This document shows, piece by piece, positions 1 to 64,000 of a DNA stretch of 64,000 nucleotides. The notes below the pieces were generated by a model. That model was not told where the DNA came from and did no database searches. It was given only the letters and a program-made list of their open reading frames with translations. The position numbers and the translations under genes were made by a program. Position 1 is the first letter of the stretch, and every line of letters begins with the position of its first letter. The stretch comes from Monocercomonoides exilis PA203 (taxonomy: Eukaryota > Protista > Preaxostyla), in NCBI GenBank assembly GCA_001643675.2, contig LSRY02000033.1:124001-188000 (forward strand). The letters run 5' to 3'.

Positions 1-3000
1 GGACGAGGCGGTAAAAAATGAACATGGGAAAGAATACCACTGGAAGATGAAGATGAAGAAGAAGAGGAAGAAGATGAATCTTGCGCATTCGACTCTGTTT
101 CTGATGTCATCACCGACGGAGGTAAGCCAACCTGGCGCTGCTGTGTGCTGTTGAATTGACTGCTCAGACTCAGCAGATTCGCCTGTTTCCCGTCCATTGA
201 AGACGACATAAACATCGCTACGTCTGCTGGCTGCACACTCTGCTTCTTCTTGTTCAGCAGCAGCTGCTCCTCCTTCAGAACAGCTGGATCCAAAATGCTC
301 GGAGAGTCTGAATGTGTTGAGCCTTCATTTTTAATCAACGACGAGTCATCCCCTCCGCATTTGGGGATGAAGAGAGAATATTGCTGTTCCATCCTCCCTT
401 CTGGACGCTGCACTGCCTCAGAAACAAGCGGGAAATCGACAAGATGGTTGCCTCCTGCCATTTTCACCCCATCCGCTGACAGATTCGATGCCTTGTCCAT
501 CCCTGCACCGTCTTCCAGCTCGATTTCGTTTCTTGTCAGGTTCTCTCCATTCATAATCCTCTCAGCCTCCATCAGCCTCTTCTGCACATGCTCCTTCTCA
601 CTCAAACACAATTGCAGCACAGACTCTCTCCTCGTTCGTGATATCTTTCTCACATTCAGATAGTACATCACCAGCACTGCCACACAGCACCCCACCGCTT
701 CTACTGCAATCAGCACCGTGGCAACAATTTCAGCTGTCTGCAAGTCTCTCGCCAGATCATCCAGCACACTCGTCAGCGTCTGCTTGAATGCCTCAGTGAC
801 ACCCACAGGTGCATTCAGCAGGATCAACAGAAGAGACTGCACTTCCTCTTCTGGTGACTCAATCTGCGTGTCAATCACAAAATGTCCCGCCGCAGCAAGC
901 TCGCCGACAAGATCGACAAGGCCAAATTTACTTGGGAAGAGATACACCACTTTTGAGGCAGCGTTCTGGATGGTGGAGACGGTTGAGAACAGATGCTCCT
1001 TCCAGCAGGAGAACTTGAGGGGCGTTTCGTCGTAGGCTTTTTTCAGGTAGTAGTTGATGTGAGAGGTGATAGTCTTCATCTGCTTGTGGAGGACGGGATC
1101 ATCATCTAGGAATGGGTGATCAGAAATGCTTTGGGTGAGGAGAACGTTTGGGCGGCTTGACGACGACGATGATGATGATTGAAATGAAGATGGGATGCTG
1201 GTAAGAGGAGGAGGAGAAGGTGGAAATGAATGTTGATCCATAAGTTGTGATGTATCAAGGGATTGAGATGATGAAACTTCAGAGTTGGATGAGCAGAGAG
1301 AGGAAAATTGGTTGTTATGATTTAGAGATGTCGATTGAAGTGAATTAGAAGAAAGATGTGGAGGTGTTGATTTGATTGGTGTTGAGGGAGATAAAGAAGA
1401 CAAAGAAGACAAAGAGGAATGAGAACAGGGAATAGAAGACAAATTCTCACTATGATTTAAATGAACTTTTTGATGAAATTCGCTCGAATAAAAATGAGTG
1501 TCAGAAGGTTGCAACAGATTTTGTGAAGTGGAAGAGGCTTTCTGACTAACAGGTTGAATTAAGTGATCTTTATTATTGTCAAAACTGCTGTTATTCTTTT
1601 TATTGTGAAGCGGAAGTGGATGTATTTGAAGAGGTGTATTTGACGTTGAAGCCAGATGAGATGACGTTCGAAGTGAATTGTCTGTAAATGGAAGTTTGTT
1701 TGTTGTTGGTGTTGATGTTGATGTTGATGATGTGGTTGTTGGTTTTGATGTTTGATGAAATGGGGGAGATGAATATATTTGAGAGGGATTTTGTGAAAAA
1801 GACGAAATGGAATCAGAAGAAGCTGCAACAACAGCTAAATACTGAACATTAGACTGTTCATCGATCACCTCCTGCGACTTGAAATGCTCTTCTAAAGAAG
1901 ATAAATATGATTGAGAACATATTACTCCCTCTTCCATCTGCACAGAATCTCCCGAAAGTGACGAGCTGTCAGGTGCAATGGCGTGGTGGATGAGGAAGTC
2001 GTGTGCGGTCACTGCCAGAGACGTGATGTGGAACGAGATGAATCCGATGTCGTGCAGGTTCTGCTGCACATGGATCGTGTTCTGTGCTTCGTACATCGCC
2101 AAACTGAAGGTGACGGTTAGCACAACCACATTCACCACCACCACCGACGTCAGCACCACCCGAAAGGCAACAGAGTGGCTGTGGTACTTCGATGTGTTCG
2201 CTGAACGCAGCATCATGTCCATGCTCCGCCGGTGGTGGAATGTCGTTGCTTTCTTCTGCCTCCCTTCACCCTCTTCTCCTTCTCCATCTCCATCTCCATC
2301 TCCTCCTCTTTCCTCCCCGTCTTCTTCCTCCTCTCTGCTCCACATTCTGTCTGTCACAGCACCTTGTCTCATCTGTCCCAGATATCCACTTCCAATCCCT
2401 CCTCCCAATCCAACCACTGAATAATGCGGCAGAAGCTCCGCACGTTCTCCAAACTGACTCCTCTTCGTCATCGTTCCTTCCTCGCTGTTGCGCCGTTGCG
2501 CCTCGCTTCGCACTGCAGTCGGAGAAAACAATGCCCCAAAGTTCGGATTAAACCCAGGCACAGAAGAAACTGGGTTTGTTGCCGTTGCTGTCATTGATGC
2601 CATTGCAATTCCTGTTGGCACTGGCAGTTGTTGTTGCGCTCCTGCTGCAAATGCTGGCTGTGGCTCAACTGCTCCTGCTGCTTCTATTCTGTTGCCTTGT
2701 GCATATGTCAGAATGGGTCGTCCAGCTTCATCCACTGCATGTTCAATACCTGTTTGATTTGCATTCATCAGTGGCTGGAAGCCAAAGTTCATCATATCCG
2801 CACCAGGAAGCGGAAGCAACGAAGGCGCATTCACTTTTTCCTCCATCTCCCTTGTCGATGTGATCCTTGCAGTCTCCTCCTTCTCGTACTCCAAAAGCAG
2901 CTCTCTCGCTCTTTCTCTCTCCAGTTCTTGTTTGTCAATCGCCTCAACCTCGTTTGCAAAGAGCTCTGCTGCTTCGACATCGCGGTAGACGCAGCTGAGC

Positions 3001-6000
3001 AAACGCGCCATCAGCCGCATGGCCACTGCAGAATCTGGGTGCTCCCGCAGAATGTCTGTCAGCAGCGTCAGCGAGCGGTGCGCATGCGACACGGCAGACA
3101 CCGCAAAGTACTCGATATGCGCCACGGGTATCTCAATTGGCATGATCCGGTTCTTCTTCGCATCTTCGCCGTCGGCTGAAGCAGCACTCGCTGCACTCGC
3201 AGCGGTGGCAGCAGCTGACTGGTGCGAAAGCAGCGCTGTCTGGTTGGAGCTGACTGAGTTGTGAGCAGAGAGCACTTGCTTCGACTGTGTCTGTGTTTGT
3301 GTCTGAGTCTGTGATGATATCTGCAACTGCATCTGCATTTGCGTCTGCTGCTTCTGCCGCGGAGAAAGCGCCGAGGCGACGGCTTTGGCGGTGCGTGGCG
3401 TTGCAAACTGCCGCTGGATGAACTCCTTCGCAGCAGCAAACAGCACCTCGTCGTCTGAGCGTGGGTCGTTGTCGTCTCCCTTTCCGCCAATCCCACCTCC
3501 TCCTCCACTCCCAACTCCAAACCCTCCCCCAAATCCTATTCCTCCTTCTCCTCTTCCTCCTTCCCTTCCTCCTTCCCTTCGTTCCTTCCCTCCTTTGCCA
3601 CCGCCGTATTTCAGCCCATTCCCATCGTTCTCCAGCGCTGTGTACAAATCCTGCCTTTCATCGTAGTTCTGCGCATCATCTCCTTCCAGTGACCTGCTCA
3701 GCTGCATCCACAAGCACGCAATGTAGTTCACTGCCTTTTCGCACTCCCCTTTTGCCTCCCTCAAATTGCGCACAGTTTCTGCCTCATTGTTCAGCAGCAC
3801 GCCTCCAAATCTGTTCGCCTCGTCGCTGTTGATCGCTTCGATCTCTCTGATTTGCGAGTAGATGAGCCACTGGTCCATCAGATACGGGAACAAAATCTGC
3901 GACATCCTCAGCAGCCTCAGTGCCCGCTCAGTATTGTGTGCGAAGGAGCGCTGGAAGAGCGCGTATTGGATGAGTAGCGTGGGTGACGCGGGAAACTGGT
4001 GCATGCCGATCTGGTAAATCGCATCGGCGAACGAGAAGTAGCTGCTTTGGCGCCGAAGAGCCTGCACTTGCATAAACCGCGTGGCTGGCTCTATCTCGCG
4101 AACAGCGCGGAACTTGCGGAGAATGAGCTTGTGTGGCTGAGGTGGCTGGTTCAATGGCTGTTGTGAAGGAGCGTTTGTGGAAGGCGCTTTGTGGAGAAGA
4201 GGCTGCTGGGAACGAGGAGTGGACGAGTGAGAGGAGGAAGGAGCGGTCAAAGCAGATATTGATGACAGATTGGAAGGAAGAGGAGGAGAAAAGGCAGGAG
4301 CTGCAAGAGAAGATGGAGAGGATGTGTGAAAAGAAGAAGGAAAAGAAGTCGAAGAAGCAGCCGGGCGAACCTGGAAAGAAGAGGCAGAAGATGAAGAAGG
4401 CGAGAACAAAGCAGAAGGAATAGACGACTGAGTTAGTGAAATGTTGGCTTGTGAAGCAGGGCTGGAGATGGAAGACAGAGGAGGAGAGAAGACAAGGGCA
4501 TCTGGAGACAGCTTAACAGGCGGGATTGGCCGTCGCTGATGCTGTGAATGGGAATGCGAATGAAAATGAGAATGCGACTGTGAGTGTGTCTGTGTTTGTG
4601 TCTGTGATTGTGGATGAGAAAGAGAAGGAGAAGGCTTCTCCAGCGCCTTGAACTCAAAGAAAGCGCGGTCGTGCTGGACGAACTGAGGAGGAATCTGCCA
4701 TAAATTCTGTTGTTGTTGTTGTTGTTGTATTTGCTGTGATTGTTGTGTTTGCAACTGCATCTGCATCTGCATTTGAAGTTGCATCTGATGTTGTTGTTGC
4801 TGCTGTTGCTGCTGCTGCTGGAATGGGAAGTGCGACTGGTACACTTGTAGAGGAGACAACAAGGCCAGTGTGCGAGGAGTAGGAGCAGAGCTCTGCGGCT
4901 CGCTGGGCAAGAATATCGCCTGCAGCGAAGACGACTGAGACGGGTGGCACTGCAGCGAGTGCGACTTCGCTGAGAATCCGCTCGATTCAGCGTCGGAAGA
5001 AGAGATTGCAGCAGTGGCAGCAGCAGTAGCAGCAGCAGATGAAGTGGCAAAGGCGTCTTCCTCTCTTCCAGGCATCATGCTTGTCTCCTCATCTGTTCCC
5101 GAAGCATAGCCCGTTCCGCAGGCTCCGTTCGCTCCGCCGGATGCGCCTCCGCTTTCTTTGGGGCCAAGCTGATCAATCATCTCAAACAGCGTATGATATC
5201 CGTGATCTTTCTTCTTCTTTCTGATTTGCGGAATGGCATTGTTGCCCGCAATAGCCCACATGCTCTTGCTTTTCTTCGACGCAGCCACGCCCACCACAGC
5301 TGCAAATGCTGGGACAGCCACAAAAAACGCTGCCCAGAAAGCAATCCGCTGGGAAAGGTTGAGCGTAGAGGAGTAAGGAGAAGCTGTTTCCAGCAAGGAT
5401 GTAGGGGTATGTGGATCGGAGTTGGCGCATGCAGCGATAGCAAATGCACTGACTGCTGTGGGGATTGCATGCAGCACGGTTGTTGCTGTGTTGCCTATGC
5501 AAGTGTAAAACGGCTGCTTCCAAAAGCAATAAACAGTCAGCAGTGCCGAGCAGCTGCAGCAAACAATGGCTTGCGCCAAGTGTTGTGAAGGTATCACACA
5601 GCAAATAATCGCAAAACAGCACATGCAAAGCTGTGATAAAAATGCAAATTCTCCAGATGCGCAAGCAAAGGGTCCTTGATGTTTCATTTGAGGAGCAAAA
5701 ACAAAAGCAGAAACAGAAAACGCAAGAATAAGATATAATCCTGTTGCAATTATCGAAATGATAAATGCTGCAAAATTAAATGTCTGAAAGCAATAAATGT
5801 CTCCAAAATGAAGCAGTGTGCCATCGTTGTTGCATATCGTTGGAGCCAAAAGAACGTTGAGAATTGGAACAGGAAGCATTCTTGTTAAAGATAAAACAAT
5901 ATATCTCAAAGAAGATATGACAGACAAGTTGAAATGTTTATTTGATGATACTCTTCTCGCAAGAAAAATCGTAATACCAAATAGGAGAGCAACAATTGCA

Positions 6001-6475
6001 ACAACAATTATGAATGGTATGTACATATAGTACTGATTCCCTTTCATCACTGAAAAAGTCGTAATATATCCAGCAATTTGATTAAGTTTATAAGGATTCC
6101 CAACAGGCCAAATAACATTTTGAAAAAGCAATGCGATGATCTCTAACTGACAGAAAAATAGTGTGAAGCATTGAAATAAAACATTCGTTTCTCTTCCCTG
6201 TAAAATGGTATTCAAAAGAGCAAAAAAAAGTGTATAACATTTTTTAAAAAACATTTGCAATTGCAATAAACTAAAAAGTCAAACCTTTGATATTCCAAAC
6301 ATCCATGAAAAAATACTATGAAAAAATACAAAAATTTAAGAAAAACAATTAAATTTTAGTCTATAAAAGCATATTTATCATACACTCGATTAATTTTGCT
6401 GGACGTTGAAGTTTTAGTTACTTCAAACTCACTTTCATCATCAAATACTGCCCTTACATCTGCAGAAGGGGGCAT
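1..6475 (-). CDS. TmcB/TmcC-like (tiny macrocysts-type) polytopic membrane protein with TPR-like region; 3' end lies outside the window
   Basis: Manual translation. ATG at 6475 (MPPSADVRAVFDDESEFE), two short GT-AG introns, then a large exon from 6197. Its frame was confirmed at ~6.2-5.5 kb, ~4.1 kb and the window edge, but not codon by codon throughout. N-terminal multi-TM region (QLEIIALLFQ...YIPFIIVVAIVALLFG...RMLPVPILNVLL...WKQPFYTCIGN). Tmc-type helical motif at ~3840-4140: EIEPATRFMQ...FADAIYQIGMHQFPASPTLLIQYALFQRSF. Further TM pairs near 2100-2250 and 660-760. Absent from the ORF track, consistent with having no stop codon inside the window. Confidence 0.8.
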
Positions 6476-7554
6476 AAACACAGGACAGTTTTGAATAATA
6501 TTTATTTATGGGACAATAAATTAATAGAAAATCTTTGATGAAACTTATATTTATAAAAATCCATTTCATTTTTTTTTTTTTATTCTCTTTTTTTTTTTGG
6601 GAATATATTCATTTAATCCAGTTTATCAATTGTTTTGAATGCTACCAAGATTCTTGCTTATTGAAATAGATAATATTGTATATGTGATAATTTTATTCTG
6701 ACACATCGAAATCAATAGAGACAACTCTTTATTTCACGATCAAAATTTTTTAGTTTGAAATTATTTCGTTGTATTATTAAAGATGCTCTGTTACTGGACG
6801 AAAAGTTTTTGCCTTTTCAATCCGTTTTTAATTGGATTACGAATAAAAAAATAAACAAGCTGAAATATTCATCATTTTTCATCTGAACTAATGATTCAAA
6901 TAAATTCATATCTTTTCTTTACTTGAGACTTCTTGTTCTTCATTGCACATTTTCGCCTCAAGTTTTTTTTATTTTTATTTTAATTTTTATTTTGAATCTT
7001 TATTTGGCTCTATTTGAAAATTCTGTTTTGGTTTCGTTCTTCTATCTTTGAAATCAAGTGGTGCTGTTCATTGCCAAATGGCTTCCTGCAATTCTTTTCT
7101 TCCATGAGAACTATTTTCATACTGATGCAATAAAATAAATGTATCTTTAACAATTGATGTGCTTTTCTGAATCAAAAAGTACAATTTGTGAAATCACATG
7201 GAAGGTTAAAGCAAAAAGAGTATTGATTGAATGAAAATTTTTACTCCACCAATTGAGAACAATTTGACTACTTTGTTCTTTCAGAGTGAGCGTGACTATT
7301 CTATTTTCTTTTTCAACTGCTTTATCACTTTTCATAATTTTCAAATGTGTTATACTGAACAACATCTCCATGTCAGTCATACAACAGTCAAAAATCTCAA
7401 CAACTTTACCAGTCACTCCTATGCTGCTGAACGTGGCGAAAATAAGTCAATCTCTCCGTTGAACGAATCATGTGTCCCTGATTCTGCGATCGCACTGCCT
7501 CAGTTAATACTCAATAAGCAACGCCTTTAACCGCCCAGCACAATCGCAAATGAT

Positions 7555-8570
7555 TAGGGTCAACTATTTAATGTGACTTTTTCCTTTATTGGCACTTTTT
7601 TCATTTTCGATAACAAAAAGCTGAGAATTGTGAAATGGCTTTCAGCATTTGGATAACCGATTTTAACAAAGTTGATTCAATTTATTACCGGTTTGTTTTT
7701 TAATTTTTGATTATTATTTAATGAGATATTACGTTTTTTTGATAAATTTGAATTAGTTTTTCCCATTCAACCAAGCATTTCTAGAAAATGAAAAATACTG
7801 TTTTCAAAAGCACTAACTATTATCAAATTATTTTTAAATTCTTTTTTTTTCACAAACACTTTTTTCTTGTTTTTTTCACATTTCATTTTTTTTACAACAT
7901 GCAAACATAAAACTGATTGTTTCTTTGTAAATATTATGAATTGATAAAAATAAAAATATGATATGAAAAACAAATACTCTTTTAATGATGTGTTATTAAA
8001 GTTGAGTAACATAATATTCTAATCGTCAAGAACTCATCAAAATAACAAAATTTAGATCACAGATCATTTTCTGTTGGTGCCATTTGTCTGTAAAAAAGGG
8101 AAATAGAAAAAATTAATACTCAACTTTAATAACACATCATTAAAAGAGTATTTGTTTTTCATATCATATTTTTATTTTTATCAATTCATAATATTTACAA
8201 AGAAACAATCAGTTTTATGTTTGCATGTTGTAAAAAAAATGAAATGTGAAAAAAACAAGAAAAAAGTGTTTGTGAAAAAAAAAGAATTTAAAAATAATTT
8301 GATAATAGTTAGTGCTTTTGAAAACAGTATTTTTCATTTTCTAGAAATGCTTGGTTGAATGGGAAAAACTAATTCAAATTTATCAAAAAAACGTAATATC
8401 TCATTAAATAATAATCAAAAATTAAAAAACAAACCGGTAATAAATTGAATCAACTTTGTTAAAATCGGTTATCCAAATGCTGAAAGCCATTTCACAATTC
8501 TCAGCTTTTTGTTATCGAAAATGAAAAAAGTGCCAATAAAGGAAAAAGTCACATTAAATAGTTGACACTA
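7555..8570. mobile_element. Foldback/MITE-like element with 450-bp inverted arms, TA-flanked (Tc1/mariner-type non-autonomous)
   Basis: Arms 7559-8008 and 8117-8566 are reverse complements (identical wherever compared), with a 108-bp spacer. Ends read TA|GGGTCAACTATTTAATGTGAC ... GTCACATTAAATAGTTGACAC|TA. No transposase. Confidence 0.8.
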
Positions 8571-9103
8571 TATATAGCTTTGAAAGGAATGCTTTGGTGA
8601 AAAAGCATTAACGGCAGAAGATAACAAATCAAGAAGAAGAAGAATACAAAATGGCAAAATATTATTCCTAATTGCAGTAAGCGCATCTGGTCACAGACAA
8701 ATGATAACAATCTGTCCAAACAAAAAATCCACAGTTGTCCACTTGCCAATATTGCTTTTTTGCACAAATTCGATATCCATATTCGTATTTGTTCGCATCC
8801 ATCATAACAACTGCAAATTGTACTGTTTTCAACTTAAAGAAAAATCATTGCTTTTATTTGAGGAACCAATGGTGGTACGTTCAACAGAGAAAATTTCTAA
8901 TTATCAATGCTATTGCCATATGCCAAATTCTCTCCCATTAACAACCAATGACCTGTTTTCGATATTGCCAAATTTTTTTTTCATCCAAAATCATCCCAAA
9001 TTGCTCCCATGTCTTATTTTCCAAAAGGTGTCAGATTTGGACTGATCTTCCTTTTTAATAGAATTTCATCACATATATTTCATCCAAAAAATAATTAAGT
9101 TAA

Positions 9104-11302
9104 TACCATTGGTGCTTAACCCGCACCCTGGTGCCAAACCAGCACCCTGCAAATTTCTTGAAAATAGAAAAATATATTTTTGCTTTTCAAAGAAGTTCAT
9201 TGATGGTGAATTTTCTTAAAACTTGTTTAAAAAAATATTATATTTTATTTTTTTTATAAAAAAACTTTCAAAAAGATGAATTTTCGAAATTTTTGTTTGG
9301 AAGAGAGCTTTTAAGCTATAAACTGAAAAAGCAAAAAAGTTAAACTTTGGAAAGATCTTAAATGTTGTTCATTAATAGATTTTCAAAGATTTCGTCAGTT
9401 TTTGATGATTTGAAGCATTCCCTGATATTTTCCACCTTTTTATCATTTGATCGATCCCATTAAGATGAGAAAAATGAATCGAAAGTTCAGCAGTTACTTT
9501 GAAAGGGGTTTGTGAGAGTTGTTTCTTATGTTTTTCAATGAAAACTTTCTTTTATTATTATGGAGACTCGAAATTTCTTCGATTTATTCGTACGTTTTAT
9601 TGTTTTTGTTGGATAGTACTTTTTTGTTATATCCGCAAAAATTATTGAAAGTTTTTTTATATATTCTGTTAATGTTAAAATCATTCTGTTGCACATTCAT
9701 TGTTGAAACTTTCTAAGTATAGATATGTTTTATTTATATGTTTTGATGAATATTATATTTTTGTCGTTTATGAATGAATAATCCATCAAATCCTAATTAT
9801 TATTTTTATTTAATATACGTGTCAAACTATAACTGTGCATGTTTTATTTACTGGTTGCAAATATTTCATTTCAATAATATTGAAGCTTTTTGTTTTTATT
9901 GAAATTTTTAAATAAGACTGTTTTTTTTAGAGTAACAAATTTTTGATAATAGTTGTGCTGTTAGACATTTGATATTGTATTTGTAGTTTATGTATTTTAA
10001 ATAATATTTAAAGTGTATTGTTTTATTCAAAGCAATTCCAACAATGCTATAAATGTGTTTTCAATTTGGAAAAGTTACGAAAAGAATAAAATATGAAACG
10101 GAATGTTAATTAAACGAAAAGTTCATTAATGTTATATATAAATATTACAGAATTGCCAAAATATTGCTTTCATTTTTTTCGGTAAAAGAATCATCAATTA
10201 AACACTTCAATAACATGAAATCCTTGGATTAATTCAAGAACTTGAAAATTGGTTATTTTGTAAAGTTATTTCCTTTTTTGGTTTTTGAAATTTAAATACG
10301 TTCATCGTTCAGTTTTATAATATGAAAGTGGAATTTGTATTTGAAATGAAATGAAAAGAAATATTTCTGCAGACAAAACGCAAGTAAAATATTAAAAACT
10401 GAATGATGATTTTTGTGATGTGTCCATATAAATACCATTTTTTAGCAATTCAGCAAATACTGAAGTGAAATAGAAACAAAAAATCGGAAAAACTTTTAAT
10501 TTTAAGAAATATTAAAATGATTGCAAACACAGAACGATGAAAAAAATATTGTTTTAAAATTGTGTCAACAGTTAATAAATGAATGTCATTTCGAAAAAAC
10601 AACGTAAGTTGATAAATGTTGTCAATATCGCTAAATTTTTCATTTTTAAATTTGACTCAGAAAACACTAATAATTGCAAGTATTATCCAAAATTAACAAT
10701 TAAAATATAATGCAAATCTTGTTTTAATTAATGTCACAGAATGTTCAACAGCAATATAAATGATTTTGAACAATAAAAAACTATCAAACACTTGATATAC
10801 AAACAATAAAACGTACGAATAAATCGAAGAAATTTCGAGTCTCCATAATAATAAAAGAAAGTTTTCATTGAAAAACATAAGAAACAACTCTCACAAACCC
10901 CTTTCAAAGTAACTGCTGAACTTTCGATTCATTTTTCTCATCTTAATGGGATCGATCAAATGATAAAAAGGTGGAAAATATCAGGGAATGCTTCAAATCA
11001 TCAAAAACTGACGAAATCTTTGAAAATCTATTAATGAACAACATTTAAGATCTTTCCAAAGTTTAACTTTTTTGCTTTTTCAGTTTATAGCTTAAAAGCT
11101 CTCTTCCAAACAAAAATTTCGAAAATTCATCTTTTTGAAAGTTTTTTTATAAAAAAAATAAAATATAATATTTTTTTAAACAAGTTTTAAGAAAATTCAC
11201 CATCAATGAACTTCTTTGAAAAGCAAAAATATATTTTTCTATTTTCAAGAAATTTGCAGGGTGCTGGTTTGGCACCAGGGTGCGGGTTAAGCACCAATGG
11301 TA
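9104..11302. mobile_element. Non-autonomous TIR DNA transposon, ~500-bp TIRs, TA target duplication (Tc1/mariner/pogo-like)
   Basis: Arms 9102-9605 and 10801-11304 are reverse complements. Ends read TA|CCATTGGTGC ... GCACCAATGG|TA. Two 19-bp subterminal direct repeats in each arm (9111-9129, 9130-9148). AT-rich ~1.2-kb interior with no long ORF. Confidence 0.85.
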
Positions 11303-11951
11303 TTTTTGATCTCTCGTCAAATAAAAAATTTGAAAAGAACTACTATCATGTTATCTTATCTGCTAATTGAAAGATTTTATGAAACTCATTATATTCCCAT
11401 TCTGCTCTGTTAAGCGAATATTACCGCATTTTAATAATTGAACATATTCCTGGCTTTGAAAAGGCGATAGACGGAACTATCTCAAAATGAATGGTAAAAA
11501 ATAAAATTTACATTCATTGATATACTTCCATTCAACATTTCAGCAATTGAATTTCTTTCAAAGATGATGTTCATAAAAATCATCAAGCCCAATTCCATCA
11601 TTGATTCCCCGCAGTCGCTGCCTCGTACCACCACACAAAATAATATTGAATATCCTGCATAATACATTCACTCCCAATATATCATCCTTGGAATGGATAA
11701 TAGCGTTAAAAGAAAGTGATTCGATCACATTATCCATTACAAATAATGAAATTATAAAAAATCATTGAGATTTTTCTTAAACCGAACCCAAAAACCCTTC
11801 AAATTGAATGATATGAACGCGTTTTTATTTCTGTTTCAATATAGAGTTTTTATTAAACTCTTGCCTTTTCTTTCCAAACATCTTCACATAAAATATGAAT
11901 AAAAAACTTTTTTTGTTTTCTTATTTCTTTGAATTCTAAAAAATATAGGAT

Positions 11952-13345
11952 ATGACTATCGCCAAACAATTCACAAGTTTGCAATCGTTGTCACATTTGA
12001 ATCCTTGATTATTGGGCTTTTTTCTTTTTCTGTTTTTATTGGAGAATTGCTTTCTGAACTGGATGATTGCGATGAGGATGGCCAAAAACAGAAAATTGAA
12101 GAAATGGATACGATTATGAACGTTATGGATGAAAAAGAATTTGAATCTGTATTTACAGAGGAATTGTTCAATAAAATAGATAAAATGATTGAAAATAAAA
12201 ACATGACGTTGGACAATGCCATTTTGCTGATGAAGCACATTGGGCATTGGAATGATCTGAAAGAAATTTTCGTTCAGACCTTTGATAATTCATCATTGAA
12301 CAAAAGAGTTCAAGAGATGATTGTTGAAGAAGATAAGAAAAAAGAAGAAAAGGATGAAAAGCTTCTTGTAGACCTTTGTGAATGTTATCTTTTATTCAAC
12401 CCTTTCGCATCATCGGAAATAATATCTATTTGTATGCATTGTCTCCTGAAAGTTGCGCTGAAGAAAGAGGAAAACGTGGAAACGCAAAAAGACGTGGAAA
12501 TGGCTTTGCTTGCGTTTGGCACTATTTGGTATTGTGTATGAGCACTTCTGTTGTATTTTTGAACATTATTGGAATCTTTTGTTTCTTTCTTGTTTTTGAT
12601 AAGAAAACGGAGGAAGACCAATATTTGGATGAAATCAAAGAAATCGTCCAATATCATAAAGGACATCGCAATCTCACTCAGCTTGCCTATCAACCTGCTT
12701 GGGAGTTATTAATAAACCAAATGTACTTTGATAGTAGTTTTGGAGACGTTGTTGTGAATGAGCTGCATTTAGGAAGAGAAGCAGCAAGAGAATTAGAAGC
12801 GCTATCAAAATGCATCAACTTGAAAAGACGAGAAAAAAAAAAAAGAACTTTTTGTTTTGATAAGATGGCTCGAAACGTTGGACTCTTTCTTTGATTCATG
12901 CAAGTTGTGGGATGAAGAATGTGCCGAGCTTATCAGCCGCATTGAGAGGATGTTTTGGGTGGCAAGAGAAAACGATAGAATAATAAGCAATAAATGCATT
13001 TGCGCGTTTGGAAGTGCAGCGTTGAACAGAACTGTAGCAATTGGCGACTTGTTGATTGAAGGTGTTGTTGGTGCAGTTTTGGAGGGTATGCTGCAATCAA
13101 ATGATGAATACTCACGAATTGACGTTTGTTTATTATTTTTCGAAAATGTTGCCGATAGATTGAAAGACAAGGAGGAAAAGGAGAGCGAGGAGGCAAAACG
13201 AAAAGAGATGAAGAGAAAGGTGTTTGAAAAGAAGGAGGAAGAAGGATATGAAGATTGGGTGATGGGGCTGAGCTTTTGCACCGCTAAAGGAAGCCATGAA
13301 ATATTTTTGATTGAAAGATATTCAGATCATTTTATTTATTTGTAA
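11952..13345 (+). CDS. Multicopy helical orphan-family protein, copy A; 2 introns and one frameshift at an A12 run (pseudogene or homopolymer error)
   Basis: ATG 11952 (MTIAKQFTK/LLSELDDCDEDGQKQKIEEM), intron 11977-12044, second intron ~12536-12603, frame change at the A-run 12833-12844, stop 13345. Shares motifs with copy B: LLV.LCECYL, CLLKVAL.KEE, YL.EIKEI..YH..H.NLT.LAY..AWE.LI, NELH...EA.RELE.LS, EEEGYED. Confidence 0.8.
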
Positions 13346-15256
13346 ATTGTCAAAATTTGAATTCGCTTCAAGTTTGCTTTTCCACTCCATATGCCATTGA
13401 TCTGTTCATTCTTTCGGCCAAGCAAAGGAGGGATTTTGCTTTTCCTTTTTTTTTCTTTTTTGAATTATTCATGTCTGTTGTTTGAGATTAAATTATCCAC
13501 AATGACTTGCAACATTGTGGAAGAAAATTGTTCTTTTTAATTCTGGAAACGATAAGCAAAGAATTGGGGAAAAAAATGTTTTCATTTTTATCACATGTCA
13601 TTTTTGAAACTGTCTGAAATATTTCAAATGACTCCAACAAAAAAAAACATTCAAAATAATGATAATGATAATAATAAGAATAATAAGAATAATAATAAGA
13701 ATAACAATAATAAGAATCAATAAATAAATTGAACAATAAATAAGTCAAATTAAAAATACTTGTTGTGAACTTTCACACGCAATCAATAAGTGTTTGGGAT
13801 TTCATGCACCGATGCAAAACCACAGCAGCACCTCATCCAGCCATTTTCAACAATCCAACCAAATAAAGAAAAGAAAAAGAAAAAGAAAACAATATCAAAT
13901 AAAAAAGGAAGAAAGAAGAAAAGAAAAGAAAAGAAAAGAAAGAAAAGAAAAGATCAAACAGGACAAATCCGACTGTTGCTGCACAAATCGACGAGGCGCC
14001 TCAAAATACAACAAAAGCCAAAACTTTAGTCGCATCAAAGAAAACATAAAACAAAAAAGAAAGAACAAAAAAAGTGAAAAAAGAAAAAGTGCGCGCATTT
14101 GTCAGGTGAGAAAGAAAGCTAGTAAGCAATCAGCGCGCTGCATGAATACACACAACTGCAACACAAAACAACAAAACAACCAAACAACCAAACAAAGACG
14201 AGCTCAAAAGGAAATCTTCAATAAATACATCTGAACAAAACAATAAAAAAAAAGGTTAAAATACTTTTCTTTTCTTTTCTTTTTTCTTCATTTCATGCCT
14301 TTTGCAGATAGAATTTCGGAGTACATAATCGGAGCAGGAAGAAAGGCAACACAAAGCAAAGAAAAAGTGGATTTCGATGTACGATATATCAAACATTTAA
14401 TCCCACAAAAGAATTCAAAAAGTACTTACCATCAGAGAAAACAGATCCGACTTTCAAAAAATAATACAAAACGAAAAAGAAAAAATTGGAAAAAAAATAT
14501 AAAAATTATAAAAACACACATTGAAAAGACTGGGAAAATGAACAAAAAGAATGAAGATGAAAATACAAATCGAACAATCGGTACAAAGCACGATCGTCTC
14601 TGGTGTTGGTAATTACGAGCAATCGCACAAGGATAGTGAACATGCAAAACAAAAACAAAAACAAAAAATAAAACAAAATAAAACCTTAAAAACCGAAATA
14701 AACGCAAAATATGACACAGATTATTCTTCAATAGCCTCAGATAGCAAAGCAACAAGCGCCATAAGAGGCTGAATAAGCCCACAGCTCCCTCCATTCACCC
14801 CCAAAAAACCAAAAGCCAAAAGTTAAAAAACGAAAAACGAAAAACGAAAGACTAAGACAGGACAGTCTTTGCAGCAGCAATTAGAGAGGCATACGAATCC
14901 ATCACACAGAAGAGCAGAATAAAAAGCTTCGTTCCAAACAGAAACAGAACAACAAGCACAAATACAAATATAAATGCAAATGCAAATACACAAAAAATAA
15001 AAAGAAAGGAAAGGAAGATTTGCGCTGTTCACTTTCCAAACCTAAAGAAGCATTGCTCGCAAACAAAACATTGAGTGAAAAGCAGAAGAATGAGCAGAGT
15101 TCGCTCTGTTCCATTTGCCTTTTCCCACACTCCGCCTCACTCTTCTGCATTCTTCCAAGCCTTTTACATTCGTCCTCCCAAAAAACTTGTGGTTTCTGCC
15201 CCATAACAATAACAGCCATTCTGCCTCTTTCTGCCTCCTTCGCCAAAACCCCCTGC

Positions 15257-18200
15257 CTATTCCTCTGTGTCTGTCTCTCTCCAGTTCAGCCACTCAAACC
15301 TTCCCTCATACACCCTCCACACTCTCCGCCTGCTTCGGCCTTTGCTGCCTTTGCTGCCTTCTTTGTCTGAGATCTCGCTGTCCTCTTCTTTTTTGTGATG
15401 TCCGTTACGACGCATCCCAACGAGGTTCAACAGACTCTGATGCTCAATCCAAACCACGCTCGATATCATAAGCTTCTGGTCGTCCTTCATATACCCCTTC
15501 ACATTCTTCATCTCTTCTTCCTCCAATTCCATCTTCTGCTTCTTCATCTGCATCTGCATCATCTTCAACATATTCGGGGCCAGAGCGGTTTCGTCTTCTC
15601 CCATTCCCCGCTGCTCCTTCATCGCCTGTTCGTATCTCAGCAACTCAAAGAATACATTTATCATCCGCCGCCTTGAGCCTTTTATTCTCTCAGAAGATCT
15701 TTTTCCTCCTCTGCCTGCCTTCCTCTCTGCCTCCTCTTCTGCACAGCCCCGTGCATTCATCGGCGGGACAATAATCGGAGGAATCAGCAAAAACGGCACC
15801 ATTTCTCTTGTCTCTCCCAAACGCCTCGTCAACCTCACTGTCTCTCCACACATTCTCCCGCTCTGCTTCTTTTCTGCTCTTTCGCCTGCCAAACACTCAC
15901 ATCCTCTCTCAAATTCCTTCTCAAGCAACAATTTTCTATCTTTCTCTGCTTGCGCACTTCCACAGCCTGCAGCAACAGCGCCACCAGCTGAGCAAAGAGG
16001 TGCATTCGAACCTGTTGGCAAAAATTGATCAGTTTGTTGTGGCAGCAAACAACCACAACAAGAAGCAGAAGCAGAAGAAGAGGAGGAGGAGGAAGAGGAA
16101 GAAGAGGAAGAAGTAAAGCTCTTCAATTTTGGCAAAGCCGAAGGAAAAGGAAAAGGACAAGGAATTCCCAACGGTCGCAGAAGAAGCGCTGAAGGCAAAG
16201 AAGCCGATGCCGACGGATGTTGCAAAGGAAATGATTGTGCAGTCTTCTGTTTTCTCTGCTGCTCCTCCACATACCCATCCCACGAAAGCGTGTGCGCATC
16301 CAAAGCCAAATTCATCGCCTTCTCATCCTCAGCAAACGAGCCTGTGAACTCTTCCCCGCTGAACCCAAGCGCATCACACGCAGCCAGCGGAACTCTCGTC
16401 GCAGGCGGAAACTTTGCATCTTCCAAACAGCATCCATCTTCGCTTCCTGCCTCTTCTTCGGTCAGACATCCCTCCCCAACTCCTTCCATCTGCATCAATT
16501 TCTTCATTATCTTCTTTTCTGCCTGTTGGATAGCTCCCGTCACCTGTTCGTTCGACCACTGCACCCAACTCCCTTCCTCACCCCATTCCTCCATCTTCCC
16601 CATCTTCCCTATTCTCCTCCCTATCGCTCCCAAAACCTCCAGCTTGTCCTTCACCTCTCTCAGCTCCTCGTCCTCCGAGCATTCTCTGATCGCCTCTCTA
16701 AATTTCTTCATCATCTCCTCCTTCATTTCGCTCTCATCGTCTTCCCCATCCTCTTCTCTCCCCTCCTCTGCCTTCTCTGCCTCCTCATCCCTCCACTCTG
16801 CCTTCAGCTCAGCGTCCTCTGCCACAAACAGGTCGTCTCCTTCCACCCGCCTCAGCCTCTCCAACTGCCCAGACTTTATCCATGCTCTTGCACACATCCG
16901 CATCATCTCCCACGCCGTCACCTCTCCCATCGTTGCAACAGCCTCTGAGAATGCAATCACACGCACCCCACCCACTCGCGGTAAGCCAACCAGCAGCCGC
17001 CAAAACAGCTCGTGCAGAGAAAGCACGTCGCTCGGTATGTTCATCAGAGGCACAGCCCGTGCCTCGCACACTTCACTCATTTCACTCATTTCACTCATTT
17101 TACTCATTTTACTCATATCGCCTGTTTTTCTCATATCACCCATTTCACCCATTTTGCCCCTCTGCTGGATGCCCCATCCATCCCCAGGCAGCGTTGCGAT
17201 GTCCACTCCATACACAAAATCGTGCATCTCGCTCGGGAACGGAAGCCTCTCCAAACGCGACACGCCCTCTCCCTTCGCATACTCCGCACTCTCCACATAC
17301 TCTCGCATCAGCATGCCAACATATGCCGTTCGCAGAATCTGCCGCGTCGAATGCACCAGCAGCACATTCAGACGGTCTCCGCAGAAAACAATCGATCTCC
17401 TCCGCTCATCGTTCGGGCTCACCTCTGCAACTTTCATTTTTGCTCTTTCTTTCCTGCTCGTTGACGCTGCCTTTGGCCCTTTCCTCGGCAATGAAGCAGA
17501 TAAGCCTGCTGATGGAAGTGCTGATAGGCACGTTGAAGCTGTGCTTGACTCAATGCTCATCCAGCTCTCATTCTCCAGCCTGGCCTGTTTGCGTGCTCCA
17601 TGCCTCGGCCATCCACCTCCCTCCTCCGTCTTCTTCTTCTCCTCCTCCTCCTCCTCGGACCACTCCTGAACAGTCGTGGCATTCCAGTTCTCGTATGATG
17701 TACCTTCTGTGAAAGACCCCACTCCTTTCCCTTCAAAACTTCCTCCAGTCAAATCTGAAGCCAAGCCAGAAGGAAAAGCGCCACAAGAAGAAATCTGCTC
17801 AGCAGCACCCAATGAAGCGCCTTCATTCAGCCCTGTCGAACGCATCTCTTCTTGCCCTCTGCAGTAGCCGATTCCAGATACACCTACGTTCTTGTTGCAA
17901 CCTGCTGCCCTGCTGCACACGCGCTTCCCTTCAACTCCTCTGTTGCCTTTGTCAGTCTTTCTTTGTTTGTTCGGTTTCTTCTGTTTCTTCTGGCTGTTCT
18001 GCTCTTCGTTGCAGTCTGCCTCCAGTCTCTTTTTCTTCCCTTCGTATTTCGACGTTTCCACCGCCTTCTTGCTCTTCGAATGCGCCCCCTCTTTGATGTT
18101 GTAGTGCGTGAACCACACAAACATCTTCACTGTTTTGCTCCGCTTGTGGCACAAGTCTTCCTCTGCCATGAACAACGGCTCTTGCTCTCTCCTCTGCTCC

Positions 18201-21200
18201 CCGCACGAGCACAAACTTCCTGAGCAACAAAAGCACCCTTCTGAAGTGGCCAATCTCGAAGCAGAAGATAGTCCATTCCCTGGCAAAGCCCTTCTGTGTA
18301 CCTCTCTGCCTTCCCCAAACTCCGTCGGCTGCGAGTTCACCCAACGCATCGTCGCTGGAAACGAGAACGACAGCGGCACCGTCCTTCTGTTTATTTGCGT
18401 CATATGCTCCAACGCTATTGTCCTCGGCGCCATGGCTATCGACTTCCTCCCGTGGTATGTGCTGTTCGGTTGCGTCGTGTTCGTTGCTGAATATGATGAC
18501 TTCATCCCATACTCCTCAGCCGGCGTCAGCGTGAACAGAGGCACAAACGCCGAGCCCACTGAAACTGGCAGAGAATAGAGCGAGGGCACAACCATCCCGC
18601 ACCGACACACTGAACACCTTCTTTTGGCTCTTCCTATTCCAATCTGTGTTGGCTGTGCTGGCAATTGCAGCTGGCTGCCCAAAGGCGCTGGCATATAAAA
18701 ACAAGGCCCAACTGGAGCAATCCCTGCTGCAACGCTCCTCGCCGTTTCAGCGCTGCTTCTTCTGCTCCTCTCATCTTCATCCCACCTTCTCGATGCATCA
18801 TTTATCGCACACGGCAGCGTTGGAGGCATCGGCAGAATTGGATGCTGCGATGTCTGCAGCAGGTGACAATCCTTTGGCCTGCCTGTTCCGCTGGCCAGAG
18901 GCCGCAGCCCCAAATCAGCCTTCAAGACAGCCAGCTTCCTCACTCCATCAAACAGCGCCTCGTCCAAATGCCCTGCTTCTCTCCTGCCTCTGCTCAGCTC
19001 TGCCTGCTCTGCCGGCTCTGCCCCACAGTCGCCAGACACCTTTGAGTGGTGCTGGTCTCGCCCGATGCTCGACTTAAATACACCGCCAAGCGAAGTGCAC
19101 GAAGCAAGCATTGTCCAATCGCAAGACTCATCAAATCCAGATGAGGCAGATGAGACAGATGAAACAGATGAAACAGAAGAGAAAGATGAAGAAGACGAAA
19201 CGCAACCTGAGGCTGAAGTTGTCTTCTCTGCTGTTTGCAATGCCTTTGCAGAATTCGCTGGGAAAGAAGGTGCTGAATAACTGCAAGACTTTTTGCAGCA
19301 AAACACATTCGCAGACTGTTCAATTCCTCTCACATCTGATTCACTTGGCAGATGAGCCGCTCCCAGCCCTGTCTTCTGAGCATCCACTTCTTCTGATGCG
19401 CTGCTGAGATTGCTCTGTGCATCTGAATGTCTCTTGCCGTTCTCCTTTTCTGTAGAAGCGCTTCCAAAAGTGCTTTCTTGTTGCGCCTCATCAAAAGAAC
19501 CCATCTCAGTGCTCTGAATGTTCTTTCCGCTCTCTGTTACCTCCTGAGCACAAGGAATTGCATCGCCAAATTCTGCTTCCTTGCTGTTTTGCTCAAGCTC
19601 TTCGCTGCTTCTCTCTTTCTGCATTCTTCTCTTCGTCTTCTGTGTCTTCATCTTTGTCTTTGCCTTCACTATCCCGTGGCAGTTCCGCTTCCATCCCCTC
19701 TGGTCGCATGCTCTTCTGCCGCTCCCATCTTCACTTTCTTCTTCTTCTTCTTCTTCTTCTTCCACATAATCTTCGTCCCACTCGCAACTCTGCTCGCTCT
19801 CGTCCTCACTCAAACTTTCTTCCTGCCAATTTTCTTCCTCACTCTCTTCTCTTCCTTCCCTTTTTGCCCTCTTCTTCCTCTCCTTCTGCTGCTCCACCCT
19901 CCTGACTTTCAATCCTGTGTTTTTCCTCCTCTTCATTTTCTTCTTCTCCTTTGACGTTACTGTTGTTGCCATTGTTTTCTTTTTCTTCTTCTCTCTCAAA
20001 TTCCTTTCTCCCTTCAGTCCGCATTCGCACCTCTCTCCGTTCTTCCACATGTTCCTTGAAGCTTCTCTGTTTTCCATCAACTGCCTTCTCAAAGTTCCTC
20101 GCTTGCATATTGCAAGCATATCCTTCATGCATCCCTCAAAACTCCACCCATCTCCATCTCCGTCTCCGTCTCCATCTCGATCGCTCAATCCCTTTCCCTC
20201 GCTTCCACTTTCCTTCCTTTCGCTGCTGCTGCTCTTCCACTGTTTCCTCCTCTCCCTCTTCAAATTCTCTTCGCTCAAGTAACTCTTTCGCTCCCAATCA
20301 GCATCTCTCTCCAATCTGCGCCCTCTTTCTTTTTCTTTTTTCTCTTCCTCATTTTCCTTCTCTCCTTCGTGTGTATCTTCCAATCTCTCTGTTCCATCGA
20401 TTAAATCTGATGCTCTTCTATCCCCTGCTTTCCTCTCATTTTTGCTCATTTTTCCCCCTTCTCTTTCTCTTTCTCTTTCTCTTTCATCGCCTTGTGTTCT
20501 TTGTCTTTTGTTTTCTGCCCCAAAGTTGCCTTCAGCTTGCTCCATCTGTGGAATCAATGGACTTTGCCTCAATTCCTCTCTTTGCTCCTCCTCCCATTCC
20601 CCTCTTCTCTGCGTCAGCAGCCCATTTGCTCTCCCAAAATGCACGTAATCTTCCTGGCTCTCTCTTTCTGTTCCTGTGGCTTCAGATTCTTTCCAGCTGC
20701 TTTCTTCTTCCCCAGCGCTTTCACTTGCCCAAAATATTCCCTGTTCCTCCTCCGCATCCTCAGCAGACTCGCTCTCTTCTGTCCCACTGGAGCCTAAAAG
20801 AACGGATTCTTCAGCTGCTCCCTCCACTCCCTCCCCATTCTCATCTTCGGCCTGCCCAGCAAGCTTCAGCATTCTGCTGCCCATCCCAGCATCCCTCGAC
20901 ACGCGAAGTGGCCCAGCGAATACTAATCCGAAACTTGAGCCATAAGGAGGCTCTTCTGGGAACAGCAAAGAATTATATTGCATTTCCCCAATTCTTTCTC
21001 TGTTTTCTTCTCTTTCCTCTCTTTCTTCCCTCTGATCTGCTTTTCTATCATCATCAAGCCCATCGCATATGTGACATGTCTGCACCACTCGCGCACTCCT
21101 CCCACCTTCAGCGCCTTCAAAGCAGAACCTTCCTCTGTCTTCTTGCTCCTTAATTATTTTGTCTCCACATGCCCATTTTCCAGTTCGATCTCTTCCACCC

Positions 21201-21563
21201 TTGTCTAATGATCCAGCTGTTTGACGCTCCAAACAGCTCTCCAAAATTGCATTCTCTGCAGTTTGCGCAGGCCCCCACAGGTCTTCTGAACCAAAATGCT
21301 TTTCAAATTTGTTAGCGCAGCTGCTCTCCTGCCAGTCTCCGATCGCCTTGTTTTCTCCGTTCTCTCTGCTGTCATATCCTCCAAATAGCCCAGCAATGCA
21401 CTTATTGCCACCATCTGGGGCACCCCAGATTTTTTCCTGAAAACACAAAAAAAACACACGCAAACACGCCACCCCCGCAAAAAGCATGTTAAAATACTCC
21501 AATCTGCGCCTACGCGCAGCAAAATAAACAGCCTACCGTGTTGCGTCTGTCGTCCACAAGCAT
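15257..21563 (-). CDS. ~2068-aa low-complexity protein, possibly a highly divergent EME1/Mms4-like (ERCC4 + HhH) protein
   Basis: A 27-nt exon 21563-21537 (MLVDDRRNT) and GT-AG intron 21536-21437 join in frame to a 6.2-kb exon ending in TAG at 15257. Mostly E/K/R/S-rich. Ordered islands include FSFPATMRWV, LNVLLVHSTRQ and ELFWRLLVGLPRVGGVRVIAFSEAVAT. The gene itself is well supported; the EME1 identity is weak. Confidence 0.7.
17072..17156 (-). repeat. Imperfect 9-bp coding tandem repeat (M-x-x tripeptides: MGEMGDMRKTGDMSKMSKMSEMSEMSE)
   Basis: Visible (CTCATTTYA)n-like units on the + strand. Confidence 0.7.
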
Positions 21564-23796
21564 CGCCAAAAAAAGGCAAATTTCGTGCAAATTGTGAATT
21601 GAAAAATGAAATAATGCCTCACTTCCCCAAATTCAAAAACACCCGCCACCAGTCAAAACCTTCCCCAAACAGCATGGAGCATGTTGCCAACCCCAAATAC
21701 ACCCTTTCGCCAACCGGCACTTTTCTCACATGTGTTTGTTATGGTGCATGTCAAAAAACTGTTTTTCAAAGTCTGGCCTTTCTCGCACGCTGCTCCACCC
21801 CACACTCTCTCCATCGCTCACCTCTTACAAGTAATTTACGGGAAACGAAAAGAAAGGTCGTTTTAACCTCTTTGTCGACCACAGCGCAAGCAAAGCATTT
21901 GAGCCCAAAACACCTTCATTTCTTATCCGTGCTGATGCCGAGCGACCTCATCTCACACAAATCCATTGTGGAAACGCAAGTTTTTTCATTTGCTCCACAT
22001 GCGCGAATGACATGAAATTTCCGACTTTCGAGTTTTGGTTTTGTTCATCAAGTCACAGATGATTCCCTTTCAAATTTCGTCTCCTCTGCTCGAAGGCTTC
22101 GCGGCATGCACAAAAATGTTGCATAAACGTGCGGTCAATCAAATGAGAAAGAGTGGTTTCTCGTGAGCCCCAATTTCACTTCCTCGGACGATTTTTGTTC
22201 TTTGAAGGCGAAGAGCATTCTGAAGCGTGAATCTCGAGTTGACTACAACTGCACGGCAAAACACAGACGTTTTCCTGCAAAGCATGTGGAGGTTGGTGTG
22301 GAATGAAACGGAAAGTGGAGTTGGCATTTGGGCATCACAAGCAAGCTCAATCTGCAGCCAAACAGCCTATTTCAGCATCTGTCTCACAGGGCTTGTGAGC
22401 AATTCCACGCGCCCTGGCACTTGGAAGAGGGCAATCTGTCTTCATTCTGCAGAATATGTTTTTTGCCGTGAAGGAAAGCGTGCGTGCGAGGCGTTTTGTG
22501 GATGCTGCTTGCGAGCTTTGGAAGAACCCTTTTGTTGTAAGTCCGCGCTGTTTTCCTGCTTCCTCGATTGATTATGAACGAAACGTGGAGGCGAATGAAC
22601 ACACATTCAGATGATCCTGAACCTTCCCATTTGTTTGCGTCCTTGTCTTTGCCACGCTTTGCGCAAGTTCAGGTGAGATGCCACATAAGCGAAGGACCAA
22701 GTGATTTGAAGAAATACTTTCATTTTATTATTATATCGAAGGAAATGATGTGAAGCTCGTATCACTGGTCTACAAATTTTTGCTGGGTGCAACAGACTGT
22801 TGAAGCAATTCCATTATTTTTATTTCTGTCTGTGCCTCTTGTGCAGCTCCTGCTGAACTTCTGGCCTGGCGCAGTGACAGTTTTGAGCGAAACTCATGGA
22901 TTTGATGGGTGATTACGAAAGAATGAACAATGGCACAAACAGGAAGGACACTTCTAGACTTGCGCACTGTATACAAAAATCGCGTCAATTTCGAACTTCC
23001 GAATTATGCGTTTGTTTTAACAGTCCCCTCATCTTTTCCGTTCCGTGTTTGGGATTGTTCAGCTGCGCTGTGTTGGCCAGCACCAACACGGGAAAAATGG
23101 TCAGGATGCGAATGGAATTCTGTTTTTTGAGGAAAAAATTAATTTTTGAATTTTCTGTTTGTTCTTGTTTTTTTTGTGAGAAAAATTGAGTAAAAATTAA
23201 GGCTTTTGTGGTGGATAGTATTTTTTATTGCATTGAATGGACAAGTTATTTTTTTATTTTTAATTTTTTTTTTTTTTTATATTTTTGAATATCAAGAATT
23301 TAATATTTTTTTACAAAAAAACAAAATTTTCAAATAATTCACTTTTATAAAAATTAAAAATGTGAATTATAAGTTATTATTAATCGAAGCACAGACTATT
23401 TTTAAAAATAAAAAAAGATTCATTGATTTGTAAAAAGGGAGATCAATATTTTAATAAAATTTGAAAAAATTTATAAGGAAATCAAAACCGTCAGGAAGAT
23501 AATATTTTAGAAAAAACAAATCGTTTCAAATAGAATAAATTCTATTTGAGGTTCATAAATGAGAAACATTATTTTTATCACTTCAAAGGATACATGCAGG
23601 AAAACACGGACTTTCAAGCTTTTTTTGCACAAAGCATAAAAAATTTGTTTCACTTTTAACATTTTTAAACTTAATCAGATTTCAAAATATATTTGATTTT
23701 TATATCTGTAAACAAATATCATAGATATAACAACAATATGTTATGTGACTTCACATGTATTTCAAAAAATAAACCCATTTTCTTTCAAAATTTTGG

Positions 23797-26144
23797 CAAG
23801 TTCCAAATATATGGACCTCGGATTTTTCTGATTTCTTTTGAATAAAACGATCGATAATATGATGTTAATTAACAGAAAATTACTTTCATTTGTCGAAAAT
23901 TAGATTTATGGACTTTACAGCAGAAAATTTGATCTGTCCCATATTTTTATTTTAATTATGCAGAAAACAAAAATTTGCTGGCAAGTGGGATGCACTGAGA
24001 TAATGTTTTTGAATCTTATTTGATCTTATTAAACTCATCATTTTCATTAACTGAGTGAGCGTTGATGTTCTATTTTCTTAAAAATAGTCGTTATTTTCTC
24101 GTGAGAATTTCATTTGTGTGTTTTGCAAACATATTCCATTCGAAAACATGTTTGATGTAATTTTGACACTCTTTTAAAAATATTATTATTGAGAAATTAT
24201 TCATTGTGTGTTTTGTTTTCGATTTTTCCTTTCATAAAATACTGTATTTCAACATTTATTTAATCACACACATTTGACGCTTCCCATAGAAGAAATGATG
24301 ATAATTCCACAAGAACACGTGGGAAATGGATTGGAACAGTAAAAATGTCATGAAAGCTGATGATTCTGGTTGTGCTTAAAAGCTTGATGCAAACACAGAG
24401 TCGATTGTCTTGGATGAGCTTGTGGGGTGCAACAATCTGTGGAGGCAGATAAATAAGACCCACTTCCAAATAAGCTTTGACAAGTATGGAAATGAACAGC
24501 AGAATGTGATCAACAGGGTTCGCCGGTGTCAACAATTGAAACAACCTATGAATCATCTGGATCTGGTTCTTGCTTTCCCAAAAGACACGATTATAATAAG
24601 TTTTTAGGAAAGGAGAAACCTGGATGTTTTGCAGCAGTGTGAAGTTGTGGAGCAGCTGTGCTTTAGCTTTGGCTATGAACAAAAGTATATGCAGCACAAG
24701 GTGGAATGCAGTTTGATAGAGAATGAAAAAAGAATGGCGGATCATGAGATGCAGTTTGAGGAAATTAGGAAGTTGTAGCAAGGAAAGGCAGAAACCGAGG
24801 TATCAGATGCTTGGTGGATCGGGCGAGAGAGGAAGAGAGTGGTTGAGTTTTGAGGAGCCACGATGATGATGATTCTCACACTCCTGTTTGAAGAACTGTG
24901 GGAAAAGAACATTATATTCAATATAGATGTGAAGGTGGAAAATATCCATTGGATGGATGTGAGTATTGGACGATGAAAAGAAAGAGTTGAAAAGGAAGAG
25001 ATATTTTTAGAAAATTGGACTTATGAAAGGAGTTTTTCAAACAGATCACCATTGTTTTTCGTTTAAGGATAATTTCTTTTTAATGTTTCAGCTAAAGGAA
25101 CATTAAGGCTGTTAAAAACAGAATTGAAGGATATGGAAAGGAAAACCCGTTGAAGAGGTGAAGAAACAAAGATTGAAGCATCTGATTATTAAATTATTGT
25201 GCTTGTTGCTTGATGATGAAAGTGAAAACATTAATTGTAAGATTTGTGAGACATTTCTAGTTATTATTACAAATAGGATGTTAAGGATTTTGATATGGAA
25301 ATGATGGAGATGTTTCTGAGGTGGCAACGGGAAAGAGCAGATTAAGTGGCCACGAATGAGTTTTTATGTTACGGTTTGAAAAAAGGTCAATTTTTAATGT
25401 TGTGGTTATCGTATTTTTTCTCAATAAGATTCGATTTTTTTTGCACTAACACTTTTGAAACATTTTGTTGAAAGTAATGTTTAATTAAAAAAGTGTTGTT
25501 CTTTTGTTGCAAAATTGTCGAACGAAATATGTGCAAAATTCAATTATTGAATTTAATATTTATTTAATTATTTAATTAATATTTTCAATATTCGCTCTTC
25601 AAATCATATTTTTTTGTATTCAAAGCTTTTAAAAAAAATAAAAGCTCTTCGAAACGTTCTAAAGGAATCAAATGATTTGTTATCATCGCAAGAAAAAAAT
25701 GAGAGATTAGGGAAGAGCATCAAACCAATAAAATATGCAGATTAATAAATTCATATTCATGGTCATTTAATTTCCAGATCTGATCATTATTTCAGTTTTA
25801 TAAAATATCTGTTAAGGAAACATGCAAATGAAATTTTCACGAGAAAATAACGACTATTTTTAAGAAAATAGAACATCAACGCTCACTCAGTTAATGAAAA
25901 TGATGAGTTTAATAAGATCAAATAAGATTCAAAAACATTATCTCAGTGCATCCCACTTGCCAGCAAATTTTTGTTTTCTGCATAATTAAAATAAAAATAT
26001 GGGACAGATCAAATTTTCTGCTGTAAAGTCCATAAATCTAATTTTCGACAAATGAAAGTAATTTTCTGTTAATTAACATCATATTATCGATCGTTTTATT
26101 CAAAAGAAATCAGAAAAATCCGAGGTCCATATATTTGGAACTTG
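23797..26144. mobile_element. Long inverted-repeat element (320-bp arms) enclosing ~1.7 kb that includes decayed coding-like sequence
   Basis: Arms 23797-24116 and 25825-26144 are reverse complements with one mismatch seen near the inner end. Interior ~24260-25350 is higher in GC with broken ORFs. No target duplication found. Confidence 0.75.
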
Positions 26145-26180
26145 TCGTCAAAACAATTTTTATAAATCAAAAACACACAT

Positions 26181-26430
26181 TATATGGGTCATTCTTTTTG
26201 AAAAGTCGCAAATGTTTAATTTGCAAATAAATCAAAATTTTCATATTTTGCTCAAATTTCTGTTTCCACTCACCAAACTTCACTAATATGGAATATATTT
26301 CTGGATAATGCTATTTTATTCATTCTGAAGAAATTTCGTGAGTGGAAACAGAAATTTGAACAATATGTGAAATTTTTGATTTATTAGAAAATTAAACACT
26401 TGCGACTTTTCAAAAAGAATAACCCATATA
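26181..26430. mobile_element. 250-bp MITE with ~93-bp imperfect TIRs and TA ends
   Basis: TATATGGGTCATTCTTTTTGAAAAGTCGCAA... at 26181 pairs with ...TTGCGACTTTTCAAAAAGAATAACCCATATA ending at 26430. Arms 26181-26273 and 26338-26430 carry scattered mismatches. Confidence 0.8.
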
Positions 26431-26479
26431 GATTTTTTAAGACAAATTTCTGAAATAACAAAAATCCAGGAATTCAATT

Positions 26480-26911
26480 AAATTATCATTTATTGTGTGT
26501 GTTAATAATGGTGGACACTTTCATTAACTGTGGACAGTGGGATTATCTCAACAATCGTTGATGGTTGCATTTCATCAATTTACCCATTTATTCTCTCATT
26601 TAATGTGAACTAATAAGAATCGTTTTATTCATTCACACATCACAATGAAATTTTGTAATAATTAATAATTATCTACTGAGAAACTCGGAGTATCATATTT
26701 CTCCGAGTTTCTTTTTGAATTAAAAATGCCTCTTTCTTTATTCTTGGGGGCAAATTTTTTCTTTTCTGAATGACTTATAAGTTTGCATTCATTGAAGGAA
26801 TGAATGGGTAAATTGATGAAATGCAACCATCAACGATTGTTGAGATAATCCCACTGTCCACAGTTAATGAAAGTGTCCACCATTATTAACACTAACAATA
26901 AATGATAATTT
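26480..26911. repeat. 432-bp palindromic element: ~138-bp arms plus a central 12-bp hairpin on the same symmetry axis
   Basis: Arms 26480-26617 and 26774-26911 (core 26499-26588 perfect). Central AGAAACTCGGAG-N10-CTCCGAGTTTCT at 26679-26712. All paired coordinates checked sum to 53391. Confidence 0.8.
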
Positions 26912-26954
26912 CTGAAATAATCACTCATATAGTGAAAATACGGATTTTCAAGCT

Positions 26955-27061
26955 TTTTTCTTTTTTTCTTTTTTTCTTTTTTTCTTTTTTTCTTTCTTTC
27001 TTTTTTCTTTTTTTCTTTTTTCTTTCTTTCTTTCTTTCTTTCTTTCTTTTTTTCTTTTTTT
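26955..27061. repeat. Polypyrimidine low-complexity tract (T-runs, TTTC repeats)
   Basis: Directly visible. Confidence 0.8.
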
Positions 27062-27701
27062 GCACAAATCAAAACGACATTACGCCTCAAATAACTTAAT
27101 GAAAATTTTCACAAAGATTCAAAAAAAAAAAAAAAATAAAGAATAGTATTTATTTGAATACGCTTATGAAATAATTGCAAGATGTTTCAAGCATTACATG
27201 TATTTCCCAGTTACATCTTTTTCGAAGCATGAAAATAATCCAAAAAGTCTTGCACAAACAAATAGTATTTGCAAATAACTTTTATTTTCTTTGAATTAAT
27301 TATTTCCTCAATAACCAGCAAGTCTAGTTCCTGCTGCAAAAAAATAAAAATTAAATGATAAAAGCGAAACCATATTGCAAAATACATAAATAAACCAAAG
27401 TTTTTAACCAATAAAATAATAAGAACTTCAATAATAAATCCAAAACCAACAAAATATGAACAACAAAATTGATAACTCTCTAAAATGACAAAAACATTTG
27501 TTTCAATTACTAATCAACAAAATCACAGCAACAAATAACAAACTCTTTAACAGAATTGCAGTTGCAATTCTAATCACAAAACAGAAACACTTAAAAAAAC
27601 AAATAAAAAGATAATAATAATAACAATAATAATAACAATAAAAGAACAAAATGGAGAAGCACATGTATTGTTGATCTCCCATTCATTTGTCCATGTGCTG
27701 C

Positions 27702-30374
27702 TCAGACAAGCCACGAAAACGAACCCTTCCGCAGAATCTTTTCCCAAAGCACATGAATTTCGTGATTGACAGCAGGCTCCTTATAATCATTTTCATTTGC
27801 TCTATTCGCTGCCTTTTCCTCTTCTTCCTTCTTCTTTGCTTCCTCCTCTGCTCTTTTCTTTTCTGCTTCCTCTGCCTCTGCCTCTGTTTCTTTTTGATCC
27901 TCCTCATCGTAATGCTTGTTGATCTCATCGATTGCCGCACTCAGCTCAACAGGACTCAGCCCCCTTTGCGTCACCTCTATCAGCCTCTGATCTTTCTCTT
28001 TTTCTTGCATCTCCTTCGCTTTCGCCCTCGCCTCCTCCTTCTCCTTCTTCTCCAGCTCTGCTCGTTCTGCTTCCTCTTTTTCTTGCTTTTTCTTTCTCCG
28101 TTCATCTGCCCGTATTTCTTGCATTTCTCTGCCTCTCTTACACGGAGCTAATTTCTGCCACACAAACAACTCTTTCTTTAAGCCCAACCTTCGCTCAATC
28201 CACTGCACATCCCCTTTCACCAGATACAGCCCCAAGCAGAACGCCAAATACTCAATAAACAGCCACGCCAGCATCGGAACCAGCGACAGCATCATGTTTC
28301 TTTCCATCTTGTGCGCTCGCTCAATCAGCTCGTCGGTCACAACCACCGCTGACATGAACCGCTCTGCTCCTTCCCACGCCTCTCCGCTCGAAGTCGGCGG
28401 GTCAAACTTCCCAATCCCATCCAAGCACAGCGTCGGAATAAGCACAATGGCAATCCCAATCGCTGATCCAAACACAATCCCACAGTAACGCACACTCTTG
28501 CTGCATATCGTTTCGAAAATGGAAGCACCAGGTGGCTCCAAGTTGAATGCAAAAATATGCAGAGTGATGATTGCCAAGAACAGCGGAATGAAAGTAATTG
28601 TCCACGAGCTCGTGAAGTTGTCTGTTTGACCGTCCACATGCAGCAAGCATTCCAATCGCACACATTCGCATTCACACAAAAAGAACAAAATAAATAAATA
28701 AATAAATGAAATGAAATGAATAAAACATAATTTTTGTGCGAAACAGATACAATTATTTAAAAAATAAAATAAATAAAAACGAAATGCCTCTCTTCTCATT
28801 TTACTCGCACTCACCCATTCATTCACCTTCCTTTAATACTTTGCATACAGCACAGTTTCACAGAAAAGAACACCCACGCCAAAACGATTCCAACAAGAGA
28901 AATAATAAGCATGGACAAAGTGAAACAACAGTTATCTGGAAATCTTAGCCAGTAAAATTGAAAAACTCCCTCAAATAATACCCAAAAATAGAAAAACAAA
29001 AAATTGAACAAAAGAAGGTATAAAATTGTATCTGAGTTTGTTATCGGTCGCCCATCTTCTGTGAATTTTTGTGTGACTGTCTCTGTGTCTGCCACTTTTC
29101 TGAAAAGCACATCATTAGAAGTCTTATTTTCCATGACACTCCTTTGAGGATACGGTTTCGTCACTGGGCCATCAACCAAGCGATTGCGGATATCAAATAT
29201 GTGCCTGTCACCGTTCACAAAATTGTCAAGATTACTGCACAATAAGAAAAGTATCATAAAAAAGACTCCTGTCACTGTTGCATTTGCGGCAAACGAAATA
29301 CAAATATTCTTTCGCTTCGCCATACACATTATTAAGAAATACAAAAACAATATCAGCATCGCAATTGAAACACTGAAAAGGCCTTTTGACCGAGAAAGGC
29401 TGAACGAAAAAACCGATCTGGTGACTTTGTTCGTCAAAAGATTCGACACATGCCCATCATCAGCCAGCTTGTCGAAAACTGGCCCACGGATAAAATTCGT
29501 TGCGTAGAAGATGGCAAAGAAAAAGAAGAAAAGAAATAGCGCAAGAGACACCCACGTCAATGTGAATAGAATTAGACGTATCCATGGATGTTCTATCGTG
29601 TTTTTCAGATCAAATATATCCTTCCAGAAACCCTGCCTCTTCCCAAACAGCACTTCTGGAAAAGTCCCGTACAACCGAATGGTGTCCTTCCATCCTTTCG
29701 GGCTCAGACCAAATCGGGTCTTGTCCGCAACATCCTGAATGCAATTTAAAGCAAAATACAAATCAACAAATAAACAAAAACGAAAAGAAGCCCATCAAAA
29801 AGAGAGTCACCAGCTGCGCCTGCTCCGGCACAGCACAAAACACACACATCTGCATTGTTTGGATCGTACGTGTCCAGATCCTGGAACTCGTTCTGGCTCA
29901 TGTAGATGTTGTCTCTCAGCCGCGGCAGCTCCTCAACCACAATCTCGTGCCAGTGCCTGCATCCAGCCAAACCCCGTCAAAATTGCCCATGAAAAATATA
30001 AAAAATGCTTCACACTCTTCTGTGTCCAGCATCTCTCGGAAAAACTTCGATGTCCCCATCAGCCTCATTTTCGTTCTTGTGTCGCATTCCTTCAAAATCC
30101 TGCCAATTTTTCAAAACCTCAAAACCCAACTAAAAATCCCACACCGCTTCCATATGTCCATCGGCACTCCTGCACCACCCGCGTTCAAGCACAAACCGTC
30201 CGATAACCGCAAAACAGCAAAAAACAAAAAATGCACACTTTTCACATCCACCAGTCCACAATCCTCGTCTGACGAGCTGCTGGACGTCGGGTCTTCAATG
30301 TCTGTAACCATGGGAACCATCTCTCGGAACGCTCTCTCATTTCCTGTGTGGCCAAGCACTTCTGAAGATTTCAT
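27702..30374 (-). CDS. F-box + multipass membrane (TMEM185/Tmemb_185A-like) + C-terminal coiled-coil protein, ~719 aa, 6 exons
   Basis: Exons 30374-30239, 30169-30145, 30099-30016, 29956-29848, 29734-28849 and 28621-27702 splice at GT-AG with consistent phases (2160 nt total). The spliced N-terminus reads VKRVPMDIWKRILKECDTRTKMRLMGTSKFFREMLDTEEHW (F-box pattern), followed by ~8 hydrophobic segments with CSNLD, VKLCYNFTSSWTITFIPLF and TLCLDG motifs. Confidence 0.8.
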
Positions 30375-30728
30375 CGATCTGGTGAATAAATTGTTTTGCC
30401 AACTGATTCGCTGTTGCTCAACCAACCACATTCACTCATTTTGTTCACTGGTATTTCTGCACAATCTGGTGATATTATTGGAGTGTTTTTGTGCTTTTTC
30501 GAAGACAGCTGAAAAATATATTAAAGGTGCTTTCTCCAAAAAAATAATGACAAAAAGCCAACAGACTCGATGGCAGCGCAGCAGTCACAGGTGAGGATGG
30601 GCAGAGGAAGGGGAAAGGGCGGGGTGCAGACGTGAGGCGCAGACACGCACGCTAAAAAATTTTCTGCTTCAGTTTTGGAGCTCAGGCAAGAAGGACGGGG
30701 GCAGAAGACAGCACGCAGCGTTAACGAA

Positions 30729-33045
30729 ATGGCTTGCAGTTTTGGTGCATAATGCATTTGGGTTTCGTTTTCTTGTCCAGCGCCCATCCACCTGCAAGGC
30801 GAAAAAGGCTTGTTCGAAAGAAACGGGAGCAGTCTTCAGAGAAAAGAAAAAGGTTTGAGTGCTCGTTGCTGTCTGTGCGCTGCACGGCATGTTTGCAATT
30901 GATTCATATCATTTTGCTTTTTCACTCCTCGTTTTGCAATGCAATTCTGACTTTTTGGCAGACAAAGGCGACGAAGAGGAAGAGGATGAAGAGGAAGGCG
31001 ATGAAGAAGAATTCGGGAGCGAAACAGACGAGGACGAGAACTCGGAGGACGAGTTGGCTGAAGAAGAAAAGGGGCTGGAGGAGGGAGCGGAACAAGTAGA
31101 ATCTGAACAGGAGGGCATGGCTGATGAAAGCGCTGAGTTGGAGAGCAACCAGGAAGAGCCAATGGACCAGCTGGACGAGGACAATGAAGACGAAAATGTC
31201 GAGGAGGATGAATATGCTGGAGAGCGGTCAGATGGCAGCAGCGATGATGACGCTGAAATGAGCAGGAGTGACATGGAGGATTGGATGGCTGAGAGCGAGG
31301 AAGAGGAGGGTGTGGAGAGCGGAAAAGAGAGCGAAGAAGCTGAATACGCTGTGAGCAGCATGCAAGAGAAAAGAGAGGAAGCAAGTGACTGGGAGCCTGC
31401 TGTCTCATCTCCTTCTGAAGACAGGGTTCATCTTCAGCCAGTGACAACTTCAGAAGAGCTGAGGAGGGAGGGTTCTGTTGTGGATGAGAAAGGAAGGAGA
31501 GAGGCTGAGAAAAGCGATGCTAAGGCGTGTGATGAGGGTGCTGTAGCGACTTTGGGCAGCACGCAAAAGCAAAAGGGAAGGAGTGCAGCTGCATCATTTT
31601 TGATGTCTGTCCAACAACAGCAGAAGGTTCATCAACCACAACACCAGGAGGAGGAGGAAAGGGGAAGGCGACTGGAAGAGCACCATCAGCTGAAGTGGCT
31701 GAGAGTAGCGGGCTGGATGTGAAGCAGGAGGTGAGGAGGCTGAAGGCAAAGTTGGAGGAAAAAGAGGAAACGATCCTTCGTCTTCTGAAAGAGAAGAAGG
31801 AGAAGGCAGAGGAGATGGGGAAGGAGCGAGAGCTGGGCAAGAGCAGAGAAGAGTCAGCAGAGAGGAGCAGGGAAAGGGAGCGGGAACGAGAGAAGAGCAG
31901 GATTCGGGAGCTGGAGGAGGTGGTAAAGTGGAAGGAGTAGGAGGAGTGGAAGGAAGCAGTGAAAGAAGAGATAACCTGGCTGAAGAGCGTGATGAGAGGG
32001 ATGGAGGAAGAGAAGGAGGAGCTGGGAGCGAGGCTGCGAGAAGTGAAGAGGGGAGTGGAGGATCTGAAGAGGGAGAATGCGGCAACGGAAGAAAGGGCAG
32101 AGACAAAGGAGGAGGAGTTTGGAGAGAGAGCGGGAGGAGGAGGAGAAGCGGAGGATGGAGGCACGCCTGAAGGGGAAGATTGGAGAGATTGAGAAGGAAA
32201 GAGATCGGGATCGGCGGTGGAATGAGACAGCAGAAGAGGAGTGGAACAGCGAAAAGGAGGGATTGGAGGCAGAAATACGATCGCTGAAGCAGCAAGTGCA
32301 GACACTCCAACAACAGCAGCATTCCACTGAACACTCTTCTTCATCGCTCAAATACACAGCTGGAGAAGAAATCGCAAACAGAACGAGCCGGCCATCTGTT
32401 TATTTGAGGAGCGATCATCGGGCGAATGGGGCGTCCCGCACTTACAGCGAGGATCCTCCATCTGCTCTTTCTCCACCGCTTCAGGTTCAGCCATCAACAC
32501 ATTCACCCTCTTCTCAGCTGCCTTCTCGCTCTGTACAGCGCCTTTCGCCATCTTCTTCTGCCTCTTCTTCTTCTGCCTCTTCTTCTTCTGCCTCTTCTTC
32601 TTCTGCCTCTTCTTCTTCTGCCTCTTCTTCTTCTGCCTCTTCTTCTTCTGCCTCTTCTTCTTCTGCCTCTTCTTCTTCTGCCTCTTCTTCTTCTGCCTCT
32701 TCTTCTTCTGCCTCTTCTTCTTCTGCCTCTTCTTCTTCTGCCTCTTCTTCTTCTGCCTCTTCTTCTTCTGCCTCTTCTTCTTCTGCCTCTTCTTCTTCTG
32801 CCTCTTCTTCTTCTGCCTCTTCTTCTTCTGCCTCTTCTTCTTCTGCCTCTTCTTCTTCTGCCTCTTCTTCTTCTGCCTCTTCTTCTTCTGCCTCTTCTTC
32901 TTCTGCCTCTTCTTCTTCTGCCTCTTCTTCTTCTGCCTCTTCTTCTTCTGCCTCTTCTTCTTCTGCCTCTTCTTCTTCTGCCTCTTCTTTTTCTGCCTCT
33001 TCTTTTTCTGCCTCTTCTTCTTCTTCTTCCACATCATTTGGTTGA
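30729..33045 (+). pseudogene. Disrupted acidic + coiled-coil + Ser-rich gene
   Basis: Plausible ATG at 30729 with two introns leading into a D/E-rich exon. Coding character continues across a frameshift near the T-run at ~31600, an in-frame TAG at 31938-31940 (KWKE*EEWKEAV) and a second frameshift near 32110, ending in (SSSSA)n. Confidence 0.6.
32551..33015. repeat. 15-bp minisatellite (TCTTCTTCTGCCTCT) x31
   Basis: Near-perfect array; only the last two units carry a C>T change. Reads SSSAS on + and EEEEA on -. Confidence 0.95.
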
Positions 33046-33379
33046 ACCTCTTTCCATTCTGTATCTGTATCAGAGAAAAAGACAGATATGACGAAGAAAC
33101 GAAGAAATTGATGGTCGAAGAAAAGAAACGCATGCGTGTGAAATTCAAAGATTGTCAATGAAAGAAAAGAAAAAAGGTTCAAAAGCGAACGAAGAGAAAG
33201 AGAAAGAAGATTATGAACACGAGAGCGGGTAAAGAGGGAAGCCAGACAGAGAGGATTGAAGAAGTTCTTGATGATATTGGGTGATTTCATTAATTTCATG
33301 CAGATGCAGTTCTTTTAGCATTTTCTTCACAAAGGTTAGAATTATCAATAAATGGCAAAAAATGATTCAATTCCACACT

Positions 33380-33870
33380 GCAAGCATTTCAATATTGCTC
33401 AAAGCCAATAATGCTATTTCCACTTCTTTTTGAGCATCTTTGCTTTTTTCCTTGCTCAATGCAGCTTTCACAAGAAAAGGCACACAGGATGCAAAATCTT
33501 TCGCACCAAAATTAATTGTATTCACAAAGATCAATCAACAGTTTCATATCCTTTCTCTCTTTTTTCTTTCCCTCTTCGATAATCATCCTCTCAAATCCAT
33601 TCTTCAAAGACGAATCTGTAAAACAATGGAAGACTCTTATTTTTTCCCAGGCATTCTCATGTCCAATATGCTTCAGACACATCAGGGCTTTTTCGAATGG
33701 ATTGTTGTTCAATTCAATCGATATGTCAAATACTTTGAATTCTTCTTTCGAGAAAAATCACTTCAATTCTTCTTTGTACATGTTCTTCAGCCTTCCATTC
33801 ATTTCTTCTTTCAGCAGACTTTGCTCTTCTTCAGCAAAATGCATATCAGGAAACGTTTCTTATTATCAAA
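33380..33870 (-). pseudogene. Decayed 5' fragment of the helical orphan family, copy C
   Basis: Translates to EEMNG...KALMCLKHIGH...DSSLKNGFERMIIEEGKKKERKDMKLLIDLCEY...KDAQKEVEIALLALSNI with stops and a frameshift; matches copies A and B. Confidence 0.75.
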
Positions 33871-35153
33871 ATAAAAAACCAGAAGTTAATTGCAATCTCC
33901 GGTGGAAGAATGGCAAATGAAAAATATGCTGATAAAGTCCAGAGAAATTGGACCCCATGAAAAGGGATAGTTGCGTAATATTGAAGTGAATGCCACATTT
34001 TCATGAACTCCAAAACGATGGAAACATCGTTCTTTTATTCTTTCTTCTTGAAAACAGAGAATTCGAGAAAACATGAAAATTCATTTCCTGATCTGTCAAT
34101 GAAGTTTATCATTATCTTCAAAACAATTAATGCTCCTTTTCGACTTCGTTTGCATCTTTTCAATCTTCCTGTTTTTTCATAACTTTTTTTGTCCATATTC
34201 ATCATTATTTTTGTTTGTTTCTTCCTCTTTTCTGTTTGCCAGCTGTGCTTCTAACACTCCTTGTTTTCCTTCTCATATCAACAATCATTGCACACATTGA
34301 ATGTTTTCGTGAGGCTCACCGGTTGAATGTTCCGCGTTATTATCGTTCCCCTGGCAATTTCGATGAGCCACTGTGATCTATTCAGTGAAACAAGACGAAC
34401 CAGAGGAAGACTGGATAACATCTGTGAACGCTTTGTGAAGTGGACCTTTGAAGGGATCAACAGAACATCTGAAAAAACCGAATGGAGAACGATGGCAAAG
34501 GGTTTGACCAGCACCTGAAGACTTTATGGCCCAAGCAGATGCATCCAGGAGGGAAAAAACGAAAAATACAAAATGCTTTCTTCTTGTGAATATGGCTTGT
34601 ATTTGATTTTTTGTTTGTGGAGTAATTTTTTGCGTTTTTTCTTCTCTATAAATAAATAAATAAAAATTCATAATTAATTTGTCTATCAAAGGCATATCTC
34701 TTGCCTGTGATTGAGGTTTTCTTCGTCAACTCATGCACACACACATATCGTCAATTCTCTTCTCTTTCTCATTTTGTCATCTTCATCAAGCTCGTTGATG
34801 TTGATGTTTGATGGGAAATAAAGAAAGAATCTGAAAGAATATCGGATATCTTGCACGAGCGGAGAAGAGGATTGTGAAAAATGATTCCAGAACATCAAAA
34901 ACACCCAAATCTGCAGGTCAGCCGTGAGAAAGAGGCGAAATAGTCAATTCATTTGGAGATAGCTTTTGATGAAGAAAAGGAAACAACACAAATATCTGAA
35001 TATTTCTTTTTTTTCATTGCTTTGCCACATCTCAATGAAACGAAAACAATAAATTCATGAAGTTTAATATGAAGCCATTCACGATTATAAATTTTCAAAA
35101 AATATAAAAGACATTTTTTCTTTAAATTTCAAAATGGGAAACATTTCGTTTCC

Positions 35154-36601
35154 TCAAACATTCACATGATAATCAGAAACATTCAAAGATAATGCATCGC
35201 AAGAATATCTTTTGTTCAGAAAATTAAATCTTTCAAAAAAGCTCGTTATGCAATCTTCATAACCCTCTTCCTCCATCCTTTCAAACATCTCTTTTTTTGT
35301 TGCCTTTCTTTTCACCTCATCAACATCGTTATCTTTCTTTTCATTCAATCTTTTCAAAATATCTGATAAGAACCCGAAACTTCTCCACAATTTTACATCC
35401 TCCAATGTTGATTGCTGAAGATCCTCGCAAAAGATATCGAAAACACCTTCTTTCAGAAAATAACCAACACTTTCAGTTGCATTATTTGCAATTTCATTAA
35501 AAAATGAAAAGCATCTTTCACACAACATTTGCTCTTTCTCTCTTGATGCTCTGTACAGCTTGGCCACGAAACTTATCAGTTCGGCATATTCCTCTTTCCA
35601 CGATGTGATACACAAAAACAACTCTTCCGCCGTTTTTATCCACTTCCCCACAATTTCCTTCACTTCTTTCTTTCTTTTAGCCACTTCTTTTGTCTTCAGA
35701 TCCGCGCAACTTGACAGTTCTTCCAGTTCTCTTGTTGCCTCCGCGACAAAATGCAGCTCATTCGTAATAACATCTGCCAATGATCGATTGCTGCCCAGTC
35801 GTGCTATCAAAAACTCCCATGCAGAATGATAGGCAAGTCGCGTCAGATTCTGATGATCTTGATGATATTTGATAATCTCTTTGATTTCATTCAAATACAA
35901 TTTTTCAAGCACTCTCTCAAAAAAATGAGAGGGAATAATTAACGTTCAAAAGGAAACAGAAATGCCCAAACTTCACGGCCCACAATTTTACTCAAAGAAA
36001 GCAAAGCCATTTCCACTTCCTTTTGAGCTTCCTTGCATTCCTCTTTGTTCAACGCAACTTTCAGAAGACAGGGAACACAAATCGACAGCAATTCCGAAGA
36101 AAATCGGCTGTTAAGCGAAAGATAACATTCGCAAAGGCCAACAAGAAGATTTTCATTCCTTCTTTTTCTTTTCTTTTCTTCTTTAACAATCATCTTTTCA
36201 AATCTTCTGTTCAAAAAAGAATTTTTAAATTCGTTGAACAATGGATTCTTCAACATTTTCCAATACCCCACACGCTGCACCAACAAACATGCATTCTCAA
36301 TGGATAATCTCTTTCTTTCAACCATTTTGTCCATCCTGTCAAACAATTCTTTCGTGAAAATAGAATACACATCGCTATAAGCCATCTCACTCATAAGTCC
36401 ATTCATTTCAAAGATTTTCAATTTTTGTTCCCCTTCAGTGCCATTTTCCAGCTCAGAAAATAACTCTTATAAAAATATGAATATTTCTCGCATTTCACAG
36501 ATTTCAAATTCTAAAGGGAACGTGAGCAAACTGCCATACTTATCAATAAGGGACAATTCTTCGATTCCATCCCCGGCCTCGTCATCGGAGCCTGATTTCA
36601 T
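35154..36601 (-). CDS. Multicopy helical orphan-family protein, copy B (apparently intact, 2 introns)
   Basis: ATG 36601 (MKSGSDDEAGDGIEELSLIDKYG/KLFSELENGTEGEQKLKIFEMNG). ORFs 35939-36421 and 35154-35912 are joined by a short intron. Introns fall at positions equivalent to copy A. Confidence 0.85.
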
Positions 36602-37781
36602 TCTTGTTGTTTGAAAGGAAAGTTCATTTTGCAAAGCAAAGTGCTTCAAAAATCTTTTTTAGAAATAAGCTCAAACAATGTGTTGGCTTGGGGAAATGAA
36701 GTGGAAACAGTTTCAGCAACGCATGCCTTTCGGGAAGAACTGGACAAATTCTGGCCCATTCAAGATTATTAAGTCTATTTATTAAGGGTATTTTTTTTCC
36801 CAAATAAATTGATTTCAAATGTTTTGTAAAGAATTTTGAAAACTCTTAAACATAGATAATTATTGAAAACTTCAAAACTTCTTGAATTGTTGTTTGCGAG
36901 AAAATGAGACTTTTTCAATAAAGGAAGTTTTTTCCTAAAAATTAGTATATTTCCTAACTTTTGCAAGCCATAGAAAAAAATTATCATGTTTAATAATCTT
37001 CAAAGAAAACTATTTCTGCACAATAACATAAAACACAATTAAAAAAATTAAAAAAATTTTTTTATGTTCTTTGTTTCGATGTGGAGAATAAAAAACTTAA
37101 AAAAAAGTTTGCACAAGTTTAACAAAAACACACGATTAAAGATAAACAGAGGAGAAGTTCATTTTGAATGAAACACAATAATAAAACACGGGGAAAATAT
37201 GTGATATGAATAAAACGTAATAATATTAAACAAAAAAAAAAAAATTCAGAAAAATTCAGAAAAAATGCAAAAAACTTCAATAAACCATCAGTTTCCTTTT
37301 ATTTTTAAATAAAAACCAGAAACATAAAATTGCTGAGCACATACAGTCGATAAAGAAACAGTTATTTGAAATACTTGGAAAACAGAAAGGAATAATGGAA
37401 AAAGAATTTTTTTAAAAAAATCAAAAGAAAAAAACACTTTTTGGAAAAATACAAAATAATTGAAAGCCTTTAAAGAAAAATAACACAATGACAAAAGCAC
37501 TTGAATAATATATTTCCAAAATTTATTGGTTTAAAAATCAACTAAAAAAGGAAAAAATAAAGTTCATATCTTCAAAATGCAACACTATAAAGTTCTTTTT
37601 TTCTTCTTCTTTTTTCTTTTGTGAGTCATTTTCATTAAAGCACAATAATTATGTGTAATAAAAGTTTTGCTGAACTATTCTCTATCTGTTATCATTTCGC
37701 ACATAACAGATCATTCTTATTTTTTTTTAAAAAAAAAAGAAAACAGTCATCAAACATTCTCAACACAGTTTTTTAAGTTCT

Positions 37782-40700
37782 TTATTTTGCTTCGTTGCTG
37801 TTCAAAGTACTCTCTCTGATGGTAACAAGCGTATCATAATCTCCATTGCCCGTACCAGAACTAGCACTGGAACTAGCACTGGCACTGGAACTTGCACTTG
37901 TTCTAGCAGCCGCACTGTTACAGTCGCCTCCCAGAACAATCTGAAGAGCCTCAACATTTCCCGTGCGGATCTGCTGGTACAATTTCGTTTTCTGCTCAAC
38001 CGTCGAGCCGGCTGCAATGTTCTTTCTTCGAGTCAGTTCTCGCTCTTTCTCGCTGGCCATTTCAGCAATCGTGCTCTTTTCGATTGTTCTATCTATCTCT
38101 TCAAGGAGCGCTGACCACTTCTTTTCCTGCACATCCAAAGGCAGTGAGTCTGTCATGTCAATAACAGCATCGTCTGCACCGCTGGGCCATCCCATTTGCT
38201 TGTTTTCGTTCATCTTCTCCTCAATCAGCTGTGCCCTCACACGCATCTTCTGTTCAGCTGGATTCATCGACAGGCCTTGCGCCTTCATCTGCACACGAAG
38301 ATACTTTCTGAATGGCTTGGAGCCAATAAACTGCGGCAGCACTACCACACGAAGCGCTTCAAACACAAGCATCACAATTGGGCTGAAGAACATCGGATCA
38401 GGAATGAACTGCTTCACTCGGATCAGCGCAACTTTCTCCCGCAGTGGAGCCAGTATCCGCTCAGGAACTTGGAATGGCGTAACAAACTTGCCGCTCTCAG
38501 AAAGCGAGTCGCCTGAGAAGTATCTGTCCCAAATCTCAATCGCTGCTCCTCTTTTCCGTCTTCGTATGTTCGAAAGGATCTTGTCCAGCTGCCCGCCTGC
38601 TGTCTCCTCAGTCGGAGTGTCTTCGTTCTCTTTTTGTATCAGCCGAGCAAAGTCTGTTGCAGAAATGAAGAACTCCCATGCAGTGAGTGAATAGTACCGT
38701 GCAACAAACAGAGTGAACGAGATCAGCAAGTGATCCGCATCTTCAAGTATCATGTCGATCAGTTGAGATGCTCCACCAACGCTGAGTCCAGACTTCGCTC
38801 CAACCGACATCGAAGTCAAATCCTCTGCCAGGAAGCGATTTGCCACAACGTACTCGGCTCTTGCACGGAGCAGGTCTTCTTCTCTCTTCTGCTGCTCCTG
38901 CGTGGCTGCCTTCAGCGAAGCCATAATCTCTTCTTCTGACCGCTGCAGTGACAAAGCAAGTGTTGCTGCTTTCTCCCTCGACGACTCGATCACTTTGAGT
39001 GTCCTCTCTGCCCTCAGCACACCAACACTTTCTGTCGCGATCTCCTTCCGCAGCTTCTCCTTCTGCACTTTTCGCTCTTCTTCTTGCATCGCTGATTTTT
39101 TCTTTTCCAGCTCAAATTCATACAGCCGTCTTCTTTGATGCTCTCTTTCTCTTTCTTTCTCTTTTGTTCTTTGTTTTTCGATCTCTCTCAGCTTCTTTCT
39201 CAATCCATCTCTTTCTTTATCCACCGCTTTTGTTTCTCTCAGCAGTCTCAACTTTTCTGCATCCAACAGAAGCTCTTCATCTTTCTCTTCCAAATCAGCT
39301 GTGTGCTGTTTGTCGACAGTTGCTGAGACCAGCTCGGCAGTCGCTCCTCTTTCGAACTCACTCACTGCAGATGGCACAGTTGCAATGTTCTTCATCCACT
39401 TCATCTCTTTTGTCCCAACAAACACAAACTTCTTCTGCGTCTTGTTCTTATTGCTCTCCATTACAGCGGACGAATCCTCGCTGGAATTGTCTTTCTTCTT
39501 CTTGTTCTTCTTCTTGTCTTTGTCTTTGCCTCCCTTTCCGTTGTCGTCAGCAGCTTGTTCAATCGTGTTGATTTGGAGGAAGAACGGAATAGATACAAGA
39601 TTCGTCTGATACAGGAACGATGCACAGATAATGTACTCATCCTCGCACAGAGCCCCAAGCACCGATGGAGGTGCAACAGGCGTGTCATTTGTTTCAGCCT
39701 CACATGGAATTGGAGTGTAGATATTCTTCCGCTTGAACAGTGCAGGATCGCCTGGCTCAGGCACTCTTCCTAAGCGAAGAGCAGCAAAGCCAGTGGTTGA
39801 ACTGAACGACAGAGCTGCTCCAGTTGTTGGGCGAAGTGTTGAGAATGCTGATGCAAGCGTTGGCTTGGACATTGTTTGGGAGTATGCAAGTGTAAATGAT
39901 GAAGGCTGAGGGGCCAGTGCATCTCCTGAGAATGAAGATGGTGATGTAGGAGCACTGGATTCTGTCTTATCGGCAGCTGCGATTGCAGCAAGTGCTCTTG
40001 GATTCAGTTTAACAGGTGTTGAAAGTGCATCACTAGACGAAGAAAGAGAAGAGGATGATGAAGGCGTGAATGCAAGTGTTGCAGAAGACGACAAAGGTGA
40101 TGGATTTGAAGGCAAAGCCAGGTCAGATGATGATGAAGAGATGGAAAGAGGTGACGGATTGGCTGTCTGATGGCTTGCAGGCAGAGTCTTCCATCCCTTT
40201 GAGGATGAACTAAGAGCTCCGTTTTTGCCTCCTTTCACTCCAGCGCCTTTGGAAGAGGCAAGCAGAGATGCAGCGCTCTTTGCCTGTGGATAGAGCATGT
40301 GGAGTGGCAGATTCAGGAAGCACCGCTGGAGCATCGAATAAGCTGAGTGTGTCACTCTTGTCAGCTGGCAGACAATACGCACGTGCAGACAATGATCAGG
40401 CTGTGGCAGAGTGAACGAGTTGTATCTCATAGAAGCGCGAGGGACTGTTGGTGGGATGAACACAGGATCCAAGCAAAGTGTTGATGGTCCCAGCCCAGTT
40501 GTGGTGCTTGTAGCTGCGTTGATCACAGCGAACTGGCCAGCTGTCATTGCCATTGTGGAAGGCGCAGCAGACACCAAAGGAGCACTTACACCGCCGCGCC
40601 CACTCGAAGCGCTGCTGCCGGTGTCTGGATCTGGAACAGGTACAGGTGCAAAGGATGCATGCGAAAAGGCTCTGACAAACGGCTGGGCAGACTCCAAGTG

Positions 40701-43700
40701 AGAGTACGCATTGTAGAACTGTCCTGCAGCTTGCTGCAGAAGAGGTGGGTGGCTGTGTCCAGGCAAAGGCGCACCCACAACAGAATCTGAACCAAAGGCC
40801 AGCCATTGCGCTTTGCATGCAAGAGATGAGAGCGATTCTGCTAGAATGTATGAACGGCCAACGTAATTTGGAGATGTGATGATCAGAGCATCGATCATAA
40901 GCTGTGCAAAACGCAAAGTGGAAGGACCGAACAGAGTGGGAGATGCAGACAAAAGAAGATCCCAGGCGTCAAAGAACATGAGCAGTGCGCGTGCTGAGTG
41001 ATGGTTCCATTCTTGCTTGTAGAGATACACATGGAATGGCTGCAGTGGTGCAGGAAGCCCAATCTGTGGCTCTGACATTGTGGCAACAGATCCCTGTCCA
41101 CTCATCATTGTCGCCATCAGCCTCTCTGTTCCTGATAGCGAGTACTTCTGCACAACTACGATTCTCTCAACAATCAGTCCTTTCATTGCATCCACCACAT
41201 CCAAAAGCAAGTTGTCTGGGTCTGACAAAATGATGTTGTCACCACGCAGCTTGTCAAACGCATTCAAAAGCGCAGTCAGTGCCAAATTGAGAGCAGATGG
41301 AATTTCACCCAATTCCTGGACAAGTGAACGCAACAATCCTGATATGTACTCCAGGAATGACTCAGCTGACCACACCTCCTCCACACTCGTCAGCGAAGGT
41401 TGACCAAATGAGTCTGAGCGCTTCAGAGCTTCATACGGCACGATCTCCTGTGTGAGAGTTGTGCTTATGCCACCTGGCGGTGCTCCCACAAGAGACATGA
41501 GAGGCTCCAGCTCCTTAATGTGTGCGTTAAAGTGATCAAGTTCTAAGGCTCCCTTTGCCAATCGACTCTTCACAACGCTTTTGCCCTTTGTTGATGCCTT
41601 GCCGCTGCCTCCGCTTGACGAAGAGGAACCAGAATGAGAAGAGCCAGACGCATCTCTCAGAAGCATTGTTTGGGACATATCTGTCTTCTCCTCTGTCAAA
41701 AGGAGTGCTCTGTCTGCTGCTGAAAGCAATGCGCCTCCTCTGCCTGAAGATATGCGGCGTGCAATTGTGGACAGACGCCATCTGCGCTGTGATGAGAGAG
41801 AAGCATGAATGACAGGCACAATCACACACAACGCAGTGAACAGCGTGTCGACCCAGCTGGCCCATCCGCCATTGACAGTCATTGGCAAATGCGAGAAGCA
41901 ATGAGAAGTTGGATAGCTTTCTGTGGACATCACAAAGTTTGTGTCAATTGCAGGGTTGATCAAAAGAGCTATGCACTGCAGGGCGATCAAAGAAGGTGAG
42001 GCCACTTTGAAGTCTCTGTGAAGATCACTCTGCAAGTTGGGGACTCGCGGGACTGATGCTGCAGATGAAGAGGAAGCAGGCGGATTCAGTGCAAGTGCAG
42101 CCGAAAGTGGTGTTGGATTGGCTGACGGGGTGTTTGAGAGTGACGAGATCGGAGCAGAAGAAGACGATGGAGCAGCAGATTCTTCAGCCAGACTGAAAAG
42201 CGGGTTGGCGCTGAAATGGCTGAACTGCATCATTGCCGTTGACTGCTGAAGCGAATGTGTAGATTGTCCGTCGAATCCAATGCTCATCATTCCTCCGCTG
42301 TTCACTCCTCCATTTGCACTCACATTCATAAACGGCTGCTGCACTAGAAGACGCATCAATGCCTGTGACTGAACAGACACAGAGCCAGTTGCAATGTCCC
42401 TCATTGTTCTCTGTCTCCTCTCGAGTGCTGCATTGAACTGTGCAAGCGTCGAATAGAGTGTTCCAGGTGTCTTCTTCTCGTTGGCAGCTGCAGATGTCTT
42501 AGCAACTGTAAGCGTGCGCCTCTGCCTGCGGTTGAAGAAGTGCTGCGGGTGTTTTAGCTCATACACGATATCGCCAGCATATGCCTGCTGCTCAGCAGCT
42601 GCGGCAGGCGATGAGAGAGAAGAGCAATCATCACTGGCGATTGTGGAAAGCGAGGTTAGCGACGAAAACGGAGAAGAAACAGACGAAAGCATCCAGTTTG
42701 CAGAGCCAGCAGTAGCTGAGTTCATGTTCATTGCCGTCTGTGACAGTTCGTCGTATGTCACATCAAAAGATGGATGCAGCAAGATAGGCCGAACTGACAG
42801 CAAACGAAGCAGAAGTGGAAGGAGACCAGGGAACGGAGGCGGGCGGATGGTAAGCTGCTGCGGAGACACACCCCACAGCGTATAGTGTTGAGCAGTTGGG
42901 ATGGCGTTTGGCGCAGGGCCTCTTCGGAACAGTGTGACAGATTGCACAAGGCTCATCAGCTCTTTTGGCATCATTTCTCTGAAGTCGGCCATTGATGTGA
43001 AGGTAGCTATGCTCTTTGGCTCGCTGCGGCTGCGGGCAAATTCTGCAACAGCTGGGGCAGAGTTGAGGGAGGTGTATGTTGTGAGCGAAGGAGGCATGTC
43101 CAAATTCTCCTGATACTCGTCAGTGTATAGTGAAGATGCTGCCATGTGCACTTTTTGCATCATCACCAGCACAGGCTCCGTGTAGCCGTTTGGTCGGATG
43201 GAGTATTCCTGCCCAAGTTCTTTCTCCATCGATGATAACACTTCAGAAGGAAGAGAAGTCTTCTTCCGCACAACAGAAGATGGTTCGCTGTTACTATCAG
43301 CACTTCCACTAGCTGTTGTTTTGAATGTTGCGCTTTCGAGGTCTTTGCTCTTCTTCTTCTTCTTTTTCTCAGTCGACGCTGTTAGCTCATCAGGAATCAC
43401 CACACCACGATGGCTGGCAAAGGAGAAGAAGTCTCTCAGTGGAGAGTGCTCTAAGATGTTGATAGAGTCAATCGTGGGGCCATTCGTCTCTTCCACTTGG
43501 ACGTTTTTGCTCTTTCGCGAGCGAAGCAGCGAGAATTTATCGCCCATCTGCTTTTTCTCGTTCTCTTCGATTTCTGCAATGATTTCTCGGTGTCTGCGGT
43601 ATGATGGCCACGATGCAGCTTTCAGTTCAGCCAGGCAATTCGTGTCTGGATTGCGCTGTGCCAACAGAGAGACGATGAGTCTGGTGCGTTTGTGTGTTGC

Positions 43701-46700
43701 AGTCAGCGAATGGAAGACAGCAGAAACAGCTTGTGAAGCAACTTGCACATCGGGATGGACACAGACCAGGTAAGGCACAAGAATAGAGGCCTCTTCCAAG
43801 AAGTTGCGGGTGGATACGAAGAGCTGAGCTGATTGGAGCATCATGTAGTTTGCTGTGAGTGGCAATGTCTCTTCTTTCGCTTTGCCTTTCTTGGAAGATG
43901 GGGATGTTGTTGCTGAAGAAGACGAAGTTGAAGCTGATGATGAAGTTGCTGAAGATGACGAAGTAGATGCCGAAGATGATGAGGATGATGATGCAAATGA
44001 ATCTTTGTCTCCTGAAAGATATGGCTTAAGTCCACTTTGAGGCATTCCCGTTCCATCTTTATTCATCACAGATTGCATGTTTGCTCCTTTCGCTTCCTCA
44101 TTCTGCTGTTCCAGCAGAGCTGCCCTGTGAGCCGAGGCAAGAGCAGCAGGGGTTATATTCAACAACAAGAGATGTCCCTGATCAAGCAAGTAAGGATTGG
44201 ATAGAATGCCATTCATAAACAGAGTCTCGCAGATGAGGATGACCTGGCGGATGATGTGAGGCGAAGACCAAGCTGGAGATGGAAGCACATGGGACGGGAG
44301 CTCACTGGCAGGGAATGCATGCACAGGAATTGGCAAAGTGTGGGTGAGGGAAGATGGAGACGAGAGGAGAGAGATAATCAGAGAAATATCACTCAGCCTC
44401 ACGAAGGATGTCTGAGGTGTTGGGGGCATCTCGTCCTCTGCAAAGTCGTCGTCGTCTTCATCCGCATCATCGTCAATTTCGTCTTCGTCTTCCATATCGA
44501 TCAGCTCAAATCCTTCATCTCCATTTGCAAACCCTTCTTCCTCGTTCTTCTTTCGTTGCCATTGAATCCTTTCTTCTTTCTTTCTTGCCTTCTCAAGCTT
44601 CTTCATCATCCTGCCGTATGAGCCAGCGGTTGGTCTTGGTTTCTGTTCCGTGCCTGGTTTTGGCGCATACTCACCCAGTTGTGAAGACAGATAGTTCAAA
44701 GAGATCAGAATGGCACGATAGATTCTGAGTGATGCAACACACACAGCAGGTGACTCATGTGCAGTTGCCCACTGCACAATGCAGCGCATCAGGACGGCGA
44801 TGGCTGAAGGAGAGTGGAAGAATAGAACTACCAGTGCGTGAATAAACAGAGGGAGTGGGATGGGCTGTGAGACATCGAGTGCATCAATCATCTGCTCCGG
44901 TGTCAGTGTTTGAAGAGAATTGTTATTGTCTTCTGCCATCGAAAGCAAGGATGGTGCATTTGACGATCCATTTGCAGTAGAAGCGGTGTTCTGCGCTGAG
45001 CTGCTTCCAGACACTGAGAACGAGCCAGCACCTGCTCCGATGGATGATGCAGAAGAGAGTGGCTGGCCAGTGCCCTTGTTATTTGTGTTGGGAGGAGTGA
45101 ATGTCGGGTAAGTGTACGAATCCCACCGCCAGTCAATTGGCCACGGCTCAGCAGTGTCTGTGTAGCGTGCATAGTGTGTGGAGATGCGGGAGAGCAGCAT
45201 GCGCGCTTTCGCCCACATCTCTCTGAAACGGGGTGTGGCTGTGAAGGATGGGTACTTATCGTCCAGCGACTGTTGCCCCCACTCATGTACCAGCACCTGA
45301 GGACGGTACAGCACAAGCACATCCACCAGCCTCAAGAGGAGATGGCGGATGACTGACGGAAGGTTGTTGTTTGGTGTGGATGTGGCTGTGGGAAAGGCAG
45401 AAAGTGTTGTTCCTGAAGTCGAGCCAGTCGAGCCCAGTGCAGCCACTGCGATGCTGTGCTGCCCTGTGGGCGTGTCGCTCTCAGGTGAGGCAGGAGACAG
45501 GAAGATCTGCTGAGGAGGCGCATAATGAGTCAGTGAGAAGGCAAACAGCATCGGAACAAACGAGAGAATGGCGTTGATGTCGGAGTTGATGTACCCGCTG
45601 ATCATGTTCGCGACAATTCCACGTGCAAACAGGAACTGTCGTGTCTGCTCCAGTGCCAGCATTCTTGCTTTTTCCAGCTGCACTTTCTTTCTCTCCAGAT
45701 TGAATTGCTCGCCACTCCTGTTCCTTCCTGAGCGCCCTTTCTTCTTTCCTTTGCCTTCTGTTTTCTCTGTAGCAGCAGCTGCGGCAGCCGCTTGTTGCTG
45801 CTTCAACGCAGCAGCAGCCAGAACAGCATATCTCCTTCTCACCTCCAACGCAGTCGAGCGCTGAAATCCGTGGAGTGCCTTCCACATTGTGGGCGTGAAT
45901 ATCACCAAGATGTTCTCAAGTGTGGCAGCTGGGTGGATTCTCAGGAGATACTCCATGATGTGCCAGACAGGCAGGATCGAGGCGGGCTGACGGACACCTG
46001 TAGAGATCAGCTGGCGGATGATGACGGTGAAGTTGCGAGAGATTTTGAACATGTTCTCTTCGGATATCATGGCTTCTCCTTCTTCATCATCCTCTTCATC
46101 CAGATCTTCTTCCTCTTCTTCTTCAGCAACAGTGCCAGCAGCAACTGATTTTTGTGTGGATTCGACAATTTGTCTCAATGCTTCATCGTCTGAGTCTTCA
46201 TCGTCTGCATTGGCAGAAGTGGAAGAAGCTGTGATGTTCGGCGACAGACCAACAAGCGCAGCATTCTTCAGAGAAACCAGTTGCGAAGAGCCAGCATTCA
46301 AAGCAGCTTTCCCTCCCTTTCTGAATGCTCCAAACTTCTTCCCCACAACTCCCTTCTCCTTCAGCTCACTCAGCCGGATTCCTCTCAGCTTCAGCTTCTT
46401 CACGTATCTCTTCATCGCCATCCGTCTCTTCTTCCTCCTCTGCCTCTCTTTCCCATCAGCGTGTGTAAATGCCAGCCTTGCCCACACAACAAGATACGAC
46501 TCTAGCAGAGCATCCGATGATGTGTGCGAGCTTTCTCTCAGGTCTGGCAAAAGAGGCATTCTCTGCTTGTTCAGAATCATCAGTCTTGCAGAGGCTCCAA
46601 GCACAGATGAAACAATTGACCCACTGCCTCCTTGTTTGCTGGCAAGAATAGAGAATGACTTGCCTGCGTTGTCCTGCTGTGCCATCAGTTCGTTTCCATC

Positions 46701-49700
46701 TGGCAATGCATGTGACGTTGTCTCCAGCCGTGCTCTCACAAGCCCAATGAGAATCTCCAAGAAGTGGTTCCGTGTGTCCATGTCAGATTTGATCAGGTTT
46801 GACACTTCGATCCAGGGGACGATCAGCCACATCGACGACTGTGCAATAGAAAGAGGGGTATCTGCCTCAGCCAGAATACGTGGGAGCGAATGGCTCTGCA
46901 GTGTGCCGATGAAAGGCTCTCTCAGAACGTCCTGAGTGAACTCGTCGAGGTCTCTGCCCACATCATCCTGCTCTTTGTTGTCCAAGTCATCAGCTGACTC
47001 GTTCCACGTGTTGTCCTTCATGTGTGCTGCCACTTTCTCCAAATGCATACACATCCACTGAATCACATTCAAGCCCAGTGGTGCCAGTGCCTGTGCAGTT
47101 GCCTCAGAGAGAGGGAGAGCAGCTGCTTGGAGCGCGCTGGATGTTGTGGCAGTGAGCAGTGCAAAGCGTACAGTGTTGAACACTCTCAATGCAGCAATCA
47201 GGTTTCGCCGCTCGAATTTGTGAGTTGCTAAAAATGTTGGATCGAACAAAGGATTCTCCGGTGGTTCAGCTGGTTCTGGCGGAGATGCATCGTCAGAAGG
47301 CTCAGAGGGTGCAGGGAGAGGAGGAAGAAGATCAGTGACATCTTCAAACAGCCCTCTTTCCACAGCTCTCAAAAGATAGCGAAGCACTTTTCGAAGGACA
47401 AGAAAGGCTGCCAGTCGAACTTCGACAATTGAAGACATAATGTGCAGCAAAGCAAATGTGACAGCAGCTGAGATGAAGACGAATATTTCGTGCAGGTTGT
47501 AAGGTGAGGGATCCCATTCAAGACACAAGAAGCGCAGAAAACGGACTCTGAAGACAGGGCCGCGTGGCATTCCAAAGGCGAAGCAATCATTCATCAGGCG
47601 CGCAAACATGTGATGTGGATAGAAGGACAGCAGAAGAGACAAAAACGGAGTGATGGGGTGAGTATCCTTGGCATCACGATATGAAACATCTGCTTTCTTT
47701 GGTGCGATTCCTTTCTGTGTGAGGATGTTGCGTTCCGCAGAAGACGAGGAAAGAGGGAATGAGAAGCATAAGCGGGACATCCTGTATTCATTTGCCAGCA
47801 TTTGTGCTGCCTCGGCTAATGCGAAGAAGCGCAGAGAAGTTGAAGAGATGAGAAGAGGATTGAATGTGGGCAAGATGTCCATCGAGACAAGTGAGTTTGA
47901 AGCTGCATTCGACTGAGCAGACGCAGAAGAAGCAGAAGGATCAGGAATGTTTGTTGTTGGCGGCAGTGAGGCTGTCATTGGAGTGAGTGACATTGTCATC
48001 GGGGAAGCGATCATTGCAAGTGCTGAAATTGGCTCGCCCATCACCATATTTGCAGGCTTGCCACCAATCATCCTTTGCCGGATGTAGAAAGACAGCTCAG
48101 CTTCCATCATTATTGCTAGTGGTTTTGTTGTTCTCTTCCGCTTTCTGAATTTAAGCTTCATTTGAGCATCTGCAGACAACTCACCGTTCTGTGCAGGCTC
48201 AGCCTCTTCATCATCATCGTCAAGATAGTCTAGATCCAAGAAGTCTGCTGGGGGCATAATGCCATCAATCGCACCAGCAGGGATTGGGATGGTGCCTTCA
48301 GTGACTGCTTTCTTCAGCCCGCTCTTCTTCGTCGAGCGTGCCAGTGCGTGCTGCCTCAGCCGCTTCTCAACCTGCTGTGAGCGGCTGCGGAACTTGTCGA
48401 TTTCAACACGCAGAAGCTCTTCGTTGATGTCTGCTGCGTTGAACTCAGCCAGTGGAGCATACAATGACGGATGCACATGGTTCTTCTCAAACACCAGCGG
48501 AAGGCGCGGGTCAAACAGACGCAGGATGTGCGAGACACCTGCGTGTGCCGACAGCCTCAGTGACATTGTTGTGTGGCAGAAATATCGATAGCACTTTGTT
48601 GCCAGTTCTACGTTCTTTCCACGACCTTCTCTGAATTTCTCTCCCTTTCTGGTTGCGTCTGCCAGCTCGTTCACATCTCTTCTGCATTCCTTGTCGAGTG
48701 CTTCAAAGGCTTGGTTGAATACGCCATAGCCTGTGCAGTTCATCATCAGCCTCAGCACTTCCACACGCAGCGACATTCCCCACGTTGCCAAGGCCTGCAA
48801 CAGACCACGTGACAAAGAGCACATCGGGAAGCCATCAACATAGCTGGGCACAACAGCCACAAACACAAATGCATTGCGAGTGATCGGAATGGTCGGTACA
48901 TCTTTTGTTGGCTGGCGTTTTGCAAGTGATAACGCAGATGGATCAGAAGCAGATGGAGAAACTAAGGTTGTCGTTGTAGTTGCAGCAGCAGAGGCCAGTG
49001 CATCAGAAATAGAAAGAGTGGCCATTGAGCCTAAGGATGTTGTCTGAGGAGCTACTGAGCGCTTGTTGAAGGAAGACTTTGCAGAAGACACAGCTGAGGA
49101 TGCAGAAGCAGACAAGTCATCCACAATTGCAGACATCACACCATTAGAGGAAGAAGAAGCTGAAGCAGAGGATGAAGAAGAGCCAGTTGTAAGTGTTTTC
49201 ATTTCTTCGTTCCAAGGCTGTTGTTCTGAAAGCGCACCAAACGAGAATGGCTGCCAAGGCGAGAATAGTTCGTCAACTTCGACTTTTGGCTTCACTGGCT
49301 CTATTTTCTCCATCTCTTCTTTCTCCTTCTTTTTGCCTTTCTTTTTGCCTTTGCCCTTTTTCGTGTCTTTGATTTCCACATCCTCTTCAACTTCTTCCAC
49401 CAGCTTCTCAATTGCTTCCGAGTCTTCAAACTCCAATTTTCTAACAACGTCGCCAATCACAACCATCTTTGCTGGGGAAGAGAACGCATATTGTGAATAG
49501 ATGCTTGGCCCCTGTCCATTAGCATCCAGAGTGACAGCAGAGGAAGACGGCTGGAATGGAACGAGACAAGGCGACACACCCAGCGAACACACACAGAACT
49601 CATCGCTTGTTTCTTCCACCGTCGCATCTCTCAAAGCAGCATCCATTCCAAAGAGAGATCCAGAAGAGATAGAAGCAATAAGCGCGTTGGTCACTGAAGG

Positions 49701-52700
49701 CGCATGCCCCATTTGTGAGAGCTCAGAAGAGAGAGGATACATCGACAGTGAATCGAATGTGTGTCCACTCAGCGAAGACGCCTGCATCATGTGCAGAGAA
49801 GAGGCCCAGTACCATCTGGCTAGCAAGACAACGTCTCTTTTGGATGTTGGTGTGGACAGGAAGTATTCAGACAATATTCCTGTTCCTTCTCTGTCGCGTG
49901 ACATAATCTCTCGAATCATCTGCTCTTTTGCACTTAGCCCTGCTTTCTCTTCGGGCTCTGGTTCTTCCTCCAGCAGTGGATTGAGCTGTTCTTTCTTCTT
50001 CTTCTTCTTCTCGCCCTTTTCTTTGTCCCCCTTCTCATTCTTTTCGTTCTCGCTCTTCATCCTTGCAATACGGGCTTCTGTGTTGTCCACATCAAGCAGC
50101 TCGTGCGAGTTGATTGAATCTGCAATGGCACGAGGCGGAGGCAACCTCAGCGATGGAGGAGGTAAAAATCCCAATGTGAGTGCATGTGCTAATGCAGACA
50201 CCGCGCCGATCGCATTCACCGTGCGGAGAAGAAAGTCCAGCACACCTCTGTCTTTGCTAGAAGCGCTCAGTGAGTTACTGTCTGGTGCTGGCACAACATG
50301 CGAAACATGATCTCTTCCAACAGAGAAAGTGCTCAGGATTGAACCCAACAAAGGAACATGCGGCTCTTCTTCTTCTTTGTCGTTGGCTTCTTCGCCAATC
50401 ACAATCTGCTCTGTCTCGTAGCATCTGGCTGGAAACAGCACATCACCAAATCGAGTGAAACGAGGCAGACAACGCACCAAATAAGGAAGATCAGTCATGG
50501 CTGCAAGCAGAGATAGATAGAAGCACATAATAACATCTGGTGAGCATGCCAGTGCAACTGGGAAACTTGTGTTCTCTGCGATGACACGCAGCATTCGAGG
50601 CACAAGCAGACGCTCATCAATGGCAGACAGCCTATCAGAAGCAATGGGCAAGAATGTGGGAGTGGGGAGGTTTGTGATGTATTGCACTTGATCTGAACTA
50701 AGGGCGGAATGAGGGGCCTCAGATGAAGATGATGATGATGAACTTCCTTCAGGTTGTTGCGGAGGAAGGCCAGCTGCTTCGCCTGCGGCTTGCTGCTCAG
50801 CCAGAAGTCTGGCAGCCTCAGCAGCTTCTGCTGCTGCTTTGGCTTTGGCTTCTTCCTCTTGTTTCGCTTTCTCCTTCCTTCTCTTTGCCTCTTTGTATGA
50901 AGGGAAGAAGATATTGCACCAGACATCTGTGCAGTGCAGGATGGGCAAAATGGCTTGTGGATTGGCGACAGACAACGCAAAGAACGCTCCGTTCTGGAAT
51001 GTGAAGATGGGGGTGACCAAGCACTGCATCAGCAGCGGGGCCAGCTCACAGATGTGTGTGGTGTACTCGTCAGACTCCATCACCATCGTCACGCGAGACA
51101 GCGAATAAGGCGGATCAACCAGTGTGGAATCAGTCAGCGAGCTCAGCCGGCTAACCCCATCGTCTCCCACAGCAGCTGCAGTCAGTTCTGCAAACTCGTC
51201 TTTTCCTTTCCTCGGGTTAGCAGCATAGCCCAGAGGGTCGGCAGATAGTGTTGCTTTGTTCTTTCCAGTCATCTCCACACGCAGAATCTCTCCATTGTAT
51301 GTGCTCATTGCCAGCGCCCAGTCTGCCGATGAAACTGCTCCAAATGCCAGCCCTCCAATAAGAGTGTTCGGCACAAGCGATCGCAGCCCTTCTGTGAAGC
51401 CCATTGAAGAGTGCAAAGATGAAAGAGCATCAGTAGGGATCGGTGGAGAAGTCTTCAGGAATATCTTGGCGGCTGTGAGGAAGCTGACAGACGCTTCTGT
51501 GCTGCACATTGCCGACATCCGCTGCGCCAGCACGCCGAGGCATGCACTCCACAGCGTCTCCAAATGCATTTTGCTTTTGAAGATCTCAAAGAGCGAGGTG
51601 AAGTCGTATGTGTTGCAGGCAGTCAAGATCGTTGGCTTCAAAAATGGTGCCCGCTCTTCCAATATTTCTGGGTTCTCGTCTGGCTGGAGGATAATCTCTT
51701 GCTGGTTGGATCGGAGTGTCTCGATCTCCCACAGCCTGTGCAGATGCCGTCTTTCTTGCTCCACAAGTGCATCGATCTCCTTTGGTGCTGTCTCCGAGCG
51801 AGAAGAGAGCAGAGACGCTACTCTCGTCAGCATTTCAGTGTTGGGGGATTCTTCATCGTCCCAGTCTATTATGAGTGGCTCGTCCAAATTGATGGCGCGG
51901 GATTCCTGTGCAGCAACTAACCACAGCAGAGAAGGAACGTTCTCCAACGTAGGAGGAGGAGGAGGAATGTAGTTGAGAACACGTGAAAGCTGCCGAAAAG
52001 CAGAATAGACAACATGGTTTCCAAAGGAAGGAGGAGAATACTGCGACAAAAAGGAATGAATAGCATCGAGTGCTGTAATGTCTGATGAAGACTCTGAAGG
52101 AGATGAGAACTGTTGCTGAATGCGTCTTGTGATAGAAGATATCCATCCACACGTTGAATGGTACAGCTCCACATCTTCCTCTTCCATGTGGATCTTGTCA
52201 GGGTCTGGTGTTGATACAGCTGGCAGAAGAGAGAGCCAAGAAGAGCCAGCCTCAGCAGGGACAGCACGGATCACTGCAATGGATGCTGCAGAGTGTGCAA
52301 TAGACACAATTGACTGCGATGAGAAATAGAACTGACGAGTGATGGATTCCAGTGCTTTGAATGCTGGATGTTCAAACAGCGCGTCTTCACCGCTTGATCC
52401 CAGAGGCCCCATCCACATTCCCTTCGATCCGAAAGGTGACTGTTTGCCCATCTGAGCAGAGTCGTATTTCCCCTTTGATTTGAATCTCATTGTGAGCGTG
52501 TCAAAATCTGAAGGTGTGAGAAGCTCAGTCATGTCATTTTCTCTCTTCCACATGTCAATTCTGGATGCCAATTCTGACTGTGAAAGGAAAGGTGACAGGA
52601 ACAACGGGGTTGGGATAAGGCTGGGGCTGGAGATGGCAGAGAAGGAAGTTGGGATAGGAGCAGATGATGTAGAGGCATACTGCATGGTTGGGTGTTGTGC

Positions 52701-55700
52701 GTAATCGTGTCCTGTGGATGCAGAGGAAGATGAAGATGACAACATCGAGGGAGGCAAGGCGTCTTCGTCCGAAGGGATGTATCGTCCAGTGATGATATCA
52801 TAGAGCGTTGGGTATGTGATAATTGACGGCTTATTCAGCAGCTTGATCATCTCGTTCTTCATCCATCGGTTGATCTCTTCCGCATTTCCCTTTGAAAGTG
52901 CATAGACTGCATTATACAGCGGGCTCACCATCTCCATCGCTCCTCCTGCAATCGCCATGAGTGAGCCAATAATCGTCTCAAACCCTCTCTGTGGATACAG
53001 CTGATCGCACCTCTGTTTGTTGAGCGATGCTTCCAATAACAAAATTCCATGTTTCAACTGCCACACTTTTGCTTGTCTCGCCAGCGTCGCTGCTGCCAAC
53101 ACCGCCTCATTCAGCTCGTGTGTCTGCTTCACCAACCTCATCACAATCGTGCGCAGAGCAGTCGAGCTGTGTCCCATCAGAAAGAGAGAGAGACCATCCA
53201 CACGTTGCAATAGACCATGGATGACTGATGCCTGTTCAGTTGTAGAGACAGACAGGCTGTACAGAGGAGCGACTGCAAAGCAAGTGTCGATGGTGTGTGT
53301 GGCTGAGAGGACAACAGACAGTTTTGCGTGTGCTGCAGCCATTTCAGAGCGCAAAGAGCGTGTCCACTGCTGCAGAAGCACAAGAAGAAGCAAAGAAAGC
53401 GTAGTCAAGGGCATTTCTGCTGTAGCCAGCTGCAGATCGGTTGTACTCACTCGCTTTTTCAGCTGCCCGGCTCCTTGTGCATTCGTGTCGTTCCCATTTG
53501 CACCACCAAGTTCATCGCCTCTCTTCTTCTTCTTCTTCTTTTTCTCCTCTTTGTTGTTCTTTTCTTGTTCCGTCTGCGCAGCAGCTGCCGCTGCCTTGTT
53601 CATCGCCGCTTCTTCCTCTTTGAGTTTTCTGTCAGCCATCTTCTGCAGCAGTGCAGGGAGCGACTGAATTTCCTTGATGACTTTCAACACGAGCGATGCC
53701 CTGAGTGTTGGGTGCAGCTCCATCGCCTTTTGGAGAGCAAATCCGACTGCTGCTGCGGTTGGTGCGTGTCTGTGCAGGATCATCCGCACAAACGGTGTCT
53801 GGGTGAAAATCGACTGGCACTCGCGGATGGAGAAAGATGCCATAAAGGGAACAGCCAGCACTGCATTCTGCGCCATCAAAAGAGAACACTGAAATCGCCC
53901 GCTTTCGCCAGCGCCAACAGCAACCACTCCGTTTGGCTTGGACCCTCCTTTCGACTTTGATACAACGCCGCTGCCGTAAATCTCCGCGTTCGTGATGTGG
54001 AATGCAGCACCTCTTTTGTTCATTGCCAAGTACATTGAGACAGGTGTGCTGTAAGCTGAAGGCACAAACCGAGAGACGGCACAGAGTGGAGGGTCGGGAA
54101 GGATCAAGCCGCAGTCCTCTTCTTCCTCCATGTGCTCGGCCACTGACTCCACCAGTGCATATGTTGGTGTCAGAATGCTGTCTTCTACTTCCAGTGCATT
54201 GTTCAGTCCGCCTTTTTTGCCTTCATGGAAGAATAAATCTTTATTGTGTCGAACTTGCCTTTCTTTGTCTGAAAGAGATCCGCTTCCAGCTTTATCAGAA
54301 GATGCAGAAGAAGCAGAAGCAGACGATGACGATAAAGAACCATCTGCAACACCATTCGCTCCAATTGTTCCACGCGAAGATGAAATGCCTTGCCCACCTG
54401 TGGCCAAAGCATCCGCACGTGATTTCCCCATCAGCTTGTCAACAACTGCAGCGTTTCCCAGCGAAGAGACAAGGGAAACAGCAGAGTGAAGACCCACAGA
54501 CGCTAAACGAGATGGCGTTGCAGCCATTTTGGACTGCTGGTTGGTCAGAACAGCAGAAATGAAGGGAAGTGTGCTGGATGGGACACCAAAGCCAAAGAGA
54601 GAGGTACGGCCTTTGGAAGATGTCATGCCACGAGAAGAGGAAGAGGAAGAGGAAGAGGAAGAGGATGAAGATGATGAGGATGAATAAGAAGATGTATTCT
54701 TCATATCGAAGAAAGAGAATCCGAGTGCATCATCATCATCTGCATCATCCAAATCTTCGTCTTCATCAACCTCATCAATCCCCAGTGCAGCATCAAAGTT
54801 GAACAAGTACTCATCTTCGATGTCTCCTTCACCTTCAACTGCCTCTTCCTCGTCGCCCAATCCATTCACACCCCACTCTCCGTCTCTTTCCTTCCATCTG
54901 TCGCACTCTGCACACGAGCTCCTTCCATTGAGTGTGTATCCTGTTTCCCTCTTCCCTTTCTCTCTCGCATGGTCTGCTGCTGCTCTCTCTGCTTTGTCCT
55001 CGTCATCCTCATCCCCTTCATTCAGCACATAAGCCGGCCGGTACACCACTCGATCTGCATCCTCTTCCTTTGTGAGCGTAGCCATCGTCTCTGCCTCCAT
55101 CTGCTGCGCTGTCCTATGTGCGCCATGCACTCCACTTCCTTTGCCTCCGCTGGCTCCTGCTCCACTCCCTCCTGCACTCATCATCACTCCTTCCTCTTCT
55201 CCTGATGTGCGGATGTTCTCCTTCACAATCGCCATCACTGCCAAATGTGTCTTCTTCTTCTCCACATCGCCTGATCGCACAACTGCCATGCTGCTGTGGC
55301 CCAATTGACACGTTTCTGCTGCTGCTCTCCTCCTCTTCTCTCTCAAGCGTGTTCTTTCTGCTTTGCTCATCCCTCTCAGCCTCAAAAGTCTGTGTGCATT
55401 CATCTTCCTCGCAGCCACTCGCTCCAATGGTTCTAAAACGGTGTTGTTCCAAGGGGCATCTCTGGGTGTGGAGCCGTGGTTGGAGCCGAACAGCTGCTGT
55501 GCTCTGGAAAGCGCAATGACAGGATTCTCAAAGAGCGTCGTGTGTGGAGCAGAGGAAAGCATCTCTCTTTGCCCAACAGCCTCAGCCAGCAAAGCATCTG
55601 GCAATGAAGGAAACAGTGTGGCCTCTGCAAAGTTGAATGGAAGATCCACAAATCCGTCTTTGATCCCACTCCGGTTCTTTGGTCTTGCACGGCTAACTTC

Positions 55701-58001
55701 AATTCCCTCAACACTCTCATCTTCTGAATTCGTTTCCTCTTCTCTTCCAGCGGCTTGCTTGTTTTCTGCTTCTTCTTCACTGACAGACCCTCCAAATGTG
55801 CTCCCAGTGTGCGAAAGTGAGGCGAACGATGAAGAGAACACATAGGAGTTCAGAAATTCTGGTGTGGAAACACCACGTGGATGCTGCGATGCAAGCTGCC
55901 ATGCAGTCAAAGCAGATGAGCGGTCAGCCAGACACTCAGAGAGAGTGGGCTGTGTAGTGCATATTCCTGTTCTGTCCAGCCCGAACTCCTCCACAAACTT
56001 CCGCAGACAGAGCCTAATGAACGGCGCAAATGCCTCGTCGCTGAGAGACGAGATAAACAGGATCTGACTCTGTGCAAACTGGAAGTACTCAGATCCTCTC
56101 AGGGGCTCCTCTCTCTTGGACGCCTTCACCATCATCCCGGACTTCTGGAACGAGAACGAGATCCAGCTCTCCATCCAGCCGTGCGAGCGGATGAACATGT
56201 ACTGCAAGGCGCGCAGCACAGCAACCATCGCGTGCCGATACTCGTTCGGCTTGTCCATCAGAAACAGCACAACATTCTTCCAGAAGAGGTCAATGTCCAA
56301 CAGTGCAATTTGCGCAAGTACTCTTCCTCGTGCTGCTAATGTCTCGTCAAATTGAGGGGGAAGCGCATCGACACCTGATCCTCCTGCTCCACTGCCACCT
56401 TGCCCACCGCCTCCGGGAAGTGCCTTCCGGAGAAATAGAGTGTTGATCACTTCATTAAGAATATCATCAGTTGGAGTTTTTTGTGCGTTCTGATCAAAGA
56501 TGCGTGTGGAGCACATGGAGTTGATGGAAGGTGTGAGGCAGACACATCCTGAAGTAGAATGGGGAAGAATGGCTGATGATGCTGAACTCGAGACATACGA
56601 AGGAGAGCCATCTGTTCCAGAAATGGAAGACGCTGCAGAGCTGCTTGAGTCGTCGAATGGTGTCCAAATCGGGGTGTTGAAGCGAGGTGTTCCCGAAAGC
56701 ATCATCTGAAGTGCATCTGTTGCTGTGACTGCACAGCGCGTATTCCGCGACCAGATGACGGTGATGAGGAGCTTGACGACTTCAGCTGAGCGCTCTCGAT
56801 AAATGTTTGGGAAAGCCGTGGCGATTGTGCTGATGAGAAGAGGAGTATCGCTTGTGACTGGCTTTGTCTTCAGCTGGCGAGCGAGCGAGCTGAGAAGATC
56901 GGAAAGAGACTAAGGAAAAAATGATAGTTTTTTTTTTAAAAAAAAATGAAATGAAAATATAAATGATCGTGCAAACGTTTGAATCCTGGTTAAGTGCTTG
57001 AGTTGGGGCTTTTGAAATGACTGACATGAATATACCGCTCAAAACGCTTAAGTGAAATGATTTGGCTTGGTCTCGTGACAAATGGTACACCAGAGCCTCG
57101 ACAACGTCATGTAATGAATTTGAATTTGTACATTCTTGCCATCCAAATGCAAGAGATGAGATCACCACATTTGCAGGCTGAAGTGGAAGTTGGCCTTGAA
57201 TTCTTCGAAGACTTTCCACCAGTTTTCCAACTGCCAAATCAAAGCTGGAATGAAGTGAAAATATGCATAAGAAAAAAACATGTCAATAATAAAACACTTT
57301 CGTCATATGTTAAAATCATGAACACACAATTCTCTATCATGGAAAAAGACGCTGGTAATCTTACCCCATTGAAGACTGATTTGAAAATTCATTTTGAAAA
57401 CATATTCATTGGCAGTATCCCAGTTATAGTCGCTTTTATCAAAAAACAAGCTTGTTTTCTTCATAATTTCAACAGCAGTATATCGTGAAACAGATGAAGC
57501 CTTTGAACAAAACGTACTAAGCGCGTCTGTTAAGCCGAGTAATATTGTCCAAAACTATAAATGAAACAAAAATAGAATAAAAAATTATGAATATCTATTT
57601 TCATTAAAAATAAAAAGCAGACAATAATCTGCGACGAGGTTGGAGACATTGCTTCTAATGGACCCAGTTTAAGGAAATGTGGTTCTTTTCCAGCAAATTT
57701 TTTGTGATGGTCAAAAGAAATAATGTTTAGAATGTAATTGCAGATGTCATCACTGTGCTCGTCTGAAAATGATGAAAGTCTTTTTAGACTCTTAATATAT
57801 ACAGATTCCGTTCTTGGAAAATACACCCATCTTCGAAACGCATCCGAATCCTGAAAAAGTGAATGAAAAACAACAATCGATCAAATAAAAAAAGGAAAAT
57901 TGGATACAGACCTCAAGTGGGTGTATTCGATTATTACTAAAAATAAGATCGACCAACTCGGAACAAAAAACGTCAACAGCGAATTTTGCGGAGTTGTTCA
58001 T
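37782..58001 (-). CDS. fry: Giant Furry/Tao3/Mor2-family scaffold (~6646 aa) with a C-terminal coiled coil and RGS domain
   Basis: Exons 58001-57912, 57850-57623, 57554-57328, 57244-56977 and 56909-37782, phase-consistent. Furry N-terminal blocks occur in the expected order: TPLLISTIATAFPNIYRER..CAVTATDALQMML; VINTLFLR..RVLAQIALLDIDLFWKNVVLFLM..AMVAVLRALQY; FVRMILHRHAPTAAAVGFALQ; LSLLLLVLLQQW; LQRVDGLSLFLMGHSSTALRTIVMRLVK. RGS pattern at ~38295-38765. Confidence 0.85.
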
Positions 58002-58624
58002 CTTTTCTTTAAAGACGTGATCTATCCCTAAATTCTGCAAATGAATAAAAAAGATAAGTTTGATTATTATTCACATAAGTTTTGCAATATGTTAATAAAG
58101 CATGAACAGTAGTTTGAAAGTGAAAATTGTTGCATTCTTTATTTCTTTGAATATATTAAACTTAGAAGCATATCAAGTTATTTGGAAACGAATGTTTGAT
58201 GATAATAAATAAAAAAAAGAACAAAGAATACAATTAATTTCTTAAAAATACTCTTGATTTGTTTGCAAAAAATTTGAAAGGATGATGTGAAAACAGTTGA
58301 AATGAAAAAATAATTCAAGATGTTTTGTTTTCGAAAACAGCTTTGCACAAGAAAATGGTATAATTATGAAACGTTCTTAGAAAAAGGAAAACGAAATTTC
58401 TATGTTTCTCTTCCTTTTTTGACAAATTATTTTATTTCATTAAAAGTTTTTTCTGCTTTTCTTTTGAAATCTTAATCGTGAAAAAACTTTTATCTTTTTA
58501 TTCAAGCCAGTAATGGAAATATTTTAATCGAGTTCAAAAACTCGCCATTAAAAAGAAACAGTTATAAAAAAATAAAAATTATAATAATAAAATAATAATA
58601 ATAATAACACATTTCAAAACTTCT

Positions 58625-58832
58625 TTATGAAAACACAACACCTAATAGGATAAGAGAAGGATCATAAGGATTGCCTGTAACTGCTGTTATTTCGCGGCCA
58701 AACGTGTCGAGAAAGGCATCAACTTGAGCGCTGAGCTGAGAAAACAGAAACGGAGGCAGCAAAATAAGGGTGGAGGAAGAGAAATTTGAAAGTGATATTG
58801 ACTGCCTTGAGTAAGAGGAAGAAGAGGAAGGA

Positions 58833-58865
<33 letters not shown>

Positions 58866-60816
58866 TTATTCGACATATCCACAACGCCGATGCTTTTGTG
58901 CAGTGACAAATGAGCAGTTATTGCTTTCATCAGTCGCAGATCAGACTTGTTCGTGCATTCCAGCACAAACAAAGAGCATCCCATAGACGATGATGAATCT
59001 CCGCTTGAATAAGCAGAAGAAGAGGAATACGATGAGGATGAAGAAGAAGAACCAGATCTTAAAAGATTTGATGGTGCCATGTCCTTCTCCTTCAGTGTGC
59101 TCGACCATTCGTTCAGTCTCTTCAGTGCACTTTTAACATCTGCACTCAAAGACATCTCCAAAACAGAGGGGAAATTCTCCTTTTTCAGTGGTGTCGGCAG
59201 AAGCGGAGTGAAATTCATTGAAATCGGAAGCAGCGGCGCCAGGCGCAGTGATCGTGTGCACAATGAAGAGAGAAGAGAGAAGTGTTGTGTGCTTTGAGAA
59301 GACGGGTCGCTGGACGATGTTGAGGATGAATCTTGTTCGGATGTTGGTACTTCATAAACAGCATTAGAAGAAGAAGAAGAAGCAGAAGAAGATAGAGAAG
59401 GTGAAGAAGGAATTAAAGAAGAAGAAGAAGACGATGATGATGAAACACTTGCATCTGCTGTTATTGATGGCTCCTCTCCTTTGACAGTCAGCGCAGACAG
59501 AGAAATTGACTGCAGTGAAGGGTCGTTTGTTGTCAAAGCTGGATTAATTAAGCTGAAGAGGCTGTTGAGCTCGTTCGATGCCTTGCTGATCTGCTGCACC
59601 ACTCCTGTTTTTTCGCCTCGACGCGCTGACGACTGCTGAGAGGAGGAGGCAGAGGAAGAGGAAGATTGAGATGTTTTGTTGGTTGTGTTGGTTTTGGAAG
59701 AACGAGAAGGAGGAGAAGAAGTTGGACCAGAAGCAGACGAGGATGAAAATAATTTGGAAGGAGATGACTGTAAAGTTGAAGAAGATGAGGATGAAGACTT
59801 AGAATATGGCGATGATGAAAGATTTTGATCGGCCAAGCCATCAGACGAGAGAGAAGAAGAAATGAGCACAGGCGTGGCTGGAGGTGAGTCTGTGCTTGTG
59901 GCTGGATGTGAAGGAGAGGAAGAACGTGAAGATGCAAAAGAAGAAGATGATGAGGATTTTCGTGGGTGTTGTGGACGTGTTGGAAGCACTTGACTGTGTT
60001 GGTTGGAAGATGTAGCAGGCACTTCTTTTGAAGATTGATCTGTTGAAGAAGAAACAGAAGAAGAAGAAGAAGAAGAAGAAGTTGACAATTCTCCTGATTG
60101 AGTGTTTCTTTTCTCTGACTTTCTAACATTATCTGCACTTTTCTTCTCTTTCAGTGCTTCGTCCATCACTTCCTTTCCATTTTCGTTCTCATTTTCATTT
60201 TCATTTTCATTTTCATTGCCGTTCTCAGATTCCTCATTCTCATCCTCTTCCTTGTTCTTCTCTCCTTCATTGCCGTCTGCTTCTCCCTCGTTTTTCTCCC
60301 TTCCTGCTGCTTGATCCGTCATCAGCCCTTTCTCTGCTGCTGTCTCAATCACCTCTTCTCCTCTGCCTGTCTTCTTAATCATCATGCCTTCCTCATCACT
60401 CCTCACAATCACTTTCTTCTTCGCCTCTTCTTCCATTTCTTCTCTCTTCTTCAGCAGCGCCTCGTCTGCCATCGCAAAGGAATCCATGCTGGCGACTTCT
60501 GCTGGCTTGATCTTCCCAGTCAACACTGCTATTCTAAACGTCCCGTTCTTCTCGTCAGTCAAATTGAACCGCAGCGACTTATACTGGTCTCTGTATCCCT
60601 TCGCATCCTCCGAGCCGAACTGCTCAAAAAGCGCGTTCTCAAGCTGCTTGGCAAGCGCAGAGATGTGAGAAAAAGTTGGGTCGAAGTCAATAGAAAGAGG
60701 AAGAAGGCTCTGCTGCACAGACAGCGGGTTGTTGATGATGACAGGCGGGCGCTGTGGCGCTGATGCAGCGGAGGGGGCTGTGGTGTTGCGGATGGGAGTG
60801 GTTGTTGAAGTGGATG

Positions 60817-60847
<31 letters not shown>

Positions 60848-61891
60848 TGTTGTTGTTGTTGTTGATTGCGATGGTTGAGTTGAAGTGCTTCCAACTTCAT
60901 TTGCCTCTTCTTTCATTTGCTTTTCTTTTTCTTCGTTCTTCTCTTTGAATTCATTTGCTATTCTATCAATCGACTCCTGAGTCTGCTTCAGTGCCAGATT
61001 GAGCGCAATCCGCAGCGCATTGTTGAAGTTCCTCACAAACACCATTCTCGTTTCGCTCAAATACAATCTCCCTTTCGCCACATTCGCTCCTTGTTGACCT
61101 GATGCTGCTGCACGTCTGGCTTTGGTTTTCCTTTCCTCTTTCGCCTGCAGCTCTGCCTGCCTCCTTTTGATCTCCTCGTCGCTCAGCATCAGCCCCTTTT
61201 TCACAAGCTCTGCTCGCTTCTTTGCCATTCTTTCCTTTCGCGCTTTCAGAATCTCTTCTTTTGATGCTTTCTCTTTTCTGTGCTTCGGCTTTTTCGGGCG
61301 AGGTTTCGGCTGCGCAGAACGCAGAGCACGAACAACAGTGTTATCTCTATTTGACTGGAGCGCTGAAGAAGAAACATTCTGTTGAGTGTTGTGCAATTTG
61401 TCATCGTCGCTTGACATATCTGCAAATGGATCACTCTCTGATCCGACATCGAGTTCTATAATTGACGAGCCAGAAGTATCAGAAAGAGACCAATCAGAGG
61501 ATTCATCATCTTTCGTTTTCCCTTCCGCTTCATCAATATCTTTAAATGGATCGTCATCAGAAAGCCAATCATCTTTTGAGCTGTCATCTTTCAGAGACGG
61601 AGAATGAATTACACCGTGATTCCCATTAAAATGAGCATTTGGATTATTAAACGATTGTGATTTCAGATGTGATTCGTCTTCATGTGGATATACCGGTTCG
61701 GTATAGTTTGGATCATTAAATGTGTCTTCGAATGGCTCTCCAAAATCATAAGTTATAAAATCACTATCCTCCTTTTTTCTCCTCTGTCGAGATCCAAGAT
61801 AATTGTAATTTTCATTATTCAGATCAAAAGTGTCAAGTGAAGTTTCTTTGAAGTCGTCAAACAAAAAATCATCCAGAGAATCTTTAGACAT
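58625..61891 (-). CDS. Bye1/PHF3/DIDO-like transcription elongation factor (TFIIS central domain + degenerate SPOC), ~1088 aa, intronless
   Basis: ATG 61891 (MSKDSLDDF). TFIIS-M motif LAKQLENALFEQF...YRDQYKSLRFNLTDEKNGTFRIAVLTGKIKPAEVASMDSFAMA, followed by the family-typical KKTGRGEEVIE. C-terminal FPSVLEM...LFVLEC...HLSLHKSIGVV...LILLPP is SPOC-like. Confidence 0.8.
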
Positions 61892-62220
61892 TTTATATTC
61901 TCTTTTAAATTTTATATTTATAAAGTGATCCAAAAATTTGCATGAACAACGTTTATACGTGATAAAAATTCGAAAAATAACAACAGTGATTTGCAAATAA
62001 CAACGAAAATAGTCATTGAAAAAGCAGCAATGTATTAAATAATGTGGTGAAATATAAATGAGAATGCTCCAAACCTGTATTTAAAAGCCGATAGCTGTCA
62101 ATTAATCAAAAATAAAATGTCAAATTAAGAAACTATTTATTTATGGAACGATCAAAAATTTGATTGACCCTTACTTATATGCGCAACAAGTAACATTAAA
62201 CTTTTTTTGATTTTAGCTTG
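61892..62220. promoter_or_regulatory. Probable bidirectional promoter between divergent genes
   Basis: 329-bp AT-rich gap between ATG 61891 (-) and ATG 62221 (+). Positional inference only. Confidence 0.45.
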
Positions 62221-64000
62221 ATGGAAGAAAAAGAAGAATCTGTCAAGCAATGCGGAAGGGAGCAGCAAATATTTGCTATGAATTTGATGATGGAACTTAG
62301 TAATGAGTCAATGATTCGTCTGAAAGAACAATTTGAAGAAAAAGAAATTCATGTTGATGATGTATATCTCATATAATTATAATTTTGAGTTAAGCTTTCA
62401 AATTTTATTTTTTCTGAATAAATTTTTTCAATTCGATAATTTTTATTTGCAATTATGACTTCATTATTTTATGTTTTAGTTTGTTGCTTTGATGGAAGAG
62501 CATCTCCCTGCCAGTTTCTTTGATGTAGCATTTGTTAGAAATCTTGTGAATCTTTTTGAAGAAATTGATGTTAATGGCGATGGTGGAATGGAATGGGAAG
62601 AATTTACATCTTTTATTATTGAATCTGCACTTGTCGTTCAGACTGACAAGAGAAGAAAGAAAAATGTTTGCATAACATTCTTGGAAATTACCTATATTTT
62701 TTACTTTATAAATTCTTTAATTTAAGTTTAATTATGTTGCTGATGTTCAGTTAACAGACTCAATCGGTTGGATGTGGTATTCTCCTGTTCTGAAAAGAAT
62801 CCTTTGTTCTGAAGACCACACTAACAATGTAATTCTCATCGATCCAGCTGTATGCTATACTAATATTATTAATTACTGAATTTCTGAATTTGAATTTTGT
62901 TGCGAATATTATTTTTTCGATTTTTAAATCAGAATGGACATCAAACTCAATCTCTCAATGGACATATTGGAGTTGTGTTATGCGCCATACATATCCCTTC
63001 CAAGCATCTATTTGTGACATGTTCTTTGGATCAAACACTTGCAATTTGGGATGAAGAAACGGGTATATGCCTTCATTATCAAACTACTGTGACAAAATTG
63101 GTATGAAATTAAAGTCAAAAGAGCAAGTAATTTTTCATAAAAAATTGAGAAGTTTTTTCTTGAAGTTTTTAAAGCAAATGAATTTTTAATTACATTTTTT
63201 TTTTTGCACAATTTGTCATAAACTTTTCCAATGAAACTAATTATTTTCTTTTATATTCTTTTTCAAACCCTCTTTTTAATTAATTTCAGGAAGATGCTGT
63301 TCCTCAGTCTTGCCTGCTGTGGGACGAATCGCGAAACCAGCTGTTTAGCGGGGGAATCAATGGGCGCATAAACATTTGGTCGATCAACAGGACAGACAAA
63401 TGGGAAGTGTGTTTCAAATTGAGGGGAAAATAAAAATGTTACATAGAAAAACAATTATTGAAAGAAAGAAAGAAAGAAGAGAAGAAGTTAAAAGGAATTT
63501 TTTTTTTTTGAAACTTTCAATGTGAAGAAATCAGTCAATGATTTTTGAGCAATTTTATTTTCAAAAAAGAAAAATGTTTCACATTTTTTTTTTCACTTCA
63601 TTTGTTCTTTTCAAATCGATCATTTCTTTTTCAATTTCTTTTTTATCATTATTGTTATTGTTATCATTATCATTTCTAAAAAATGCAATTCTTTCCTCCT
63701 CCTCATTCTCCTCCCATCCCCACACCCTCCTTCCTCCCTCAGATGAACCTCATCGGCATCCTCTGTGAAGGCAAGCACAAAGTCCTCACCCCACTCGCCA
63801 TCACCTCTCAAATCGAAGGTGTCCCCCTCTCTCCTCTCCAGCGCACCCCTGCCTCTCCTCACTATCACTCACAGCGCCGCTCCACTTCTCCCAGACCCCG
63901 CTCAAATTCAGCTATGGCGTATACTTCCCCTTCTGCTTCTCCCTCTTCTCCTTTTCCTTTTCCTTTTCCCTCTTCTTCTTCTTCCTCTTCCTCCTCCTCT
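62221..64000 (+). CDS. EF-hand + WD40 repeat protein (WDR49/WDR64/EFCAB8-like); 3' end lies outside the window
   Basis: Exons 62221-62361, 62480-62665, 62727-62849, 62933-63100, 63290-63406 and 63743-onward, all phase 0. Canonical EF loop LFEEIDVNGDGGMEWEEF. WD repeats LNGHIGVV...FVTCSLDQTLAIWD and LFSGGINGRINIW. Confidence 0.85.

Follow-up and report, generated by a model that had tools for sequence, protein, structure and literature searches.

A putative docking-type RGS-homology domain at the end of a giant, apparently oxymonad-restricted protein in Monocercomonoides exilis

RGS-homology (RH) domains without GTPase-activating (GAP) function occur in Axin, the GRKs, SNX13 and SNX25, as the rgRGS domains of p115 and PDZ-RhoGEF, and in the axonemal protein RGS22. 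In RGS4, we take Ser85, Glu87, Asn88, Asn128, Asp163 and Arg167 to be the residues that contact the switch regions of G-alpha. To our knowledge, no Furry protein carries an RGS domain. GAP activity has been lost from some RGS domains, which serve as scaffolds instead (PMC3971589). Among metamonads, GPCR and G-protein signalling is fully reduced in Giardia, while Trichomonas keeps both G-alpha and RGS proteins (PMC3971589).

The window analysed here is a 64,000-nucleotide stretch of the Monocercomonoides exilis PA203 genome (contig LSRY02000033.1, positions 124,001 to 188,000), and all coordinates refer to it. From 58001 to 37782, its minus strand holds one five-exon gene with a coding sequence of 6,646 codons, 96% of which lie in a single 19.1-kb exon. 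The preliminary description of this locus had reported a single continuous reading frame, and the large exon indeed stays open for 6,375 codons from 56909 to 37785 (6,307 codons counted from its first ATG), with a stop codon at 37784-37782. RNA contigs from four runs have four GT..AG introns removed, and RNA depth is 0 from 58051. The earlier gene start at 58001 is backed by the ends of the spliced RNA contigs at 58009-58019 and by the N-terminus of the Blattamonas ortholog (P0001), which aligns there. The exon lengths add up, each exon's translation is open in frame, and sampled words across 37701-43600 were all present in the four RNA runs. For profile searches the exons were taken one by one, with the N-terminus represented by the full-length Blattamonas protein. 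The gene is organised as follows:

57912-58019, minus strand: exon 1, with 5' UTR, start codon at 58001 and 30 codons; four RNA runs reach 58009-58019; the coding part (58001-57912) is open in frame and 50% identical to the N-terminus of the ortholog
57851-57911, minus strand: intron 1, 61 nt, GT..AG; joint 57849/57911 (cut +1) in 4/4 RNA runs
57623-57850, minus strand: exon 2, 76 codons, open in frame; tblastn match with P0001 residues 29-116
57555-57622, minus strand: intron 2, 68 nt, GT..AG
57328-57554, minus strand: exon 3, 227 nt, open in frame; joint in 4/4 RNA runs
57245-57327, minus strand: intron 3, 83 nt, GT..AG
56977-57244, minus strand: exon 4, 268 nt, open in frame; joint in 4/4 RNA runs; weak tblastn match with P0001 residues 156-224
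56910-56976, minus strand: intron 4, 67 nt, GT..AG
37782-56909, minus strand: exon 5, 6,375 codons plus stop, holding the scaffold body and the C-terminal module; open frame, RNA joint

The ortholog, Blattamonas nauphoetae KAK2950010.1 (5,506 aa), shares 12 blastp blocks with the window gene in the same order, C-terminal module included, and its blocks with exon 5 are collinear over the whole length. A paralog in the same genome (C8:1322180-1348219), with an 8,680-aa open frame, shares 15 ordered blastp blocks and the same C-terminal module, which is common to all three family members. The scaffold body consists of conserved blocks in a long row, split by Ser/Ala/Glu/Lys low-complexity inserts. 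When the three members are aligned, the RH domain falls in a bin that is among the best kept relative to the paralog, at 36% identity where most other bins reach 13-30%. The fusion of the RGS-like domain to the giant body is real and old, because ortholog and paralog have it too. As had been claimed, it is no splicing artefact: the RGS-like end (motif at 38750-38297) and the scaffold body lie in one exon and in the same conserved protein.

Searches beyond these members returned little. The scaffold body matched no curated family, a PDB profile search with its best-conserved 1,400-aa block (alignment A3) found nothing, and two metagenome scans queried with A3 and with alignment A1 found no relative. 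With the RH domain as query, exhaustive phmmer recovered the ortholog and, of the paralog, a fragment, but nothing else. A word-indexed homolog search with the C-terminal 568 aa gave no match, coiled and charged words having swamped the candidates so that the true ortholog was missed too, and a word-indexed search with A1 among proteins of 113-360 aa also gave none. The window gene belongs to an unnamed family of giant proteins that is apparently restricted to oxymonads.

Three parts make up the C-terminal region:

38781-39308, minus strand: charged helical linker, ~176 aa, 48% E/K/R/Q, preceding the RGS-like domain and conserved in P0001
38271-38774, minus strand: divergent RH domain, 168 aa, recognised by Pfam, language-model, Foldseek and VIA searches
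37785-38270, minus strand: C-terminal tail, ~162 aa, a charged helical part followed by a Ser/Ala-rich end

The linker had been described as a long coiled coil. Its E/K/R/Q-rich character over ~175 aa and its conservation in the ortholog stand, but the heptad pattern was not substantiated: the 3.5-residue hydrophobic periodicity of the whole segment is reached by 122/500 shuffles and is not significant, that of the second half is marginal (33/500), and that of the ortholog is stronger (10/500). Because the periodicity test does not support a coiled coil overall, we term the segment a putative charged helical linker. The tail is poorly conserved, with 13-16% identity in the last alignment bin.

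The RGS-fold pattern noted at the far end of the protein was recovered by four approaches. The Pfam RGS (PF00615) match in the window domain runs over profile positions 4-116 of 117; the score falls short, at 13.4-13.7 bits (E 0.084-0.1) against a gathering cut-off of 23.9. RGS is nonetheless the sole Pfam family matched by the domain, in two of the three family members (best E 0.01). The best ten named clusters in a language-model search are all PF00615 (score 0.87, 171/256 shared features, recognition 2462). A first AF2 model of the window domain with flanks (pLDDT 44.8) was discarded; the model used is that of the orthologous domain, built on a 3-sequence alignment with middling confidence (mean pLDDT 59.7, pTM 0.44), and its predicted fold bears out the RGS/RH assignment. 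The 50 best Foldseek matches to this model are all RGS/RH chains, led by R4-type RGS domains (RGS8, E 0.012, TM 0.55-0.63). Compared by VIA with 48,161 PDB representatives, the model has RH domains as its top 15 matches (Z 10.8-6.9, rmsd 2.6-4.0 over 107-128 residues) and an unrelated chain next at 5.8, values to be read with the structure-search tool's caution that helical bundles may reach Z ~13 through arrangement alone. The conserved hydrophobic register is the one typical of RGS domains, with F..F, a W.FF box and a terminal F...F.K motif. No RGS came up when PDB sequences were searched with A1 or with the domain of either P0001 or the window gene.

What such a domain might act upon was sought across the genome. 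A six-frame scan of 82 Mb with PF00503, made exon by exon with only the best candidates scored so that a very divergent G-alpha could escape, gave 12 matches and none to the G-alpha helical domain. Eleven sit in short open frames and stay within profile positions 156-262; the twelfth is weak (E 0.07, profile positions 18-73). The best match, the only one checked in full, comes from an Arf-family protein of 183 aa (173.6 bits for that family). On the strength of these short frames, profile positions and the one full check, the G-alpha candidates were rejected as Arf/Arl. RGS folds are not known to us to serve as GAPs for GTPases of the Arf family. The corresponding six-frame genome scan for canonical RGS (PF00615) returned nothing at E<=1.

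The contact residues were read by eye on alignment A1, in a register set against RGS4. In this register, the equivalent of Ser85 is kept in two of three members, those of Glu87/Asn88 are Thr/Ala, Thr/Pro or Ala/Pro across the family, and those of Asp163/Arg167 are replaced by Val/Gln. The equivalent of Asn128 is Asn in ortholog and paralog and Gln in the window gene. Several G-alpha contact residues thus look replaced, and the Asn of ortholog and paralog may leave some room for GAP-like chemistry. Since neither a canonical G-alpha nor a canonical RGS was found and contact residues are apparently replaced, the domain is probably a non-GAP docking module.

We consider it unlikely that the domain is instead a working RGS GAP whose substrate is either a divergent G-alpha that went unrecognised or an Arf/Arl GTPase resembling G-alpha. 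Its fold fits canonical R4-type RGS as well as RH (RGS3 Z 10.2, RGS4 Z 9.9), and both the Asn at the Asn128-aligned position in two members and the retention of G-alpha and RGS in Trichomonas (PMC3971589) would suit such an activity. These points are outweighed by the want of any G-alpha-specific match across 82 Mb, the non-conservative replacement of the Glu87, Asn88, Asp163 and Arg167 positions in 3/3 members (by eye) and the Gln of the window copy.

It is more improbable still that a helical bundle resembles RGS here by chance, the C-terminus being just more helical scaffold. Pfam scores under the cut-off, PDB sequence-profile searches without RGS, low to middling AF2 confidence and the high Z often scored by helical models are compatible with this reading, but four methods point to a single family. 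RGS is matched end to end in two diverged homologs with no competing Pfam family, the leading language-model and Foldseek matches are RGS/RH without exception, among 48,161 chains the leading 15 belong to one superfamily before Z falls from 6.9 to 5.8, and the hydrophobic register is that of RGS. The segment 38271-38774 is therefore predicted to fold like an RGS domain, with a resemblance beyond chance.

The preliminary description had also placed ordered Furry N-terminal blocks in the body and had named beforehand a search with MOR2-PAG1 profiles as the refuting test. No MOR2-PAG1_N, mid or C match appeared at E<=1 in the large exon, the full-length ortholog or the C8 paralog, nor any MOR2-PAG1 match at E<=1 in ORF pieces spanning most of the four upstream exons. 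A six-frame genome scan with PF14222 at E<=10 matched contig C20 alone. The gene there, with a 7,135-aa frame, is the genome's Furry ortholog (MOR2-PAG1_N 40.8 bits and MOR2-PAG1_C, PF14225, 45.3 bits, both over cut-off) and has no RGS domain. The window gene has no blastp match to the C20 ORF at E<=10, and hhalign of the three-member family profile against it gave a Gly/charged low-complexity match only. The first 1,000 aa of P0001 have assorted HEAT/ARM families as language-model neighbours, at noise level and none of them Furry. We therefore rejected a Furry/Tao3/Mor2 identity of the body. With no MOR2-PAG1 match, the NDR side of the proposed link between G-alpha signalling and the NDR/MOR network has no basis, and its G-alpha side is weakened. 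Although the protein is giant and helical-scaffold-like, as Furry proteins are, and its RGS-like end is itself real, these results together with the lack of a detected G-alpha in the genome make an NDR-kinase scaffold of the Furry/Tao3/Mor2 type fused to RGS, linking G-alpha signalling with the RAM/MOR network, scarcely credible.

One further Pfam match falls within the body:

53505-53846, minus strand: acidic/lysine-rich low-complexity stretch with a borderline, spurious DUF913 match

At 24.6 bits the match stays just under the cut-off of 24.7, and we rejected it as compositional because six unrelated charged-region families match the same place in P0001. The match is the window gene's one likeness to HUWE1/Tom1-type HECT ligases, from which the family differs in having no DUF908, UBA, WWE or HECT domain; a HUWE1-like identity was rejected on the absence of the HECT domain. 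The automatic UniRef name of the Blattamonas ortholog, 'HECT-type E3 ubiquitin transferase', therefore looks like a low-complexity artefact, and we flag it as a database misnaming.

Taken as a whole, the locus is likely to be one five-exon gene for a 6,646-residue member of an oxymonad giant family, with a non-Furry body and a C-terminal linker, divergent RH domain and charged tail, the RH domain having a putative docking role. We hypothesize that this domain would be a protein-docking module that ties the giant scaffold to a partner, and would not serve as a GAP on G-alpha. By analogy, its role may resemble that of the RH domains of Axin, the GRKs, SNX13/25, AKAP10 or axonemal RGS22. More speculatively, and as a possibility we hold with some doubt, an RH domain may have been retained as the conserved anchor at the C-terminus of lineage-specific scaffolds of 5,500-8,700 residues after the apparent loss of G-alpha and canonical RGS, having taken a new partner. 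If so, that partner might be an Arf/Arl-type GTPase or a cytoskeletal (axostyle or flagellar) component, as RGS22 in axonemes would suggest, and the giant family would be the sign of a cellular structure or pathway that is specific to oxymonads and so far undescribed.

These results correct an attractive headline: Furry and RGS are not fused here, and thus no physical link joins G-protein signalling to the NDR/MOR network. What stands is an unnamed, apparently oxymonad-restricted giant family whose best-defined part is a divergent RH domain. It offers a natural case for the role of RGS folds once heterotrimeric G-protein signalling is gone, and the small, expressible RH domain is a handle on the partners of proteins whose size and idiosyncrasy otherwise put them out of reach of study.

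Compared with Furry/Tao3/Mor2, the window protein is likewise giant and apparently a helical scaffold with low-complexity inserts, and the true Furry ortholog of M. exilis is enlarged in a similar way. The window gene differs in lacking both MOR2-PAG1_N/mid/C and any sequence or meaningful profile similarity to the C20 Furry. R4-type RGS domains (RGS4, RGS8, RGS3, RGS16) lead the Foldseek list and share the near-complete match to the Pfam profile, whereas the window domain lies under the Pfam cut-off, its switch-contact residues are apparently not conserved and the M. exilis genome scan yielded no G-alpha substrate. From the non-GAP RH proteins it differs in that the giant protein has no PXA/PX, kinase, DH-PH or DIX domain, in that the family's domain ends a protein of >5,500 aa of no recognisable family, and in a sequence identity to solved RH domains of only 12-17%. 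It resembles them in lying within a large multidomain protein, in apparently missing several canonical G-alpha contacts (by eye) and in the same predicted helical bundle, with SNX13 at Z 10.8 (rmsd 2.6 over 121 residues), SNX25 at 10.1, Axin at 9.6, a bovine sperm axoneme chain at 9.0 and GRK2/GRK1 at 7.8/7.5.

The window gene lies on the minus strand between 58001 and 37782, and the limits given in the preliminary description are correct, as judged from spliced RNA contigs, open exons and the N-terminus of its Blattamonas nauphoetae ortholog (KAK2950010.1; P0001), which tblastn places at 58001-57912 (50% identity), at 57856-57593 and, weakly, at 57201-57004. Exon 5, running from 56909 to 37782, is a single unbroken frame of 6,375 codons, or 6,307 when counted from the exon's first ATG. 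GC content is ~0.50 in the coding part versus ~0.30 in the flanks, a contrast that fits expectation for a protist gene. Every sampled word of 37701-43600 was present in four metatranscriptome runs from one study, and over 55201-58600 each of these runs gave one contig that skips four segments, whose ends read CT..AC on the plus strand and hence GT..AG on the minus:
56910-56976, minus strand, intron (RNA contig skip, GT..AG)
57245-57327, minus strand, intron (RNA contig skip, GT..AG)
57555-57622, minus strand, intron (RNA contig skip, GT..AG)
57851-57911, minus strand, intron (RNA contig skip, GT..AG)

Exons 1-4 hold 813 coding bases (271 codons) and each is open in its own frame, so exon 5 is entered in phase 0 at 56909; with all exons open, the 271 and 6,375 codons give a coding sequence of 6,646 codons. 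Sequence analyses treated the exons individually. The RNA runs are labelled 'synthetic metagenome', belong to that single study and were used as contigs, which makes them evidence of spliced RNA-type molecules, short of one full-length transcript. A separate Ser-rich ORF of 1,123 codons is found upstream on the minus strand (58625-61996). RNA coverage of the window gene ends at 58009-58019 and is zero over 58051-58600, indicating that this ORF and the window gene are not joined.

When the C-terminal RGS-homology (RH) domain (38271-38774, minus strand) was used as query, an exhaustive phmmer search found two proteins. One is P0001, with 5,506 aa and the annotation 'hypothetical'; the other, P0002, is an 899-aa fragment 100% identical to part of a very long open frame elsewhere in the same genome:
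C8:1322180-1348219, plus strand, paralog of the window gene, 8,680-aa open frame (blastp collinearity)

The window protein aligns with P0001 in 12 blastp blocks, in order and end to end, at 25-55% identity, and a second search with query residues 2610-4020 returned P0001 as its sole match (E 3.5e-254). Fifteen ordered blocks are shared with the C8 paralog, C-terminal module included. The paralog has long inserts inside its RGS-like domain, and its frame is open at the 5' end, so further upstream exons are likely. By these ordered blocks, the window gene is part of a family that has two or more paralogs in Monocercomonoides exilis and is represented in a second oxymonad genus by an ortholog. 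The end module is common to all three members, and its fusion to the giant body is therefore genuine. No relatives were detected among PDB sequences or in two metagenome scans; judged by sequence, the family, which has no name, appears so far only in oxymonads and would combine a new domain architecture with a known fold.

Very long frames rich in low complexity seem to be common in the M. exilis genome, so that size alone does not set the window gene apart. Incidental matches on contigs C40, C11, C48 and C25 sit in open frames of 3,973, 4,327, 2,641 and 1,924 aa, respectively. Contig C25 also holds two weak, equal-scoring matches 7 kb apart (1582675-1583220, minus strand; 1589995-1590540, plus strand), each with six stop codons and met only as incidental low-complexity matches to P0002, which suggests an inverted duplicate of degraded sequence.

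The body of the protein had been read as a Furry/Tao3/Mor2 scaffold carrying ordered Furry N-terminal blocks. No such blocks were recovered: Pfam gave no match to MOR2-PAG1_N, _mid or _C at E ≤ 1 in exon 5 or in ORF pieces spanning most of the upstream exons, and none in the complete P0001 or in the C8 paralog. MOR2-PAG1_N (PF14222), scanned at E ≤ 10 against all six frames of the genome (82.3 Mb, 101 contigs), matched two places, both within one open frame:
C20:925624-947028, minus strand, Furry/Tao3/Mor2 ortholog, 7,135-aa open frame (Pfam)

This frame matches MOR2-PAG1_N (40.8 bits) and MOR2-PAG1_C (45.3 bits) above the curated cut-offs, which identifies it at the level of predicted domains as the M. 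exilis Furry/Tao3/Mor2 ortholog. It lacks the RGS-like module and is more than twice as long as animal Furry proteins. Blastp of the window protein against the C20 protein gave no match at E ≤ 10, and the sole hhalign match between a three-member family profile and C20 was a glycine/charged low-complexity stretch. Language-model neighbours of the first 1,000 residues of P0001 were assorted HEAT/ARM families at noise-level scores, Furry not among them. With no MOR2-PAG1 match at E ≤ 1, a separate Furry ortholog on C20 and no blastp similarity to it at E ≤ 10, the Furry identity of the window gene fails. A HECT-type E3 identity, after the automatic UniRef name of P0001 ('HECT-type E3 ubiquitin transferase'), was also rejected: the HECT domain is absent, the borderline DUF913 match of the window protein falls in a charged stretch that in P0001 matches unrelated charged families, and the label seems to be an artefact of this compositional match.

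The RGS-like end of the protein holds as a fold. RGS was the sole Pfam family matched by the window domain, below the cut-off (E 0.084-0.1; 13.4-13.7 bits versus 23.9) and covering profile positions 4-116/117, and a second, diverged family member matches it independently (best E 0.01). The best ten named clusters by language-model features were all PF00615 (score 0.87, 171 of 256 features shared, recognition 2462). Sequence-profile searches of the PDB found no RGS, and a first AF2 model of the domain was unusable. The compact orthologous domain (P0001 5172-5322) was modelled from a three-sequence alignment without templates (pLDDT 59.7, pTM 0.44), and the best 50 Foldseek matches to this model were all RGS or RGS-homology chains (best E 0.012, TM 0.44-0.70). 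In an independent all-against-all structural alignment with 48,161 PDB representatives, ranks 1-15 were all RH domains, among them SNX13 (Z 10.8), RGS3 (10.2), SNX25 (10.1), RGS4 (9.9), Entamoeba RGS-RhoGEF (9.6), Axin (9.6) and a sperm-axoneme chain (9.0), with RGS9, PDZ-RhoGEF, RGS7, GRK2, GRK1 and p115RhoGEF lower, down to Z 6.9; the first unrelated chain followed at Z 5.8. While each of these lines is weak to moderate alone, their agreement on one superfamily is beyond chance, and the C-terminal domain is on this basis predicted to be an RGS domain as a fold. In a three-way alignment the RH-domain bin, at 36% identity to the paralog, is among the best conserved (most other bins 13-30%), which argues for constraint on the domain.

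The ~176 residues N-terminal to the RH domain are 48% E/K/R/Q and conserved in the ortholog. The long coiled coil proposed for this linker is a plausible reading. Hydrophobic periodicity of 3.5 residues is not significant over the whole linker (reached by 122 of 500 shuffles) and marginal in its second half (33/500), whereas its first half rather resembles a charged single helix. The signal is clearer in the ortholog (10/500).

Coupling of G-protein to NDR signalling, the function suggested earlier for the fusion, was not borne out. The G-alpha profile PF00503 gave 12 genome matches, 11 of them (C7:225868-226122 and ten other places) in short open frames and confined to the switch region common with Arf (profile positions 156-262). 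The twelfth is weak (E 0.07, positions 18-73, in a 444-aa frame), and all 12 fall outside the helical domain that is specific to G-alpha. The top-ranking match, a 183-aa protein, scores 173.6 bits against the Arf family, and another one looks Arl-like by eye. No canonical G-alpha was detected by the PF00503 scan of the 82 Mb genome, and a scan of the same genome for canonical RGS gave nothing at E ≤ 1. Published surveys describe GPCR/G-protein signalling as fully reduced in Giardia and as partial in Trichomonas (PMC3971589).

Contact residues were read by eye, rather than by tool alignment, from an alignment of the RH domain of the three family members (A1) against RGS4, following established structural work on RGS4-Gi-alpha1. 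The hydrophobic core register is kept. At what we take to be the RGS4 Glu87/Asn88 positions A1 has Thr/Ala or Pro, and at those presumed to be Asp163/Arg167 it has Val/Gln; Asn occupies the presumed Asn128 position in both ortholog and paralog, with Gln in its place in the window copy. Given the fold, the RH domain is more likely than not a docking module, which would tether this lineage-specific giant scaffold to a partner. The main alternative is a true GAP for an unrecognised GTPase, which we consider unlikely overall. Some RGS domains elsewhere no longer have GAP activity and act as scaffolds (PMC3971589).
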